A program made the translations under genes and the position numbers. Positions 1 to 64,000 of a DNA stretch of 64,000 nucleotides are shown here, piece by piece. Source of the stretch: Nostoc sp. DedSLP01 (GTDB lineage: Bacteria; Cyanobacteriota; Cyanobacteriia; Cyanobacteriales; Nostocaceae). The notes beneath the pieces are model-generated. The model saw only the letters and a program-made list of their open reading frames with translations, was not told the origin of the DNA and did no database searches. How positions within the stretch are numbered: position 1 is the stretch's first letter; the number at the start of each line of letters is the position of its first letter. The DNA is taken from assembly GCA_034530875.2 (NCBI GenBank), contig JAVRCJ020000005.1:177805-241804 (forward strand), in the 5' to 3' direction.

Positions 1-18
1 TTTTTGGGAGGAAAAGTC

Positions 19-393
19 ATGGTTTCGGCTCAGAGCTCTAATCTAGGAAAGACCTACTCCTTGATGATGATTAAAAGCTTTTTAATATGGACTTTCACAT
101 TGGCAGTATGCTTGCTGGTTGTCGGTTTTCCACTTGTTGTTTTGATGGCTACGGTCGGATGTCTGTTATCGATGATTTTGCAATCGGTAATGCCTGTTAG
201 TGCTGTTTTGCTAGTAGCAGGTGGTTTAATCTTGTTTAATGTAATGGCAGTTGTATTTGCAGCAGGTGTCTTAACTGTTAAAGGAGTTCATCCTAAAGAG
301 GTGAAATGGTTAAGTTGGCTGCATGGAGAGGCAGACCAAATGCAGACTACTGTTTACGCTGCTTGTCCTTTAACTTGTGAGATTAAAATGTAG
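19..393 (+). CDS. Conserved hypothetical membrane protein
   Basis: Hydrophobic ORF; ATG at 19 preceded by GGAGGA; followed by a terminator. Confidence 0.75.
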   Translation: MVSAQSSNLGKTYSLMMIKSFLIWTFTLAVCLLVVGFPLVVLMATVGCLLSMILQSVMPVSAVLLVAGGLILFNVMAVVFAAGVLTVKGVHPKEVKWLSWLHGEADQMQTTVYAACPLTCEIKM

Positions 394-427
394 TCATTAC
401 AATTAAATACGACAAACAGTGCGTCTG

Positions 428-448
428 CCCGGTTAAGCCGGGTTTTTT
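428..448 (+). terminator. Intrinsic terminator
   Basis: CCCGG-TTAAG-CCGGG hairpin followed by T6. Confidence 0.75.
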
Positions 449-485
449 CATGTTTTTATAAAAATTTTTGACCAAAATAATGGGA

Positions 486-797
486 TACAAGCCCCGTCCT
501 AAAGAAGCGGCTTTTGTTGGTTTTTAATGTACTGCTTTAAAACTTCTATTGGCACACCGCCTACGGAGACAGCAACTAGGACTCCATAGTGCTGGTTCGT
601 GGAGCTTTTTGTACCCAGCCTGCCCATATCTGCGACTTGATACACCTGTTTAATGCGTTTACGATTTGGGAGACGGACAGCTTGGGCGGATACTCAATCA
701 ACGCCTGAACGTGGTTGTCCTCACCATTAAATTCAAGCACCGATCTGTCAGCGAAGCGTCAAGAATCACCTCGCCTAAAGGCAGATGAGTATGTCAA
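486..797. mobile_element. Internally deleted IS200/IS605-family element (tnpA 3' remnant plus both ends)
   Basis: Minus strand 740->499 reads VLEFNGEDNHVQALIEYPPKLSVSQIVNAL/GVSSRRYGQAGY..LWSPS/AVSVGGVPIEVLKQYIKNQQKP with frameshifts; right end with imperfect hairpin ending in TCAA (794-797). Confidence 0.8.
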
Positions 798-986
798 AAA
801 TGGGACGAGCCAAAAAATCAGCGATCGCGATCGTTAATAATGTTGGTAAATTAATATTCATAGCAAAAGCTAACTCAAATCCTGGGCTGGACGCCAAAAT
901 ATCTGGTACATTTGCAAAATTGTACTTTTTTGACACGGCTGGGTAAAGAAACAGAACTATATAATTGTTCTTTACACATCACAAGC

Positions 987-1907
987 ATGGCAGCGTTGAA
1001 CGGACGAGATTTATTAAGTCTGGCGGACATTAGTCCAACGGAAATTCAAGAACTTCTGCAATTGGCAACTCAACTTAAATCCAAACAGCTGAAGTTGCAG
1101 TGTAATAAAGTTTTGGGGTTGTTGTTCTCTAAAGCTTCGACTCGCACGCGAGTAAGTTTTACTGTGGCGATGTATCAACTCGGGGGACAGGTAATCGATC
1201 TTAACCCTAATGTTACTCAAGTTAGTCGCGGGGAACCCGTGCAAGATACGGCGCGAGTGTTAGATAGATATCTCGATATTTTGGCAATTCGCACTTTTGC
1301 ACAGCAAGAATTGGAAACTTTTGCCAACTATGCCAAGATTCCAGTAATTAATGCCCTAACTGATGCAGAACATCCTTGTCAAGTATTAGCTGATTTATTG
1401 ACGATTCAAGAAGCTTTTAGCACTCTTGCTGGGTTAACTTTAACTTACGTGGGTGATGGAAATAATGTGGCTAATTCTTTGATGTTGGGCTGTGCTTTGG
1501 TGGGAATGAATGTCAGAATTGCCACTCCTAGTGGATTTGAGCCAGATCCTAAAATTGTAGAACAAGCAAGAGCGATCGCTAATAATAAAACTGAAGTCTT
1601 ACTCACTCACGACCCAGAATTAGCCGCCAAAGGAAGTACCGTACTTTATACTGATGTTTGGGCAAGTATGGGACAAGAAGCAGAAGCAGACGATCGCTTA
1701 CCAATTTTCCAACCTTACCAAATTTCCGAGCAGTTATTGAGCCTTGCTGAACCAGAGGCAATTGTTTTACACTGCTTACCAGCTCATCGTGGTGAAGAAA
1801 TTACGGAAGCAGTTATTGAAGGTTCTCAATCACGAGTTTGGGAACAAGCAGAAAATCGCCTCCACGCGCAAAAGGCTTTGCTTGCTAGTATCTTAGGGGG
1901 AGAATGA
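987..1907 (+). CDS. argF: Ornithine carbamoyltransferase
   Basis: STRTR, HPCQ, DGNNV, SMG, HCLP motifs; start moved to ATG 987. Confidence 0.97.
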   Translation: MAALNGRDLLSLADISPTEIQELLQLATQLKSKQLKLQCNKVLGLLFSKASTRTRVSFTVAMYQLGGQVIDLNPNVTQVSRGEPVQDTARVLDRYLDILAIRTFAQQELETFANYAKIPVINALTDAEHPCQVLADLLTIQEAFSTLAGLTLTYVGDGNNVANSLMLGCALVGMNVRIATPSGFEPDPKIVEQARAIANNKTEVLLTHDPELAAKGSTVLYTDVWASMGQEAEADDRLPIFQPYQISEQLLSLAEPEAIVLHCLPAHRGEEITEAVIEGSQSRVWEQAENRLHAQKALLASILGGE

Positions 1908-1909
1908 AG

Positions 1910-1975
1910 GGAGTTAGGAGTAGAGAAGCGATTAACCCAAGTCTGCCCAAGAGTTAGGAGTTAGGAGTTAAGAGT
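1910..1975. repeat. STRR heptamer repeats (GAGTTAG)
   Basis: Tandem gagttag units. Confidence 0.6.
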
Positions 1976-2112
1976 CAGAATAATGACGTGCGGCTGACTC
2001 TTGACGATTTATTGGTAAAAAATGAAGAATAAATAAATGAAAGAAAAGAAAAAATATTCTTACTTTTATCTTTAGTATTTTTACTTTTCTATTGCTTATG
2101 GGGAGTTTTTTG

Positions 2113-2128
2113 TAGTACTAATGTTCTA
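2113..2128 (+). promoter_or_regulatory. Cyanobacterial LexA box (autoregulation)
   Basis: TAGTACTAATGTTCTA fits RGTAC-N3-DGTWCB about 30 bp upstream of lexA. Confidence 0.85.
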
Positions 2129-2158
2129 GAGACATTTATAATTACTTCCCGAAAATTT

Positions 2159-2764
2159 ATGGAACGTCTAACAGAAGCTCAACAAGAACTTTACGAATGG
2201 TTGGTAGAATATATCCGAACGCATCAGCATTCGCCTTCAATTAGGCAAATGATGCAAGCGATGAATTTGAAGTCACCGGCACCAATTCAAAGTCGTTTAG
2301 AACATTTACGTACAAAAGGATATATAGAATGGACTGGAGGCCAAGCAAGAACGATTAGAATTTTGCGTTCTGTTAAACAAGGCATACCAATTTTGGGGAC
2401 GATCGCTGCTGGTGGTTTAATAGAACCATTTACTGATGCTGTAGATCATTTAGACTTTTCTAATTTCTCGTTACCTCCCCAAACCTACGCTTTGCGGGTA
2501 GCTGGCGATAGCATGATTGAAGATTTAATTGCTGATGGCGATGTGGTATTCTTGCGTCCAGTACCAGAACCAAATCAGTTGAAAAATGGTACTATCGTCG
2601 CCGCGAGAGTTGATGGATTCGGTACAACATTAAAACGTTTTTATCGTCAAGGCGATCGCGTTACTCTCAAACCAGCAAATTCTAAGTACAATCCCATTGA
2701 AGTCAGCGCCATGCAAGTGCAGGTGCAGGGTTCTTTGATTGGTGTTTGGCGGGGTTACAACTGA
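2159..2764 (+). CDS. lexA: SOS transcriptional repressor LexA
   Basis: N-terminal wHTH (PSIRQM), IAAG cleavage site, GDSM serine, TLKR lysine. Confidence 0.97.
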   Translation: MERLTEAQQELYEWLVEYIRTHQHSPSIRQMMQAMNLKSPAPIQSRLEHLRTKGYIEWTGGQARTIRILRSVKQGIPILGTIAAGGLIEPFTDAVDHLDFSNFSLPPQTYALRVAGDSMIEDLIADGDVVFLRPVPEPNQLKNGTIVAARVDGFGTTLKRFYRQGDRVTLKPANSKYNPIEVSAMQVQVQGSLIGVWRGYN

Positions 2765-2892
2765 ATAAGTGGGGAGTGGGGAGTGGGGAATAGGGAATTG
2801 GGGAGATAAGGGAGAATAATAACTCCTAACTCTTAACTCCTCACTTAGCACTCCCAATAATTAAGGTTCATCACCACTTTTGTGCTTAATAT

Positions 2893-4374
2893 ATGTACTT
2901 GACGGCAAATCCAGTGCGGCAACTGCCCACTTTCCGCTTAAAACCACCATTTGCGAGGGAAAGTAAGGGCAGTTATCAAACATCGCAACCATTACCAGGA
3001 TGTCCATTAAAGCCTGCATCTTTGCAATTGCGGCAATATCAGCGAGAAGCTATCGCCAGCTGGTTTGCTAATAATGGTAGAGGGACGCTCAAAATGGCTA
3101 CTGGTAGTGGTAAGACTATTACGGCATTAGCGATCGCTTGTGAATTATATCAGCAGATTAATTTACAAGTGTTGTTGGTGGTGTGTCCTTATCGCCATCT
3201 TGTCACCCAATGGGCAAGAGAATGTGAAAAATTTAATTTGCAACCGATTTTAGCTTTTGAGAATTTACGCACTTGGCAAAGTCAACTTTCAGGGCAAATT
3301 TATAATCTGCGTTCTGGTTCTCAACGGTTTGTTACTGTCATCACTACAAACTCGACTTTAATTGGAGATGGGTTTCAATCTCAACTCAAATATTTTCCCG
3401 CCAAAACTTTAATTATTGGCGATGAAGCACATAATTTAGGCGCACCGAAGTTAGAAGAAAGTTTGCCGCGCCGGGTGGGGTTAAGATTAGCTTTATCTGC
3501 CACACCGGAGAGGTATTTTGATGATTTGGGTACGCAATCTTTATTTGATTATTTTGGCCCGGTTCTCCAGCCAGAGTTCGCTTTAAGGGATGCGATCGCC
3601 TGCGGTGCTTTGGTACATTATCTGTATTATCCGGTGTTGGTGGAGTTAACCGAAGCAGAAAGTATTGCTTATTTAAGGTTAACTAAAAAAATTGGGCGAT
3701 CGCTTTTATTTCGAGAACGAGAAAATGGACAAGCAGGAGATTTTGAAGACAATGAAGATTTAAAGCCTTTATTGATGCAAAGAGCAAGGTTAATTGGTGC
3801 AGCCGAAAATAAATTAAATGCTTTGCGCGATTTAATGGCAACTCGCCGCGAAACTACTCACACTCTTTTTTATTGTAGTGACGGTTCGCCAGAAACAGGA
3901 CAGCGTTCATCGCTACGCCAACTCAAAGCTGTTGCCAAAATTCTCGGAGTAGAAATAGGTTACAAAGTTAGCACCTATACGGCTCAAACTTCTTTAGAAG
4001 AAAGGGAAATATTACGCCGTCAATTTGAAAGTGGTGAATTGCAAGGTTTGGTAGCGATTCGTTGCTTAGATGAAGGTGTCGATATTCCGGCAATTAAAAC
4101 TGCGGTGATTTTATCAAGTTCTGGTAATCCCCGCCAGTTTATCCAGCGACGGGGGCGAGTTTTACGCCCTCATCCAAGTAAAGAACGTGCAACTATATTC
4201 GACATGATTGTTTTGCCACCAGATTTAGATAGAGAAACAATAGAAGTTGAACGCAATTTATTAAGAAAGGAGTTACGCCGCTTTGTTGAATTTGCCGATT
4301 TGGCTGATAATGCTGGTGAAGCCAGAATGAAATTACTGGATTTACAAAAGCGATATGGTTTATTAGATATTTAA
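2893..4374 (+). CDS. SF2 (ResIII-like) helicase, 'DNA phosphorothioation system restriction enzyme' / PbeA-like without PLD domain
   Basis: LRQYQ Q-motif, ATGSGKT, DEAH, SAT, LDEGVDIP, QRRGRVLR; dnd context. Confidence 0.85.
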   Translation: MYLTANPVRQLPTFRLKPPFARESKGSYQTSQPLPGCPLKPASLQLRQYQREAIASWFANNGRGTLKMATGSGKTITALAIACELYQQINLQVLLVVCPYRHLVTQWARECEKFNLQPILAFENLRTWQSQLSGQIYNLRSGSQRFVTVITTNSTLIGDGFQSQLKYFPAKTLIIGDEAHNLGAPKLEESLPRRVGLRLALSATPERYFDDLGTQSLFDYFGPVLQPEFALRDAIACGALVHYLYYPVLVELTEAESIAYLRLTKKIGRSLLFRERENGQAGDFEDNEDLKPLLMQRARLIGAAENKLNALRDLMATRRETTHTLFYCSDGSPETGQRSSLRQLKAVAKILGVEIGYKVSTYTAQTSLEEREILRRQFESGELQGLVAIRCLDEGVDIPAIKTAVILSSSGNPRQFIQRRGRVLRPHPSKERATIFDMIVLPPDLDRETIEVERNLLRKELRRFVEFADLADNAGEARMKLLDLQKRYGLLDI

Positions 4375-4703
4375 TAATGAATCAGATTGTATTTGTATTT
4401 TTTTGTAAAAATTTTTCTGGGTTTGTAGAAACAAGCATTAAGTATGAAATAATGAAAATATGAATTAAATTATAATGGGATATAAGCAAAATTTTTAGAG
4501 CAGCTTACATCCCATTATAATATGGTTTATTAAGACTAATTTTATCAGAAAAATATTAAAGGATAAAGCATTTTTTCAAAAAAATTCAGATTTAAATATT
4601 ATAGTTTTTCAAAATTTAAAGATAATGCTAACCGTAGCTTTACAGTGACAAATGCACCAGTAGAGAGGGTTAAAATATAGAAAAAATTATTTTAGAATCA
4701 AAG

Positions 4704-4877
4704 ATGCCACAAGAGGCGAATATCGATGATGTGCAGGAGCCAATAACCAACGCTCCACCAGAAGTACGACAAATTATTGAGCGAGTGTGGAAGCTGGAAA
4801 AAAGTAGGCTCGATCGCAAAAGTAAAGGGCATATTAACGATGATATTCTAGATATTATCAAGGAAGCAGTGCAATGA
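4704..4877 (+). CDS. 57-aa small protein coupled to the CxC ATPase (PbeB-like); missing from the ORF track
   Basis: MPQEANIDDVQEPITNAPPEVRQIIERVWKLEKSRLDRKSKGHINDDILDIIKEAVQ*; ATGA overlap with the next gene. Confidence 0.8.
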   Translation: MPQEANIDDVQEPITNAPPEVRQIIERVWKLEKSRLDRKSKGHINDDILDIIKEAVQ

Positions 4878-6946
4878 AGCTGACTTCAATTAAGCTGTGC
4901 AATTTTCGCTCGTTTTATGGTACAACGCCAGAGATGAATCTCGCTGGAGGAGAAATTCACAACACGACGATTATTCATGGTAATAACGGTGCTGGTAAAA
5001 CGAGTTTGTTGAATGCATTTACGTGGGTATTATATGAGAAATTTAGTGCGGCGTTTGCATCGACAGAACAGTTAGTAAATAAAAGAGCGATCGCCGAAGC
5101 CCAAAGAGGGCAAACTATAGAATGTTGGGTAGAAGTTGGTTGGGAACATGATGTCACCCGCTATCGAGTTAAACGTTCTTGTCGGGTTTACAAAAACGCC
5201 AGCGAAATGGAAGCAGGTAAAACTCAATTAACCATGTGGGTGAGTGGTGACGATGGCAAATGGAATTTACCGACTCAGCCACCAGAAGATATTATTAATC
5301 AGATTTTACCTGCTAGTTTACATCAATATTTTTTCTTTGACGGCGAACGAATTGAAGAGATAGTCCGTTCTGATAAAAAAGCCGAAATCGCCGAAGCAAC
5401 AAAGATTTTTTTAGGCGTGGAAATCATCGAACGTTCAATTACACATTTGAAAGGAGCTAAAAAAAGTTTAGAAACTGAATTAACAGCTATTGGGGATGCA
5501 GAAACTAAACAACTTTTACGACAACAAGAAAAAATAGAACGTGAAATTGATAGTATCACCAAACGCCAAAGTGAAATTCAGCAAGAATTAGAATATCAAC
5601 AAACCTTCAAAAAAGAGACAAGCAACCGTTTACGAGAACTCAGTGCTGCTAAAGAACTGCAAGAAAGACGGCAGAGTTTAGAATCACAAAAAGAAGCAAA
5701 CCGAGAAGAACTCAGAAAAACTAGAGACGCGCTGAAAAAAGTAATTTCAGCGCGGGGTTATACAGTATTGCTATCAGATACTACAAGCCAATTTCGCAAA
5801 ATATTTGATGATTTTAAGCAACGCGGCGAGTTAACCTCAGGAATTTCGCGGGAATTTATCAATGAATTACTGAAATCTAAACGTTGTATTTGTGGTGCAG
5901 ATTTAAAGGCAGGGACTCATCATCATAGTAATGTACAAGTCTGGCTAGAAAGAGCAGGTTCATCGACAGTAGAAGAAACTGCAATTCGTATGAGCGCCCA
6001 AGTAGATGAAATTGATAAGCAAGCAATAGCATTTTGGGAAGAAGTTGATAGAGAACAACTGAGAATCGAACAGTTAAGACAGACGATATCTCAAATTGAA
6101 AGCGAATTAGATAGTATTCAAGAACGATTACGCAAAGATGCTAACGAAGAAATTAGCAGTTTACAAAAACGCCTAGACGAAATTGAAAACAAAATTGATG
6201 AATTAAATCGAGAACAAGGTGCAAATCAGCAGCGAATTGCTCATTTAAAAACAGAAATTGATGTTTTGGTTAAACAAATTGCTAAGCAGAAATTGAATGA
6301 AGCGAAACAAGTTTTGGCGCAACGGCGTATCAATGCCACCCAAGATGCAATTGAACGGTTAACGGAAGTCAAAAATCGTCAAGAAAAACAATTTCGTCTG
6401 CAACTTGAAAAGCGAGTGCAAGAGATATTCACAGAGATTTCTGTTGCACCATATATCCCAAAAATCAGCGATAAGTATGAATTGACGCTGATAGAAAATA
6501 CAGCAGGTATCGAAGCGCCAGTTGCAGCTTCCACAGGAGAAAATCAAATTCTTAGTTTGTCCTTTATTGCCAGTATCATCGATAGAGTGCGGGAGTGGAG
6601 CGAGAAGCGAAAAATGATGATGCTTCCCGATAGCAGTACTTTCCCAATTGTCATGGATTCGCCATTTGGAAGTTTAGATGAAATTTCACGGCGACACATT
6701 GCTAAGACAATTCCTAAATTAGCCAATCAATTAATAGTGTTAGTCACTAAGACTCAATGGCGTGGTGAAGTAGAAGAAGAAATCACAGACAGAATTGGTA
6801 GAGAATACGTGCTGACTTATTATTCATCAAAGCCACATTGCGAGCAAGATTATATTGAATTGGGTGGTGAAAGATATCCTTTAGTGCGGCAAAGTCCTAA
6901 TGAATTTGAGTATACCGAGATTATTGAAGTGGAACGCGATCGCTAA
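4874..6946 (+). CDS. Rad50/SMC-like ABC ATPase with CxC hook (PbeC-like, DndD paralog)
   Basis: Walker A GNNGAGKT, FFFDGE, long coiled coil with central CICG, STGE signature, IVMDSPFGSLD. Confidence 0.88.
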   Translation: MKLTSIKLCNFRSFYGTTPEMNLAGGEIHNTTIIHGNNGAGKTSLLNAFTWVLYEKFSAAFASTEQLVNKRAIAEAQRGQTIECWVEVGWEHDVTRYRVKRSCRVYKNASEMEAGKTQLTMWVSGDDGKWNLPTQPPEDIINQILPASLHQYFFFDGERIEEIVRSDKKAEIAEATKIFLGVEIIERSITHLKGAKKSLETELTAIGDAETKQLLRQQEKIEREIDSITKRQSEIQQELEYQQTFKKETSNRLRELSAAKELQERRQSLESQKEANREELRKTRDALKKVISARGYTVLLSDTTSQFRKIFDDFKQRGELTSGISREFINELLKSKRCICGADLKAGTHHHSNVQVWLERAGSSTVEETAIRMSAQVDEIDKQAIAFWEEVDREQLRIEQLRQTISQIESELDSIQERLRKDANEEISSLQKRLDEIENKIDELNREQGANQQRIAHLKTEIDVLVKQIAKQKLNEAKQVLAQRRINATQDAIERLTEVKNRQEKQFRLQLEKRVQEIFTEISVAPYIPKISDKYELTLIENTAGIEAPVAASTGENQILSLSFIASIIDRVREWSEKRKMMMLPDSSTFPIVMDSPFGSLDEISRRHIAKTIPKLANQLIVLVTKTQWRGEVEEEITDRIGREYVLTYYSSKPHCEQDYIELGGERYPLVRQSPNEFEYTEIIEVERDR

Positions 6947-7008
6947 ATTAATTGCATACAATTATATTTAATATTATTTGTCGCTTTGTGTGGGCGATCG
7001 CCATCATC

Positions 7009-7617
7009 ATGAGCAGAGCCAAAATTCTCGATCCATCCGAGATTTATACCTTCGCCAGCTATGCCGAATTAGCCTACGATAGTGCCGATATTCTAGCTGA
7101 ATTTGGTGTTACTCTCAACAATAGTTCACTCCAACTTCCACAACAGTTACCAATAGATCCCGAACCACTGAGAACAGAACTACAAGAAAATCTCACTTTG
7201 GTAGATCCTGTTTCCGAAATAGCTAGACGCGAAGCACTAATCTTTCCGATTCTCAAAACAGTTTGCAAGTTCATTCAAGTACCACTCAAAATTGAATATC
7301 CCGTGCGAGTTAGCAATTGGCTCAAAGGCAGTTTTGATTATTTCATTCCTACACCACAAAACTTATTAGTAATTGAAGCTAAAAATGCGGACTTAGCAAG
7401 AGGTTTTACCCAGTTAGCAGTAGAATTAATTGCGCTCGATCGATGGACTGAATCAACAGTTCCCATGCTTTATGGTACTGTGACAACAGGAGATACCTGG
7501 AAATTTGGAATTTTTCACCGCCAAGAAAAAATAATTGACAAAGATATTAATACATACGCCGTTCCTAGCGATTTGAATTTGGTGCTTTCTGCTCTGTTTG
7601 GTATTAGTTTGAGCTAG
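7009..7617 (+). CDS. Hypothetical protein, probable PD-(D/E)XK (HsdR_N-like) nuclease fold
   Basis: GSFDY...VIEAK...QL...LYGTVTTGDTWKF pattern. Confidence 0.65.
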   Translation: MSRAKILDPSEIYTFASYAELAYDSADILAEFGVTLNNSSLQLPQQLPIDPEPLRTELQENLTLVDPVSEIARREALIFPILKTVCKFIQVPLKIEYPVRVSNWLKGSFDYFIPTPQNLLVIEAKNADLARGFTQLAVELIALDRWTESTVPMLYGTVTTGDTWKFGIFHRQEKIIDKDINTYAVPSDLNLVLSALFGISLS

Positions 7618-7728
7618 GTGAGGTGTTTTAAGAGAAGATGTTGCATTTAACTAAAAAATTAGAATAACAGTTGACTAAAAGTGAGAAAATAGAAGCATAA
7701 ATTAGCTGGAATTTTCAGGATTTAGATT

Positions 7729-8070
7729 ATGGGAATTAAGGAATTATTACTACCATTTCGGGAAGAGATATTAAAAATTGCCGCTAAATATGGCGCATAT
7801 AACGTGCGGGTGTTTGGTTCAGTTGCTAGAGGAGAAGCAAGATCTGATAGTGATGTAGATTTTTTGGTAGAACTTGAACCGGGACGTAATTTGTTAGACC
7901 GTATTGCTTTAATGCAAGATTTGGAGGAGTTGCTAAACCGTAAAGTTGATGTAGCCAAGCCTAATAATTTACATGAATTAATTAGGGAAAAAGTGTTAAG
8001 TGAAGCTGTAACACTACGAGAGAATAAAAGCGTTATTTACTGGATATTGCAGAATGTATTGAGAGGATAG
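7729..8070 (+). CDS. Minimal nucleotidyltransferase (MNT) antitoxin with read-through C-terminal extension
   Basis: [12 protein letters not shown] motif; the expected stop after EAVTL is CGA (8017-8019). Confidence 0.85.
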
Positions 8071-8354
8071 AAGAATACACCCGTGATGGTAGAGAGGCTT
8101 TTATCCAAACAAAGATGATTCAGGATGCTGTGGTCAGAAATTTTGAGATTATTGGTGAAGCAACTAAAAGAATATCTCAGGATTTAAGGCAAACTTATCC
8201 TGATGTGCAATGGAAACGTATAGCTGGATTTAGAGATGTGCTAATTCACGACTATCTACGAGTTGATTATGATGATGTTTGGGGAATTATTGAGCGTGAT
8301 TTACCAGCTTTGAAAGCAAATATTCAGATGATTTTAAAAGATTTAGGTATGTAG
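8016..8354 (+). pseudogene. HEPN (DUF86) RNase toxin, 5' end damaged
   Basis: Frame reads [51 protein letters not shown]; start codon lost and early stop. Confidence 0.8.
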
Positions 8355-8422
8355 CGCAAAAAGCTTGTAGGCATCGCTTATAGCTTTCGGTTAATATAGC
8401 TACACAGTAGATATTAAAGTCA

Positions 8423-8893
8423 ATGGCTGCAAATAGAATCAAGGTTGCTAAAGATAAAGCTGAGTTAGTGAAATCCTTAGTCGCATCAAAAGACACAACA
8501 GGGCCTTTTCAAACTTATGTAGAAGTGATGGTATTTGCTGCTGCTTTAGGCGTTAGATATAAAAAGCGTATACCTTTAGGCGAAACTACAAAAAGAGAAC
8601 CTTCTCCCATTCCACAAGAAAACTTTGTCTCGTTGGGACATGAGCTAATAATTAAATTATTGGGAATTAATGAAACACAAGATATAGAAATTATTTCTTC
8701 GCAACAAGAAGAATATGAAGATAAACGCACCCAAATTTTTGAAGAATACGCCAATGGAGGTCTAGAAATTTTACAAACCGAATTACGCGGAGCCGTAGAT
8801 TATTCAGAGCGTATTCTTTTATTCTTAATTGCAGAAAAAGATAATAAAGAATCGATAGATGAAGAATTTGACCTGAGCAGATTTTTAAGTTAA
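8423..8893 (+). CDS. DNA phosphorothioation-associated protein 4 (PbeD-like)
   Basis: RIKVAKDKAELV..GPFQTY..FAAALG..FEEYANGGL pattern; dnd context. Confidence 0.8.
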   Translation: MAANRIKVAKDKAELVKSLVASKDTTGPFQTYVEVMVFAAALGVRYKKRIPLGETTKREPSPIPQENFVSLGHELIIKLLGINETQDIEIISSQQEEYEDKRTQIFEEYANGGLEILQTELRGAVDYSERILLFLIAEKDNKESIDEEFDLSRFLS

Positions 8894-8917
8894 TTTTTAA
8901 GACTCATTTAAAGAATT

Positions 8918-9859
8918 ATGAAAACATTAGATTATTACTATAAATCTTTTTCTCAATTAAATGTAAGTAGTAGCAGTAAGCGTGGTAATGCTCACTATAA
9001 ACCAATATTGGTTTTAACTGTAATTGATTTGATAACACGAGGACTTATTAATGATAATCAAATTCCAGTCTCAGAAGAATTAATTGATACATTTGAGAGA
9101 TACTGGAGTATTTTAGGCTCTAAATCTTATAAAGGTGGTTTGCATTATCCATTCTTACATCTACAAAGTGATAGTTTTTGGCACTTAATATTTAAACCAG
9201 AGTTTAAGGGACTACAGCCAAAAACCACTAACAAGTTGAAAGAAGCTGTTGAATATGCTTATCTTGATGATGAACTATTTAATTTTTTACAAGATGAATC
9301 TTCCAGACAAGAATTAATTGATTCACTCGTAACAACTTTTTTTCAGGAACAGCAAGACGAATTTGAAGAGATTTTGCAAATTAACCGATCTTTTCAAGAA
9401 GATGACTTAGCTACAGAGAAATTAGCTGCCTCGACTAACTTAGATAATAATCCAAGGTGGGGTATTAGAAAGGCAGTGATTAGAAATGCTTTTTTTAGAA
9501 AAACTATCGTTCGTGTATATGATTCCAAATGTGCTTTTTGTGGCATTAGAGTAACTAAAGGTGCAAATCAAAATATTGTAGATGGCGCACACATCAAGCC
9601 TTTTGCACAATTCTATGACAGCAGAATCAATAATGGTATTGCTATTTGCAAAAATCACCATTGGGCTTTTGACCGTGGTTGGTTTACTGCTGATGAGCAG
9701 TATAAAATTATTGTTAGTAAAGAATTAGAAGAAATATCTCCTTACACTAAACGTATGAAAGATTTTCATGGCGAAAGCTTACTGTTGCCAAATAAAGAGC
9801 AATACTTTCCAGAAGTAGAAGCACTGAAATGGCATCGGCAAAATATATTTCAAAGGTAA
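8918..9859 (+). CDS. HNH endonuclease with N-terminal sulfur-binding-domain (SBD)-like region
   Basis: N-terminal AHYKPILVL and YPFLHLQSDSFW; C-terminal CAFCG..GAHIKPF..NGIAICKNHHWAFD. Confidence 0.8.
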   Translation: MKTLDYYYKSFSQLNVSSSSKRGNAHYKPILVLTVIDLITRGLINDNQIPVSEELIDTFERYWSILGSKSYKGGLHYPFLHLQSDSFWHLIFKPEFKGLQPKTTNKLKEAVEYAYLDDELFNFLQDESSRQELIDSLVTTFFQEQQDEFEEILQINRSFQEDDLATEKLAASTNLDNNPRWGIRKAVIRNAFFRKTIVRVYDSKCAFCGIRVTKGANQNIVDGAHIKPFAQFYDSRINNGIAICKNHHWAFDRGWFTADEQYKIIVSKELEEISPYTKRMKDFHGESLLLPNKEQYFPEVEALKWHRQNIFQR

Positions 9860-11458
9860 TTACAACACAGGTGGAAGTCCTACTTCTTTTAGTTCCACGA
9901 ATTCACCATCAAAACCAATTGTTTTATTTTCCACAGTCCTAGCATTAGCCAAAGCCTTACGCAGTTCAGCACGTTCCATTGAATCTTCAATTCCGCCAAG
10001 GATGTAAATTAATAACTTTGTTGCTAATTCTTTTCCCGAAACCTGCACTCGCTTTTTATTAGCGTCATACAAAACCCCATACCAAAGAGACTGAGGATAT
10101 TCCATACCAGCAAAACCGCCTTGCTGGTCAAACTTTCGCAACTTCTTAAAAATACTGGTTATAGAAAAACCTTTTTTAAATACTAAAAATCCTAAAGCTT
10201 GTGCTAAAGCAACTTGCGCTACAGGACGGAAAAGTATATTTGCTTCGCCTCCACCTTTCTCAAAACTAAATCTTCGCAAAACAGGCGTATCTTCATGTTC
10301 TAAAATTTTATAACTAGGCAAATTAGCCAAATTATCAAAAAGCTTTTTAAATTCCTCAATTCCTTGCTCAATTTCTTCATTTTCTGGACGCATGGGAATT
10401 AAACCTTTTTCCACTGGTTTCCAGTGTGGGAATTTTTGACCTAAATATCGCTCAGACATATCTTGTAGTGCTTGCAGTGTCGTCAAAACTGTAGAGTTTG
10501 CTGCTACAGTTGCACTATTCCAATTAACACGCGGGTTACGATTTAAACGTTGTTCTAAAAGTGGATGAGTCACTGCAATTTTTCTAGCCACAATAGAAAA
10601 ACCATCATCTTCATTTAACTGTGCTAACTGGCCTTTAGTTAAAGGCGCAGCCATAAGGTTGACATGGACAAAAATCGACCTCACCCTTCTTCTAGCTTGG
10701 TTGCGAGTCTCTCCAGAATTTACTGCACAAATGAACTCAATACCAATTTTTTCTTTAGGTAAGCTTTGTAAATAAGCAGGATCTACTTGATACTGGTTTA
10801 TCAAATCTGACACCGTAATAAAACTATCATCAGCAGTTTTATCTTTTTTATATCGCTGGAGTTTGCCAGTTTTTATTAACTCCATCAAACCCTGAACTCC
10901 CATCAGCCGATGTTGACCATCTAGGGCATAAATGGTTACATTTTCTTCAGAAACATTGAGTAAGCCGACCTTACCATCTTTATCTAGAGGTGTAAAATCT
11001 GTAGTAGATTTTGTGGCGCGTTCTTCACTGTCCCACTCAGATGCTTTAGGGTTATCCACCCAAGGTTGATTAATTACTACTAGCACTGCTGGAAACTTAT
11101 GATTTTTTCTAGCAGCTAAATACTGAACTAAGGGCGCTTGACGCGACCAGTCAACGGGACGTTGTTGAATTTCATCAATACTATCCGCATCAATTTCGAT
11201 GTTATCTGTTTCTGGATTGTATTTTTTTTGTAGCAAAGGTAAACCAGAAGCAAAATGAACTCGGCCTGCGAACCATTCTAGGGTGACAGAACCAACATAA
11301 GCTTCACTTCCACCCATCTCAGTTTTTTGAACGAGAATTTGGTCTTTCTTTTCTAAAAATTTCTCTAGAAGTAAAGCTAGTACCTCTTTTTCCTTGTTTT
11401 CTCTCTCTAGGTACTCTCTAGCAATATCAGCAGTTAAGTCAGATGCAATGTCTCTCAT
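9860..11458 (-). CDS. dndB: DGQHR-domain (DndB-like) protein
   Basis: QRPVD, FPAVLV, LDGQHR, FVHVN motifs; divergent from dndC. Confidence 0.75.
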   Translation of the reverse strand: MRDIASDLTADIAREYLERENKEKEVLALLLEKFLEKKDQILVQKTEMGGSEAYVGSVTLEWFAGRVHFASGLPLLQKKYNPETDNIEIDADSIDEIQQRPVDWSRQAPLVQYLAARKNHKFPAVLVVINQPWVDNPKASEWDSEERATKSTTDFTPLDKDGKVGLLNVSEENVTIYALDGQHRLMGVQGLMELIKTGKLQRYKKDKTADDSFITVSDLINQYQVDPAYLQSLPKEKIGIEFICAVNSGETRNQARRRVRSIFVHVNLMAAPLTKGQLAQLNEDDGFSIVARKIAVTHPLLEQRLNRNPRVNWNSATVAANSTVLTTLQALQDMSERYLGQKFPHWKPVEKGLIPMRPENEEIEQGIEEFKKLFDNLANLPSYKILEHEDTPVLRRFSFEKGGGEANILFRPVAQVALAQALGFLVFKKGFSITSIFKKLRKFDQQGGFAGMEYPQSLWYGVLYDANKKRVQVSGKELATKLLIYILGGIEDSMERAELRKALANARTVENKTIGFDGEFVELKEVGLPPVL

Positions 11459-11612
11459 ATTAATTTTTAAAAACTTAGTCTTGTGAGGTAGCTATATTGC
11501 CCAAAAAGTTAGATACTAATACTTTAGTTTTTAAAAACTTTTTGGGAACCCGCGCATTCCATACGCTGAGGTAAAAAAGCGGTAACGCCCAAATGTCCAG
11601 AGGTAGGAAGCA

Positions 11613-13271
11613 ATGACTGAAGCACAACAACCAGAAAATAAAGGTCAGCAGACACGTACTGTAGCAGAGTTGGTAGAGTATATCCAAGTTCTTACCACTG
11701 AAATTCAAGAATTGTATTGTTTAGATGCGATACCTTGGGTTGTTGGTTATTCGGGCGGCAAGGACAGCACGGCGACTTTACAGCTTGTTTGGAATGCAAT
11801 ACTGGGACTGCCACTAGAAAAGCGAACTAAGCCAATTCATGTCATTACAACTGATACAGGTGTAGAAAATCCTTATGTAGCTGCTTGGGTACGCAACTCA
11901 TTAGAGCAAATGAAAATAGCAGCTCAAGACCAAAAGATGCCAGTGGAACCGCATTTATTACAACCAGAGATTAAACAAACATACTGGGTGGGTTTAATTG
12001 GGAAAGGCTACCCAGCACCACGTCATAAATTCCGTTGGTGTACTGGACGATTAAAAATTGACCCATCTAACCTTTTTATTCGTAATGTTATTAGAGCTAG
12101 CGGCGAAACAATTGTTTTATTAGGAACTCGCAAAACTGAAAGTGTCAATCGTGCTACTATCATGTCAAAACGTGAAGTAGGTAGAGTGCGGGAGCGTCTT
12201 AGCCCTCATCCCAGCCTTGTTAACTCATTGCTTTATACTCCTATAGAAGATTGGCGAACTGATGAAGTTTGGCTGTATTTAATGCAATGGAATAATCCTT
12301 GGGAATATAGCAATAAAGATTTATTTGCTATGTATCGAGGTGCAACAGCAGATAATGAATGTCCTTTAGTTGTTGATACTTCTACCCCTAGTTGTGGTAG
12401 CTCTCGTTTTGGATGCTGGGTCTGCACACTAGTTAATAGTGATAGGTCTATGCAAGCGATGATTCAAAATGATGAGGAAAAAGAATGGCTACAACCTTTA
12501 ATTGATATTCGTTTAGAGGAATTAGATATTGATAACGACCGTGAGAAACGAGACTTCCGCCGCATTTGGGGAGAAGTCCAACTATTTGAGCGTAACTTGG
12601 ATGGAGAAATTTCTATTGAACCAATACCAGGCCCTTACGTTAAATCTTGGCGCGAACATTTATTAAGACGACTTTTAGAAGCGCAAACAAAAATTCGTCA
12701 AACAGCACCAGAAAATATGCGCGATATTAACCTTATCTCTCTGGAAGAATTGAGCGAAATTCGCCGTATTTGGTTAGAAGAAAAACACGAGTTTGACGAT
12801 AGCTTACCCCGCATTTATCAAGAGGTCACAGGTGAAGAATTTAAAGACCCACGTCCAGGTGCAGACCTTAGCTTATTAGGTAGCGATGAATGGGCTGTGT
12901 TAGAAGAAGTCTGTGCAGATGATGAAATGCATTTAGAACTGATGGCGAAACTGTTAGACACAGAACGCCAATTTCGGAAAATGTCGCGTCGTATAGGAAT
13001 TTACGAAAGCTTGGAAAAATGCTTTACTACCAGTTCTCGTTCTAAAGATGAAGCAGTGAGAAATGCTCATCTAAAACGAGATTTGAAAACAGCAGTTGAA
13101 CAAGGTGATATTGAAAAAGTCAAACAATTAACTTTAGCAGATTTTGTTGCACCAGAGGAACAAACAACTACACCAGATACACAAATTGAGACAACAAATA
13201 CTACAAAATCTGCTGACAATGACAAGACTTGGGCAAATGTGAAATTTAAAAATAAACAGGCAAAGCCTTAA
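11613..13271 (+). CDS. dndC: DNA phosphorothioation sulfurtransferase DndC (PAPS-reductase family)
   Basis: YSGGKDS, DTGVE, RWCT, GTRKTES, SRFGCWVC. Confidence 0.95.
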   Translation: MTEAQQPENKGQQTRTVAELVEYIQVLTTEIQELYCLDAIPWVVGYSGGKDSTATLQLVWNAILGLPLEKRTKPIHVITTDTGVENPYVAAWVRNSLEQMKIAAQDQKMPVEPHLLQPEIKQTYWVGLIGKGYPAPRHKFRWCTGRLKIDPSNLFIRNVIRASGETIVLLGTRKTESVNRATIMSKREVGRVRERLSPHPSLVNSLLYTPIEDWRTDEVWLYLMQWNNPWEYSNKDLFAMYRGATADNECPLVVDTSTPSCGSSRFGCWVCTLVNSDRSMQAMIQNDEEKEWLQPLIDIRLEELDIDNDREKRDFRRIWGEVQLFERNLDGEISIEPIPGPYVKSWREHLLRRLLEAQTKIRQTAPENMRDINLISLEELSEIRRIWLEEKHEFDDSLPRIYQEVTGEEFKDPRPGADLSLLGSDEWAVLEEVCADDEMHLELMAKLLDTERQFRKMSRRIGIYESLEKCFTTSSRSKDEAVRNAHLKRDLKTAVEQGDIEKVKQLTLADFVAPEEQTTTPDTQIETTNTTKSADNDKTWANVKFKNKQAKP

Positions 13272-13513
13272 GCTTGCTCATTATCATCGTCAGCATCTCC
13301 CAAGTACAGCCTGATAAAATCTTCGGCTGCGGCGGGATTAATTTTCTTGAGTGCGTCACGAATTTCTAACAGCGTATCAGCAACAGGATCTCTAATTTCA
13401 TTCACCCAACGGTGAACATTTGGCCGTCCCGTTCCCATTGCCACTGCTAACTTGTTTTGGCTGATGCTGTATGTTTCTAACACCTGTTTGAGTGCTTTTC
13501 CTGCTTTTCCCAT
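13268..13513 (-). CDS. XRE/Cro-type HTH regulator
   Basis: MGKAGKALKQVLETYSISQNKLAVAMGTGRPNVHRW; start moved to 13513. Confidence 0.8.
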   Translation of the reverse strand: MGKAGKALKQVLETYSISQNKLAVAMGTGRPNVHRWVNEIRDPVADTLLEIRDALKKINPAAAEDFIRLYLGDADDDNEQA

Positions 13514-13550
13514 GCCTTTGATTGTGTCAAAGGCTTCTGACAGAGTAAAT

Positions 13551-13602
13551 GTTACCCATCGGTAACTAAAGGTGTAAGATAGTGTTGTTGCCAATAGGTA
13601 AC
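13551..13602. promoter_or_regulatory. Twin palindromic operators GTT(A/G)CC-N4-GGTAAC
   Basis: 13551-13566 GTTACCCATCGGTAAC and 13587-13602 GTTGCCAATAGGTAAC flank a TAAGAT -10-like hexamer between divergent genes. Confidence 0.65.
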
Positions 13603-13634
13603 AGCGCAGCTTATCAACAAACAGGTAAATTTCA

Positions 13635-13889
13635 ATGAGTACAAGCTTTCTAGCAGACACTTGTCAAACCACCACGCCGCTTGTTTCCATCAAGGATTTT
13701 ACAGAAACAACACCAGATAGAGAGTCTGTAAAAGTAGTAATTTATGGTTCTAAAAGAGGAGTTAACAACACAATCTTGACTTTATACAAACTTGGTTTCG
13801 CCCAAGTTAACGAGTGGAGTCCTTTATTACCTAGTTCTAACCCTGGTGAAGTTATGAGTATTTTAACTAGACACATTCTGACAAACTAA
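13635..13889 (+). CDS. Small conserved cyanobacterial hypothetical protein
   Basis: 84-aa ORF with IYGSKRGV..LYKLGFA..EWSPLLP..GEVMSIL. Confidence 0.7.
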   Translation: MSTSFLADTCQTTTPLVSIKDFTETTPDRESVKVVIYGSKRGVNNTILTLYKLGFAQVNEWSPLLPSSNPGEVMSILTRHILTN

Positions 13890-13930
13890 TTAGTGGTTCA
13901 TCGCATTAATTTTAAGAAGTGGGAGTGGTC

Positions 13931-13963
13931 AGATCCCTGACTTGTTGAAGAAGTCGGGGATCT
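13931..13963. repeat. Palindromic dispersed repeat / possible terminator
   Basis: AGATCCCTGACTT...AAGTCGGGGATCT. Confidence 0.65.
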
Positions 13964-14002
13964 CGTAGCCCATCTCGACCTATATTTCATCTATAACGAC
14001 CA

Positions 14003-15988
14003 ATGATATTTCTAGAACTCGTATTACAAAATTTTGGCCCTTACTCAGGCAGACAAGTAATCAATCTTGACCCAAGAACTGAAGAAAATCCTCGCCCAAT
14101 TCTCTTATTAGGCGGTATGAATGGCGGCGGTAAAACTACTCTCATGGATGCTATTCGTCTTGCCCTATATGGACAACGCGCCCAATGCTCAACGCGTGGA
14201 AATTTGAGCTATAGTGATTTTTTAAATCAATGTGTTAATAGTAAAGCTAATCCTGCTGAAAAGACGCGAGTTGAGTTACTATTTGAACACATTGAAGAGG
14301 ATAAGCCAATAAAATATCGTATTGTTAGAACTTGGGAAAAAAATCCTAAAGATGGTAAAGATGCTCTAGGAATTTTAGGCGATGACGATACTTGGCCTGT
14401 TGAATCTTTGGTGAATACTTGGGATGACTATATAGAAAATCTACTGCCTTTAGGGATTTCTAATTTATTTTTATTTGATGGCGAACAAGTTAAAGAATTG
14501 GCAGAACAAGAAACACCACCACAACTTGTTATTGAAGCTATTCGCGGACTATTAGGGCTAGAGTTGGCAGACAAATTAGCACTTGATTTGGAGGTTTTAG
14601 TCAACCGCAAGCGTAGAGAAATGGCTGATACTAAAGATTTAGCCAACCTAGAAGAAATTGAAAAAAGGTTATTACAACAGCAAGAAGATTATCAAGAGGT
14701 AGAACAAAAATTAGTTAGTTTCAAAAATCAAATTGAAGAATTAGAGGCTATTCAACGAGAAGCCTTAGATAAATTTGTATCTGAAGGTGGTAAAATCGCT
14801 GGAGAACGCAGTCAGTTAGAAGAAAAACAAAAAGAAAAAACTACTGCATTAGAAACAATTCGGCAGTCGTTGTGTGAATTAGCTGCTGATATTTTGCCTT
14901 TAGCCTTAATTCCTAATTTATTAAGTCAGGTAGAAGTACAGGGAGCAAATGAATTTCGCAATCAGCAGGTGCAACTTGCCAGAGATGTTTTGCTTGAGCG
15001 AGATAAACGCTTACTTGAATGGCTAAGTCAGTTAGCGATCGCCTCAACACAAATGGACAAAATTCAATCATTTTTAGCTGAGGATGTTGATAATTTATAT
15101 GCAAGTTCGCTCCAAGCTGAAGTACCTTGGTTATTAGCTGACGAGGAAAGTTTGAGTCAACTAGATAATGTGAGATATCATTTACAAAATGCTCGTAATT
15201 TAGCAAAACAGCAGTTAGGTAATCTCAGGAATCTAGAAGAGGAAATTATTACGTTAGAAAGACAAGTGCAGACAGCCGCAGAACCAGAAGCTTATCAAAT
15301 ATTGCGGGATGCTGTGGACGCAGCACAAAATGAAGTTGTACAAGCTAAAGCAAATTACGAAACAACTCGCCAAAGATTAGCAGTATTAACAGATGCAATT
15401 GATATAACTAAAAAAGAATTAAAAGATTATACTGATAAAAATATAGACCATAAAAATAGGGAACATATCATTACCTCAGCCTCTAAAGTTCAAGAAACAC
15501 TTAAGGTTTTTCGAGAAAAATTAACACTGCGAAAACTCAATAAATTAGAGGAAGAAGTGAAGAATTGTTTCCTCTATCTACTGCATAAATCGGATTTAGT
15601 ATTTCGTATTGCTATTGATACTAAAACCTTTGCCTTATCTTTATTCGATTTCGATGGGAAACCAGTTCCCAAACATCGCCTTTCGGCTGGTGAAAAACAA
15701 CTTCTGGCGATCGCCTTTCTCTGGGGACTTGCCAAAGTCTCTGGCCTGCGCTTACCCGTAGCCATCGACACGCCTCTTGGCAGACTCGACTCTTCCCACC
15801 GGAACAACCTAGTAGAAAAATACTTCCCTGCCGCTAGCCATCAAGTAATTCTGCTTTCTACTGATACTGAAATTGGTAAAAAGGAAGTGGAAACATTAAG
15901 GAAAAATGAAGCGATCGCTCGTGAATATCTCCTCAAATACGACTCCGCTACCCGCCAAACAACTATACAAGCAGGCTATTTTTGGTAA
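14003..15988 (+). CDS. dndD: DNA sulfur modification ATPase DndD
   Basis: GMNGGGKTT, FLFDGE, coiled coil, LSAGEKQ, IDTPLGRLDS, LLSTDTEI. Confidence 0.95.
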   Translation: MIFLELVLQNFGPYSGRQVINLDPRTEENPRPILLLGGMNGGGKTTLMDAIRLALYGQRAQCSTRGNLSYSDFLNQCVNSKANPAEKTRVELLFEHIEEDKPIKYRIVRTWEKNPKDGKDALGILGDDDTWPVESLVNTWDDYIENLLPLGISNLFLFDGEQVKELAEQETPPQLVIEAIRGLLGLELADKLALDLEVLVNRKRREMADTKDLANLEEIEKRLLQQQEDYQEVEQKLVSFKNQIEELEAIQREALDKFVSEGGKIAGERSQLEEKQKEKTTALETIRQSLCELAADILPLALIPNLLSQVEVQGANEFRNQQVQLARDVLLERDKRLLEWLSQLAIASTQMDKIQSFLAEDVDNLYASSLQAEVPWLLADEESLSQLDNVRYHLQNARNLAKQQLGNLRNLEEEIITLERQVQTAAEPEAYQILRDAVDAAQNEVVQAKANYETTRQRLAVLTDAIDITKKELKDYTDKNIDHKNREHIITSASKVQETLKVFREKLTLRKLNKLEEEVKNCFLYLLHKSDLVFRIAIDTKTFALSLFDFDGKPVPKHRLSAGEKQLLAIAFLWGLAKVSGLRLPVAIDTPLGRLDSSHRNNLVEKYFPAASHQVILLSTDTEIGKKEVETLRKNEAIAREYLLKYDSATRQTTIQAGYFW

Positions 15989-16019
15989 TTCGTAATTCGT
16001 AATTCGTAATTCGTAATTA
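15985..16019. repeat. (GTAATTC)n heptamer array
   Basis: Four perfect units plus one variant; contains the dndD stop and the stop of the four-helix gene. Confidence 0.9.
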
Positions 16020-16373
16020 TTTGGCTTTGAGTCGTTTGGTGGAAGCAACTAGAATTTTGCCAATTTCGTTTGCTTCTTGAAGGAGTCCTTGAAATTTGTG
16101 TCTATCTACTAGTTCGGATTCCATTAATATTTCTAACCAGTATTGTGTTTCTCTTGCTTCTTTTAAAGCAATTTCTAATTTATTGATAAAATCTTTACTA
16201 GATTGGGCAGACTGTGATTCTCGGACATTTGCACCAATCGAAGTACCGGAACGCAGTAATTGTTTAGACAGGATTCGATGAACTCCAGGTTTTTCATCTA
16301 AAAAGCAACAAGCTTTAACAATTCTTACCGCAAAATTTTTTGTTCTGTCAGTAATACTACTATTAGTTCCCAT
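16017..16373 (-). CDS. Four-helix-bundle protein (23S rRNA IVP / bAvd-like family)
   Basis: QLLRSGTSIGANVRES..SSKDFINKLEIALKEARETQYWL. Confidence 0.9.
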   Translation of the reverse strand: MGTNSSITDRTKNFAVRIVKACCFLDEKPGVHRILSKQLLRSGTSIGANVRESQSAQSSKDFINKLEIALKEARETQYWLEILMESELVDRHKFQGLLQEANEIGKILVASTKRLKAK

Positions 16374-16443
16374 ATTTTTCTTTTAAATCATAATATCTAT
16401 GCTTCCCACATCTAAAACAAAAACTAGAATCTCAGCCTAAACC

Positions 16444-16490
16444 AATTACGAATCACGAATTACAAATTACGAATTACGAATTACGAATTA
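16444..16490. repeat. (AATTACG)n heptamer array, inverted relative to 15985-16019
   Basis: Six units plus a partial one, ending 1 nt before the dndE ATG. Confidence 0.9.
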
Positions 16491-16491
16491 T

Positions 16492-16878
16492 ATGGAATCG
16501 CCAATCGAAAGAATAAAACTTTCCCAAACAGCCAAAGACCAACTTCTCAAACTCAGACGCACTACCAAAATAGACCAATGGAATATCCTCTGTCGTTGGG
16601 CATTTTGTCGTTCCCTCGCAGAACCAACTCCACCCTCGCCCGTACCAATTCCCCAAGATAGCAACGTCGAAATGACTTGGCGCGTCTTTGGCGGCGAAAT
16701 GTCCGATATTCTCCTCCTCGCCCTCAAACAACGCTGTCACAATGACGGCTATGACACTGACAAAGAAACCCTCGCCACCCAATTCCGCCTGCATTTGCAT
16801 CGCGGTATCGGGTACTTAGCAGGCGATCAAAATATCAAGAAAATTGAAGATTTAATAGAACTAGCTATCAAAGATTGA
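16492..16878 (+). CDS. dndE: DNA sulfur modification protein DndE
   Basis: IKLSQTAKDQLLKL..WNILCRWAFCRSL..FRLHLHRGIGYL. Confidence 0.95.
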   Translation: MESPIERIKLSQTAKDQLLKLRRTTKIDQWNILCRWAFCRSLAEPTPPSPVPIPQDSNVEMTWRVFGGEMSDILLLALKQRCHNDGYDTDKETLATQFRLHLHRGIGYLAGDQNIKKIEDLIELAIKD

Positions 16879-16908
16879 AAGGATATTAGTTAACTGTTAA
16901 CCGTGCCA

Positions 16909-17052
16909 ATTTTAGATTTTAGATTTTAGATTATTTCAGTTCATGCCCTGCCCTTTGTGGGCAGAACAATCCAAAATCCAAAATTTAAAATCCTCAAACC
17001 CACACCCAGAGTGGTCTGCTTCAATCCAAAATCCAAAATTTAAAATCCAAAA
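16909..17052. repeat. Heptamer arrays (ATTTTAG / AATCCAA) in opposite orientations
   Basis: Tandem units between dndE and the methyltransferase. Confidence 0.65.
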
Positions 17053-17075
17053 TCGATTGACTGTTAACTGATATT

Positions 17076-18533
17076 ATGCCTGAAGCATTAGAAATCGATC
17101 GCCATCGAGCTGCGATCGCTCGCAATGATATCTCCCGCCCCGTGCGATTGGCAATAGAATGGGCAATTCTGCATCAAGACACCACTTTTTTTGACTACGG
17201 TTGCGGCTACGGTGGTGATGTGCAGCGAGTAGCAAACTTGGGCTACACCAGCGCAGGCTGGGATCCTTACTACTATCCTGATGTCCCACGCACTCCCGCC
17301 GATGTCGTCAATTTGGGCTACGTTCTCAACGTTATCGAAGATGCAGAGGAACGCCGTCAAAGCCTCATCCAAGCTTGGGAACTCACGCAGCAAGTTTTAA
17401 TTGTCGCAGCTCAAGTTTTAGTTAATGCTCCCAGTAAAACTCAGGTGGCTTACAACGATGGCATTGTCACCCGTCGCAACACTTTTCAGAAATATTACGA
17501 ACAAGAAGAACTTAAAACATACATTGATGAAGTGCTCAATGTGGATGCGGTGCCCGTAGCGTTGGGTGTGTACTTTGTTTTTCGAGATGAAGCTCAAAAA
17601 GAAAGTTACAAAGCTATCCGCTTCTTTTCTACTTCTTCTACACCGCGAGTCCGTATTCCTACCAAGCGGTTTGAAGATTACCAAGAACAACTGCAACCAC
17701 TCATGGCTTTTTTTACCAAGCGCGGTAGGTTGCCTGTAAAAGGCGAATTGGAAAACGAACAAGAATTACTCAAGGAATTTGGTAACTTCCGCCGTGCCTT
17801 TGGCGTAGTTTTACAAGCTACCGATGAAGCAGAATGGGATGCGATCGCCTATCGTCGTTCTCTAGATATCCAAGTATATCTCGCCCTCACCCACTTCGAT
17901 CGCCGCCCTGCATGGCAGAAGCTATCGCCCGAAATGCGCCACGACATCAAAGCCTTTTTTAGTAGCTACGAAGAAGCCTGCCAAGTCGCCGACCAAAAAC
18001 TTTTCAGCTTAGGCAAAACTGGGGTGATTCAAACTGCTTGTGAAAAAAGCAAAATTGGTAAACGTACGCGCGGTGCCCTTTACGTGCATGTTTCGGCGCT
18101 TGCAGCACTCGATCCTTTGCTGCGAATTTACGAGGGCTGCGCTAGCCGCACTATTGGGCGTGTAGATGGAGCCACGTTGATAAAATATCACATTGATAAA
18201 CCGCAAATATCCTATCTTTTTTACCCAGAATTTGATACTGACCCCCATCCAGCTTTACAAGCAAGTATAGGTATTGACTTAAAAACCCTAGCTGTTACTC
18301 ACCGAGAATATGAAACTAGAGCAAATCCACCAATTTTGCACCGGAAAGAAACATTTGTTACTAGTACATACCCGCGTTACGAAGAATTTGTTAAACTCAC
18401 CCAACAAGAAGAGGAATTAGGATTGCTCAAAGGCAAAAGCGATATCGGCACTCGTGATGGTTGGGAAAAATGCCTTGCCGCACACAAAGTAGAAATCAGA
18501 GGGCATGAGGTTTATTCAATTAAGGAAAATTAA
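17076..18533 (+). CDS. DNA phosphorothioation-associated putative SAM methyltransferase
   Basis: FDYGCGYGGD, VNLGYVLNVIED, NTFQKYY, NPPILHRKE; follows dndE. Confidence 0.88.
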   Translation: MPEALEIDRHRAAIARNDISRPVRLAIEWAILHQDTTFFDYGCGYGGDVQRVANLGYTSAGWDPYYYPDVPRTPADVVNLGYVLNVIEDAEERRQSLIQAWELTQQVLIVAAQVLVNAPSKTQVAYNDGIVTRRNTFQKYYEQEELKTYIDEVLNVDAVPVALGVYFVFRDEAQKESYKAIRFFSTSSTPRVRIPTKRFEDYQEQLQPLMAFFTKRGRLPVKGELENEQELLKEFGNFRRAFGVVLQATDEAEWDAIAYRRSLDIQVYLALTHFDRRPAWQKLSPEMRHDIKAFFSSYEEACQVADQKLFSLGKTGVIQTACEKSKIGKRTRGALYVHVSALAALDPLLRIYEGCASRTIGRVDGATLIKYHIDKPQISYLFYPEFDTDPHPALQASIGIDLKTLAVTHREYETRANPPILHRKETFVTSTYPRYEEFVKLTQQEEELGLLKGKSDIGTRDGWEKCLAAHKVEIRGHEVYSIKEN

Positions 18534-18675
18534 GGAATAATCATACTGTTAGAACATTACTGATATGTATCTTAGTAAAGAAAATCTTAGTATGTTTGTC
18601 TGTTTACACGACATTAGACAGCAGCTATGGCAAGATAGCTGCTATTCAATCAGATAAAAAGGAATCTTCAAGATT

Positions 18676-19977
18676 GTGGAAGTTAATAAATCGCTGCTAC
18701 GAATTTTTGGCAGCCCAAAGATGGGATTTTTGTTATTGCTTGGGTTTTCATCAGGGTTGCCATTGTATTTAACCAGCCAAACATTACAAGCATGGTTGAC
18801 CAAAGAAGGAATTAGCTTGGCAGCGATCGCAGCTTTTAGTCTAGTAAAGCTACCCTATTCTTTGAAATTTCTCTGGTCGCCTTTACTAGATAGATTTGTA
18901 CCGCCTTTTTTGGGACGCCGCCGTGGTTGGTTGTTAATTATACAAATAGCATTGCTGTTAAGTATAGCCGCAATGGCTCTAATTAAACCATCCCAAGGGC
19001 TACAACCTTTAATAGTTGCTGCCGTAGCCGTTGCTTTTTTTAGCGCCAGTCAAGACATTCTAGTTGATGCTTACCGTACTGATGTAGTGGAAGTACAAGA
19101 AAGAGGTGCAGGAGCATCTATTTACTTATTGGGTTATCGCATTGCCATTTTAGTAACTGGTTACGTCAGCCTATTTTTGGCAGACAGAATGCCTTGGCAA
19201 GCTGTTTACTTGCTGATGTCGCTGTTGATGCTACTAGGCATAGTAAGTTCTATTTTTGCACCAGAACCAGTCCTACGCGATCGCCCGCCTCAGACTTTAT
19301 CCGCTGCTGTTAAATTACCGTTCATTGAATTTTTTCAGCGTTATGGCTGGCTGCAAGCAATTTTAATTCTGATATTCATTATCATTTACAAGTTGGGGGA
19401 TTCTTTACTCAAGAATGTATCCACTCCATTTTTGTTAGATAAAGGCTTACATTTCACTCAAACTGACATAGCATTTCCTGGCGCACTGGGAATTTTTGCC
19501 ACTATTGTTGGTACCTTGGCAGCAGGAGCAATCATGACCAAAATTGGTGTTAATCGCTCGCTCTGGATCTTCGCTATCCTGCAAGCTGTCGGCAACTTAG
19601 CTTTCTTTGCCTTGGCAGTAGTCGGTAAAAACTTCTATCTCATGTTAGCTGCCGTGAATATAGAACAATTCTGTGCTGGTTTAGAAACCGCTGCTTTTGT
19701 AGCATTTTTGATGAGTCTTTGTAACCAAAGCTTTTCAGCTACACAGTACGCCTTACTTTCTAGTTTGCAGGCTTTTAGTAGAGATATTCTTACGGCTCCA
19801 GCAGGTACATGGGCACAAGCCACTGGCTGGTCTACATTCTTCCTACTGACAGCAATAGCAGCTTTGCCGGGATTACTATTATTGCCATTCTTTGCCCCTT
19901 GGAATCAACAGCCAGTGGTAGTATTATCCAGACCAGGAATTGAGGACGAAGAAGAGGATATATGGGGAATCAAGTAG
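18676..19977 (+). CDS. ampG: AmpG-family muropeptide MFS transporter
   Basis: GFSSGLP, KFLWSP, GRRRGW, SASQDI..DAY, ATQYALLSS. Confidence 0.9.
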   Translation: MEVNKSLLRIFGSPKMGFLLLLGFSSGLPLYLTSQTLQAWLTKEGISLAAIAAFSLVKLPYSLKFLWSPLLDRFVPPFLGRRRGWLLIIQIALLLSIAAMALIKPSQGLQPLIVAAVAVAFFSASQDILVDAYRTDVVEVQERGAGASIYLLGYRIAILVTGYVSLFLADRMPWQAVYLLMSLLMLLGIVSSIFAPEPVLRDRPPQTLSAAVKLPFIEFFQRYGWLQAILILIFIIIYKLGDSLLKNVSTPFLLDKGLHFTQTDIAFPGALGIFATIVGTLAAGAIMTKIGVNRSLWIFAILQAVGNLAFFALAVVGKNFYLMLAAVNIEQFCAGLETAAFVAFLMSLCNQSFSATQYALLSSLQAFSRDILTAPAGTWAQATGWSTFFLLTAIAALPGLLLLPFFAPWNQQPVVVLSRPGIEDEEEDIWGIK

Positions 19978-20381
19978 TTATTGCTGTCGGCACATTCATC
20001 CTCTTAGTTACTGGTTTATTACTGGGGTATGTTCTCTCGCAGTTAGTTCTAGGATTTCTCGCGTTTAACCTCCTAACTTTTTTTGGAACGCTCAGTCTAA
20101 TTTTAATTTTTGGTACGCTTTATTACGTTTTATTTTGGCAATTGCGGAGACAACAGTCTCAGTCATCACCATCACTGAATCCCCCAATACCAAACCAACC
20201 ACAAGAGGATATAGATGTATCTGATAGCTATCTCAAAAATAGGCTAATTGCGAGGTTATCCGGCGATACCGCCGCTGCTGAAAGGTTAATTGAACAAGCA
20301 AAAGAGACTTATCCTGGAATGCCCGAAAATTGGTATTGCGAGAGAGTACTTGATGACTTAGAGGGCGATGGGCAATCGTAG
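19962..20381 (+). CDS. Hypothetical membrane protein
   Basis: Two N-terminal hydrophobic segments and a soluble tail; overlaps the ampG end. Confidence 0.75.
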   Translation: MGNQVVIAVGTFILLVTGLLLGYVLSQLVLGFLAFNLLTFFGTLSLILIFGTLYYVLFWQLRRQQSQSSPSLNPPIPNQPQEDIDVSDSYLKNRLIARLSGDTAAAERLIEQAKETYPGMPENWYCERVLDDLEGDGQS

Positions 20382-20388
20382 CGATCGT

Positions 20389-20477
20389 GGGGCAGGGGAG
20401 ATGGGGGGATGGGGAAGTGTGGGGAGTGTGGGGGGAAAGATTGCTTCCCCATCCTCCCACACCTACTCGCTTGCCCC
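20389..20477. repeat. ~90-bp G-rich/C-rich dispersed repeat, copy 1
   Basis: Close reverse-complement match to 22288-22382. Confidence 0.75.
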
Positions 20478-20574
20478 ATTCCCCATTGACAGAAAATCGC
20501 TAAAATAAACAAGAATACTTTACAAATCTTCAGCTAGATTCTCATAAAAACTGTTAACTGTTTGCAATTAAAAT

Positions 20575-20763
20575 ATGGCTATTTTTCGTCAATACATCGC
20601 TCCACTGCTTGTTGTTTTGGTATTTGTCTTTGCCCTAGTTGCTGTCAGCGCGCGCATCTTTTTACCCTCCGATATGGCAGCACCAGCACCAATTGAACAG
20701 GTGGGCGTCAGTTCTCAATCTAATCCTGCTGATTTACTACCAGCACGTAACTCAGCTAGCTAA
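20575..20763 (+). CDS. Small membrane protein
   Basis: MAIFRQYIAPLLVVLVF..FLPSDMAAPAP; single TM helix. Confidence 0.7.
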   Translation: MAIFRQYIAPLLVVLVFVFALVAVSARIFLPSDMAAPAPIEQVGVSSQSNPADLLPARNSAS

Positions 20764-20780
20764 GCCAATCAACTTTACAA

Positions 20781-21320
20781 GTGTCTGAGCAATTACTACC
20801 TGGGTATTTTATTCGCCGTGGCTCAACTTTAGATCGATCGCTGCTGCTAAAATTCATGCAGCGCACTTACCAGGATCTTTTTCCTAACCAGGATTTTTCT
20901 CACCTAGAACAAACAGTCAAGCAATATTTCTCCAGCGACACACCCTTGTGGTGGGTCGAGGAAGACGCGGAGAGTGGGAGACACGGGGACGCCGAGATTA
21001 ATTTCCCCGCGTCCCCGCCTCCCCCTGTCTTTGCGTCCTCTTCCCCCATCGCCTGCGTCTGGGTGGGCAATGCCATAGACCAAGTACAGGGTAACCGTCA
21101 TGCCCATATCTTTGTCCTGTATGTTGCGCCAGAACATCGGCGGCGAGGTATTGGTACAGCCTTGATGCAATATGTGGAAAATTGGGCGATGCAAAGAGGC
21201 GATCGCCAGATTGGGTTACAAGTTTTTCAATCAAACGCGCCTGCATTAAATCTTTACAATCAGTTAGGTTATCAAACCCAATCGCTGTGGATGGTAAAAT
21301 TCCTGAGTGCAGAAAAATAA
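20781..21320 (+). CDS. GNAT-family N-acetyltransferase
   Basis: LYVAPEHRRRGIGTAL, NAPALNLYNQLGY. Confidence 0.9.
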   Translation: MSEQLLPGYFIRRGSTLDRSLLLKFMQRTYQDLFPNQDFSHLEQTVKQYFSSDTPLWWVEEDAESGRHGDAEINFPASPPPPVFASSSPIACVWVGNAIDQVQGNRHAHIFVLYVAPEHRRRGIGTALMQYVENWAMQRGDRQIGLQVFQSNAPALNLYNQLGYQTQSLWMVKFLSAEK

Positions 21321-21341
21321 ACTAGTAATCACCAGTATTCA

Positions 21342-21468
21342 CAACGAGTTTTTCAATGTGATAACTGTAACTTCGAGTCTGGCGGAGATTTCAACGCTGG
21401 GATAAATTTGCAGCAGGCGGCCAGATTGGTCGTCTGAGCTTGTGGACTAGATAGTGCCTGCCGACACT
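21342..21468 (+). pseudogene. TnpB C-terminal remnant (IS607/IS605-type)
   Basis: Reads QRVFQCDNCNFESGGDFNAGINLQQAARLVV*ACGLDSA, a decayed CxxC..DRDxNAxxN tail. Confidence 0.6.
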
Positions 21469-21514
21469 ATTAGCATACTTGCGGGATTTTTTTGGATCGG
21501 ATTGAAATGAAATT

Positions 21515-22273
21515 ATGTATGACGAAGACGATCTCAGCCTACTTGATGCAGAGGAGGACTTAGAAAGCCCTTTAGATAAAATAGAGCCGCTAAGCGACTT
21601 AAGAGAAGTGCCTAAGCCCGATCCAGAAGTCATGCTAGCCCTGCTGGAAAATCCCCAACCCCAGCAAAGAATGTTAGCAGCGCGTGCCTTTTGCGATCTT
21701 GAAGAACCTCGGGCGACTCCTCTACTGATTCGGTTATTAACTGATACCTGTCCCTTAGTTCGGGTGAGTGCAGCTTATGGCATCGGACGCAATCCCAGTT
21801 CTGAGGCAGTAAGTCCTTTAATTGCTCAATTGAATCAAGATTGGAATGGCTATGTGCGTAAAGGCATCGTTTGGGCTTTAGGAAACTGTCGCGATCGCCG
21901 TTGTTTAGCACCTCTGGCAGACGCCCTAAGAACTGACATTTCCGCAGTGCGTTTGTGGGCTGCTAGCGCCCTAGCACAAATGGCAGAAGTGGGTTATGAA
22001 GCAATTATTGGAGCAATACCACCCTTGATAGGAGCCTTAGTCAATGACCCAGTAGCAGCAGTACGCAGTAACTCTGCTTGGGCAATCGGTCAATTGTGCC
22101 GCGAGTTGCCTTCTAACGTAGTTTATGCTACAGCGATCGATGCTTTAATTCAAGCCTTTGCCGAAGACCAAGATTTGGGAGTAAGGGAAGACGCCAAAGC
22201 CTCCCTCTTAGGAGTAGGCGATCCGCGTGGCTTGCAGTTGATTGAAACCCTGGAACAAGAGGGGTGGTTTTGA
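21515..22273 (+). CDS. HEAT-repeat (PBS lyase-like) protein
   Basis: Repeated L..D....VR..AA.ALG units. Confidence 0.9.
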   Translation: MYDEDDLSLLDAEEDLESPLDKIEPLSDLREVPKPDPEVMLALLENPQPQQRMLAARAFCDLEEPRATPLLIRLLTDTCPLVRVSAAYGIGRNPSSEAVSPLIAQLNQDWNGYVRKGIVWALGNCRDRRCLAPLADALRTDISAVRLWAASALAQMAEVGYEAIIGAIPPLIGALVNDPVAAVRSNSAWAIGQLCRELPSNVVYATAIDALIQAFAEDQDLGVREDAKASLLGVGDPRGLQLIETLEQEGWF

Positions 22274-22287
22274 TTTATTTGGGCATA

Positions 22288-22382
22288 GGGCAAGTGACGA
22301 GTGTGGGAGGTGTGGGAGGATGGGGAAGAAATCTTTCCCCCCTAGTCCGCACACTTCCCTATCTCCCCATCTCCCTCTGCCC
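22288..22382. repeat. ~90-bp G-rich/C-rich dispersed repeat, copy 2 (inverted)
   Basis: Reverse complement of 20389-20477; lies between convergent genes. Confidence 0.75.
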
Positions 22383-22790
22383 TTATTCATTTTCACCTAC
22401 AGGTTTGACCAAATTGAGGTCATAGGGGCGTTCTGTATCGTCCTCACCCAAATATTCGCCATTTTGAATCTCTAGAATCACTAAGGGAATATGACCGGGA
22501 TTTTCTACCTTATGCAGCGTTGCAGCGGGAACATAAGTTGACTGGTTGCGATTGAGTAGTACTTCATCCTCACCACAAGTAACTTTCGCTACGCCTGAGA
22601 CTACAACCCAGTGTTCGTTGCGATGATAATGAATTTGTGGTTTAATGCCATGCCTGGGCTTGATTTCAACGCGGCTAATTCTATAGGTATCTCCCTCCTC
22701 AATCACTTCCACGTTACCCCAGTATCGGGCACCGGAATGTGAAGACGCTTCATTAATATTTGACTGAGTATTATTTTCATTCAGACTCAT
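22383..22790 (-). CDS. Cupin, mannose-6-phosphate isomerase type II C-terminal-like
   Basis: QIHYHRNEHWVVVSG, LHKVENPG, EIQNGEYLGEDD; start uncertain. Confidence 0.85.
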   Translation of the reverse strand: MSLNENNTQSNINEASSHSGARYWGNVEVIEEGDTYRISRVEIKPRHGIKPQIHYHRNEHWVVVSGVAKVTCGEDEVLLNRNQSTYVPAATLHKVENPGHIPLVILEIQNGEYLGEDDTERPYDLNLVKPVGENE

Positions 22791-22959
22791 AACTAATTTT
22801 TCAACCCAATGATTATTAATATTTGTCAATAATCTATCTTAAAGAGACTAAATTTGGATAAACATTCTGATGAAAAAAGGCAATATACATCAATAGGTTT
22901 TGGGAAAGGGGAAAGGGTGGATTTCAACCTTTACCCTGGGAAGTTCCCTTGGGAGACTG

Positions 22960-24309
22960 CTAGCTTCCCGTATACTGAATTCTATAGATGCGGTTATTGG
23001 CTTCGTCTGTAACTAGGAGGCTGCCGTCTGGTAACGTTAGTAAACCGACGGGTCGTCCCCAAGTAGTTGGTACAGAAGCATCGAGCAAAAATCCGGAAAG
23101 AAAATCTTCATAATAGCCTTGTGGTTGTCCTTTGGCATTGAACGGAACAAACACAACTTTGTAACCGGTGCCGCGATCGCGGTTCCAAGAACCACGAAAA
23201 GCAACAAAAGCACCGTTACGGTACTTTTGTGGAAATGTTTTCCCATCATAAAACTGCAAACCCAAAGCTGCTGAGTGCGCCTGAAACAGTACGTTCGGCG
23301 TTTTGGTTTTAGCTGCTAAATCTGGACGTTTGCTTTGGTCGTTAGTTTTTTGACGCGGATCGAGATTGTCTCCTGTCAAGTAAGTATAAGGCCAGCCGTA
23401 GAATTCCCCCTGGCGGATGCGTGTTAAATAATCTGGTACTAAATCATCCCCAATTCCGTCTCGTTCGTTAACTGTAGTGTAAAGTTCCTTAGTTACAGGA
23501 TGAAAATCTAGACCAACAGGGTTACGCAGACCAAAAGCGAAAGTCTGCTGCTGGGAACCATCCAAATTCATCACCTGCACTGAAGCCCGTGGTAAGGGTT
23601 CTTCATCGACGTTGGTTCCCGAACCAACTGAAACGTATAATTTATTTCCATCAGGTGAGACAACAACATTGCGCGTCCAATGATTGTTATAGCCTTCAGC
23701 AGGCAAGTCAGCAATTTTTTGCCCTTTGTCTGTAATCTGGTTTTGACCTTGAGTATAAGGAAAACGCAATACGGCATCGGTGTTTCCGAGAAAGAAGGAA
23801 TCGCCTGCAAAAGCCATACCAAAGGGTCGATTGAGTCCGTTGTCTCTAGTAGCAAAGGTTTCTCGAACTTCCGCTACACCATCACCGTCGCGATCGCCCA
23901 ACAAACGAATGCGATTTTGACTGGTTTCAGTCACCAATACATCACCAGTAGGAGTTAAAGCTAGCCAGCGTGGGGCATTTAAACCTTCGGCAAAGACGTT
24001 AACTCTAAAACCTTGTGGGACGCGTAATAGCGGATTTTCCGGAATGGACACAACTTCAGGTCGCTTGGAGGCACTTTCTGTTGCGAAGGGCGCTGGTAAG
24101 TTTTTCACATTGATGCGAATAGGTTGAGGTGAAAATACTTCAGTCCGAATGATATTTTTCGATTCCGATTGTGTAGGATTTTGTGCCAGATCGACAGAAG
24201 GTGCAGATGTTTGCGGTGGTGGATTATCAGAGGAAGCGCGAGTCTGATTACAGGCTGCTACCAAGGTGAGTAAAAAAACTGGCAGCATCAAACGCGCAAA
24301 AACTTTCAT
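22960..24309 (-). CDS. Sorbosone/PQQ-dependent sugar dehydrogenase family lipoprotein
   Basis: Lipobox VAAC, HWTR, GLRNPVG, NERD, YGWPY, GSWNR, GRPVG. Confidence 0.9.
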   Translation of the reverse strand: MKVFARLMLPVFLLTLVAACNQTRASSDNPPPQTSAPSVDLAQNPTQSESKNIIRTEVFSPQPIRINVKNLPAPFATESASKRPEVVSIPENPLLRVPQGFRVNVFAEGLNAPRWLALTPTGDVLVTETSQNRIRLLGDRDGDGVAEVRETFATRDNGLNRPFGMAFAGDSFFLGNTDAVLRFPYTQGQNQITDKGQKIADLPAEGYNNHWTRNVVVSPDGNKLYVSVGSGTNVDEEPLPRASVQVMNLDGSQQQTFAFGLRNPVGLDFHPVTKELYTTVNERDGIGDDLVPDYLTRIRQGEFYGWPYTYLTGDNLDPRQKTNDQSKRPDLAAKTKTPNVLFQAHSAALGLQFYDGKTFPQKYRNGAFVAFRGSWNRDRGTGYKVVFVPFNAKGQPQGYYEDFLSGFLLDASVPTTWGRPVGLLTLPDGSLLVTDEANNRIYRIQYTGS

Positions 24310-24480
24310 GGCAATAAATACGATACACTTCTTTATACTTTAGGCTTGAAACTTAACCCTCGTCGCCAGTCTAAAGTCCGATTTTTCTTGAAGGAACTAG
24401 GGACTGAGGAACAAAATTAGAAATGCTATTTTCCGATACCCACTCACTAATCCCAATCCCCAGCCACCAGTCACCAATTC

Positions 24481-25692
24481 TTAAGCGTATAAATATTTAT
24501 TTGTTAATAAAAAATTTTCAAATTCCGAAGCTGGTAAAGGACGACTAAATAGAAAACCTTGCATGTGATCGCAGTTGTGTTGCCGTAAAAAAGCCAGTTC
24601 TGCCTCGGTTTCCACACCTTCAGCAACTGTATGTAGGTTGAGATTGTGGGCCATTTGAATTAATGCTTTGGTAATCGCAGATTTTTGGGGATCGTTGGCA
24701 ACATTATGAATAAAGTAACGGTCAATTTTTAAAATATTAATTGGTAAATTTTTCAGATATATTAAAGAAGAATAACCTGTACCAAAATCATCGATCGCTA
24801 TTTTCACGCCCAGATAACGCAATTTATTCATAGTAGCGATCGCACTATTTACATCTTGCATAATCATACTTTCAGTCAGCTCTAATTCTAAGAAATCTCC
24901 TTGCAAACCATTGCTTTCTATAAAATTCACTATTTTCTGAAGAAAATCTGGTTGATTAAATTCCAGAACTGATAAATTTACCGCAATATTTAACGAATCA
25001 ATTCCGATATCTCGCCATTGTCTCATTTGTTCGCAGACTTTTTTCAATACCCATTTTCCAATAGGAACAATTAAACCTGTAGACTCTGCCAAAGGAATAA
25101 ATTCTGTGGGATAAATTATTCCTAATTCTGGGCTTTGCCAGCGCAATAAACTTTCAGCGGCTACTATCTTCCCAGAGGCAATATCGACTATTGGCTGATA
25201 ATAAATCTCAAATTCTTGAAAATTATGTTGTTTTATAGCTCGATGCAAGCTAATTTCTAATAACTGCATTTTAGGAGACAAGTTCTGAATTGTAGTCTGA
25301 GTAGATAAATATCTTTTTAAAGTAGCGTATTTTTCCAACCTGTTCATAATGGCACTTAATAACTCCGCCCGAGTGAATGGCTTAGTTATATAGTCATCCG
25401 CACCCAGATCCATACCTCGACGGAAGTCAGATTTGGCAGATTTGGCAGTGAGAAAAATGAAGGGAATTGTTGCGGTTGTTGGGTCTTGACGTAATACTGT
25501 TAGCACCCCATAACCGTCAATTTCTGGCATCATCATGTCACACAAAATTAAATCCGGAACTTCGGAAATAGCCAAATTTAACCCGATTCTGCCATTGGCA
25601 GCAGCAAGAGTTTCAAAATCTTCAGCTTCTAGTAAATCTAAAATGTTTTCTCTAACTGATTCTTCATCTTCAATTATTAATATTTTTGGCAT
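24481..25692 (-). CDS. Response regulator with EAL-type c-di-GMP phosphodiesterase domain
   Basis: REC (IIEDE, CDMMMP, KPF) plus YQP..ESLLRW, ELTES, DDFGTGYS, EGVE, QGFLFSRP. Confidence 0.92.
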   Translation of the reverse strand: MPKILIIEDEESVRENILDLLEAEDFETLAAANGRIGLNLAISEVPDLILCDMMMPEIDGYGVLTVLRQDPTTATIPFIFLTAKSAKSDFRRGMDLGADDYITKPFTRAELLSAIMNRLEKYATLKRYLSTQTTIQNLSPKMQLLEISLHRAIKQHNFQEFEIYYQPIVDIASGKIVAAESLLRWQSPELGIIYPTEFIPLAESTGLIVPIGKWVLKKVCEQMRQWRDIGIDSLNIAVNLSVLEFNQPDFLQKIVNFIESNGLQGDFLELELTESMIMQDVNSAIATMNKLRYLGVKIAIDDFGTGYSSLIYLKNLPINILKIDRYFIHNVANDPQKSAITKALIQMAHNLNLHTVAEGVETEAELAFLRQHNCDHMQGFLFSRPLPASEFENFLLTNKYLYA

Positions 25693-25705
25693 AAACAATT
25701 CCAAT

Positions 25706-28390
25706 CTATATTTTATTATTTAATGATATTTTGACAGTAAACTTTGTACCCAAGCTGACTGTACTTTTAACAAATATTTCACCTTGATGTAGTTCTAAAC
25801 ACTTTTTGACAATTGTCATTCCTAATCCAGTACCTAGTATATTGCCTACATTTCTGGCACGATGAAACGATTCAAATAAAAAAGGTAAATCTTCTTCTGG
25901 AATGCCAATTCCCCAATCTTGAATTTCAAATACTGCTTGTCCATTTTTGCAACTGAGACTGAACTTAACAATGCTATCATCGGCAGAATATTTGATTGCA
26001 TTTGATAATAAGTTATTCAAAATGTGTGCTAACAATTGAGCATCCATACAGCAAGGTATAGATTCATATTGACTGATGAAAGAAATCAAGCGTTGATTGT
26101 TGAGATTCATCTGTATTTCTTCCACCAGTTTTTGACAGTATTTGACTAAATCAAAGGATGTTGGTTTATACTCGAACTTTCCGGTTCCTGCTTTGCCGAT
26201 AACTAACACATCATTCAACATTTCCGTCATCCGTTTGACGGCGGTTTGAATGCGATGTAAATGAGTGAGTTGTTTTTCTTGGGTCCATTTGTGGCGGTAG
26301 TGTTCCAATAACTCACAAGAAGAAAGTATAGTACTCAAGGGGGTGCGGAATTCATGAGAAGTCATGGAGACAAAGCGAGATTTAAGTTCGCTAAGTTGTT
26401 TTTCTTTTTCTAGCGCTATTCTGAGTTCTTGTTCTAATTGCTTGCGTTCTGTAATATCTACTAAATAACCCACAATTTCTATAGGGTTACCAGTTCGATC
26501 GCGAACTAGCTTACCTTGGTCGTATATCCAACGATAAGTACCGTCTTGGTGTAAAAATCGGTATTCGATTGTGTACTGTTCGTGCTCTAATATCTTTGAA
26601 AGTTGAGCAAACACTGGGTTGATGTCTTCTGGATGAATATGAGTAGCCCAAAAATTAGAATTTTCTACAAATCTTCGTGCTTGATAGCCCGTAACTGTCG
26701 TGACATTTTCGCTAATAAATGTTATGCCAAAGTCTCCATAAATCTTGCAAGTATAGATGACTGCTGGGCTAAAAGAAACTAAATATTGCAGCTGTTGTTG
26801 ACTTAAAAATAGTGCAGCTTCTTGTTGCTTGCGCTTTGTAATATCTCGAACCATACCGTGATATCCACAAAATTTACCTTCAGCGTCAAAGATTGGAACT
26901 CCGCTGGTTTCGAGAACAACTAAATAACCATCTTGATGGATATTAATATTTTCAAGGCATTTAAAGGGTTGTTGTGCAGCAGCAATGGGTGCAAAAATCT
27001 GAATCACCCGTTCAGCTTCTTTAGGTAACATCAAATCGAAGGGTGTTTTACCCAAAATCTCTGTTGCTTCATAACCTAAAATTTCACGTATGTTCGGGCT
27101 TATATATGTATAGACTGTATTTTCATCAACTTCCCATACCCAATCGCTGCTAGCTTCAACTAAGTTACGGAATCTTTCTTCCCTGTGTTTGAGTACCTGT
27201 TGGGCAAGTTTGCATTTTAAGAGTGCTTGTTGTTTAACAATACTAAAAATCTCATAAATATTACTCAGATAAATTAAAAATTTCCCTTGACGATCGCATA
27301 TTAGCAAAGCACGTAAAAAATACCAGCCATAGCTTTTTTGAGTTTCTCTCAGCCAAGCTTCAGCGATGGTGAGAAATATTTGGCCAAAGTTGCAATTACA
27401 ACCCATGAAAATGGAGTTTCGATCCTTCGGGCAAACAGCCTCCTCAATAGTATCCATAACTAACTGCAACATTTGTTGGGATTGCCGCAGTTGTTCCTTT
27501 TTTGCCTGTACACGGGAGGTAGTAATATCCACAGAAACTCCAATGAAGCGGGCTAGTTGGGCTGTAGTATTTTTACGTACTATAACGCGCCTTAGTAACC
27601 ATTTGTACTCAGACAAGTGCCTCTCAAAGAAAATCCGATATTCTAATTGATATGAAGTAATACTAGCGATCGCGCAGGAGTTGCTATCAGCAAATTTTTG
27701 GCAATTCTCTGGATCTAGCAAGGTCTCTAGGCTAGATTTACAAACAAAATTTCCCAAAGCCTTAGTATCTCGGCTCCTATCTACCAGTAATGCCGTATCA
27801 TCAATGATACAAAAGCACTGTTCGCTCTCACATGGTATCTCAAAAGCTGTGGTATCGCGATCGCTGTGGGTGAATTCGTAAATTTTTTCAGACTCATTGG
27901 CAGCAAAAGCCGCATTCGCTACCCCTGACTCAAGCAAATCCCGTTGTTCCTGAGGTTGCTGATAGCGATCTGTAGGTTTTTCTATTCCTGGCGTTAGCCC
28001 TTGACAAATACTCTCAGGAGTGATTATACCAATTACTTGACCTTGGTTATCTACAACTGGCAGTAAATGCAACTGCTGTTGGCACAATAGTGACAGGACA
28101 CAGGAAATTTCCTGAAATTCTGACATCTTGAATGTTTTCACCGAAGTATGCATCACCTCAGAAATCTTCGCTGTTTTCAAGTCAGTTCCTGAAGCGATAA
28201 GCTTTACGATATCTTGCTTTGTCAAGCATCCCACTAAGTGCGAACAAGACCCCACCAAGACACTTTTGTTCTGTGCTGCCATCAGAGCGATCGTATCCGA
28301 TAGCGATGTTTCCGGCACAACCATTAGTGGCGACCAGTCAATAATTGACTCTAAGCTTTCTAGCTCGATAAACTGAGATAAAGCTTGCAT
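25706..28390 (-). CDS. CBS-PAS-PAS sensor histidine kinase
   Basis: CBS pair, two PAS/PAC domains, SHEFRTPL, NLLSNAIKY, DWGIGI, GTGLG. Confidence 0.9.
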   Translation of the reverse strand: MQALSQFIELESLESIIDWSPLMVVPETSLSDTIALMAAQNKSVLVGSCSHLVGCLTKQDIVKLIASGTDLKTAKISEVMHTSVKTFKMSEFQEISCVLSLLCQQQLHLLPVVDNQGQVIGIITPESICQGLTPGIEKPTDRYQQPQEQRDLLESGVANAAFAANESEKIYEFTHSDRDTTAFEIPCESEQCFCIIDDTALLVDRSRDTKALGNFVCKSSLETLLDPENCQKFADSNSCAIASITSYQLEYRIFFERHLSEYKWLLRRVIVRKNTTAQLARFIGVSVDITTSRVQAKKEQLRQSQQMLQLVMDTIEEAVCPKDRNSIFMGCNCNFGQIFLTIAEAWLRETQKSYGWYFLRALLICDRQGKFLIYLSNIYEIFSIVKQQALLKCKLAQQVLKHREERFRNLVEASSDWVWEVDENTVYTYISPNIREILGYEATEILGKTPFDLMLPKEAERVIQIFAPIAAAQQPFKCLENINIHQDGYLVVLETSGVPIFDAEGKFCGYHGMVRDITKRKQQEAALFLSQQQLQYLVSFSPAVIYTCKIYGDFGITFISENVTTVTGYQARRFVENSNFWATHIHPEDINPVFAQLSKILEHEQYTIEYRFLHQDGTYRWIYDQGKLVRDRTGNPIEIVGYLVDITERKQLEQELRIALEKEKQLSELKSRFVSMTSHEFRTPLSTILSSCELLEHYRHKWTQEKQLTHLHRIQTAVKRMTEMLNDVLVIGKAGTGKFEYKPTSFDLVKYCQKLVEEIQMNLNNQRLISFISQYESIPCCMDAQLLAHILNNLLSNAIKYSADDSIVKFSLSCKNGQAVFEIQDWGIGIPEEDLPFLFESFHRARNVGNILGTGLGMTIVKKCLELHQGEIFVKSTVSLGTKFTVKISLNNKI

Positions 28391-28734
28391 AGATTATTAC
28401 TATAGCTATTATCAAGAGATAGTTATCTAAAGCTGTTCACTTAAGCATTTTCTAATATTTTGGCGTGAAACAATTAGTAATTTTTGAAGTATAAACACTG
28501 TAAAAATAGTGTTAAGAAATACAAAGCAGCTGTTATGCAGCTACTTGGGAGCTGCGGACTCGGAACAGACAAAGGAGCAGAGGTCTAGGGAAAGGCTTGC
28601 TCTAACAAAATTTATGGGGTGTTGCAGGAGGCAGGAGGCAGGAGGCAGAAGGTAAAACTATTGCTATTCCTAGCATTCACCCTTGTCATTATGTCCTAAC
28701 CTCTATGACTACGGCTATAGTTATTAATTGTTCT

Positions 28735-28767
28735 CCCCATTCCCCATTCCCCATTCCCCATTCCCCA
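28735..28767. repeat. STRR (CCCCATT)n
   Basis: Tandem heptamers. Confidence 0.75.
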
Positions 28768-28774
28768 GTCTCTA

Positions 28775-31624
28775 CTAACGCAACCCCACCCGTCTTTCGC
28801 CGTAACGCAGTAACCTTTCTATAGTTGCAAGCCGATTTTCCCAGACTTTGACCTGATAGGTATTTGATTTGAGTTCTTGCTGCATCAATACGCGAAATTG
28901 AGACTGGAAGCGAGTCAGGGAAGCTCTTGCCACTAGTAATTTACTTTCAGAAGGTGCGGCGGCCAGCTGATTTAAAGCAGTACGTAAAACTTCTGCCTGG
29001 TTGTTAAAATCGGAAATTGTTTGAGCAGGCATTGACAATTGCTGGTTTTGCAAAACTAATTTCCATTCTCGTTGTAGCGCGCTGTAACGAATAGCAGCGC
29101 TTTGGAAAGGCTGACGATGAGGAATAGGTTCATTTGTTGCCGATTTAACTCTACCTTGGGTGTTAATAAAAAGTTTTTGCAAGTCGTTGTTAAAATTCTC
29201 TGCTGCGAAAAGTGCATAACCACTAACTGGCAAATCCCTAACTAATTGCAGCTGGTCGAATGTTCCAATTGTGGGCAAAGAAAGTAAGCGAATTCCTGGT
29301 ACTAATAAGGTGGCTCCTAACTGTTTAGAAGCAATCCAAGGTTGAGCCAGTCGTTGAAAGCGGGATGTATCTAAGGCATAAGTCATGGGAACGATTAAAT
29401 CTACATCTCCTTGCCTTGCCCAAGTTTCCCAGTTTTGCTGAATTTTCTGAATTCGCTCTCCTTGCGGTAAGGGAAAGACTGCAACTGACAAAATCAAATT
29501 TGGCCGCTTTTGCCGCAACTGCTTTGATAGTTGAGCAACAAAGCTATCAACTTGTTCGGTACGGAATGTTGTCCATTTTTGCCACAGTTCTGGTTGGCTA
29601 GGAGAAATATTCTGCGGATCTACACCAGTGAGTTGCTGAAACTGCGCTCTTGCAGCTTTACCATAACCGTAGGTTCGGCCTGCAAGTGGGTCTTGGAAGG
29701 GATAACGAATGTAATCGAGTTGTAGACCGTCTACATCATAGCGAGTGACGATTTCTTCGTAGAGCTTGAGCAAATATTGTCGTACTTCGGGGTTGGCTGG
29801 GTCGAAGAATGGTTTAGTTTGACCGACAGGAATCATGTTGCCCAGATTATCGTAGTTTGCCCAATCGGGATGAGCAGCCAATACTGGCCCTGGGTAATCA
29901 CGATTAACGTTGATAATCTCATTGTGACGTTGGTTGCCGGCGGCAAAAGTCCAAACCCAAGCGTGTAATTCCATATTTCGTTCGTGGGCTAGCTTGACTG
30001 CATCTGCTAAAGGATCCCAACCGCGAATTAATGGGTTTTGTTCTTTGGCGACTTGGCTAGGATAAATTGTATAGCCAGCGTTAACGGTTTCAAAAAAGAC
30101 GGTATTAATCCCGCTTGCTGAGAGTCTGTCAAAAATTTCGGCGAGTCCCGCTTTGCTACCTGCGCGGACAATGGTTCCTCGGTCTAACCAAACAGCGCGG
30201 ATTTCTGGTTGAGCTAGTCTGCGATCGACAGGAAACTGCTGCCACAAAATTCTTTTAGCAATTAGCCATTGCTGACGAGCCAAAGCGTAATTTTTTTGGG
30301 CAATCAATTGGGGTAAATTTTTAGCAATTACTTTGGCTTGTTCTAAAGCTTGCTCTTTACTAGTGACTAATGCCCCTGGTCTGGTGGAGGCTACTACAGT
30401 CTGTTGTTTGGACTGGGCGTTTACGCTGTCGATATCTCCAGAAGCTTCGTCTAGATTAGCTGCACTAGCTAACACTGCTAAATGGGCACTTTCTACGCGA
30501 CCAATGAGATTTTGTAATTCTTGTTGCAGAGCGATCGCTTCATTTTGATTAATCGGCTCATTGGAGTTGGGTAAAACATCCAAACGCACTGCTTCTTCCA
30601 ATTGGTCGATGGGTTCTTTGGATGTTGGCGGTTTAACTACAGGAAGCGCTCTCGGTTGGGGAGCAGTGGCAGTTTTAGGAGGAGAGACGCGGGGAGGGGA
30701 AGACGCTCTGACGCGGGGAAGTTCTCCTTGTCCGCGTCCTGCTGTCTCCTGGCGTTCTGGTGTTTTGATGTCTTGGTTTCCCCGCGTCGCCATGTCGCCG
30801 CGTCCCTGCGTCCTTGCATCAGAGCGTCCCGCTACTGTTGGCACTGTAGTAGAACAATTTGGGGAACCTCCTTCTATTTTCTTCATACGATTTGATGGAG
30901 CTGGTGCCATCAAATAGTAATTAACGGCAGCTTGCAACCAAGCACTATCTAATTCTGCTGCTGAGGCTGTATCTGTTCCCCAGCGCCAGCCCAAAAATGT
31001 GGAACGTTCGGTTGTAATGACTGCGGCAGGATTATCTTTGGAGTTCCAAATAGCAGGAGATTGAGTGCCCATATCATTGGGAATTACAACACCACCGCGC
31101 ACTTTGCCAAAGAGTTCAGTTTGATTTGCCCATCCTGGGATTTTAGTTTGTGCGGGTTTGATTTCTGTTGTACTACTGAGGCTGAATCCCCAATAACCTC
31201 CTAAGAGCGATCGCAATAACTGGCGAACTCCAGGCGCTGATAAACTACCTGCGGGGCCGCTGGCAATTAAGCGCCCTCCCTTACTCATCCATTCTTCTAG
31301 AGCGATCGCTTGGGTTGGGGTTAATGTCTCGACGTTTGGCAAAAATAATATCCGGCGATCGCCCCAATCTCCCAAACTCTTGACATTATCTAGAGGAATT
31401 ACACAATATTTCGCCCCTATACTTTGTAGGCGATCGGTGATACCTGCCCATTGATTCGCGTTTTCTTGGCTATGTACTACGCTCAATACGGGTTCTTCAA
31501 TTACCGCCTTTGCTGGTAAAGCATTCAATAAATTTAAAATTAAAATTTCTAACCCTAAAATAAATAATCTTCTAGTTTTTTTTATTTCTAAATTAATATT
31601 TTCTTCCTTCTCTTGGTGCTTCAC
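28775..31624 (-). CDS. Glycosyl hydrolase-like 10 (DUF187) family secreted protein
   Basis: EIRAVWLD, DPLA..AHERNMELHAW, DGLQLDYIRYP, QNWETW, PMTY. Confidence 0.88.
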   Translation of the reverse strand: MKHQEKEENINLEIKKTRRLFILGLEILILNLLNALPAKAVIEEPVLSVVHSQENANQWAGITDRLQSIGAKYCVIPLDNVKSLGDWGDRRILFLPNVETLTPTQAIALEEWMSKGGRLIASGPAGSLSAPGVRQLLRSLLGGYWGFSLSSTTEIKPAQTKIPGWANQTELFGKVRGGVVIPNDMGTQSPAIWNSKDNPAAVITTERSTFLGWRWGTDTASAAELDSAWLQAAVNYYLMAPAPSNRMKKIEGGSPNCSTTVPTVAGRSDARTQGRGDMATRGNQDIKTPERQETAGRGQGELPRVRASSPPRVSPPKTATAPQPRALPVVKPPTSKEPIDQLEEAVRLDVLPNSNEPINQNEAIALQQELQNLIGRVESAHLAVLASAANLDEASGDIDSVNAQSKQQTVVASTRPGALVTSKEQALEQAKVIAKNLPQLIAQKNYALARQQWLIAKRILWQQFPVDRRLAQPEIRAVWLDRGTIVRAGSKAGLAEIFDRLSASGINTVFFETVNAGYTIYPSQVAKEQNPLIRGWDPLADAVKLAHERNMELHAWVWTFAAGNQRHNEIINVNRDYPGPVLAAHPDWANYDNLGNMIPVGQTKPFFDPANPEVRQYLLKLYEEIVTRYDVDGLQLDYIRYPFQDPLAGRTYGYGKAARAQFQQLTGVDPQNISPSQPELWQKWTTFRTEQVDSFVAQLSKQLRQKRPNLILSVAVFPLPQGERIQKIQQNWETWARQGDVDLIVPMTYALDTSRFQRLAQPWIASKQLGATLLVPGIRLLSLPTIGTFDQLQLVRDLPVSGYALFAAENFNNDLQKLFINTQGRVKSATNEPIPHRQPFQSAAIRYSALQREWKLVLQNQQLSMPAQTISDFNNQAEVLRTALNQLAAAPSESKLLVARASLTRFQSQFRVLMQQELKSNTYQVKVWENRLATIERLLRYGERRVGLR

Positions 31625-32016
31625 TAGCTACTCCTTATTTAATTATTAATTAATTTACTCATTCATGATAATTGATAAGTACGTAACAGACTATTCGTAA
31701 ACGTACTTAGTCGATATAATTAACCAATCTAGCCTATCCACAACGATAAAAAATGCCAAGATTGATACTCAAATTCTCACGGGCTATTACACATAGATTA
31801 TCTATTTTTAGATTCTAAATTTAATTTTGTTTGCAATTAAATGTTTAGGAAAATTTTATTTTCCCATCACAATAAGCATTTAGTTAATTAGAAATAATTA
31901 CTAAATCCTCAAGTTACTAATATTATTTTTGGAGTTATTTGTTTTTGTTCGCTGCAATATAAAAAAGTCATACGAATCCATCAGAGTAGTTTAGACTCCA
32001 ATTCTTTCTTGAGCTA

Positions 32017-32129
32017 TAGAACTCATATTTGATTTTTGAAGAACTCGTAGAGAGAGGCAACTCTTAACAGGGAACGGGGAACAGGTGAAAAAGTGTACCT
32101 AGCCTCGCAAAAACCAAATATGAATCCTA
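32017..32129. mobile_element. MITE-like element
   Basis: Imperfect 22-bp terminal inverted repeats TAGAACTCATATTTGATTTTTG / CAAAAACCAAATATGAATCCTA (19/22). Confidence 0.65.
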
Positions 32130-32376
32130 ATTGATAGTCAGTATTGAGAATTCAGCAGATTTTGAGGCTCAAACTTAATAATAAACAATAAAAGGAATAA
32201 TTCATAGCACCATTATTTTTCAACATTCTAGATTTTGAATGCTGACTTTGCTTTGAGAAGTCTTAGATAAGTTGTAACTATCAAATTAATGATTTTAATT
32301 ACGAGCAAACTCTATCCACAGGTAAGTGTTATATAGTTAGCTTACCGCTATAATGCCAAGGTTAACAGAAAGTTAA

Positions 32377-32480
32377 GAGTTAACGAAGGTAGGGGTCAGG
32401 AGGCAGGAGGCCGTTTTTGTAACGAGGATTTATACCCCGTGATAAAAACTTTTCGCCTTATAAGGCGAAGTTTTAGACCT
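32377..32480. repeat. ~100-bp dispersed repeat, copy 1
   Basis: Reverse complement of 34983-35128. Confidence 0.8.
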
Positions 32481-32491
32481 GATTGTTTCGA

Positions 32492-33817
32492 TTAAGCGAT
32501 ACAGGAATTAATCAAATCTTCAACGCCTGCCACTGGTAAGATATTTGTCTGCAATTTACTTGCTAATTCTTCAACACTCATATCATCCAAAAATACCAAT
32601 TCACCATGCTTTAACATCACCTTTGGTAGCAAAATCCCATCGCCTAAATCTTCCCCTGCTAGATGCAAAAGCAAGTCATGACCAGTTAATAATCCTGTGA
32701 CGCTAATCTCCTGTCCCCAGTAATCACTAGATAAAGCACGCATATTTACTTCCAAACCTTCAACCGAATTTAAGCGCTGTAAAATCGGTTGAAATGCTTT
32801 TTCGACAGTGTTACCGACTACCCAAGTAAATTGTCTCTGAGGATAGACTTTTGGTGGTAGTAATTCTGCCGCAGCGGTGGCAAATTGTTTGATAAATAAT
32901 TGAATCGAACCAACGCCGTTATCTATTTGAGGATATTCTTCATATTCAGATTCGCTTGGTAATTCTTCACCTGCAATTAAAAACCACTCATCGGCTAACC
33001 AAGCAACGTTAGAGCCGAATTTTTGGCGAAATTGTTGCGAAAGCATTTTGACTTGGGAAATCACTTCTTTAGCTTTTTCTCTAGTTACGGGTGTGAGTTC
33101 ATCTTCTTGGGGACGAAATCGTGTTAACCCAACGGGTACAACTGCAACTGACGCAACTGTAGGCACTTCACCAGTATGGAAGGAGGCTAAATCTTTAAGA
33201 GTTTGTTCCAGATGTTTGCCATCATTGATGCCAGGACAAACAACTACTTGGGCATGAATTTGTAGCCGTCTTTGTTGAAACCACTTGAGTTGTTGTAAAA
33301 TTTGACCCGCACGTGGATTTTTTAGCAATCTAATTCTCAGTTCAGGTTCCGTAGCATGAACGGAAACATACAATGGAGACAAACGCATCTGTTCGATGCG
33401 CCGCCATTCTCTTTCTGGTAGATTGGTCAGAGTAAGATAAGAGCCGTACAAAAAGCTCAAACGATAATCATCGTCTTTCAAATACAAGCTAGAACGCTTA
33501 CCTGGTGGCTGTTGGTCGATAAAGCAAAACGGACAGCGGTTATTGCACTGAATTAAGCCATCAAAGAGAGCAGTTTCAAATTCTAAACCTAAATCTTGGT
33601 CGTAGTCTTTTTCGATTTCAATGTGATGGGTTTTACCAGCAGCGTCTAAAACTTCTAATTCTAAAACTTCATCAGCACATAAAAATTGATAATCAATTAA
33701 ATCGCGGGGACGCGTACCATTAATAGCAACGATCGCATCCCCCGCCTCAAAGCCAATCTCTGCGGCTATAGAATCAGGTAAAACTCTAGTAATACGGGCA
33801 GGTTGAATGGTAGACAT
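32492..33817 (-). CDS. TIGR03279-type PDZ/radical SAM (DUF512) protein
   Basis: PDZ-like N-terminus, CNNRCPFCF, KDDDYRLSF; start moved to MSTIQP. Confidence 0.88.
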   Translation of the reverse strand: MSTIQPARITRVLPDSIAAEIGFEAGDAIVAINGTRPRDLIDYQFLCADEVLELEVLDAAGKTHHIEIEKDYDQDLGLEFETALFDGLIQCNNRCPFCFIDQQPPGKRSSLYLKDDDYRLSFLYGSYLTLTNLPEREWRRIEQMRLSPLYVSVHATEPELRIRLLKNPRAGQILQQLKWFQQRRLQIHAQVVVCPGINDGKHLEQTLKDLASFHTGEVPTVASVAVVPVGLTRFRPQEDELTPVTREKAKEVISQVKMLSQQFRQKFGSNVAWLADEWFLIAGEELPSESEYEEYPQIDNGVGSIQLFIKQFATAAAELLPPKVYPQRQFTWVVGNTVEKAFQPILQRLNSVEGLEVNMRALSSDYWGQEISVTGLLTGHDLLLHLAGEDLGDGILLPKVMLKHGELVFLDDMSVEELASKLQTNILPVAGVEDLINSCIA

Positions 33818-33900
33818 GGGAATAGGGCATGGGGCATTGGGCATTGGCGATTCATTAATGACCAATGACTAATGACTAGTGACTAATAACTATTATGTAA

Positions 33901-34725
33901 TTATCCTTGCCAGCCTGCTGCGATCGCTAATAAGATAACAGTGCCGAAGGCTAATCTATACCACACAAAAATCAAAGTATTTTTAGTTGCTAAGTATTTA
34001 ATCAAGAAGGCTATTGACAGGTAGGAAAAAATAAAGGTTGAAATAATTCCTACAATTAAGAGTGCAACAATGTTATCTGGTAACTGTTGGGCTTGAAATA
34101 ATTTGAAGATTTTCAGACTTTTATATAGGGTTGCAATAGTAAGCGTGGGAAACCCTAATAAAAATGAAAATTTTGCTGCTGTAGCGCGTTCTAATCCTAA
34201 AAATAACCCAGTTGTCAGCGTTGACCCAGAACGAGAAACACCAGGAATCAAAGCAAGTGTTTGTCCTAAGCCCACTAAAATACCATCGCGAATCTGCAAT
34301 GACTCGAAACCCCGCTTCCGAGTGCCAATTTTTTCTGCCAACCCTAGTAAAAGTGCCATGATAATTGACATGATAGCAATAATTAAGGCACTCTCAGGAA
34401 TAACATCTTTCAAAAGAAAGCCGACAATTAAAGCAGGCAGCGTTCCCACTGCAATGCCTACAAGAATTTTCCATTCTTCGCGTTCCCAGTCTTTCTGTTT
34501 TAGCGCTTCAATTCCACCTTTGAGGACATTAGAAATCAGCGACCAAAAGTATCCCACAATTGCGATAACGCTACCAAATTGAATTGCATCGACAAAATCT
34601 TTAGAACCTAGCTCTTTCCAACCAAATACTTTGGTCACAATTAGCAAATGTGCAGTGCTGCTGATTGGTAAAAACTCTGTAATACCTTGAACGATACCTA
34701 AAATAAAAGCTTGAATAAACTCCAT
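33901..34725 (-). CDS. uppP: Undecaprenyl-diphosphate phosphatase
   Basis: QGITEFLPISSTAH, PGVSRSGST. Confidence 0.95.
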   Translation of the reverse strand: MEFIQAFILGIVQGITEFLPISSTAHLLIVTKVFGWKELGSKDFVDAIQFGSVIAIVGYFWSLISNVLKGGIEALKQKDWEREEWKILVGIAVGTLPALIVGFLLKDVIPESALIIAIMSIIMALLLGLAEKIGTRKRGFESLQIRDGILVGLGQTLALIPGVSRSGSTLTTGLFLGLERATAAKFSFLLGFPTLTIATLYKSLKIFKLFQAQQLPDNIVALLIVGIISTFIFSYLSIAFLIKYLATKNTLIFVWYRLAFGTVILLAIAAGWQG

Positions 34726-34982
34726 AATACTTTGTTCCTATTGTCAAAAAAAAGAACGAACATTGTTTCAGTAATGATGTTATTTTATATACTTTTGCCT
34801 GCACCCAATCTAATAGAGAATTCAATTTTAGCGATCGATAACATCATCTAAGACGCTGACCATGTTCTTACACCCATGTCAATAAGTCAACGCAATTTTG
34901 CCAATTCATCAAACTTTAATATTTAGCAAACCAGAACAGAACAAAGACAGGTGGAACAAAATTCTCCTTTATCGAAACAATA

Positions 34983-35128
34983 GGGTCTAAAACCGTACTT
35001 CGTCCCGCTACGGAAAGCGGAGTGTCTCATAGAGAAGAGAAGACAGCCTTTTAAGGCGAAAAGTTTTTGTCACGGGGTATAAATCCTCGTTACAAAAACG
35101 GCCTCCTGCCTCCTGCCTTCGTTAACTC
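34983..35128. repeat. ~100-bp dispersed repeat, copy 2 (inverted, with internal insertion)
   Basis: Matches 32377-32480 with about 50 extra nt at about 34993-35045. Confidence 0.8.
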
Positions 35129-35257
35129 CTTGTCCCCTTATCCTCTTCAAGGATGCTGCTTTTCACCAAATTTGAGTATAATAACAATGCCCCAGGGGGG
35201 GATTTTAAAGTGTGATATCTTAAATAAGATAAAGTTTAGTAACGATTATTAAAAGCT

Positions 35258-36037
35258 TTGATTAATACTACCTTGCCCTCCTACACAGCTCCTATTCCTT
35301 CTCTAGATACTGAATTGGATATTTCTAATACCAAGACTACGGATATCAAAAAATTGGAATCTACCCTCTCTTCTTCTCCTTCGCTGCCTTTGTCCATCTC
35401 TTCTCGACAAACATGGTTAGTATTTGCAGCGGCAGTATTTTTAGTATCAGTACCCGTATTTATAGAAGCACCAATAGTGCGATCGCTACCAAGTTTGAGC
35501 GTAGTGCTAACAGGATTTTGGGTATGGCTAAGTTTGAGATTAATGTCACGTCCTGCAACATATCTCTGGGGAGATTTGCTTTTCGGGTTTAGTTGGAGTT
35601 GGTTGGCAGGAGCAATTTACTGGGGTTGGTTGCGTTGGGAACCTTTATGGCATTTACCAGTGGAATCTATCGGCTTACCATTTGCTTGCTGGTGTTTGGT
35701 AAAAAATTGGGGCAAAGTCGGTAACTGGTTTTATTTAGGTTCTTTATTCGGTACAGCATTAACTGATGTATATTTTTATATTGTGGATTTGATGCCGTCT
35801 TGGCGACAAATCATGAAAGCAGATGTCAATAGCACGTCACAAATTTTACATAATGCTTTAATACAGGTACAAACACCTTGGGGTCAAGCTTGGGCAATAA
35901 TTCTCGCTCTAGTGCTGTTAACAGTGGGAATTTTATCTTTACAAGGAACCCAAAGACATTGGTATGCCTTTGGTGGCGCAGTTTTAAGCACAATTTTGGT
36001 AGATAGCTTATTTTTGTTTGCTGCGATCGCAGCCTGA
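35258..36037 (+). CDS. DUF3120-like membrane protein
   Basis: FLVSVPVFIEAP, YWGWLRWEPLWHLPVE. Confidence 0.8.
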   Translation: MINTTLPSYTAPIPSLDTELDISNTKTTDIKKLESTLSSSPSLPLSISSRQTWLVFAAAVFLVSVPVFIEAPIVRSLPSLSVVLTGFWVWLSLRLMSRPATYLWGDLLFGFSWSWLAGAIYWGWLRWEPLWHLPVESIGLPFACWCLVKNWGKVGNWFYLGSLFGTALTDVYFYIVDLMPSWRQIMKADVNSTSQILHNALIQVQTPWGQAWAIILALVLLTVGILSLQGTQRHWYAFGGAVLSTILVDSLFLFAAIAA

Positions 36038-36496
36038 AAATAACAATTCCTAGATGAATCTACGCCACGCTAGCGATGATACTGTAGATAATGTTTAGTT
36101 AAGAAATATTACAATAGTTATCCCATAATATAAACCTCCTTTTAGCAGAGTTTACGGTACTGGATATCGCACAATTGCCTGCTTGGGAGTTAGAATCAGC
36201 TAACCCAGAAAGATTTACTCTAACTGGGAATAATACCGTAATCTATAGATTGGAAAGGTGTTTCGGCTAAAGCAAACACTCTTAACCATTGGGAAAAATT
36301 TTTTACTAAAAGTACAGTCAAACCCAGTAACAGTAAATATTGTGGATATTAATACGCTGTATATTAGTTTCTGATGACTGCTGTGTTGATTAAGCTATCA
36401 AGTTTTGTCCATTGTCTTCTAACGAATGACCGTGAACAATGAAAGTTGTTAGCTTAAAACTTTTATTTCTGTTTGATGGAAAGAGGTAAAAAAATC

Positions 36497-36925
36497 GTGA
36501 AAGGATTGGTGCGTTTATTAACAGTGTTTAGTTTGCTACTTGGTTGCTGGGGCTGGTTGGGAACAACTCAGATAGCCCAAGCTGCTAGTTTCAACAGTTT
36601 TGCTTTGCCCCAAGTCCCAGTTTTGGCAATTGAGCGCCAAAATAGTGCAGACAGGAAGCTAGCAACGGATTTTGGTAAAAAAATTGATTTGAATAATACC
36701 AACGTCCGCGCTTTTCAACAGTATCCAGGGCTTTATCCCACCCTTGCAAGGCTCATCATCAAGAATGCTCCCTACAAAAACGTAGAGGATGTCTTGAATA
36801 TTGAAGGATTGAGCGATCGCCAAAAAGAAGTCTTGCAAGCTAACTTCGATCGCTTCGCCGTAACAGAACCAGAGTCTGCCTTTATTGAGGGAGACGATCG
36901 CTTTAACAACGGCATCTACAGATAA
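36497..36925 (+). CDS. psbU: Photosystem II extrinsic protein PsbU
   Basis: Signal peptide, [28 protein letters not shown] start after AGAGGT. Confidence 0.95.
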
Positions 36926-37183
36926 CTGCACATTGCAGCTAATGTAGCAAATAGCAGCCCACTTCTAATTCTCAGGAGTGGGACACAATTATGAGTTAGG
37001 AGTTAGGAGTTAGGAGTTATGAGTTATGAGTTAAAAATACAAAACTCCTAATTCCTCACTTCTACCTTCCCTCTTATCCCAATTTGAAAAAAAAATGAGA
37101 CAGATACACACCCTCAAACCCTTGTAATATCTAGTTTTATTAAATTTTGAATTTTGAATTTTGAATTTTGAATTGGTATTACC

Positions 37184-38941
37184 TTGCCTCAAATAGATAT
37201 TCCTAGCCAATTTGACGTTTTAGTAGTCGGTGCTGGCGCTGCTGGACTGTACACAGCGCTGTGTCTACCACAGTCTTTGCGAGTCGGCTTGATTACCAAA
37301 GAAACCGTGGCTTTGTCCGCCAGTGATTGGGCACAAGGTGGTATTGCCGCAGCGGTTGCTCCGGAAGATTCTCCAACGCTGCACATTGAAGATACAATCC
37401 GGGCAGGTGCAGGTTTATGCGATCGCACTGCTGTAGAATTTCTCGCCCAACATGCCCCTAGCTGCATCCAGTCTCTAGTTAACTTGGGGGTTGCTTTTGA
37501 CCGTCACGGTCAAGCTTTAGCTTTAACCTTGGAAGCCGCCCATTCTCGCCACCGCGTTCTCCACGCCGCCGACACCACAGGGCGAGAAGTTACCACCACC
37601 CTTACCGCCCAAGTTCTGCGCCGTCAAAATATTCAAGTCATCCAACAAGCTTTGGCTTTGAGTTTGTGGATTGAACCCCAAACTCATCAGCCTCTTGAAA
37701 AGTTCAGATCGGCGGAAGCCGCCGCTCCGACTTTTCGCTGTCAGGGAATTAGTCTGTTTTATCAAGGTAAAATTACATGGGTCAGAGCTCGTGCTGTGGT
37801 ACTAGCAACCGGTGGCGGCGGCCAGGTATTTGCCCAAACCACCAACCCAGCAGTGAGTACAGGTGATGGCGTAGCGATCGCAGCTCGAGCTGGCGCTATC
37901 CTCCGCGATTTAGAATTTGTGCAATTTCATCCCACAGCCCTCACTAAACCTGGCGCCGATCGCTTTTTGATTAGCGAAGCTGTACGCGGCGAAGGGGCAC
38001 ACCTGATTGATAACGAAGGGCGGCGTTTTGCCTTTGACTACCACCCGGCTGGCGAACTGGCACCCAGAGATGTAGTTAGTAGAGCGATTTTTAGCCATTT
38101 ACAACGTACTGCCCTCGATCCCGCCACAGCCCATGTGTGGTTAGATATGCGCCCCATTCCCGCCGATAAAATTCGTCATCGCTTTCCCAACATCATCAAA
38201 GTTTGTCAGCATTGGAATGTGGATGTCTTCAACGAACCAATTCCCGTAGCGCCTGCCGCCCATTACTGGATGGGCGGAATTGTGGCGGATTTAATGAATC
38301 GCACGAATATTCCTGGTTTATACGCAGTCGGTGAAACTGCTAGTACCGGCGTACATGGAGCAAATCGCCTTGCCAGTAATTCCCTACTAGAATGCATCGT
38401 GTTTGGTGCCCAGATGGGTAATATTGATTTGTCAGATATTGAATTACCCATAGAAACGCCAGTACTACCATTGCGGCAATTTACTGCTGATGCCAGCGAG
38501 TGGCAGACTCAGCAAACCCAGCTAGAAACGCTCAGGGAAAAGTTGCCGCGCCTAGTATGGCAATATGCTGGTATTTGCCGAGAACAATCGGGATTAGAAA
38601 CTGCGATCGCCACTGTAGAATCTTGGCAGCAAGATTTGGCTGCCTTGCCTTTAACTCAATTCTTGCTAGCTTTACATCCAGCAGAACCAGCTAGTTTAGA
38701 CCTACCAGATGTTGAAGCCCAATTGCGACTGTGGGCAGAAACCCGAAATTTATTAGATGTAGCCGATTTAATTCTCAAAAGTGCCGCCTTTAGAACCGAA
38801 AGCCGCGGCGGACACTACCGTTTAGACTATCCTCAAACAGATTCAGACTGGCAAGCCCATACACTTGTTCAAACAAACCGCTGGTGGAAATCTCCACTAT
38901 TGTCACCAGACGCGACCAAGGGCATTGAGCATTGCCCATAA
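37184..38941 (+). CDS. nadB: L-aspartate oxidase
   Basis: GAGAAG, AQGGIAA, QFHPT, SEAVRGEG, AHYWMGG, HGANRLASNSL, ESRGGH. Confidence 0.95.
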   Translation: MPQIDIPSQFDVLVVGAGAAGLYTALCLPQSLRVGLITKETVALSASDWAQGGIAAAVAPEDSPTLHIEDTIRAGAGLCDRTAVEFLAQHAPSCIQSLVNLGVAFDRHGQALALTLEAAHSRHRVLHAADTTGREVTTTLTAQVLRRQNIQVIQQALALSLWIEPQTHQPLEKFRSAEAAAPTFRCQGISLFYQGKITWVRARAVVLATGGGGQVFAQTTNPAVSTGDGVAIAARAGAILRDLEFVQFHPTALTKPGADRFLISEAVRGEGAHLIDNEGRRFAFDYHPAGELAPRDVVSRAIFSHLQRTALDPATAHVWLDMRPIPADKIRHRFPNIIKVCQHWNVDVFNEPIPVAPAAHYWMGGIVADLMNRTNIPGLYAVGETASTGVHGANRLASNSLLECIVFGAQMGNIDLSDIELPIETPVLPLRQFTADASEWQTQQTQLETLREKLPRLVWQYAGICREQSGLETAIATVESWQQDLAALPLTQFLLALHPAEPASLDLPDVEAQLRLWAETRNLLDVADLILKSAAFRTESRGGHYRLDYPQTDSDWQAHTLVQTNRWWKSPLLSPDATKGIEHCP

Positions 38942-39009
38942 GAGGCACAGAGGCACAAGAGTGGAGTTGGAAGTTGCAGTAGGTTTTTACTTCTGCCCTC
39001 ATTCGCCAT

Positions 39010-39246
39010 TTAACGAGTACCGCTACCATGCTGGCTGTCAGGGCCGCCATAATTTGGCGGGATATATATATCTTTTAAATTTTCCGAATTGACTTTACCG
39101 GCGATTAAGGTGTCGTTGGCATTAGGGGGAAAACTACTAGCACTTGCAGTACTGAAAACACCTGTGTAAGCCACAATTTTTGGCATGATTATGTATAAGC
39201 CTATACATAATATTAAAAACTTTGTGATTTCCAAGTTGATTTTCAT
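39010..39246 (-). CDS. Small putative secreted peptide precursor
   Basis: Hydrophobic N-terminus, ASA site, C-terminus YIPPNYGGPDSQHGSGTR. Confidence 0.7.
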   Translation of the reverse strand: MKINLEITKFLILCIGLYIIMPKIVAYTGVFSTASASSFPPNANDTLIAGKVNSENLKDIYIPPNYGGPDSQHGSGTR

Positions 39247-39997
39247 GAGCTTCAGTAAATTTACTAGTTTTTGTCTAAAAAAGTATTTTTTTTATAAGAT
39301 TACGTAAATATACGTAATTTGATTTAAACGATTCCAAAATTATTAATTTTTGCTGTTATATGGACAGGTAATTGCACTATTTAGATTGCAAATCAGCCCT
39401 ATATATTGGCATTAAATACATGTAACATTTAAGAAATATTCCTAAATGTACTGTTTCTGCATCAGTCAAAAGTTAGATATGTTGATGAATTGCCATCAGC
39501 CACTTGTCTACTTCATTGTTTATTAATAATATCTTAAGACTTTTAAGTATAAACCCTTAGTCAAAAAAAATATACCCCTAAAAAGCTATAAAATAATACT
39601 TTAACTTTAGTGTACAATAATTAAACAAAAAAAATATATCTAAAATTTAAGTTATAAAACTTTTATCTGGTAAGGCTTATAGAAGTTATCTAACTATCAA
39701 GCAAGTAAAAAATACTTAAGTACAGGTATAATTTTTTATGTAAAAAATATTTTTTTGAAAAAATATTTTTTTTTATTACTGAAACGACTAATTTTTGTTT
39801 ACCTCTTCCATCGGGTTTAGTCTTTGGATATAAAAGCCAAGCTGTGTTGGGATTTTGGCTAAAATACTACCCCTACAAGTCTATGCAATGCCTTGCCAAA
39901 AGAGTGCTTTGGACGCGTCTCAAGTCTAGATTAAAAATTTAATAGTAAAAACGTTTACTTAATACATTCGGAATATGAAGGTTTAATTCTCGATTTA

Positions 39998-42202
39998 TTA
40001 AGCAAATTCGTAGCGATTTTTACCCAAACGTTTTGCACGGTACATTGCTGCATCTGCTTGTTTCATCAAAGTTTCACTGTCTTGGCTGTTGTATGGATAG
40101 ACACTAATGCCAATACTGGCAGAGACTCTGATTGCATATCCATCCAAAATAATTGGTCTGGTAATGCTGGTGAGAATTTTTTCAGCGACTTTAGCAGCTA
40201 CCTGTACATTGGGAATTGCTCGTAAAATCACAGTAAATTCATCGCCACCCAAGCGAGAAACCGTATCGCTAGCGCGTAAAGAGTTGCTCAGCCGCCCAGC
40301 AATAGTCATCAGCAGGCGATCGCCCATCTCATGCCCGAGAGTATCATTGACTTGTTTAAAGCCATCTAAATCAATAAACAGCAGTCCCAACAACAAGTTA
40401 TTGTGTTGCGCCCAGTGTAGGGACTCGTAAAGTTGTTCTGCAAAAAATTTGCGATTCGATAAACCAGTGAGGGGATCGTGATATGCCAAATAGCGCAAAT
40501 GGTCTTCTTTGAGTTTTAATTCATTGTTAGAGCGAAATAACTCAGCAGCAGTGCGCTTGAGTTCTTCCTCCATCAACTTCCGTTGAGTAATATCTCGAAT
40601 TACGCCAACTAAAAAGAAATTGCCAGCTGAGTCTTTGTGGAGCGATCGCTTAGTGGCAATTTGATGAGTTTGGCCATCTGCATCAGTAAATTCTTCTTCG
40701 TGTTCGTGGGGTTGCTGAGTCCGAAAAACTAGCTCATCTTGTTCTCGAAATACATCGGCTTCATGTTTAGGAAAAAAGTCATAATCTGACTTTTCAATTA
40801 ACACCTTATTCGGATAACCAATGAATCTACAATACGCCTCATTTAAAACAATCCACTGATGTTGTTCGTTTTTGACAAAAATTGGATCGGGGATCGTGTT
40901 AATGACGCGATGTAAAAACTCTTTCGAGCGTTTCCATTCTTCCTGTATATGGGCAATATGGCTGGTCATCCAAATAGCTGAAATTCCAAAAGTAAACAGC
41001 CCAGGAATCAGCGGTATCCACCAACCATATAAAAAAGCTACATACCCGCTAAAAGTTAATATAAAGCAAGAAACTACGATACTGAAGAAGCTTTTAGTTG
41101 CATCTCTTATCCGCCATGTCGTACTAGCTCCCACATAAGACCAGCCTAAAATCCACAAAAATTCTAGTAATTCAGACCAGGTTTTGAGTAACGGTCTTCT
41201 TTGGAGAGCAGATGAGATTAACTCACTAATAAAATAAGCTTGTAACTGAATCCCAGGCACAGGCTTTGCTGTACCCATGAGACTGCTAGAATAGGGAATA
41301 AAAACAAAATCTTGGAGGCTGGGTGCAGTAGAACCAATAAGTATAATCCGGTCTTTAATTAAATCTTCTGGGACTCGATTAGCGAGTACATCACTAATCG
41401 ATACCTGACGAAAATGAGAAAATTCTACAGATGGATTTTGAGGTTTAGGTTTGGGAAAATTAGACAAAATTTGGTAGCCTCTAGCATCAGCTCCAACATA
41501 AGCCCCATCATTAGATTTAAAACGAGTAAATACTGCCTTATTTAATTGCAAATATTCAGGGTTGCTTTTTGCTTTAGTCGGAGTAACGTTCTCTGACTTT
41601 AAATACAATAAAGCCAACTTGAGGGCAAAACTTTCGTGTACGCGATCGTCAACATGCCAATACAACAAACTGCGACGTACTTTTCCATCAGGATCGTACA
41701 GCACATTGTTAAACCCCACTTGATTTTGATTGAGTCCGAGTGGAGGTGAAACACTAAAGCTTTTGTTTTTCTCATTTGCCAGCAGTTCAATACCAATCAA
41801 GTTTGGCATTAACTGATAAACACTACGTAGTTCCCGATTACCAGGTTCTACTGGTAAATTTCGGTAGATATCCAAGCCAATAGCACGGGGTTTGTAGACA
41901 TTTAGTTTTTGCAGCAACTCGGCAATATTCCGATCTGGAATTGGCCACGAACGTACTTCGTCTAAATAGACTTCATCAATCACAACAATGGTGATGCGTT
42001 CTTCTGGCGGTTCATTTGGACGTAAGCGAAAAAATTGATCTAAACCTGCCAATTCTAAGGATTGTAATAATCCGATAGAGCGCAAGAAGAGCACGCAGAC
42101 TGCAACGCCAGCAGCAGTCATCAATTCTCTGTGTTCTCGACTAAGCGATTGTTTCAGCCCAAAGATGAAGCTGACAAAACGCTTGCCTAGCTGATGGTTC
42201 AT
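39998..42202 (-). CDS. CHASE2-TM-PAS-GGDEF diguanylate cyclase
   Basis: AIGLDIYR, DPDGKVRR, ILIGSTA CHASE2 motifs; PAS; HDPLTGLSNR, RLGGDEF. Confidence 0.92.
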   Translation of the reverse strand: MNHQLGKRFVSFIFGLKQSLSREHRELMTAAGVAVCVLFLRSIGLLQSLELAGLDQFFRLRPNEPPEERITIVVIDEVYLDEVRSWPIPDRNIAELLQKLNVYKPRAIGLDIYRNLPVEPGNRELRSVYQLMPNLIGIELLANEKNKSFSVSPPLGLNQNQVGFNNVLYDPDGKVRRSLLYWHVDDRVHESFALKLALLYLKSENVTPTKAKSNPEYLQLNKAVFTRFKSNDGAYVGADARGYQILSNFPKPKPQNPSVEFSHFRQVSISDVLANRVPEDLIKDRIILIGSTAPSLQDFVFIPYSSSLMGTAKPVPGIQLQAYFISELISSALQRRPLLKTWSELLEFLWILGWSYVGASTTWRIRDATKSFFSIVVSCFILTFSGYVAFLYGWWIPLIPGLFTFGISAIWMTSHIAHIQEEWKRSKEFLHRVINTIPDPIFVKNEQHQWIVLNEAYCRFIGYPNKVLIEKSDYDFFPKHEADVFREQDELVFRTQQPHEHEEEFTDADGQTHQIATKRSLHKDSAGNFFLVGVIRDITQRKLMEEELKRTAAELFRSNNELKLKEDHLRYLAYHDPLTGLSNRKFFAEQLYESLHWAQHNNLLLGLLFIDLDGFKQVNDTLGHEMGDRLLMTIAGRLSNSLRASDTVSRLGGDEFTVILRAIPNVQVAAKVAEKILTSITRPIILDGYAIRVSASIGISVYPYNSQDSETLMKQADAAMYRAKRLGKNRYEFA

Positions 42203-42756
42203 TCAGCCACTCCCAAAGTTCCGAAACTCGGCTTTCGATCCTCCTTCAGGAAAATATCCCAAGCATCTGGGGAATTTTCTTTGTATCTACACAAATATTG
42301 AGGAGGGCGATTTTCCTCAGGCGACTTGCATTTTTTCACTAATAACAAAAGCATATTGAGAGTAAGTTCAACAAACACACTTTCACGCTTGGCGCTGACA
42401 TAATTACACCCCAAGGTGAATTAAATATGCTGCAAAAATAAATCAAAGTACACATTCATCAGACTCACTATACTTAATCAACTTCCTTCAATTTTCACGG
42501 TATATACTTAAAAAAATACAAAATTTGATACAATGTATTTTCCGAAAAGAGAGGTATGCAAACTATTTCTTAAAGCTAGGTATCGAGCGTGTTTTACTTG
42601 CCGCTTCTGAATTCAGAATTGGGTGTGAAACAATACTTATTACCTAACACCAATATTACCAAAAACAAAAAAGTTAACCGGAAATAGACTTGCTGTCTTT
42701 ATCCAGTTAACTATGAGTCTAAAAGTCAACTTACCAAAAACGGTTTGTGTAGGGAA

Positions 42757-43746
42757 TTACTTGAAATATTTGAAGTTACGAGGGCCTGTGTAACCAGAAG
42801 CGTTTGCCAGTTCCTCTGGGTTTTGCACTCCACTATAGCTTTTCCCATTGATAATCCAAGTCGGGTAGCCTTCAATTTTTGCAGCTTGACACAGTTCTGG
42901 TTGAGCTTTGAGACCTGGAGGCACGCACTCGACCTTAACATTCTCGTTGAGTATTTGATAGGCTTCTTTGCCAAAGATCGTCTTTTGTTCGTGGCAGTGA
43001 GGACACCAAAAAGCAACGTATTCCTTAGCGCCTATCTTCAGCAGATGTCGTGCCAGGGCTATTTCCGCCTCACCAGAGGTAGTAGTGATTTCCCATCCAC
43101 CTATTGCCGGGTTAGGATCTCCCTTGCCATTAAAAGTAATTTTTACAGGTTGTCCGGGAGTTCCAGGTGTGACTTCTGATGAGTTTACACCAGCATAAAT
43201 ACCTAAAGTACCAATCAGCGTTACCATCCCAACAATAATGGCGGTGAAAAAGATTTGCCCGAGATCCTCCCAGTTACGACCGATAATTGTCAGTACCAAA
43301 AGACTGACAGAGAACAAAGCAGAGCCGATACAGTAAGGACAAACGGCCTTGATTTGGAATGCCAGCAGGTACATTAAGTAGCCGCTGAACACAGACATAG
43401 CGATCGCACTCACTAAGAGTAGCCACCAGGTCAAATTTTCCAGTTGGTTGCGACTATTATTATTCTCCCCTGAGTTCAATACCAAGGGAGCTAAAGCTAA
43501 TATCACCATACTGGTGTATGCCAAAAACCCAAACAAAGCTAATGGCTGGCCAAAAATTGTTGCCCAAGGGCTGGAAAGCACATCATTGCAGCCTTTGACG
43601 CCAGCCTGTGCCACACAAGCTGCACTGCCTCCTGTTAACTTTTCTATGGTGAGATAACCTGTTGTCAAGGCACCACATCCAGCGATCGCGGCAATCAATG
43701 GACGCGACCATCTATGAATCCAAGGAGTAGAACGACGGCGAATCAT
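42757..43746 (-). CDS. VKOR-thioredoxin fusion (disulfide bond formation)
   Basis: GCNDVLSS, CPYC, WCPHC, EGYPTW. Confidence 0.92.
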   Translation of the reverse strand: MIRRRSTPWIHRWSRPLIAAIAGCGALTTGYLTIEKLTGGSAACVAQAGVKGCNDVLSSPWATIFGQPLALFGFLAYTSMVILALAPLVLNSGENNNSRNQLENLTWWLLLVSAIAMSVFSGYLMYLLAFQIKAVCPYCIGSALFSVSLLVLTIIGRNWEDLGQIFFTAIIVGMVTLIGTLGIYAGVNSSEVTPGTPGQPVKITFNGKGDPNPAIGGWEITTTSGEAEIALARHLLKIGAKEYVAFWCPHCHEQKTIFGKEAYQILNENVKVECVPPGLKAQPELCQAAKIEGYPTWIINGKSYSGVQNPEELANASGYTGPRNFKYFK

Positions 43747-43752
43747 AAATAT

Positions 43753-43917
43753 TGGGGAATGGGGAATGGGGAATGGGGAATGGGGAATGGAGAATGGGGC
43801 ATGGGGAATGGGGCATGGGGAATGGGTGCTAGAAAGTAATTGTAAATATTTAGTTCCTAGTCCCCAGTCACCAGTCCCTAGTCCCTAATCCCCATTCCCT
43901 ACTCCCTACTCCCCACT
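43753..43917. repeat. STRR arrays (GGGAATG)n and (CCCTAGT/CCCTACT)n
   Basis: About 10 tandem heptamers followed by a C-rich array. Confidence 0.85.
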
Positions 43918-43918
43918 C

Positions 43919-44767
43919 CTAAGAATGTAATTTCACTTGTCCTGCTGACTTGCTTTCACTTTTAGAGTTCCAACTGCGACGTGCGGCTTCCACAAATTGA
44001 CTGACGCGAATCGGGTCAATTGGTTGGTCTATCCGTCCGTGACGTTTCAAGGAACTGGAGACTATGACACCATCTGCTGCTTGCATCAGGGTATCAATAT
44101 TTTCCCAATTTGCTCCACTACCAATAAAAACAGGCACTCCAGCTGCGGCACCGCAAGCTAATTCCAAATCTTCTAAGTTAGGAGGGCTACCAGTAGCCCA
44201 ACCAGACAAAATTACCCCGTCTGCTAAACCTCTTTCGATGGTGTCTTTTACGGCGACTGTGAGATTTGGAGAACTCAAAGGACGGGCGTGTTTTACCAAC
44301 ACATCGGCTAGGATTTTAACATCGCTGCCTAACTCCCGTCGATAGCGCAGTAATTGATGGGCTTCTCCTTCAATTAATCCCTGGTCGGTTGCCATCACGC
44401 CTGTGAGGACGTTGACGCGGATAAATTGTGCTTGGACGCAGCTAGCGATCGCCAATGCACTTTTGGCGTCGTTTCGCAACACATTTAACCCTATTGGCAA
44501 TGTCACTAAGTTCTGTATCCGCTGTACCACAATGGTCATGGCACTCACAACCACTGGATCTACTTGGTTTTTAGTAAACGGCGCATCGAAAAAATTCTCT
44601 ACAATTATGCCGTCAACCCCTCCACTTGCCAAGGCTACGGCTTCTTGTTCGGCGCGGTCAATTACCGCTTTTAGGCTACCTCCCCAACGAGGTGAGGTTG
44701 GCAGTGGTAAAAGGTGAACCACGCCAATAATCGGTGAGCGAGTTTTAAATAGCTGATATAAGTCCAC
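43919..44767 (-). CDS. btpA: Photosystem I biogenesis protein BtpA
   Basis: IGVVHLLPLP, ENFFDAPF, NVLRND, ADVLVKH, SGWATG. Confidence 0.92.
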   Translation of the reverse strand: MDLYQLFKTRSPIIGVVHLLPLPTSPRWGGSLKAVIDRAEQEAVALASGGVDGIIVENFFDAPFTKNQVDPVVVSAMTIVVQRIQNLVTLPIGLNVLRNDAKSALAIASCVQAQFIRVNVLTGVMATDQGLIEGEAHQLLRYRRELGSDVKILADVLVKHARPLSSPNLTVAVKDTIERGLADGVILSGWATGSPPNLEDLELACGAAAGVPVFIGSGANWENIDTLMQAADGVIVSSSLKRHGRIDQPIDPIRVSQFVEAARRSWNSKSESKSAGQVKLHS

Positions 44768-45089
44768 GTCTTTAATTCTTGCGAGGGATTAGGGATTAGA
44801 ACTAGAGGCTAGTACCACAAGACCCAAATATACCTACAATTCAAAATACCTGAAAAGCTTGACTCATCAGCTTTTTTAATTTTGAATAATTTTGCACTCT
44901 CCACTCCTAATACCCCATTCCCTTCATATAACCTTGCGGCATCGGAAAAAAAACAAGTTTTTAGATTCACAAATTTAAATGAAAAACTTGTTACAACCTG
45001 TGTTTTTGTCCCTTTTTAAACTTGGTCGGTTACCCGCTTCCTTCCAGAGATGGAAATTGGCGTGAAACATGTCATAAGATATGTTAAGA

Positions 45090-45300
45090 TAAAACCTGGC
45101 TACAAGAGGAGTTTGCCACTCACAACACGCGAGGCAGCTTTCCGTGGTTTGGACGTCTCGTCCGCGCACAGTCGTAGGATCGGCCAATCGTTAGGTTAGC
45201 ATTACTGCTTTATGGGCGTAGTCGCGAAGGCGATTTCCCTGAGGGTAGCGACTTCTCACAACAAGCCCTTTGGGCGGCTTCCCGATGGGTAGATTAACAA
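45090..45300 (+). ncRNA. Candidate structured leader RNA / sRNA upstream of rimO
   Basis: GC-rich island in an AT-rich spacer with several stems; family not recognised. Confidence 0.35.
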
Positions 45301-45598
45301 CGCACACGCTATGGTAATGTAAAATACCAATAGGCGAATTGTTAAAGAACATTACAAGTGTCAAATGTACCCAAAGACACTTCAATTTACCCTGGGGAAC
45401 AGATTGATAGGAATATCATAACATGGCCTCTATTTTTATTCTTGATAGGGGTGGAGTTTAGCGGGCATTTGCTGACAATGGAAATTTGCCATTGTTAATG
45501 TTCTCATGACGAAGCCGATAGCAAAAACAAGCAAAGCAAAGTTAGTTAGCGCTGGAATGATTTGATTACAAGAAAAAAATTGAAGATTTTTTCAAAAT

Positions 45599-46918
45599 AT
45601 GGGTGACAAGCCAACAATTGCCATTTCTCACTTGGGCTGCGAGAAAAATCGAATAGATACAGAACACATGTTGGGAATGCTGGTAGAAGCAGGCTATGGT
45701 GTAGATACAAATGAAGAGTTAGCAGATTACGTTATTGTTAATACCTGTAGTTTTATTGAAGCAGCAAGACAAGAATCTGTCAGAACTTTAGTAGAGCTGG
45801 CAGAGGCAAACAAAAGAATCGTAATTACTGGCTGTATGGCGCAACATTTCCAAGAACAACTTTTGGAGGAGTTGCCGGAAGCAGTAGCGGTAGTAGGTAC
45901 AGGCGATTATCACAAAATTGTAAATGTAATTGAGCGTGTAGAACAAGGCGAACGCGTTAAACAGGTTAGTATCGAACCAACTTATATAGCTGACGAGACT
46001 ACACCACGCTATCGCACTACAACAGAGGGCGTAGCTTACCTCAGGATTGCCGAAGGATGTGATTATCGTTGTGCGTTTTGTATAATTCCTCATTTAAGAG
46101 GTAACCAGCGATCGCGTACTATAGAATCAATAGTTGCTGAAGCCGAGCAGTTAGTTAGTCAAGGAGTACAGGAAATTATTTTAATTTCCCAAATCACGAC
46201 TAATTACGGTATGGATATTTATGGTCAGCCAAAGTTAGCCGAATTACTCCTAGCTCTGGGGAATGTAAACGTACCGTGGATTAGAATGCACTATGCTTAT
46301 CCCACGGGTTTAACAAAAGATGTCATAGCGGCAATCAAAGAAACACCCAACGTCTTACCTTATCTCGATTTGCCCTTGCAACATTCTCATCCAGAGATTC
46401 TGCGCGCCATGAATCGTCCCTCGCAGGGGCGTGTAAATGATGGGATTATAGAGCGCATCAAAACGGCGCTACCAACAGCCGTGTTGCGGACAACATTTAT
46501 TGTTGGTTTCCCAGGAGAAACAAGCGAACATTTTGAGCATCTACTAGAGTTCGTAGAACGCCATGAATTTGACCATGTTGGGGTGTTTACGTTTTCACCG
46601 GAAGAAGGAACCCCAGCTTATAATCTGCCAAATCAGTTATCTCAAGAAGTGATGGACGAGCGCCGAGATCGACTGATGGAACTCCAACAACCGATTTCCC
46701 TAAAGAAAAATCAACAGGAAGTAGGCAAAATCGTCGATGTCCTGATTGAGCAAGAAAATCCTGAAAGTGGTGAATTAATCGGTCGTTCAGGTAGATTTTC
46801 CCCAGAGGTGGATGGTCTAGTCTATGTCCAAGGACAAGCAAAGTTAGGAACCATCGTCCCAGTAGCGATTCACCACGCTGATGCTTACGACCTATACGGT
46901 CAAGTTGTCAATAACTAA
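45599..46918 (+). CDS. rimO: Ribosomal protein S12 methylthiotransferase
   Basis: [23 protein letters not shown]-terminal TRAM domain. Confidence 0.96.
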
Positions 46919-46958
46919 TTAGTCATTAGTCATTAGTCATTAGTCATTAGTCATTAGT
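46918..46958. repeat. STRR (TTAGTCA)n
   Basis: Tandem heptamers. Confidence 0.8.
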
Positions 46959-47039
46959 GAATAACCAATGCCCCATGCCCAATGCCCTGTTTGGCCAATG
47001 ACCAATCGAAAAATCCTTAGATAAAATTTAGGAGAATTG

Positions 47040-48578
47040 ATGAATCTTTCGTTTCAAGAATTAGGTATTTCCCAGGAACGCGTCGAGCAATTAGAAAAAA
47101 TTGGCTTTACCACACCTACTAGTATTCAAGCCCAAGCAATTCCCCAATTATTGGCGGGTCGCGATGTAGTAGGTCAGTCCCAAACCGGGACGGGAAAAAC
47201 CGCAGCATTTTCACTGCCAATTTTAGAACGGCTGGATGTAAATCAAAAAGCTGTACAAGCATTGGTTTTAACGCCAACTCGTGAATTAGCGATGCAAGTT
47301 CACGATGCGATCGCTCAATTTATCGGCAATGACGGATTGCGCGTGTTAGCAATCTACGGCGGCCAATCTATCGAACGGCAAATGTTACAGCTCAAGCGTG
47401 GCGTTCATATCGTTGTCGGCACACCAGGACGAGTAATAGATTTACTCGATCGCGGCTGTTTGAAACTCGACCAAGTAAAATGGTTTGTTTTAGATGAAGC
47501 CGATGAAATGTTGAGCATGGGCTTTATTGACGATGTAATAAAAATCCTCTCCCAAGCACCTACAGATCGCCAAACAGCTTTATTTTCGGCGACAATGCCA
47601 CCGTCGATTCGTTCTTTGGTGAACAAGTTTTTGCGCTCCCCTGCGACAGTTACAGTCGAGCAACCAAAAGCCGCACCCAACAAAATCAATCAGGTAGCTT
47701 ACCTAATCCCCCGCCACTGGACAAAAGCCAAAGCTTTACAGCCAATTCTGGAAATGGAAGATCCAGAAACAGCTTTAATCTTTGTTCGCACCAGACGCAC
47801 CGCCGCCGAACTCACCAATCAGCTGCAAGCTGCCGGACATAGTGTCGATGAATACCACGGTGACTTGTCCCAACAAGCACGGGAGCGTTTATTAAGCCGC
47901 TTCCGGAATCGTCAAGTACGCTGGGTGGTAGCAACTGATATTGCGGCACGCGGATTAGATGTCGATCAACTCTCTCATGTGATCAACTACGACTTACCTG
48001 ATAGCGTAGAAACCTACGTTCACCGCATTGGTCGTACTGGTCGTGCTGGTAAAGAAGGAACCGCAATTTCTTTAGTACAACCATTTGAACGGCGCAAGCA
48101 GCAAACATTTGAACGCCATAACCGCCAAGCTTGGCAAGTGTTGTCAATTCCCACACGGGCACAAATTGAAGCGCGGCACATCTTGAAATTACAAGAGCAA
48201 GTGCGCGAAGCTTTAGCTGGCGAACGTTTGGCTTCATTTTTACCGATCGTCAGCGAATTAATTGAAAAATATGACGCTCAGGCGATCGCTGCTGCGGCAT
48301 TGCAAATCGCTTACGACCAAACTCGTCCTGCTTGGTTGCAATCCGACGTAGAAATTCCCCAAGAGGAACCAGCCACTCCCAAACCCAGACTCGCCAACGG
48401 CAAGCGCCGGGATTCTTCTAGCGATCGTCCCCGTACTAGCTGGAAATCAGATAACAGCGCTGGTGAAGAAGAAAGAAGCGGTACTCCCAAGCCCAAACTG
48501 CGGACAAGCCGTCGGGATGCTTCTGTGTCACCCACTCCCAAGTTAGGTTCGCCTACAGCTAGAGAATCTGCTTCATAG
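47040..48578 (+). CDS. crhR: DEAD-box RNA helicase (CrhR-type, downstream of rimO)
   Basis: QTGTGKT, PTRELA, DEAD, SAT, ARGLD, HRIGRTGR. Confidence 0.9.
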   Translation: MNLSFQELGISQERVEQLEKIGFTTPTSIQAQAIPQLLAGRDVVGQSQTGTGKTAAFSLPILERLDVNQKAVQALVLTPTRELAMQVHDAIAQFIGNDGLRVLAIYGGQSIERQMLQLKRGVHIVVGTPGRVIDLLDRGCLKLDQVKWFVLDEADEMLSMGFIDDVIKILSQAPTDRQTALFSATMPPSIRSLVNKFLRSPATVTVEQPKAAPNKINQVAYLIPRHWTKAKALQPILEMEDPETALIFVRTRRTAAELTNQLQAAGHSVDEYHGDLSQQARERLLSRFRNRQVRWVVATDIAARGLDVDQLSHVINYDLPDSVETYVHRIGRTGRAGKEGTAISLVQPFERRKQQTFERHNRQAWQVLSIPTRAQIEARHILKLQEQVREALAGERLASFLPIVSELIEKYDAQAIAAAALQIAYDQTRPAWLQSDVEIPQEEPATPKPRLANGKRRDSSSDRPRTSWKSDNSAGEEERSGTPKPKLRTSRRDASVSPTPKLGSPTARESAS

Positions 48579-48785
48579 TTAGAAGTTAATGAATTTTGGA
48601 TTTGAGATTTCTAATTTTTACTTCAATCCAAAATTCCAAATTCAAAATCTAAAAATTGAGAGAGTTAAGAGTTGAGAGTTAGGAGTTAAGATTTTGACTT
48701 TGGACTCTTGACTTTTTGATTTTTTAGGTAATTTATTCTACAACTTTGTAGCAAGATAAATTAAAGATGCATTCTTCGTGGTTTT

Positions 48786-49364
48786 ATGTTCGGTATTCCA
48801 GACTTAGAGCAACTACAAGCAGAGCATCCAGAATGGCAAATGGAGCTGGTAGATGGAAATATAGTTGTTATGGGGCCATCAGATTATGAGTCAGAAGAAA
48901 TAAGTATAGAGTTTGCGCGACAGCTAGGTAATTGGGTGCGTCCACAAAGGTTAGGACGGGTAACTGGTTCCAACGCTGGTTTTATTTTGCCTACCTTAGA
49001 AACGGAAAACGGCAAAGAAGCTGATAACGAAAAACGAAATCTCCGCGCTCCCGATGTGTCTTTTGTTCGTGCAGACCGGCTTAAAATTAGCAAGCGCGAC
49101 TTTGTGGAACTCGTGCCTGACTTGATGGTAGAAATAAAATCCAAGTCAGACCGGATTAAACCATTGGTAGAAAAGATTCAACTATTTTTACAATTGGGAT
49201 CTAAAGTTGGTATTCTCATCGATCCTGATAAATTGACGGTCACAGTTTATCGCCTCAACCAAGAACCGATAGTTTTGCAAGACAACGACAAACTGACACT
49301 ACCAGATTTATTACCAGGTTGGGAACTAGTAGTGTCAGAAATTTGGCCTCTGGTGTTTGAGTAG
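48786..49364 (+). CDS. Uma2-family PD-(D/E)XK endonuclease
   Basis: ELVDG, RAPDVSF, PDLMVEIKS, LLPGW. Confidence 0.9.
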   Translation: MFGIPDLEQLQAEHPEWQMELVDGNIVVMGPSDYESEEISIEFARQLGNWVRPQRLGRVTGSNAGFILPTLETENGKEADNEKRNLRAPDVSFVRADRLKISKRDFVELVPDLMVEIKSKSDRIKPLVEKIQLFLQLGSKVGILIDPDKLTVTVYRLNQEPIVLQDNDKLTLPDLLPGWELVVSEIWPLVFE

Positions 49365-49391
49365 AGAGACGTTGCAATGCAACGTCTCTAC
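49364..49391. repeat. Palindromic small dispersed repeat / bidirectional terminator
   Basis: AGAGACGTTGCA-A-TGCAACGTCTCT between convergent genes. Confidence 0.7.
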
Positions 49392-50335
49392 AGCCAAGGA
49401 CGGCTAACTTTTTCTAACTCTTGAATTTCATCTTCGTTCAATCTCCAACCCAAAGCGCCAGCATTTTGGCGTACATGTTCGGCTGTCTTCACGCCAGCAA
49501 TGGGAATGACGTTACCCTGACAAATTAACCAATTGAGAGCAACTTGGGCGGGGGTGCGATCGTATTTTTCTCCCAAACTGCATAGCAAAGATATTACTGG
49601 GGCAATTTTTTGTAAGCCTTGTTTACTAAATCGCGGATCTATTTTTCTCGCACCAGTGGGAGTTTCGGCACTATCAATAGTGTATTTGCCTGTGAGTAAT
49701 CCCTGAGCTAAAGGGCTATAAGCCAACAGAGTCACACCCAATTCACGCGCAGTTGCTACAATACCCTTACTTTCTATTTGGCGAGTCAGTAAAGAATAAC
49801 GTACTTGGTTCACAGCCAAAGGCACTCCACGGTCTGCCAATATTTGATGCGCGTCTCGCATTTGCTCTGCTGAGTAATTACTCACGCCGATCGCGCCAAT
49901 TCTACCCCGTTTGACTTCATCGGCTAAAGCATTCATCAGAGTTTTTTGGCTTAAAAAGAAAGCAAAAGGCCAATGCACTTGGTAGAGAGCGATTTGGTCT
50001 ACTTGTAGGCGTTTGAGACTTTGTGTTAAAGCATCAGAAACAGATTGACCTGTAAATCGCCACGGTAGAGGGCCAAATTTTGTGGCGATTTGCACGGGTT
50101 GTTGCGTCTGTTGCATAAATTGCCCCAAAAATTTCTCTGATAATCCCATTCCGTAGATTTCCGCAGTGTCGAAGAAGTTAACACCAGCTTGTAGTGCTGC
50201 GGTGAACGCTTCTTGTAACTGTTCCAGGCCGTAGTCATTGCCATAATTCCAAAAGAGTTTATCACCCCAAGCCCAAGTGCCTATGCACAAAGGTGTAACA
50301 ACTGGGCCGTTTTGCCCCAAAGTAATGGTTTCCAC
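49388..50335 (-). CDS. Aldo/keto reductase
   Basis: GTWAWG, FDTAEIYG, IATKF, YQVHWP, GVSN, AYSPLAQG. Confidence 0.93.
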   Translation of the reverse strand: METITLGQNGPVVTPLCIGTWAWGDKLFWNYGNDYGLEQLQEAFTAALQAGVNFFDTAEIYGMGLSEKFLGQFMQQTQQPVQIATKFGPLPWRFTGQSVSDALTQSLKRLQVDQIALYQVHWPFAFFLSQKTLMNALADEVKRGRIGAIGVSNYSAEQMRDAHQILADRGVPLAVNQVRYSLLTRQIESKGIVATARELGVTLLAYSPLAQGLLTGKYTIDSAETPTGARKIDPRFSKQGLQKIAPVISLLCSLGEKYDRTPAQVALNWLICQGNVIPIAGVKTAEHVRQNAGALGWRLNEDEIQELEKVSRPWL

Positions 50336-50678
50336 GGTTGCAAAATTTAATTTATTTACATTTCTTTACTTTTTTAGTGTAGCGTTAGAGGCGAGATTGG
50401 GTATGGGCGTTGGTATTTAGAAAGACCCTAAATCTAAATGATTTTGACAATAGCGATCGCCATTACTTCGCTGAACTCTGATTGTGCGATCGCAGCTTGC
50501 ATAAAGATTTACAAATTAAACTTGACAACATACTATTCTCAAAAATTAGGGAGCTTATTAGCTTCTCTTTTATACCAGTTCCCAATTACATGAGGTACAC
50601 CCTAGCCCCGGGTTTCAATGAGATGTACCTCACGAAAACGAGAAGCGCTATATGATATTTGAGCGTATTTACTTGTAT

Positions 50679-50903
50679 TTATGAATTAGATGATTTCTCC
50701 TGCTTGGGTTTTTTCATTAATTCCATGTAGATATTAATTTCATTAACTTCTATATCATGCTCAACTCTGGTTACTTTCCATTTCTCCTTTTTTAGGTAAA
50801 CTTCCTCTCCTATTCTGGGAGTAAATTGGAGATCGTAGAACTTTTTGAGAAAATCTTTTTGGTTTTCTTCCCATAATATTACTTTGGTTACTTCTCTACT
50901 CAT
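50679..50903 (-). CDS. Small hypothetical protein
   Basis: PRIGEEVYL..WKVTRVEH pattern; start uncertain. Confidence 0.6.
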   Translation of the reverse strand: MSREVTKVILWEENQKDFLKKFYDLQFTPRIGEEVYLKKEKWKVTRVEHDIEVNEINIYMELMKKPKQEKSSNS

Positions 50904-51132
50904 AGGTTCTGCCTTTTTGTTGCTAAATGAAAGCCAGTAGTTTGAGGACATACATAAGGCAAGTTTATCTTACTAATTCAATGGAATAGCGTAGTTAAAA
51001 CCACATTATTCATATTGATATCTTTCTTTGGGTTGATTCAGTACGATAAAGTTACAACCAAATACCGTAGCTCTACTAGAGCGATCGCTATTTTTAGCTA
51101 GTCCCTATTTCATGTTGCCATGCTCGTTGTTA

Positions 51133-51385
51133 TTAGTTTGGTTGTAATCCATTTTGATAATAATAGTTAGGGTTGAAATTTACTATAATTTGTTCTTCCA
51201 AATTATAATTGCAATCCAGATCTCCATTTTCATCTAAAAAATAAGCATTTTGTTTATAGCATTCAGTAACTATTAAAATAAAATCTTTAATGCTTTGACA
51301 GATTATATATAGAACATCGTCTTTAGGAATCCATATAACTGATTGGTCATTCGGCAAGGTTCTAACGCAATAGTAATCACCTCCA
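51133..51385 (-). pseudogene. SMI1/KNR4-like immunity protein C-terminal fragment
   Basis: Frame reads GGDYYCVRTL..SIKDFILIVTECY..; no proper start. Confidence 0.4.
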
Positions 51386-51562
51386 TCTGCTCCACACTCA
51401 TCCCTGTTTTTAGTAACAGAGGTACAGTAAGTTTCAACATTTCAACTTCCCGTTCTTCCCGACCTTCGGCTTTCGCTTCCTGATAAACTCTTGTTTGCTC
51501 TAAAGTCAGTCCCAGCATTGCTTCAACTTCCTCTCTACTCAAGGTCGAAAACTTATAAACAC
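51386..51562 (-). pseudogene. Rpn/DUF2887-family C-terminal fragment
   Basis: VYKFSTLSREEVEAMLGLTLEQTRVYQEAKAEGREE..LLKTGMSVEQ. Confidence 0.7.
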
Positions 51563-51839
51563 TAGCTCAAAGAGTAACCCAGGAAACCGCTTAAAAATTT
51601 GATAGTAAATCGAGTCTCGTTTCACAACTTCATCCTAGATTTCTCTCGTTATTCATCGCCGATTTGAACCAAGCCATAAAAATTCATCCTACATTTATTT
51701 GAAGCTTGCGCTAACTGAGATTTTGCCTGTACTGATTCGTCACATTAGCAGGGTACGATCGCAAAATTTGGAGCGAGCAGGGTTTATCTTTAGTTAAAGA
51801 GAGACTAAATCCTGTTAAACCATCCAAAAAAAAGTAGCT

Positions 51840-53273
51840 ATGGCAAGTGGTGAAGTATTCGATCCCCAAACAAAATCCCTAGCTGTGCCAAGGGTCAATC
51901 TGCTGACCATGTTCCGGCTCGGCTTGTTTCAAATGGGATTGAGTATGATGTCTATCTTGACTCTGGGAGTACTCAACAGAGTCATGATTCAAGAAATAGC
52001 AATTCCGGCAACGTTAGTGTCAGTAGTTCTAGCATTGCCTTTATTTGTTTCTCCTTCCCGTATCTGGTTCGGGCAAATTTCCGATGCCAAGCCTTTATGG
52101 GGTTCCCACCGCACAGCTTATGTTTGGGTGGGAGCAGCGATATTTGCGATCGCGGCATTTTTAGCTGTACAAGTAATGTGGCAGCTCAATCTTGCTGCAA
52201 ATAGTCAGGGTGGCTGGGTATGGACAACCCAAACAATCGGCTGGATGGCACTTTTGGCTTTGGTTTTTGCTATCTACGGTTTAGGGATTTGTGCTAGTAG
52301 TACTGCCTTTGCAGCTTTGTTAGTAGATATATCTGAAGAAGATAACCGTTCTAAAGTAGTTGGTGTAGTTTGGTCAATGCTAATGGTGGGGATTATTGTC
52401 GGGGCAATTATTAGTTCTAGTTTGCTCAAACAATTAACACCAGAAGCAACGGTAGCTACCTTACAAGCATCTGTCAACAGATTATTTATCACTGTCCCAG
52501 CAATTGTATTTGCATTAGCGATCGCTGCAACATTGGGTGTAGAAAAAAAATATTCCCAATACTTAAGCCGTTCCACAATAGTAGACCGAGAAGACAGCAT
52601 TACTTTGGGGAATGCTTGGAAAATCTTGACAGCTAGTCCGCAAACAGGTCTATTTTTCACCTTTTTACTGGTGATGACCATTTGCTTGTTTATGCAAGAC
52701 CCAATTTTGGAACCTTACGCCGGTCAGGTATTTAAAATGCCTTTGGCTGAGAGTACTAAACTCAATGCCTTTTATGGAACAGGTATACTAATTGCCTACG
52801 CTGTCACCGGCTTTTTGGTAGTGCCACGTTTGGGTAAGCGCAGAACTACACGCCTGGGCTGTATTTTGGTAGCATTCGCTGCCCTATTGCTAGCTATATC
52901 CGGATTTTCTGCTAATCCAGCCTTCCTGAAATTAGGTTTAGTCTTGTTTGGTTTGGCCGCAGGTTTCTTAACAACAGGAGCAATTAGCTTGATGTTAGAT
53001 CTGACAGCAGCCGAAGCCGCAGGTACGTTTATTGGGGCATGGGGATTAGCACAGTCCCTATCCAGAGGGTTAGCGGTGGTTATAGGCGGTACCTTGTTGG
53101 ATTTGGGGCGCAAACTCCTACCAAACTTAGTTTTAGCTTATGGATTAGTATTTGCTCTCGAAGCCTTGGGAATGGTGGTTTCAATTTGGTTTCTCAACCG
53201 AGTGAATGTGGCAGAATTTCAAACAAATACCAAACAAGCGATCGCTTCTGTTTTACAAAGTGATTTAGACTGA
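51840..53273 (+). CDS. BCD-family (PucC-like) MFS transporter
   Basis: RLGLFQ, LNRVMI..E, QDPILEPY, GTFIGAWG. Confidence 0.9.
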   Translation: MASGEVFDPQTKSLAVPRVNLLTMFRLGLFQMGLSMMSILTLGVLNRVMIQEIAIPATLVSVVLALPLFVSPSRIWFGQISDAKPLWGSHRTAYVWVGAAIFAIAAFLAVQVMWQLNLAANSQGGWVWTTQTIGWMALLALVFAIYGLGICASSTAFAALLVDISEEDNRSKVVGVVWSMLMVGIIVGAIISSSLLKQLTPEATVATLQASVNRLFITVPAIVFALAIAATLGVEKKYSQYLSRSTIVDREDSITLGNAWKILTASPQTGLFFTFLLVMTICLFMQDPILEPYAGQVFKMPLAESTKLNAFYGTGILIAYAVTGFLVVPRLGKRRTTRLGCILVAFAALLLAISGFSANPAFLKLGLVLFGLAAGFLTTGAISLMLDLTAAEAAGTFIGAWGLAQSLSRGLAVVIGGTLLDLGRKLLPNLVLAYGLVFALEALGMVVSIWFLNRVNVAEFQTNTKQAIASVLQSDLD

Positions 53274-53391
53274 ACTGGAGCATTGAGCATTGGGCATGGG
53301 GCATTGGTTATTCATAAATATTGATTTCCTTCTAGACAAATGACCAATGACTAATGCCTAATGACTAATGACTAATGACTAATGACTAACC

Positions 53392-54198
53392 ATGAATGAC
53401 TTTTGGACTACAGTTGTTGATTTTGCCCAAACAACCACTACCAAAGTGGGCAAGCAGTTAATGCAAGATTTTGGGCAAGTACAGGCTTCGCAAAAAGCCG
53501 ATGGTACTCTAGTAACGCGAGCTGATAAATGGGCAGACCAGGAAATTCGAGATGCGATCGCTTCTAATTTTTCTGGTTACGGTATTTTAACTGAAGAGAG
53601 CGATCGCTCTTTTCCCGGTACTGAGTGGTGCTGGGTAATTGACCCACTCGATGGTACAACCAACTTTACACGCGGCATTCCCATCTGGTCAATTTCTTTG
53701 GGTTTGCTGTATCAAGGCACTCCCATTTTTGGTTATGTTTACGCGCCACCCTTGAATCAAGCTTTTCATGGTTTTTGGCCTGGTTCATCAGGCTTAACCA
53801 CACCAACTGGAGCATTTCTCAACCATCACCCCATCCACAGCAGTAGCGATAATCCTAGTAACAATCACTTTTTTAACCTCTGTTCCCGCAGTACCGGAAT
53901 TATCCGCAACGGCTTTCCCTGCAAAATTCGGATGCTGGGTGTAGCTAGCTATAACTTTTTGACAGTTGCTACTGGGGCAACTCTAGGCGGAATTGAGGCG
54001 ACACCAAAAGTTTGGGACTTAGCAGGCGCTTGGGTAATTGTACAGGCTGCTGGTGCTGTTTGGTTATCACTTAATTCCGAACCGTTTCCGTTGTTAGCCC
54101 AAGAAGATTATAGCGATCGCTCTTTTCCCACCCTCGTGGTTAGTCGCCCAGAATTAGTTCCAGTATTTAAACCTTTTCTCGAAGACGTAAAAATTTAA
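53392..54198 (+). CDS. Inositol monophosphatase family protein
   Basis: LTEE, WVIDPLDGTTNF, WDLAG. Confidence 0.92.
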   Translation: MNDFWTTVVDFAQTTTTKVGKQLMQDFGQVQASQKADGTLVTRADKWADQEIRDAIASNFSGYGILTEESDRSFPGTEWCWVIDPLDGTTNFTRGIPIWSISLGLLYQGTPIFGYVYAPPLNQAFHGFWPGSSGLTTPTGAFLNHHPIHSSSDNPSNNHFFNLCSRSTGIIRNGFPCKIRMLGVASYNFLTVATGATLGGIEATPKVWDLAGAWVIVQAAGAVWLSLNSEPFPLLAQEDYSDRSFPTLVVSRPELVPVFKPFLEDVKI

Positions 54199-54578
54199 AC
54201 CCTTAATTAGCTGCCTAGAAATAAAAATTTATAAAGTTTTTTAGGCAGCATCCTATACATAGAAATAAATCAAACCTTTGTCTAATAAAGGTTCCAGTAT
54301 AATTACAACTCACATATATCATTTAGCATCTGACAGTAACAGTATAAATGCTAATTTGCACTGTGTTGGGGCTTACCTTACACTAGGTCACTGAATATAG
54401 CAAAGTGCTGAGTATAAACCCAGTGGCTTTATTGCTTTTTTAGAATCAACTCTGTCCTAACCTCTGTGACTAGAGTTATAACAGTTGCCAGTTAGGTGAG
54501 GATATAAACCGATGGTAAAATCCGCACACTAAGAGACTTTCAAACCTGTTGCCTGTTTCCTGCTATATAGAAAATTTT

Positions 54579-55121
54579 ATGTTGTCTAATCTAGATTTGA
54601 TTCGGGAGTTTGTAGAAAACTCTATCCATAAAAAAGACATTTTGCTGTCAAACCCTTCTTTAATAGCGCAAACAGTTTATAAAACTAATCAACTGACTGC
54701 AAAATCTGAAGGGCTAATTGCGATCGCCCAAATATCTAACACAGTTTGTCAATTTTCAATTTCTCCCAATTCATCCCACTGGGAACTAATAAATCAGGCA
54801 TTAGCAGAATATAGTTATATCCTCAAAGGAGAAGTTGATAGTCGAGGTTTTTATCAGTATCAATACTGTGAAATTCCCAAAGGCTATCAGATGTACTGTA
54901 CTAAATCTGTACTCCTATGGCGGGCTTGGTGGAGATATCGCAAATATACTTCCAGACCAGGAATCCCCTTGGAACTTTTGGTGAGGACGCGAGATTCATG
55001 GTATCCAATCAGAGATTTAATTATTAGTGACGGACTTCTTTATATAAAAACTTTAGGAAGCGAGATAGCACTTGACTCAAATGATTTGGTTACTTGGTTA
55101 AAAAAAGCGGAAGTAGGTTAA
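54579..55121 (+). CDS. Conserved hypothetical protein
   Basis: Open 180-aa frame; no family recognised. Confidence 0.7.
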   Translation: MLSNLDLIREFVENSIHKKDILLSNPSLIAQTVYKTNQLTAKSEGLIAIAQISNTVCQFSISPNSSHWELINQALAEYSYILKGEVDSRGFYQYQYCEIPKGYQMYCTKSVLLWRAWWRYRKYTSRPGIPLELLVRTRDSWYPIRDLIISDGLLYIKTLGSEIALDSNDLVTWLKKAEVG

Positions 55122-55332
55122 TGCAAGCCGAACGGTAGAAGGCAGTTCTTGCTGGAGGTAAAACGCTCAACAATAAAAGGTTTTGCTAGTTTGGATTTTA
55201 CATTTAGTTGCGACTTTTCATCCAGTCCCCAGTCACCAGTCCCTTGCTATATGTTTCATTCCAGATAAGTTGTTATACTATATACCGTTTAATCCGGCAT
55301 ATACTACCTTTTTTATTACCCCTGAAACAGTA

Positions 55333-56289
55333 ATGAAAGGACTCTGGCTCGAAAATAACCAATTGCAACTACGCACAGATATTCCCATTCCCGAACCGCC
55401 ACCGGGAGAAGCTCTGGTACGCGTCTTGCGTGCGGGTATTTGTAACACTGACCTAGAATTACTCAGAGGCTACTATCCTTATACTGGTATTTTAGGTCAT
55501 GAATTTGTTGGCGTTGTCGAACAAGGGCCAGAACATCTAGTTAACCAACGTGTAGTTGGAGAAATTAACGCTGTTTGTGGTGATTGTCGTTTTTGTCGCA
55601 GCGGACAATCGACTCACTGCCAAAACCGGACTGTTTTAGGCATTGTTAACCGCCACGGAGCTTTTGCTGATTATCTGTGTTTACCAGCGGATAACCTACA
55701 TCTAGTACCTGATAATGTGCCAACAGAAGCAGCAACATTTACCGAACCTTTAGCTGCTGCTTTAGAAATTCAACAGCAAGTGTCGTTGCATCCAGATAAT
55801 CGCGTGCTAGTGGTTGGAGATGGCAAACTAGGGCAATTGGTAGCTCAGACGCTAGCCCTAACAGGTTGCGAACTTTTGGTTGTAGGACGTCATCAAGAGA
55901 AACTTGCTAACTTACAAGCACGGGGAATTAAAACGAGCCTCGCTAATGCTGTAACAGATGGATATTTCGATATTTCAGTAGAATGTACTGGCAATCCAGA
56001 AGGATTTGCGATCGCTCGTCGTGCCCTACGTCCGCGTGGTACATTAGTTCTTAAAAGTACATACGCTGGCAACCTCAGCTTAGATGCTTCTTCTTTAGTA
56101 GTAGATGAAATCACCCTCATCGGCTCTCGTTGCGGCCCCTTTGCTCCAGCACTCCACTTATTAGCTACAAACCAAGTGGACGTACAACCCCTGATTCATG
56201 CCAGCTATCCGCTAATTGAAGGTCTTACGGCTTTTGAACAAGCCCAAAGCCGGGGTGTTTTGAAGGTTTTGTTAGAAATTAGTCATTAG
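55333..56289 (+). CDS. Zinc-dependent alcohol dehydrogenase (MDR family)
   Basis: GICNTD, GHE, CGDCRFC..C, GDGKLG; start moved to MKGLWL. Confidence 0.92.
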   Translation: MKGLWLENNQLQLRTDIPIPEPPPGEALVRVLRAGICNTDLELLRGYYPYTGILGHEFVGVVEQGPEHLVNQRVVGEINAVCGDCRFCRSGQSTHCQNRTVLGIVNRHGAFADYLCLPADNLHLVPDNVPTEAATFTEPLAAALEIQQQVSLHPDNRVLVVGDGKLGQLVAQTLALTGCELLVVGRHQEKLANLQARGIKTSLANAVTDGYFDISVECTGNPEGFAIARRALRPRGTLVLKSTYAGNLSLDASSLVVDEITLIGSRCGPFAPALHLLATNQVDVQPLIHASYPLIEGLTAFEQAQSRGVLKVLLEISH

Positions 56290-56334
56290 TCATTGGTCAT
56301 TGGTCATTGGTCATTGGTCATTGGTCATTGGTCA
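56281..56334. repeat. STRR (GTCATTG)n
   Basis: About 7 tandem heptamers. Confidence 0.8.
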
Positions 56335-56404
56335 TAAGATATTGAGAGTATGGGAGGTTGGGAAGCTTTTTTATAATCTCTCTCCACTCCCCACTCCCCA
56401 CTCC

Positions 56405-56707
56405 CTAATACAAATAAGGATTTGTCTTCGGTTGGTAGTCAGAACAATTAATAGCTTCTTCTGTATTGGCAATAGATGGACGGACAGTGCATTTTAGACG
56501 GTAATTGTCGGTAAAATATTGGCAACCGGTACAAGGAATTTGATGCATTTGCTTTGCTGTAGCCACGCTATGTCGCGCCGCTGACCAAATATTCAAAAAA
56601 GCCATAATAACTACAGCCCAAGCAATGACAAAGCAAATTGGGGCTAACAAAGGTTGAATTCCATGAATGAGGAAATAGATTAGTTGCAACACGGCATTTC
56701 CTGGCAC
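56405..56707 (-). CDS. Conserved hypothetical membrane protein with Cys-rich tail
   Basis: TM segment then HQIPCTGCQYF..LKCTVRP..C.DY; start uncertain. Confidence 0.75.
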   Translation of the reverse strand: MPGNAVLQLIYFLIHGIQPLLAPICFVIAWAVVIMAFLNIWSAARHSVATAKQMHQIPCTGCQYFTDNYRLKCTVRPSIANTEEAINCSDYQPKTNPYLY

Positions 56708-56897
56708 AAATTAGGAGCTAGAAGTATATTAACTCCTAACTCCTAATCCTTAACTTCTTACTACGGAAGTATAAGTTTATTGGTTGAGTGCTTATAGGGT
56801 GGGGAGTAGGGAGATGGGGAGATAGGGAGGTGGGGAGATGAAGGAGAATAATAACTCTTAACTCTTAACTCCTAACTCCTAACTCCTAACTGTTTTG

Positions 56898-57944
56898 TTA
56901 AATGCCAGCATGTCCGAGTGCTAAACTAACAACGAGCATACCCAGAACCAAGAATGGTTGGGCACTGGCTTGGTATTTAACGTCATTAGCTATAGGATCC
57001 CGCAAGAAATAGATATTCTGCAAGACGATTTGCGGAATTATTAGCAGTGCAAGTATTGCTGCATACCAGTTCTCATGGATGTAGACGAGATAAGCTCCAA
57101 TAAATCCTTGAAATAAATCGATTGTCAGTACGCAAATCCAGGCGGCGGTGGTGACGCCAAACATGACGGGTAGCGAATTTAACCCTAGTTGTCGATCGCC
57201 TTCTACACTCTTGAAGTCGTTGACAATGGCAATACCCAATCCAGCTAGGCTGTAGAACATTGTCAAAATCACAATTGTAGAATTGAGCTCGCCAAACAAC
57301 GCGTGTCCCGTACACCAAGGCAGGGTAATATAGCTTGCACCCAAGGCGTAGCTACCCAGCCAACCGTTTTGTTTGAGTTTCAGAGGAGGTGCAGAATAAA
57401 TATAAGCGATGAAAGAACCGATAATAGCGAGCGCTCCGATGGTGGGAAATTCATGACCAGCCCAGACATCAAGCAAAAATGCCAAACTAATACCGCCAAT
57501 TAATAATACCCAAATCTGCGTAATTACCTGGGTTAGGGAAATTGCTCCAGAAGGAATGGGGCGATAGGGTTCATTGATGGCATCAATTTCGCGATCGTAG
57601 TAATCATTGAGGATTTGGGTGTAACCTGTCATCAACGGCCCAGCCAGGAACATACAGGCTGCTACCTTTAACACATTTTCTAGCGTCCAGGTATAGTTAC
57701 CAGAGGAAGCCGCACCGCAGACTACGCCCCAAATTAAGGGAATCCAGGTGATAGGCTTCATTAGTTGCAACCGGATTTTCCAAATGGAAGTTTCTCCTGG
57801 TGATGCACCTTTCATCCCTAGCAATTGTCGAGCTTTGGCGGTGCGATCGCCAGATACTATTGCTTCCTCGCTAGGATTATTTGCTACTGAGTCTAGTGCC
57901 TCAGCCGATTTGGAATCTGGGGTAATGGGTGTTAATTCTGACAT
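56898..57944 (-). CDS. chlG: Chlorophyll synthase
   Basis: LMKPITW, NDYYDREIDAINEPYRPIPSG, NDFKSVEGD. Confidence 0.96.
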   Translation of the reverse strand: MSELTPITPDSKSAEALDSVANNPSEEAIVSGDRTAKARQLLGMKGASPGETSIWKIRLQLMKPITWIPLIWGVVCGAASSGNYTWTLENVLKVAACMFLAGPLMTGYTQILNDYYDREIDAINEPYRPIPSGAISLTQVITQIWVLLIGGISLAFLLDVWAGHEFPTIGALAIIGSFIAYIYSAPPLKLKQNGWLGSYALGASYITLPWCTGHALFGELNSTIVILTMFYSLAGLGIAIVNDFKSVEGDRQLGLNSLPVMFGVTTAAWICVLTIDLFQGFIGAYLVYIHENWYAAILALLIIPQIVLQNIYFLRDPIANDVKYQASAQPFLVLGMLVVSLALGHAGI

Positions 57945-58077
57945 AAGGTGTATTTTTTTTAGAGTGAGGAGTGAGGAGTTAAGAGTTAGGAGTTAGGAGC
58001 TAGGAGTTATGAATTATCATTTTTCTTCCTAACTCCTCACTCTTAACTCCTAACTTTGTTCCTAATTCCTAACTAAA

Positions 58078-59178
58078 TTAAAACGAAATTATCAAATAAT
58101 TATTCTGAAACTTTGCTCCAGCAATAGGTCTACCACTCAGAGCCGGGGGTAGGGAAATATTCCGTCGCTGGTCTCCTGCTTCCACGGTGACTTCTGGGCC
58201 GTACTGAGTAAGTTTGACCTGTTTTTTGTCAAATCCTGGTAAGAATAAGCGTACCTGACGATTGTGGATGTCAATTTCAATTGGTTTGGGAGCCTGTACT
58301 GCTTGGGCTTCAAAGTTAGGTAGGGCATCTATCAGTGATTGCCAGTCTCCTGTTGTGGAGTCGGGAACGACGCTTACAGGTAGAGGTGTAAATTCCTCTG
58401 ATAGTTTGATGTTTGTCTCGGAAGATACAAGCAGGACACCACCGACAGTTAAACCGATTTGTTGAGCGCTACCCCATAAATAACGGGCACTTGCCACTTC
58501 TATCGGGTCTTGTGTCGTCACCAAAAAAGCAGCAACGCGCTTGGGGTCGGCAAGAGCAGCTCTACCTTTGTCTAAGAGATTATTGACTTGGTTAGTAGGC
58601 GCTGCAAAGTTGTCTGCTGTCCAATTAACGTTGAAAAAGCTGCTAATCAGTGGTTGAATTAAGGGCGATTCGACAATTGTTTTGCCTAAGTCAGAGTTGA
58701 CAAACAATTGCCGGAATCGCCGGACGTACCAACTCAGAGACTCTGGCAATCCGAGCATCCGCAGGGTTAAAGAGTCACCCGTGCCATCGTAGACGATCGC
58801 ATCATATTTGCCACTAGCATCATATTCGCGAATAGCATTCAAGGCCAGGGCGCTGTCCATTCCCGGCAATACTACTAATTCTTGACCAAAAACGTCTTTG
58901 AATATGGGGGTGCGCAGGTATTGTGCCTCAAGTTTCTTGACTTCTTCCCAGTTGCTCTCTAGTAGTGCAGATGCTTGAAACTTTACTACTTGCAAATTAG
59001 GCCCGATTTCCTGAGGTTCAGAACTAACGGGAGTATTTAGCAGGATTGACAGTGCTGGTTCTGCTAGTCCTGCTAAAAGTACGCGCTTGCCTTGGCTAGC
59101 CAATAATTTGGCGGCGGCGATCGCAATTTTGGTACGAGCGGCCCCGCCTTTGCCCAAAAATGTCAATATTAGAGCCAT
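58078..59178 (-). CDS. ArsA/Get3-like ATPase with C-terminal alpha-crystallin-like domain
   Basis: FLGKGG, LPGMD, FLPGFDKKQVKL..GDQRRNI.LP. Confidence 0.85.
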   Translation of the reverse strand: MALILTFLGKGGAARTKIAIAAAKLLASQGKRVLLAGLAEPALSILLNTPVSSEPQEIGPNLQVVKFQASALLESNWEEVKKLEAQYLRTPIFKDVFGQELVVLPGMDSALALNAIREYDASGKYDAIVYDGTGDSLTLRMLGLPESLSWYVRRFRQLFVNSDLGKTIVESPLIQPLISSFFNVNWTADNFAAPTNQVNNLLDKGRAALADPKRVAAFLVTTQDPIEVASARYLWGSAQQIGLTVGGVLLVSSETNIKLSEEFTPLPVSVVPDSTTGDWQSLIDALPNFEAQAVQAPKPIEIDIHNRQVRLFLPGFDKKQVKLTQYGPEVTVEAGDQRRNISLPPALSGRPIAGAKFQNNYLIISF

Positions 59179-59298
59179 TATTTGATTCCCAATTACCGCC
59201 GATCTTTTCAACTCCAACTTAGCACTCAATAAAGGCTCTCATCCTGTGCCTTCAAATTCAGACTGAATAGAAAAATCTCTAACTGAGTTGTGTTTTTC

Positions 59299-59490
59299 CT
59301 ACACAGGTTTGATTTCATCTTCAAAAAACCAAGTCGAAAAATTATCCTCAAACTGCACCACTACACCGATTCCCATACCATCGGTGACTTTGTAGCCTTG
59401 GATAACACCCACTTGTCCTAATCTTTTTGCAATGGGAGCAGAAACGCGATCGCGCAAACGATAAACTTTAACCTTTTGTCCGATTTCCAT
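59299..59490 (-). CDS. petP: Cytochrome b6f-associated PetP (DUF2862)
   Basis: IGQKVKV.RLRDR..KVTDG.GIG..WFFEDE. Confidence 0.8.
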   Translation of the reverse strand: MEIGQKVKVYRLRDRVSAPIAKRLGQVGVIQGYKVTDGMGIGVVVQFEDNFSTWFFEDEIKPV

Positions 59491-59715
59491 GCCTAATTAC
59501 AATGCAATAAACCAAGTCTCAGTTTAGCTGAATCCGTGACTCAGCTCTCATAAATTCAGAGATAAATGAGGGAGTGGGGAGTGTGGAGGTGGGGAGGTAG
59601 GGAGAATTTCTAACGGGCTAAACGCCCCGCTACCGCTAACAGGACTTGCTGTTTGGCCCATAACAAATGACAAAAAGCGTAAAATTAAATCAACAAACAA
59701 ACAGGTACAACGATA

Positions 59716-60486
59716 ATGTTTGTCACAGCGCAACAGCTAGAACAACAGATGCCTGATGCAACTCTGTTGTTAAGTGATGAGCCGGAGATGGAAACATCAT
59801 TGCACTATATGCAGCTATTGCTGCTAGTAACTTCCCTTGAGTGGCTATGGCGTGACTGTAATGATTTTTTTATAGGTGCAAATCTTACCATCTATTTTAG
59901 TCGTCAGCAGTTGCGAAATCGGGATTTTCGCGGCCCGGACTTTTTTTTAGTCAAAGACACCGAAAAGCGATCGCGCAATTCTTGGGTAGTCTGGGAAGAA
60001 GATGGTCGTTATCCAGATTTGATTATTGAATTACTTTCAGAAAGTACAGCTGATATTGACCGCAATTTAAAGAAAAATCTTTATGAAAATCGATTTCACA
60101 CACCAGAATATTTCTGGTTTTCGCCAGAAAATTTGGAATTTGTCGGTTTTGAATTGGTAGGCAACAAGTATCAGGAAATTACACCAAATGCACGAGGATG
60201 GCGTTGGAGCGATGTGCTGAACCTGTATTTAGGCGTAGAAGCAGGTAAACTGCGCTACTTTACACCAGAGGGTGAATTAGTTCCAACTCCAGAGGAAGCT
60301 GCAATAGCAGCGCAACAAGCGGCATCACAAGCACAGCAAGCGGCATCACAAGCACAGCAGGCGGCATCACAAGCACAGCAGGCGGCATCTGAGGCACAAT
60401 TGAGGCTGGAACAAGAACAGCAGCGATCGCAACGGTTAGCGGAATACTTGCGATCGTTAGGAGTAAATCCCGATAGCTTGAGTTAA
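59716..60486 (+). CDS. Uma2-family endonuclease with AQQAASQ repeat tail
   Basis: RGPDFF, PDLIIELLSEST, EYFWF; 21-bp tandem repeat about 60310-60393. Confidence 0.9.
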   Translation: MFVTAQQLEQQMPDATLLLSDEPEMETSLHYMQLLLLVTSLEWLWRDCNDFFIGANLTIYFSRQQLRNRDFRGPDFFLVKDTEKRSRNSWVVWEEDGRYPDLIIELLSESTADIDRNLKKNLYENRFHTPEYFWFSPENLEFVGFELVGNKYQEITPNARGWRWSDVLNLYLGVEAGKLRYFTPEGELVPTPEEAAIAAQQAASQAQQAASQAQQAASQAQQAASEAQLRLEQEQQRSQRLAEYLRSLGVNPDSLS

Positions 60487-60504
60487 TCAACAAAGGTAGC
60501 AGTC

Positions 60505-61239
60505 ATGTATCAAACAGATCCCCCTCGTCCACCCCAAGAAACCATGCCTACGATGTATGATTTACCCAGTGAATTGATAGGGGAATCAGGTTTGCCAGAT
60601 GAATTTCACTGCATTCAGGCGGATTTGCTGACTGAAACTTGTCAACCTCCGACTTATCCATCTGAAGAAATCTTAATTGCTAGCGATTTAAATCTTTACT
60701 ACGACCCGCGCCATACTTTGTGGTATAAGCGTCCTGATTGGTATCTGGTTTTAGGAGTACCTAGCGCTACTAAACAGCAAGACCTACGCTTAAGTTATGT
60801 CATTTGGCAAGAGGGGGTTACTCCGTTTTTAGTTGTGGAATTACTCTCGCCTGGTACAGAACAAGAAGACTTAGGAAAAACGCTGCGTGAAGTAAAGCAG
60901 CCACCAACGAAGTGGGAAGTATACGAACGCATTTTGCGGGTTCCCTACTACGTTATCTATGACCGCTATGAAAATCATTTGCGTGCCTTTCAACTTGAAG
61001 GCACTCGCTACAAGGCAATATCTTTACCAGAGAATCGCTTCTGGTTGCAAGAATTAGAATTAGGATTGGGTCTGTGGCAAGGTTATTATCAGCACACAGC
61101 AGGCTTGTGGTTGCGTTGGTATAATGCAGCAGGTTGGATACCGACATCTAAAGAAAAAGCCGAGCAAGAACGCCAACGAGCCGATCGCTTGGCTCAATAT
61201 TTGCGATCGCAAGGAATCGATCCAGATAGTTTGAGTTAG
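60505..61239 (+). CDS. Uma2-family endonuclease
   Basis: GLPDEFH, KRPDW, VELLSPGT, KWEVYE. Confidence 0.9.
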   Translation: MYQTDPPRPPQETMPTMYDLPSELIGESGLPDEFHCIQADLLTETCQPPTYPSEEILIASDLNLYYDPRHTLWYKRPDWYLVLGVPSATKQQDLRLSYVIWQEGVTPFLVVELLSPGTEQEDLGKTLREVKQPPTKWEVYERILRVPYYVIYDRYENHLRAFQLEGTRYKAISLPENRFWLQELELGLGLWQGYYQHTAGLWLRWYNAAGWIPTSKEKAEQERQRADRLAQYLRSQGIDPDSLS

Positions 61240-61551
61240 CTAATTATAGTAGCGCCTAAATCTTTCAATCTAGAGATCCCACATAAAGAATTATATTTGA
61301 CTTTTAAAAATTTTTATGCTAAAAAAAGCCTGCTACTTGGTATCACAGATTTTTAGGAACCAGTTTTTAAATTAATTAGTCCTCCAAGAGGAAGATGCAG
61401 CTAAGACTTTAAAGATGGTAGTTAGGAATCTGTATAACAATGCTTTTTAAAGCAAAATTTTCATGTTAGGGTAGTGCGTCAAAGTACGCTCTAATAGTTA
61501 TAGTCTACAATTCGCAAATAACTTGCGTGTGGTGCGTGGTAATTGTTAAGG

Positions 61552-62358
61552 ATGATAATTTCGCTTAAAGATAATTCAACTTGGTTGCAAGTGCGGCGCT
61601 ACTGGGAATTGCTGCACGTTTTGGTAGGGCGGAATCTCAAAGTGCGTTATCGAGGTTCCTTATTGGGCGTTTATTGGTCGCTGTTCAATCCGTTGATCAT
61701 GACCGGGTTGTACACAGCAATTTTCGGCGCTACTTTTTCCTCTTATTACGGTAACTCAATACTGAACTACGTATTGGCAGCTTTTACCGGACTGGTAGTC
61801 ATTAATTTCTTCTCAGCTTCTACCTCCCAAGCATTGATTAGTGTAGTCGGCAACGGCTCGCTTTTGAATAAAATTAGTTTGCCAGTCAGCGTTTTTCCTG
61901 TATCAATGATTGGTGCAAACATATTTCAGTTTTTAGTAGGGACATTTCCCTTGCTGGCATTAATAACTTTGGTTAATTCCAAGAGTTTAGTTAATGTATT
62001 GGCGCTAGTATTTCCCTTTGTAGCCTTAGCTTTAGTTTGTACGGGAATAGGTTTTTTAGTCAGTGCTTTATACGTATTTTTTAGAGACTTGCCTTATTTT
62101 TACGAGCTAGTTGTATTTGTAATGTGGCTCAGTAGCCCTATCTTTTATCCAGCAGCTATTGTTCCACCGCAAGTAAGAGAGTTTTTACGTCTCAATCCGT
62201 TATCACCAATTATTGAAAGTCTGCGTCAGATTACATTATCAGGTTCTCTACCAAATTTAGGTTTAATTTGGGGTTCTTTACTCAGTGGGGTAATTATTTT
62301 AGCCTTGGGGTGGACTTGTTTTCACTTGTGGCGACATCAATTCATGGATTTGCTGTAA
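61552..62358 (+). CDS. Polysaccharide ABC exporter permease (Wzm-like)
   Basis: LKVRYRGSLLG..W..NPL, FRDL, PIFYP, LNPL. Confidence 0.9.
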   Translation: MIISLKDNSTWLQVRRYWELLHVLVGRNLKVRYRGSLLGVYWSLFNPLIMTGLYTAIFGATFSSYYGNSILNYVLAAFTGLVVINFFSASTSQALISVVGNGSLLNKISLPVSVFPVSMIGANIFQFLVGTFPLLALITLVNSKSLVNVLALVFPFVALALVCTGIGFLVSALYVFFRDLPYFYELVVFVMWLSSPIFYPAAIVPPQVREFLRLNPLSPIIESLRQITLSGSLPNLGLIWGSLLSGVIILALGWTCFHLWRHQFMDLL

Positions 62359-63102
62359 ATGGAAGTAATTCGCCTAGATAATGTTTCGCTGTTGCGACGG
62401 ACACAAGAAGAGTTTTCTTATGACCTTAAGAAGACAATCTTATCATTTTTCGAGGGTAAATATCGCCAACCCGTGCAAAAATTGGTGCTAGACGAAATTA
62501 ATCTGGTCGTAAATTCCGGTGAAAAACTAGGAATTATTGGTGCTAATGGTTCGGGAAAGTCAACGCTACTGAAGGTGATTTGTGGAATTTTACAGCCGAC
62601 AAGTGGTGTTGTCAGAGTACGAGGTCATATTGCGCCGTTGATAGAGCTTGGGGCGGGATTTGATTCAGATATTTCGGTGATAGATAATATTCTGCTGTAC
62701 GGGGTCTTACTCGGATATTCTCGCAAAGAAATGCAGCAAAGAACGCGTTCAATCTTAGAGTTTGCAGAGTTAGAAAATTACGCCTTAGTACCGCTTAAGG
62801 GACTATCTTCTGGTATGGTAGCGCGATTAGGATTTGCGATCGCCACCGATGTACAACCCGATATCTTGATATTAGATGAAGTCTTATCAGTAGGAGACGA
62901 AAAATTTAAAAATAAGTGCAAGCAAAGAATTGATAATTTTTGGGATGGCAATTCAACAGTATTAGTAGTTTCACACGATTTGGACTTTCTTGTAAAATAT
63001 TGCAATCGTTTAGTTTGGTTAGATAAAGGAAGGGTAAACTTTATCGGTAATGCTGAAGAAGCAGTCAAAAACTATTTGAATAAACTCAGTATACAGGAAT
63101 AA
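62359..63102 (+). CDS. Polysaccharide ABC exporter ATPase (Wzt-like, no C-terminal CBM)
   Basis: GANGSGKST, LSSGM, ILDEVLSVGD, VSHD. Confidence 0.92.
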   Translation: MEVIRLDNVSLLRRTQEEFSYDLKKTILSFFEGKYRQPVQKLVLDEINLVVNSGEKLGIIGANGSGKSTLLKVICGILQPTSGVVRVRGHIAPLIELGAGFDSDISVIDNILLYGVLLGYSRKEMQQRTRSILEFAELENYALVPLKGLSSGMVARLGFAIATDVQPDILILDEVLSVGDEKFKNKCKQRIDNFWDGNSTVLVVSHDLDFLVKYCNRLVWLDKGRVNFIGNAEEAVKNYLNKLSIQE

Positions 63103-63108
63103 TCTAAC

Positions 63109-64000
63109 ATGCTGGAATTTGAATATCAAAACTTTTACGATGAAAATTATTATCTCAAGATGGTTCCTGGCATTCCTTATGATAGGACAGCTAACGATGG
63201 GCATTGGCTGCGCTTTTTTAATGCAGTTGCAGATAAACTAGTAAATTATGTTTCCCCCAGTTCAGTTTTAGATGTTGGTTGCGCCAAAGGTTTTTTAGTA
63301 GAAGCCTTTCATAATAGAGGTATTACCGTACACGGGTTTGATTATTCTGAATTCGCCATATCTTGTGTCAGACAAGATTTAAAATCCTCTGTTTTTGTTG
63401 CTTCTGCTGCTGATTCTAATGCTTTCCAAAAAACTCAATACCGTTATGATTTAATCACATGTATTGAAGTGGTAGAACACATGCCAAGAAATGAGGCATT
63501 AGATGCAATTAAAAATATGTGTGAGTATGGGAAAATCATATTTTTCTCATCTACTTCTGAAGATTTTGCCGAGCCAACACATTTAACAGTTTTACCTCGG
63601 ATTAATTGGCTGAAAATATTTCTAAATCATGGCTTTATCCCTGATTATAATTTTGATATATACGATTTAGTTCCTCATGGCATTTTATTAAGAAGAATAG
63701 GTGAAGATAAAATTACAGAAATTAGCAAGCTTCTGGAATTGAGTGAATTGTATGTTGCCGAATTAAAAAACGAGATCGAAAATCAAAATAAGATTAATTC
63801 ACAAATAATAAATTTAGAACATAAGGTTAATTTAACCCAAGCAGAATTAGAAAACTCTCAACACCAACTCCAAACAACCCAAGCAGAATTAGAAAACTCT
63901 CAGCATCAACTCCAAACAACCCAAGCAGAATTAGAAAACTCTCAGCATCAACTCCAAGCAACCCAAGCAGAATTAGAAAACTCTCAGCATCAACTCCAAG
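63109..64000 (+). CDS. Class I SAM methyltransferase with coiled-coil repeat region (runs off the window)
   Basis: VLDVGCAKG, CIEVVEH; absent from the ORF track because there is no stop in the window. Confidence 0.85.
   Translation, partial: MLEFEYQNFYDENYYLKMVPGIPYDRTANDGHWLRFFNAVADKLVNYVSPSSVLDVGCAKGFLVEAFHNRGITVHGFDYSEFAISCVRQDLKSSVFVASAADSNAFQKTQYRYDLITCIEVVEHMPRNEALDAIKNMCEYGKIIFFSSTSEDFAEPTHLTVLPRINWLKIFLNHGFIPDYNFDIYDLVPHGILLRRIGEDKITEISKLLELSELYVAELKNEIENQNKINSQIINLEHKVNLTQAELENSQHQLQTTQAELENSQHQLQTTQAELENSQHQLQATQAELENSQHQLQ
63835..64000 (+). repeat. 42-bp coding tandem repeat (TQAELENSQHQLQT)
   Basis: Units start at 63835, 63877, 63919 and 63961. Confidence 0.95.

Follow-up and report, generated by a model that had tools for sequence, protein, structure and literature searches.

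A PbeABCD-type arm without a PLD nuclease domain beside dndBCDE in Nostoc, and its matched PbeD and DndC alleles

Among the closest described systems is PbeABCD-DndCDEA of Haloterrigena jeotgali A29, in which a helicase, a small protein, an ATPase and a 150-aa protein lie in this order beside dndCDE (PMC6459918). According to that source, haloarchaeal PbeABCD halts viral replication while the viral DNA stays intact, and a pbeA deletion retains low protection. There is disagreement on whether PbeABCD cleaves DNA: its discoverers observed no cleavage (PMC6459918), a later survey argues that it does because an HKD nuclease is found in "the vast majority" of PbeA proteins (PMC10853773), and according to a review of 2025 the event is obscure (PMC12707154). 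The system of the survey, given there as CxC / clade-2 DndE / SP / HKD+SF2, shares with the Nostoc locus described here the CxC hook, a DndE-like PbeD, the small protein (SP), the DndDE tandem and wHTH(SBD)-HNH and HEPN neighbours, and the main text of that paper does not mention cyanobacteria. The dnd genes of Cyanobacteriales have been treated as modification-only with no mention of pbe (PMC8569181), in a group in which they lack dndFGH; like those studied here they are enriched and vertical and have broken-up operons.

We analysed a window of 64,000 nt from Nostoc sp. DedSLP01 (GCA_034530875.2, contig JAVRCJ020000005.1, 177,805 to 241,804), and gene positions are window positions throughout. 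The locus is PbeABCD, the CxC-ATPase system, beside dndBCDE, with the following features.

2893..4374, plus strand: PbeA-type SF2 helicase without a PLD/HKD domain (TIGR04095, PADLOC PbeA models)
4704..4877, plus strand: small protein (SP), PbeB candidate, 57 aa, stand-alone, conserved, overlapping the CxC start (position, size)
4874..6946, plus strand: PbeC, an ABC ATPase with a CxC zinc hook and a paralog of DndD (PADLOC PbeC model)
6952..7617, plus strand: PD-(D/E)xK-like ORF, passenger (15 tblastn matches in its own genome)
7729..8354, plus strand: passenger MNT-HEPN pair, type VII TA-like, with HEPN degraded at its 5' end
8423..8893, plus strand: PbeD (Dnd-associated protein 4), DndE-like ribbon-helix-helix protein (TIGR04062)
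8918..9859, plus strand: SBD-HNH nuclease, an accessory gene in a slot whose content is swappable (SBD-like domain and HNH)
9860..11458, minus strand: long DGQHR/DndB-like protein, between PbeD and dndC
11613..13271, plus strand: DndC, specificity loop GYPAP-RHK-FRW (NCBIfam cut-off passed)
13268..13889, both strands: HTH ORF (minus) and 84-aa ORF (plus), passengers
14003..15988, plus strand: DndD ABC ATPase (NCBIfam cut-off passed)
16017..16373, minus strand: four-helix-bundle gene, passenger (among 30 dndE loci from other Nostoc, 1 has it)
16492..16878, plus strand: DndE (NCBIfam cut-off passed)
17076..18533, plus strand: putative methyltransferase TIGR04096 (NCBIfam cut-off passed)

All ORFs that an earlier note had named between 2893 and 18533 are present, and its PbeABCD-type arm was borne out by the matches of the helicase, the ATPase and the DndE-like PbeD, as a cyanobacterial variant without the PLD. 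The PD-(D/E)xK-like ORF, the MNT-HEPN pair, the HTH ORF, the 84-aa ORF and the four-helix-bundle gene had been left out of that note. Its "dndB-like" gene does exist, but it is on the minus strand and its product is a DGQHR protein of 532 aa, and the label "island" misleads, as the locus has a fixed place behind argF-lexA. Nor is the combination uncatalogued: Pbe beside Dnd with SBD/wHTH-HNH, HEPN and methylase neighbours is in PMC10853773, the supplement of PMC6459918 lists PbeAC loci from Nostoc, Anabaena and Calothrix, and the PADLOC PbeA and PbeC models match the Nostoc locus. Compared with strain A29, the Nostoc PbeA is without the PLD, passengers separate pbeC from pbeD, and the genes are near-core and often scattered. 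Promoter and terminator scans and a scan with one LexA-box-like pattern gave nothing useful. Four RNA runs had contigs of up to 27 kb covering both strands, so DNA may be their source and we make no claim about expression.

The helicase scored 661.8 bits against TIGR04095 (cut-off 600), and the SF2 module of PbeA (ResIII and helicase C) is present, with a PADLOC PbeA match at E 6e-162 and the helicase motifs of the short PbeA intact. That it lacks a PLD (HKD) domain, as had been claimed earlier, was confirmed in that the alignments of all five PADLOC PbeA models begin only at profile position 241-262, lexA ends at 2764, which is 128 bases before the helicase start and therefore leaves no space for the domain, and no separate piece was found in the genome. 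The PLD domain of a PbeA, used as query, had zero matches in this genome and did match the PLD-fused genomes that served as positive control. Six Pfam PLDc_2 matches in the genome were all in other genes on other contigs, and a split-gene PLD was rejected, there being none above 50% identity in the 34 genomes of the family, 12 of which had no more than distant matches, lying in other frames of 323-1430 aa. About 40 leader residues of the short helicase resemble an old PLD-helicase linker. Purifying selection acts on the short helicase (median dN/dS 0.09, 80 loci), and its synonymous divergence resembles that of argF.

The loss of the PLD is lineage-wide in the order and not a local oddity. Within the order 105 genomes were sampled; 92 had a helicase match, which was in a 451-553-aa frame in 88 of them, the other four being broken or cut, whereas all six matches outside the order were in 714-745-aa frames, with the HEK motif in the five that were fetched. 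A single origin of the loss was considered and set aside: the tree needs one change but support is 43/78. Our panel of 80 genomes (71 short-helicase, 4 PLD-fused and 5 helicase-negative) had 75 members picked for carrying the helicase, and its related genomes are not independent in the counts. CxC, PbeD, dndC and the methyltransferase were each found in 70 of the 71 short-helicase genomes, often scattered, and the first three were each found in none of the five helicase-negative genomes. In one genome (G297) these genes were broken or lost together, and in six others of 1-5 contigs each (G077, G133, G161, G181, G183 and G279) the parts were kept but scattered, with no match to SBD-HNH, long DGQHR or the PbeA-type PLD. 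A nuclease-like ORF of the types sought was missing in only 5 of 58 Nostoc loci, and a Uma2-like or PD-(D/E)xK ORF lay between CxC and DGQHR in 49 of them; hence a nuclease may act in trans.

PbeC scored 1186.6 bits on the PADLOC model PDLC02753 and its hook C338-x-C340 did not vary among the 17 relatives that were aligned; sequence relatives of solved structure were found neither for PbeC nor for DndC. The best folds for the PbeD model were DndE 7x4e (Z 8.8, rmsd 3.5, 111 aligned) and 5wtu (Z 7.8, rmsd 2.9, 98 aligned), the next unrelated row being only at Z 3.1. The PbeB candidate has 57 aa compared to 66 for PbeB and matched no family model, and its position between helicase and ATPase fits. 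It is conserved in cyanobacterial loci (dN/dS 0.12) and not fast-evolving as in the system of PMC10853773. The predicted complex of SP with CxC had a score of 0.58, compared to 0.00 for the best of three controls, with contact agreement of at least 89% between runs and a partner pLDDT of at least 72. This is a weak pass, as the pass mark was reached by 116 of 157 solved pairs and 2 of 215 mismatched pairs, and scores of at most 0.60 accounted for 18 of the 157 solved pairs plus both passing mismatched pairs; the model thus weakly suggests that PbeB binds CxC. Kinship of PbeB with the DndC tail is kept only as a weak lead: Pfam Sp-DndD was found, below cut-off, on 7 of 10 DndC tails (best E 7e-5) and on 0 of 16 SPs, hhalign gave probabilities of 0.6% and 4.5%, and a profile of 139 SP sequences did not pick out DndC among 45,940 ORFs. 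The 150 best representatives included no protein longer than 148 aa.

On the writer side, the genome has four full-length desulfurase homologs elsewhere, each below the DndA cut-off. TIGR03237 and TIGR03238, which we take to be models of DndF/H, had no match in the genome in a search that was run without a positive control. Close phage-borne copies of dndC or of the methyltransferase were not found. From the RHK loop of DndC the phosphorothioate (PT) motif is predicted to be of the GpsGCC type. GGCC is the 4-mer with the strongest depletion (0.38); cyanobacterial GGCC methylases exist and explain this equally well, and the depletion was therefore rejected as evidence for the motif. The methyltransferase has a class I SAM-dependent fold in residues 3-173 (top structural match Z 12.4, rmsd 3.3, 147 aligned), the folds that it resembles most are other class I SAM enzymes, and its C-terminal part matched unnamed clusters only, under 0.9. 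PADLOC and Pfam profiles did not match it and no DNA methyltransferase was among its 50 best structural matches; the second DNA mark once proposed for it is unsupported. It is near-core and has no allele classes.

PbeD and DndC were matched across Nostoc loci despite ignoring the species tree, which is a new result; it was not reported in the accessible part of PMC6459918, where PbeAC-DndCD co-evolution was poor (rho 0.107) and PbeD was not used. On the argF+lexA+helicase tree of 49 Nostoc loci the PbeD class changed 23 times, compared to a shuffled mean of 24.6, and the DndC class 24 times, and the two jointly changed 25 times. Only 9 class combinations were observed, compared to a shuffled mean of 22 and a minimum of 18. 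In 42 loci the fourfold-site distance of dndC was 0.15 within the same PbeD class and 0.37 between different classes, whereas argF (0.225 and 0.222), the helicase (0.226 and 0.230), CxC (0.242 and 0.244) and even the intervening DGQHR gene (0.184 and 0.192) do not follow the class. The classes vary in PbeD residues 53-104 and DndC residues 47-230, and in the contig of a close relative the replaced stretches were at 8547-9479 and 11873-12222 with DGQHR aligned throughout. DndE was present in 30 of 30 Nostoc genomes, 87-98% identical and without allele classes, so that unlike in the system of PMC10853773 it is DndE that is nearly invariant and PbeD and DndC that are variable. All Nostoc DndC loops, among them RHK, RGK, RNQ, RNR and RMR, begin with Arg and the RGK loop occurs with three PbeD classes; since the classes are not defined by the loop triplet, they may share a core motif. 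The matching is established within Nostoc: of six genomes from other genera of the family two clearly fit a Nostoc class pair (G147 and G151) and four do not assign, and the scattered genomes did not assign either. These paired swaps between Nostoc species point to self/non-self recognition without a built-in nuclease.

The reading that we prefer, and that we consider evenly poised between right and wrong, is that a nuclease-free PbeABCD reader is coupled to the specificity of the DndBCDE writer and blocks unmarked DNA without cutting it. DndCDE with a housekeeping cysteine desulfurase would place the phosphorothioate on a short motif, and by homology PbeC as an ATPase clamp, PbeD as a DndE-like reader and PbeB as a small adaptor on the ATPase would scan the DNA. 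PbeD would have to fit the local DndC allele, either by reading the same site or by contacting DndC; the matching is observed and its cause is what we infer. On DNA without the own mark the PLD-less helicase would translocate or jam and replication would be blocked with no cutting, as the haloarchaeal phenotype and the missing nuclease suggest, and SBD-HNH, Uma2-like, GIY-YIG and TA genes would be exchangeable passengers. The idea of the earlier note, that the HNH does the cutting guided by helicase and ATPase, is very improbable. The Nostoc protein has the SBD-like N-terminus (PDB 8h0l, SBDHga1, E 2e-16) and HNH of EcoWI and SprMcrA (PMC7461809), but it scores 123.9 against the NF045808 cut-off of 180, has YK or NK in place of HR/HK (here YK...YP for HR/HK...YP, with YP kept and Tyr replacing His) and sits within a dnd locus. 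Its gene starts 24 bases after PbeD on the same strand, its SBD half follows the PbeD class (between-class distance 0.37-0.65, residues 1-182), and such proteins have been proposed as restriction components of Dnd loci (PMC10853773). However, HNH presence did not track PLD absence in either direction, with homologs in 31 of 71 short-helicase genomes (missing from 40) and in 3 of 4 PLD-fused ones, which contradicts it as a general rule. The HNH occupies the slot after PbeD in 31 of 58 Nostoc loci, is limited to two of the five Nostoc PbeD classes with more than one member, and in L087 and L090 adjoins a Pbe arm that is PLD-fused, while class-3 loci without it (L004, L017 and L033) retain the matching loop; its link to the PbeD class can be hitch-hiking. 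As characterised SBD-HNH enzymes cut PT-modified DNA and are rarely near dnd (PMC7461809), it is more economical to assume that it acts separately, against foreign PT motifs.

It is improbable, if less so, that the long DGQHR/DndB-like (ParB-fold) protein replaced the PLD and acts as effector, by nucleotide depletion or as a nuclease, once the Pbe scanner meets unmarked DNA. We found it in 56 of the 71 short-helicase genomes, in all 34 of the family and in none of the four PLD-fused or five helicase-negative ones, its dN/dS is 0.08, DndB-type proteins have been suggested as possible effectors (PMC10853773) and a DndB-like protein binds ATP and GTP (PMC12704722); but it was not found in the other 15 short-helicase genomes, its gene is head-to-head with dndC like the DndB repressor, and the four PLD-fused genomes are a small, related sample. 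A domesticated housekeeping role deserves somewhat more weight, and we still think it unlikely: the Pbe arm would serve the cell's own PT marks in maintenance, replication/repair coupling or gene regulation, the PbeD-DndC fit would be obligatory and there would be little anti-phage role. Single-copy, near-core genes that survive scattering agree with this, as do the inheritance of the helicase together with argF-lexA and the vertical dnd of Cyanobacteriales, for which an antioxidant or epigenetic origin has been argued (PMC8569181). Old allele classes that are reshuffled between species while the locus stays fixed would, in contrast, resemble a conflict locus such as hsd in E. coli's immigration control region (PMC12707154), and 13 of 105 genomes of the order without a helicase match make the helicase dispensable. 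Defence genes are not usually retained vertically and almost universally, which counts against the blocking reader that we prefer and fits housekeeping too.

A wider picture is possible but rather doubtful, in which a fixed nuclease-free PT-reading machine, carried by most filamentous and many unicellular members of one cyanobacterial order, would have its specificity reprogrammed by paired exchange of two separate patches (the PbeD middle and the DndC N-terminal half), as a writer/reader code under balancing selection that blocks foreign DNA and does not cut it. PbeB would then correspond, as a separate protein, to the DndD-docking tail of DndC, so that PbeABCD would be a duplicated DndCDE with a helicase replacing the sulfur-transfer domain. 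What is new here is the allele matching; Pbe loci of this kind in Nostoc were already in the supplement of PMC6459918. An order of cyanobacteria that is without HKD throughout and yet has the machine is a natural test of whether PbeABCD cuts DNA. The matched classes are ready-made swap experiments, with PbeD residues 53-104 indicated as the specificity part, and they are comparative evidence for reader-writer coupling where earlier PbeAC-based work found decoupling. The "solo" dnd systems of cyanobacteria are recast by a Pbe arm that is present in nearly every sampled dndC genome, and this could have a bearing on DNA transfer into Nostoc strains.

Every ORF position that the earlier note had given was confirmed in the window. 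Family scans of the ORFs assigned the helicase to TIGR04095 and PADLOC PbeA, the ATPase to PADLOC PbeC (with the CxC hook aligned at C338/C340), the 156-aa protein to TIGR04062 and the methyltransferase to TIGR04096, and recognised DndC, DndD and DndE, a DGQHR/DndB-like protein on the minus strand and an HNH protein with an SBD-like part. The best matches to the structural model of the 156-aa protein were two DndE structures (Z 8.8 and 7.8), and therefore this protein is PbeD. Passengers overlooked by the earlier note were a PD-(D/E)xK-like ORF, an MNT-HEPN pair whose HEPN has a degraded start, an HTH, an 84-aa ORF and a four-helix bundle; the pair and the 84-aa ORF are as follows.

Window 7729-8354: MNT-HEPN pair, HEPN frame without start and with an early stop, a 79-aa remnant versus 112 aa in relative locus L007
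Window 13635-13889: 84-aa ORF, no Pfam family, 8 tblastn hits in the DedSLP01 genome

The MNT is 113 aa in the window versus 96 aa in relative locus L006, the pair was found in 2 of 58 related loci, and the 84-aa ORF is accompanied by an HTH ORF in several loci.

That PbeA lacks a PLD nuclease domain, as the earlier note had stated, was borne out by profiles, upstream space and a genome-wide query: all five PbeA profiles matched the window helicase from profile position 241-262 onward only, lexA ends 128 bases upstream of it, and the PLD-domain query, which does find genomes with a PLD-fused helicase, had no match in DedSLP01. The 80 best loci in species-representative genomes, nearly all from Nostoc or close genera, were 89-98% identical, and the gene order argF-lexA-helicase-SP-CxC was fixed at every locus whose contig extends that far. 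In Nostoc and in several further members of the family, lexA (window 2159-2893 region) immediately precedes the helicase in the same orientation, which may point to an SOS link. When 300 genomes were drawn from the phylum, 105 in the order Cyanobacteriales and 195 outside it, the helicase was present in 92 of the 105, in 37 of 37 from its own family and in 6 of the 195. Its frame was open and 451-553 aa long in 88 of the 92, the other four being broken or cut; five in-order genomes had in addition a second copy of 688-717 aa, and the six matches outside the order were frames of 714-745 aa. All seven long forms fetched carried an HEK motif in the N-terminal domain, and Pfam PLDc_2 matched both long forms scanned, one of them below cut-off. 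Alignment of long and short forms showed that this domain was cleanly lost with a linker remnant left, and the short helicase, its motifs kept, is under purifying selection (dN/dS 0.09). At L138:4992-6959 in genome G299, which has the short helicase elsewhere, a PLD-fused helicase (70% identity in the PLD part, only 27% in the helicase part) lies immediately 3' of PbeD, and we read it as a nuclease-bearing helicase in an accessory slot.

Co-retention was examined in a non-random panel of 80 genomes picked by hand from this survey (71 genomes of the order that have the helicase, 4 from outside it with a PLD-fused form and 5 helicase-negative). CxC, PbeD, dndC and the methyltransferase were each present in 70 of the 71 short-helicase genomes, long DGQHR in 56 and SBD-HNH in 31, whereas CxC, PbeD, dndC and DGQHR were found in none of the five helicase-negative genomes, one of which had the methyltransferase and an HNH. 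In several closed genomes (e.g. G008 and G077) hundreds of kb separate the parts. In genome G071, SP-CxC-PbeD-DGQHR-dndCDE form a compact run uninterrupted by any nuclease ORF, and a search of this genome for the methyltransferase gave no match. Three of the four PLD-fused genomes (G141, G231 and G247) had no dndC match at 1e-40, G247 having merely dndC fragments adjoining its Pbe arm. In G297 (4.8 Mb, own family) stops interrupt the helicase, dndC, DGQHR and methyltransferase, and searches for CxC and PbeD gave no match; we read this as decay of the whole system. At L014:11979-14946 a deletion fuses the CxC 3' end to a truncated methyltransferase, and PbeD to dndE are missing at the locus. 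The dndD-dndE gap (window 15988-16492) is a further variable site, with an insert of about 10 kb in a close relative (run X5 contig); in G327 (L137) the 14 kb upstream of dndE hold housekeeping genes and no dndD.

The methyltransferase is a near-core partner that is frequently unlinked and in many genomes longer, its C-terminal part being duplicated; its predicted fold is class I SAM-dependent, and DNA is at most a candidate substrate. Most non-Nostoc relatives (compare window 17076-18533 with L087:1828-3906) are 611-823-aa frames, usually far from dndE, in which the C-terminal ~165 residues are repeated at the N-terminus, and the repeated domain matched no named family.

The earlier note had proposed that cutting may be delegated from the PLD-less helicase to the separate HNH. 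This fails as a rule because HNH was present in only 31 of the 71 short-helicase genomes and yet in 3 of the 4 PLD-fused ones (adjoining the Pbe arm in loci L087 and L090), and because of a survey of 58 Nostoc loci that cover the stretch from CxC to DGQHR, in which the slot after PbeD held SBD-HNH in 31 and, in others, DndB-like, GIY-YIG, a different HNH or a pair of methyltransferase and HATPase, with no full-length nuclease in 20. That SBD-HNH does the cutting is thus very improbable. Alternative cassettes in the slot after PbeD were a Methyltransf_35 and HATPase pair, an AIPR protein, DndB-like with GIY-YIG and DndB-like with HNH (e.g. L004:15340-18000, L017:16916-18259 and L080:16959-18164). 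A Uma2-like or PD-(D/E)xK ORF was present in 49 of the 58 loci, only 5 lacked every type of nuclease-like ORF looked for, and both families have many copies in the DedSLP01 genome; a nuclease may act in trans. The DGQHR protein, present in 56 of the 71 genomes, is unlikely to be the effector, and a housekeeping role for the system is somewhat less unlikely.

Synonymous divergence from the window, at loci ranked by helicase identity and not by argF, was 0.43-0.45 for argF and the helicase versus 0.8-1.0 for the downstream genes. Clustering of 50 sequences gave 7 PbeD and 7 DndC classes that paired nearly one to one. Among 42 main-clade loci the dndC fourfold-site distance was 0.37 across PbeD classes versus 0.15 within a class, whereas for argF, the helicase, CxC and the intervening DGQHR different-class pairs were no further apart than same-class pairs; the adjusted Rand index was 0.92 for dndC and at most 0.24 for DGQHR. 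PbeD's own contrast holds by construction. On the backbone tree of 49 loci there were 23 class changes for PbeD (24.6 when shuffled), 24 for DndC and 25 jointly, and on the DGQHR tree 22, 22 and 23; at these loci, with class thresholds (0.22 and 0.12) set once by eye, 9 combinations were observed versus 22 expected. Variation between classes is concentrated at PbeD 14-39 and 53-104, in the SBD half of HNH and at DndC 47-230, which includes the specificity loop described in PMC12193691; class structure was looked for and not found in DndE or the methyltransferase, and there was little in the C-terminal part of DndD.

DndC loop residues by PbeD class (classes in the loop comparison's own numbering)
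RGK/RHK, PbeD class 3: 26 of 26
RNQ, PbeD class 4: 14 of 14, never with HNH
RNR, PbeD class 8: 6 of 6
RMR, PbeD class 7: 2 of 2
RGK, PbeD class 9: 5 of 5

A contig from an independent run was replaced only at window 8547-9479 and 11873-12222. A class pair fits in 2 of 6 non-Nostoc family members, the others not being assignable. Mismatches are rare although CxC and DGQHR provide homologous flanks for a swap of PbeD only, and we therefore infer that the matching is kept by selection for fit.

Membership of the Pbe/CxC kind is already published, in PMC10853773 and the supplement of PMC6459918, and PMC8569181 describes vertical dnd inheritance in the order. In the open-access literature we found no description of PbeD-DndC allele matching, nor of an order-wide nuclease-free PbeA, of which the PMC10853773 supplement may list PLD-less cases. 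The DndC loop sets the motif, R-x-K/R giving GpsGCC, and residues 433-482 of DndC bind to the head of DndD (PMC12193691); Pbe blocks viral replication with the DNA left intact, some protection remaining after pbeA deletion (PMC6459918). SP and CxC passed complex prediction weakly (score 0.58 versus 0.00). One defining feature of PbeABCD, the PLD, is absent at the window locus, which is therefore classed as a putative variant working like PbeABCD. The favoured explanation, about as likely as not, is that PbeC-PbeD-PbeB would scan DNA, PbeD would check the site written by its matching DndC, and the helicase would stall unmarked DNA.
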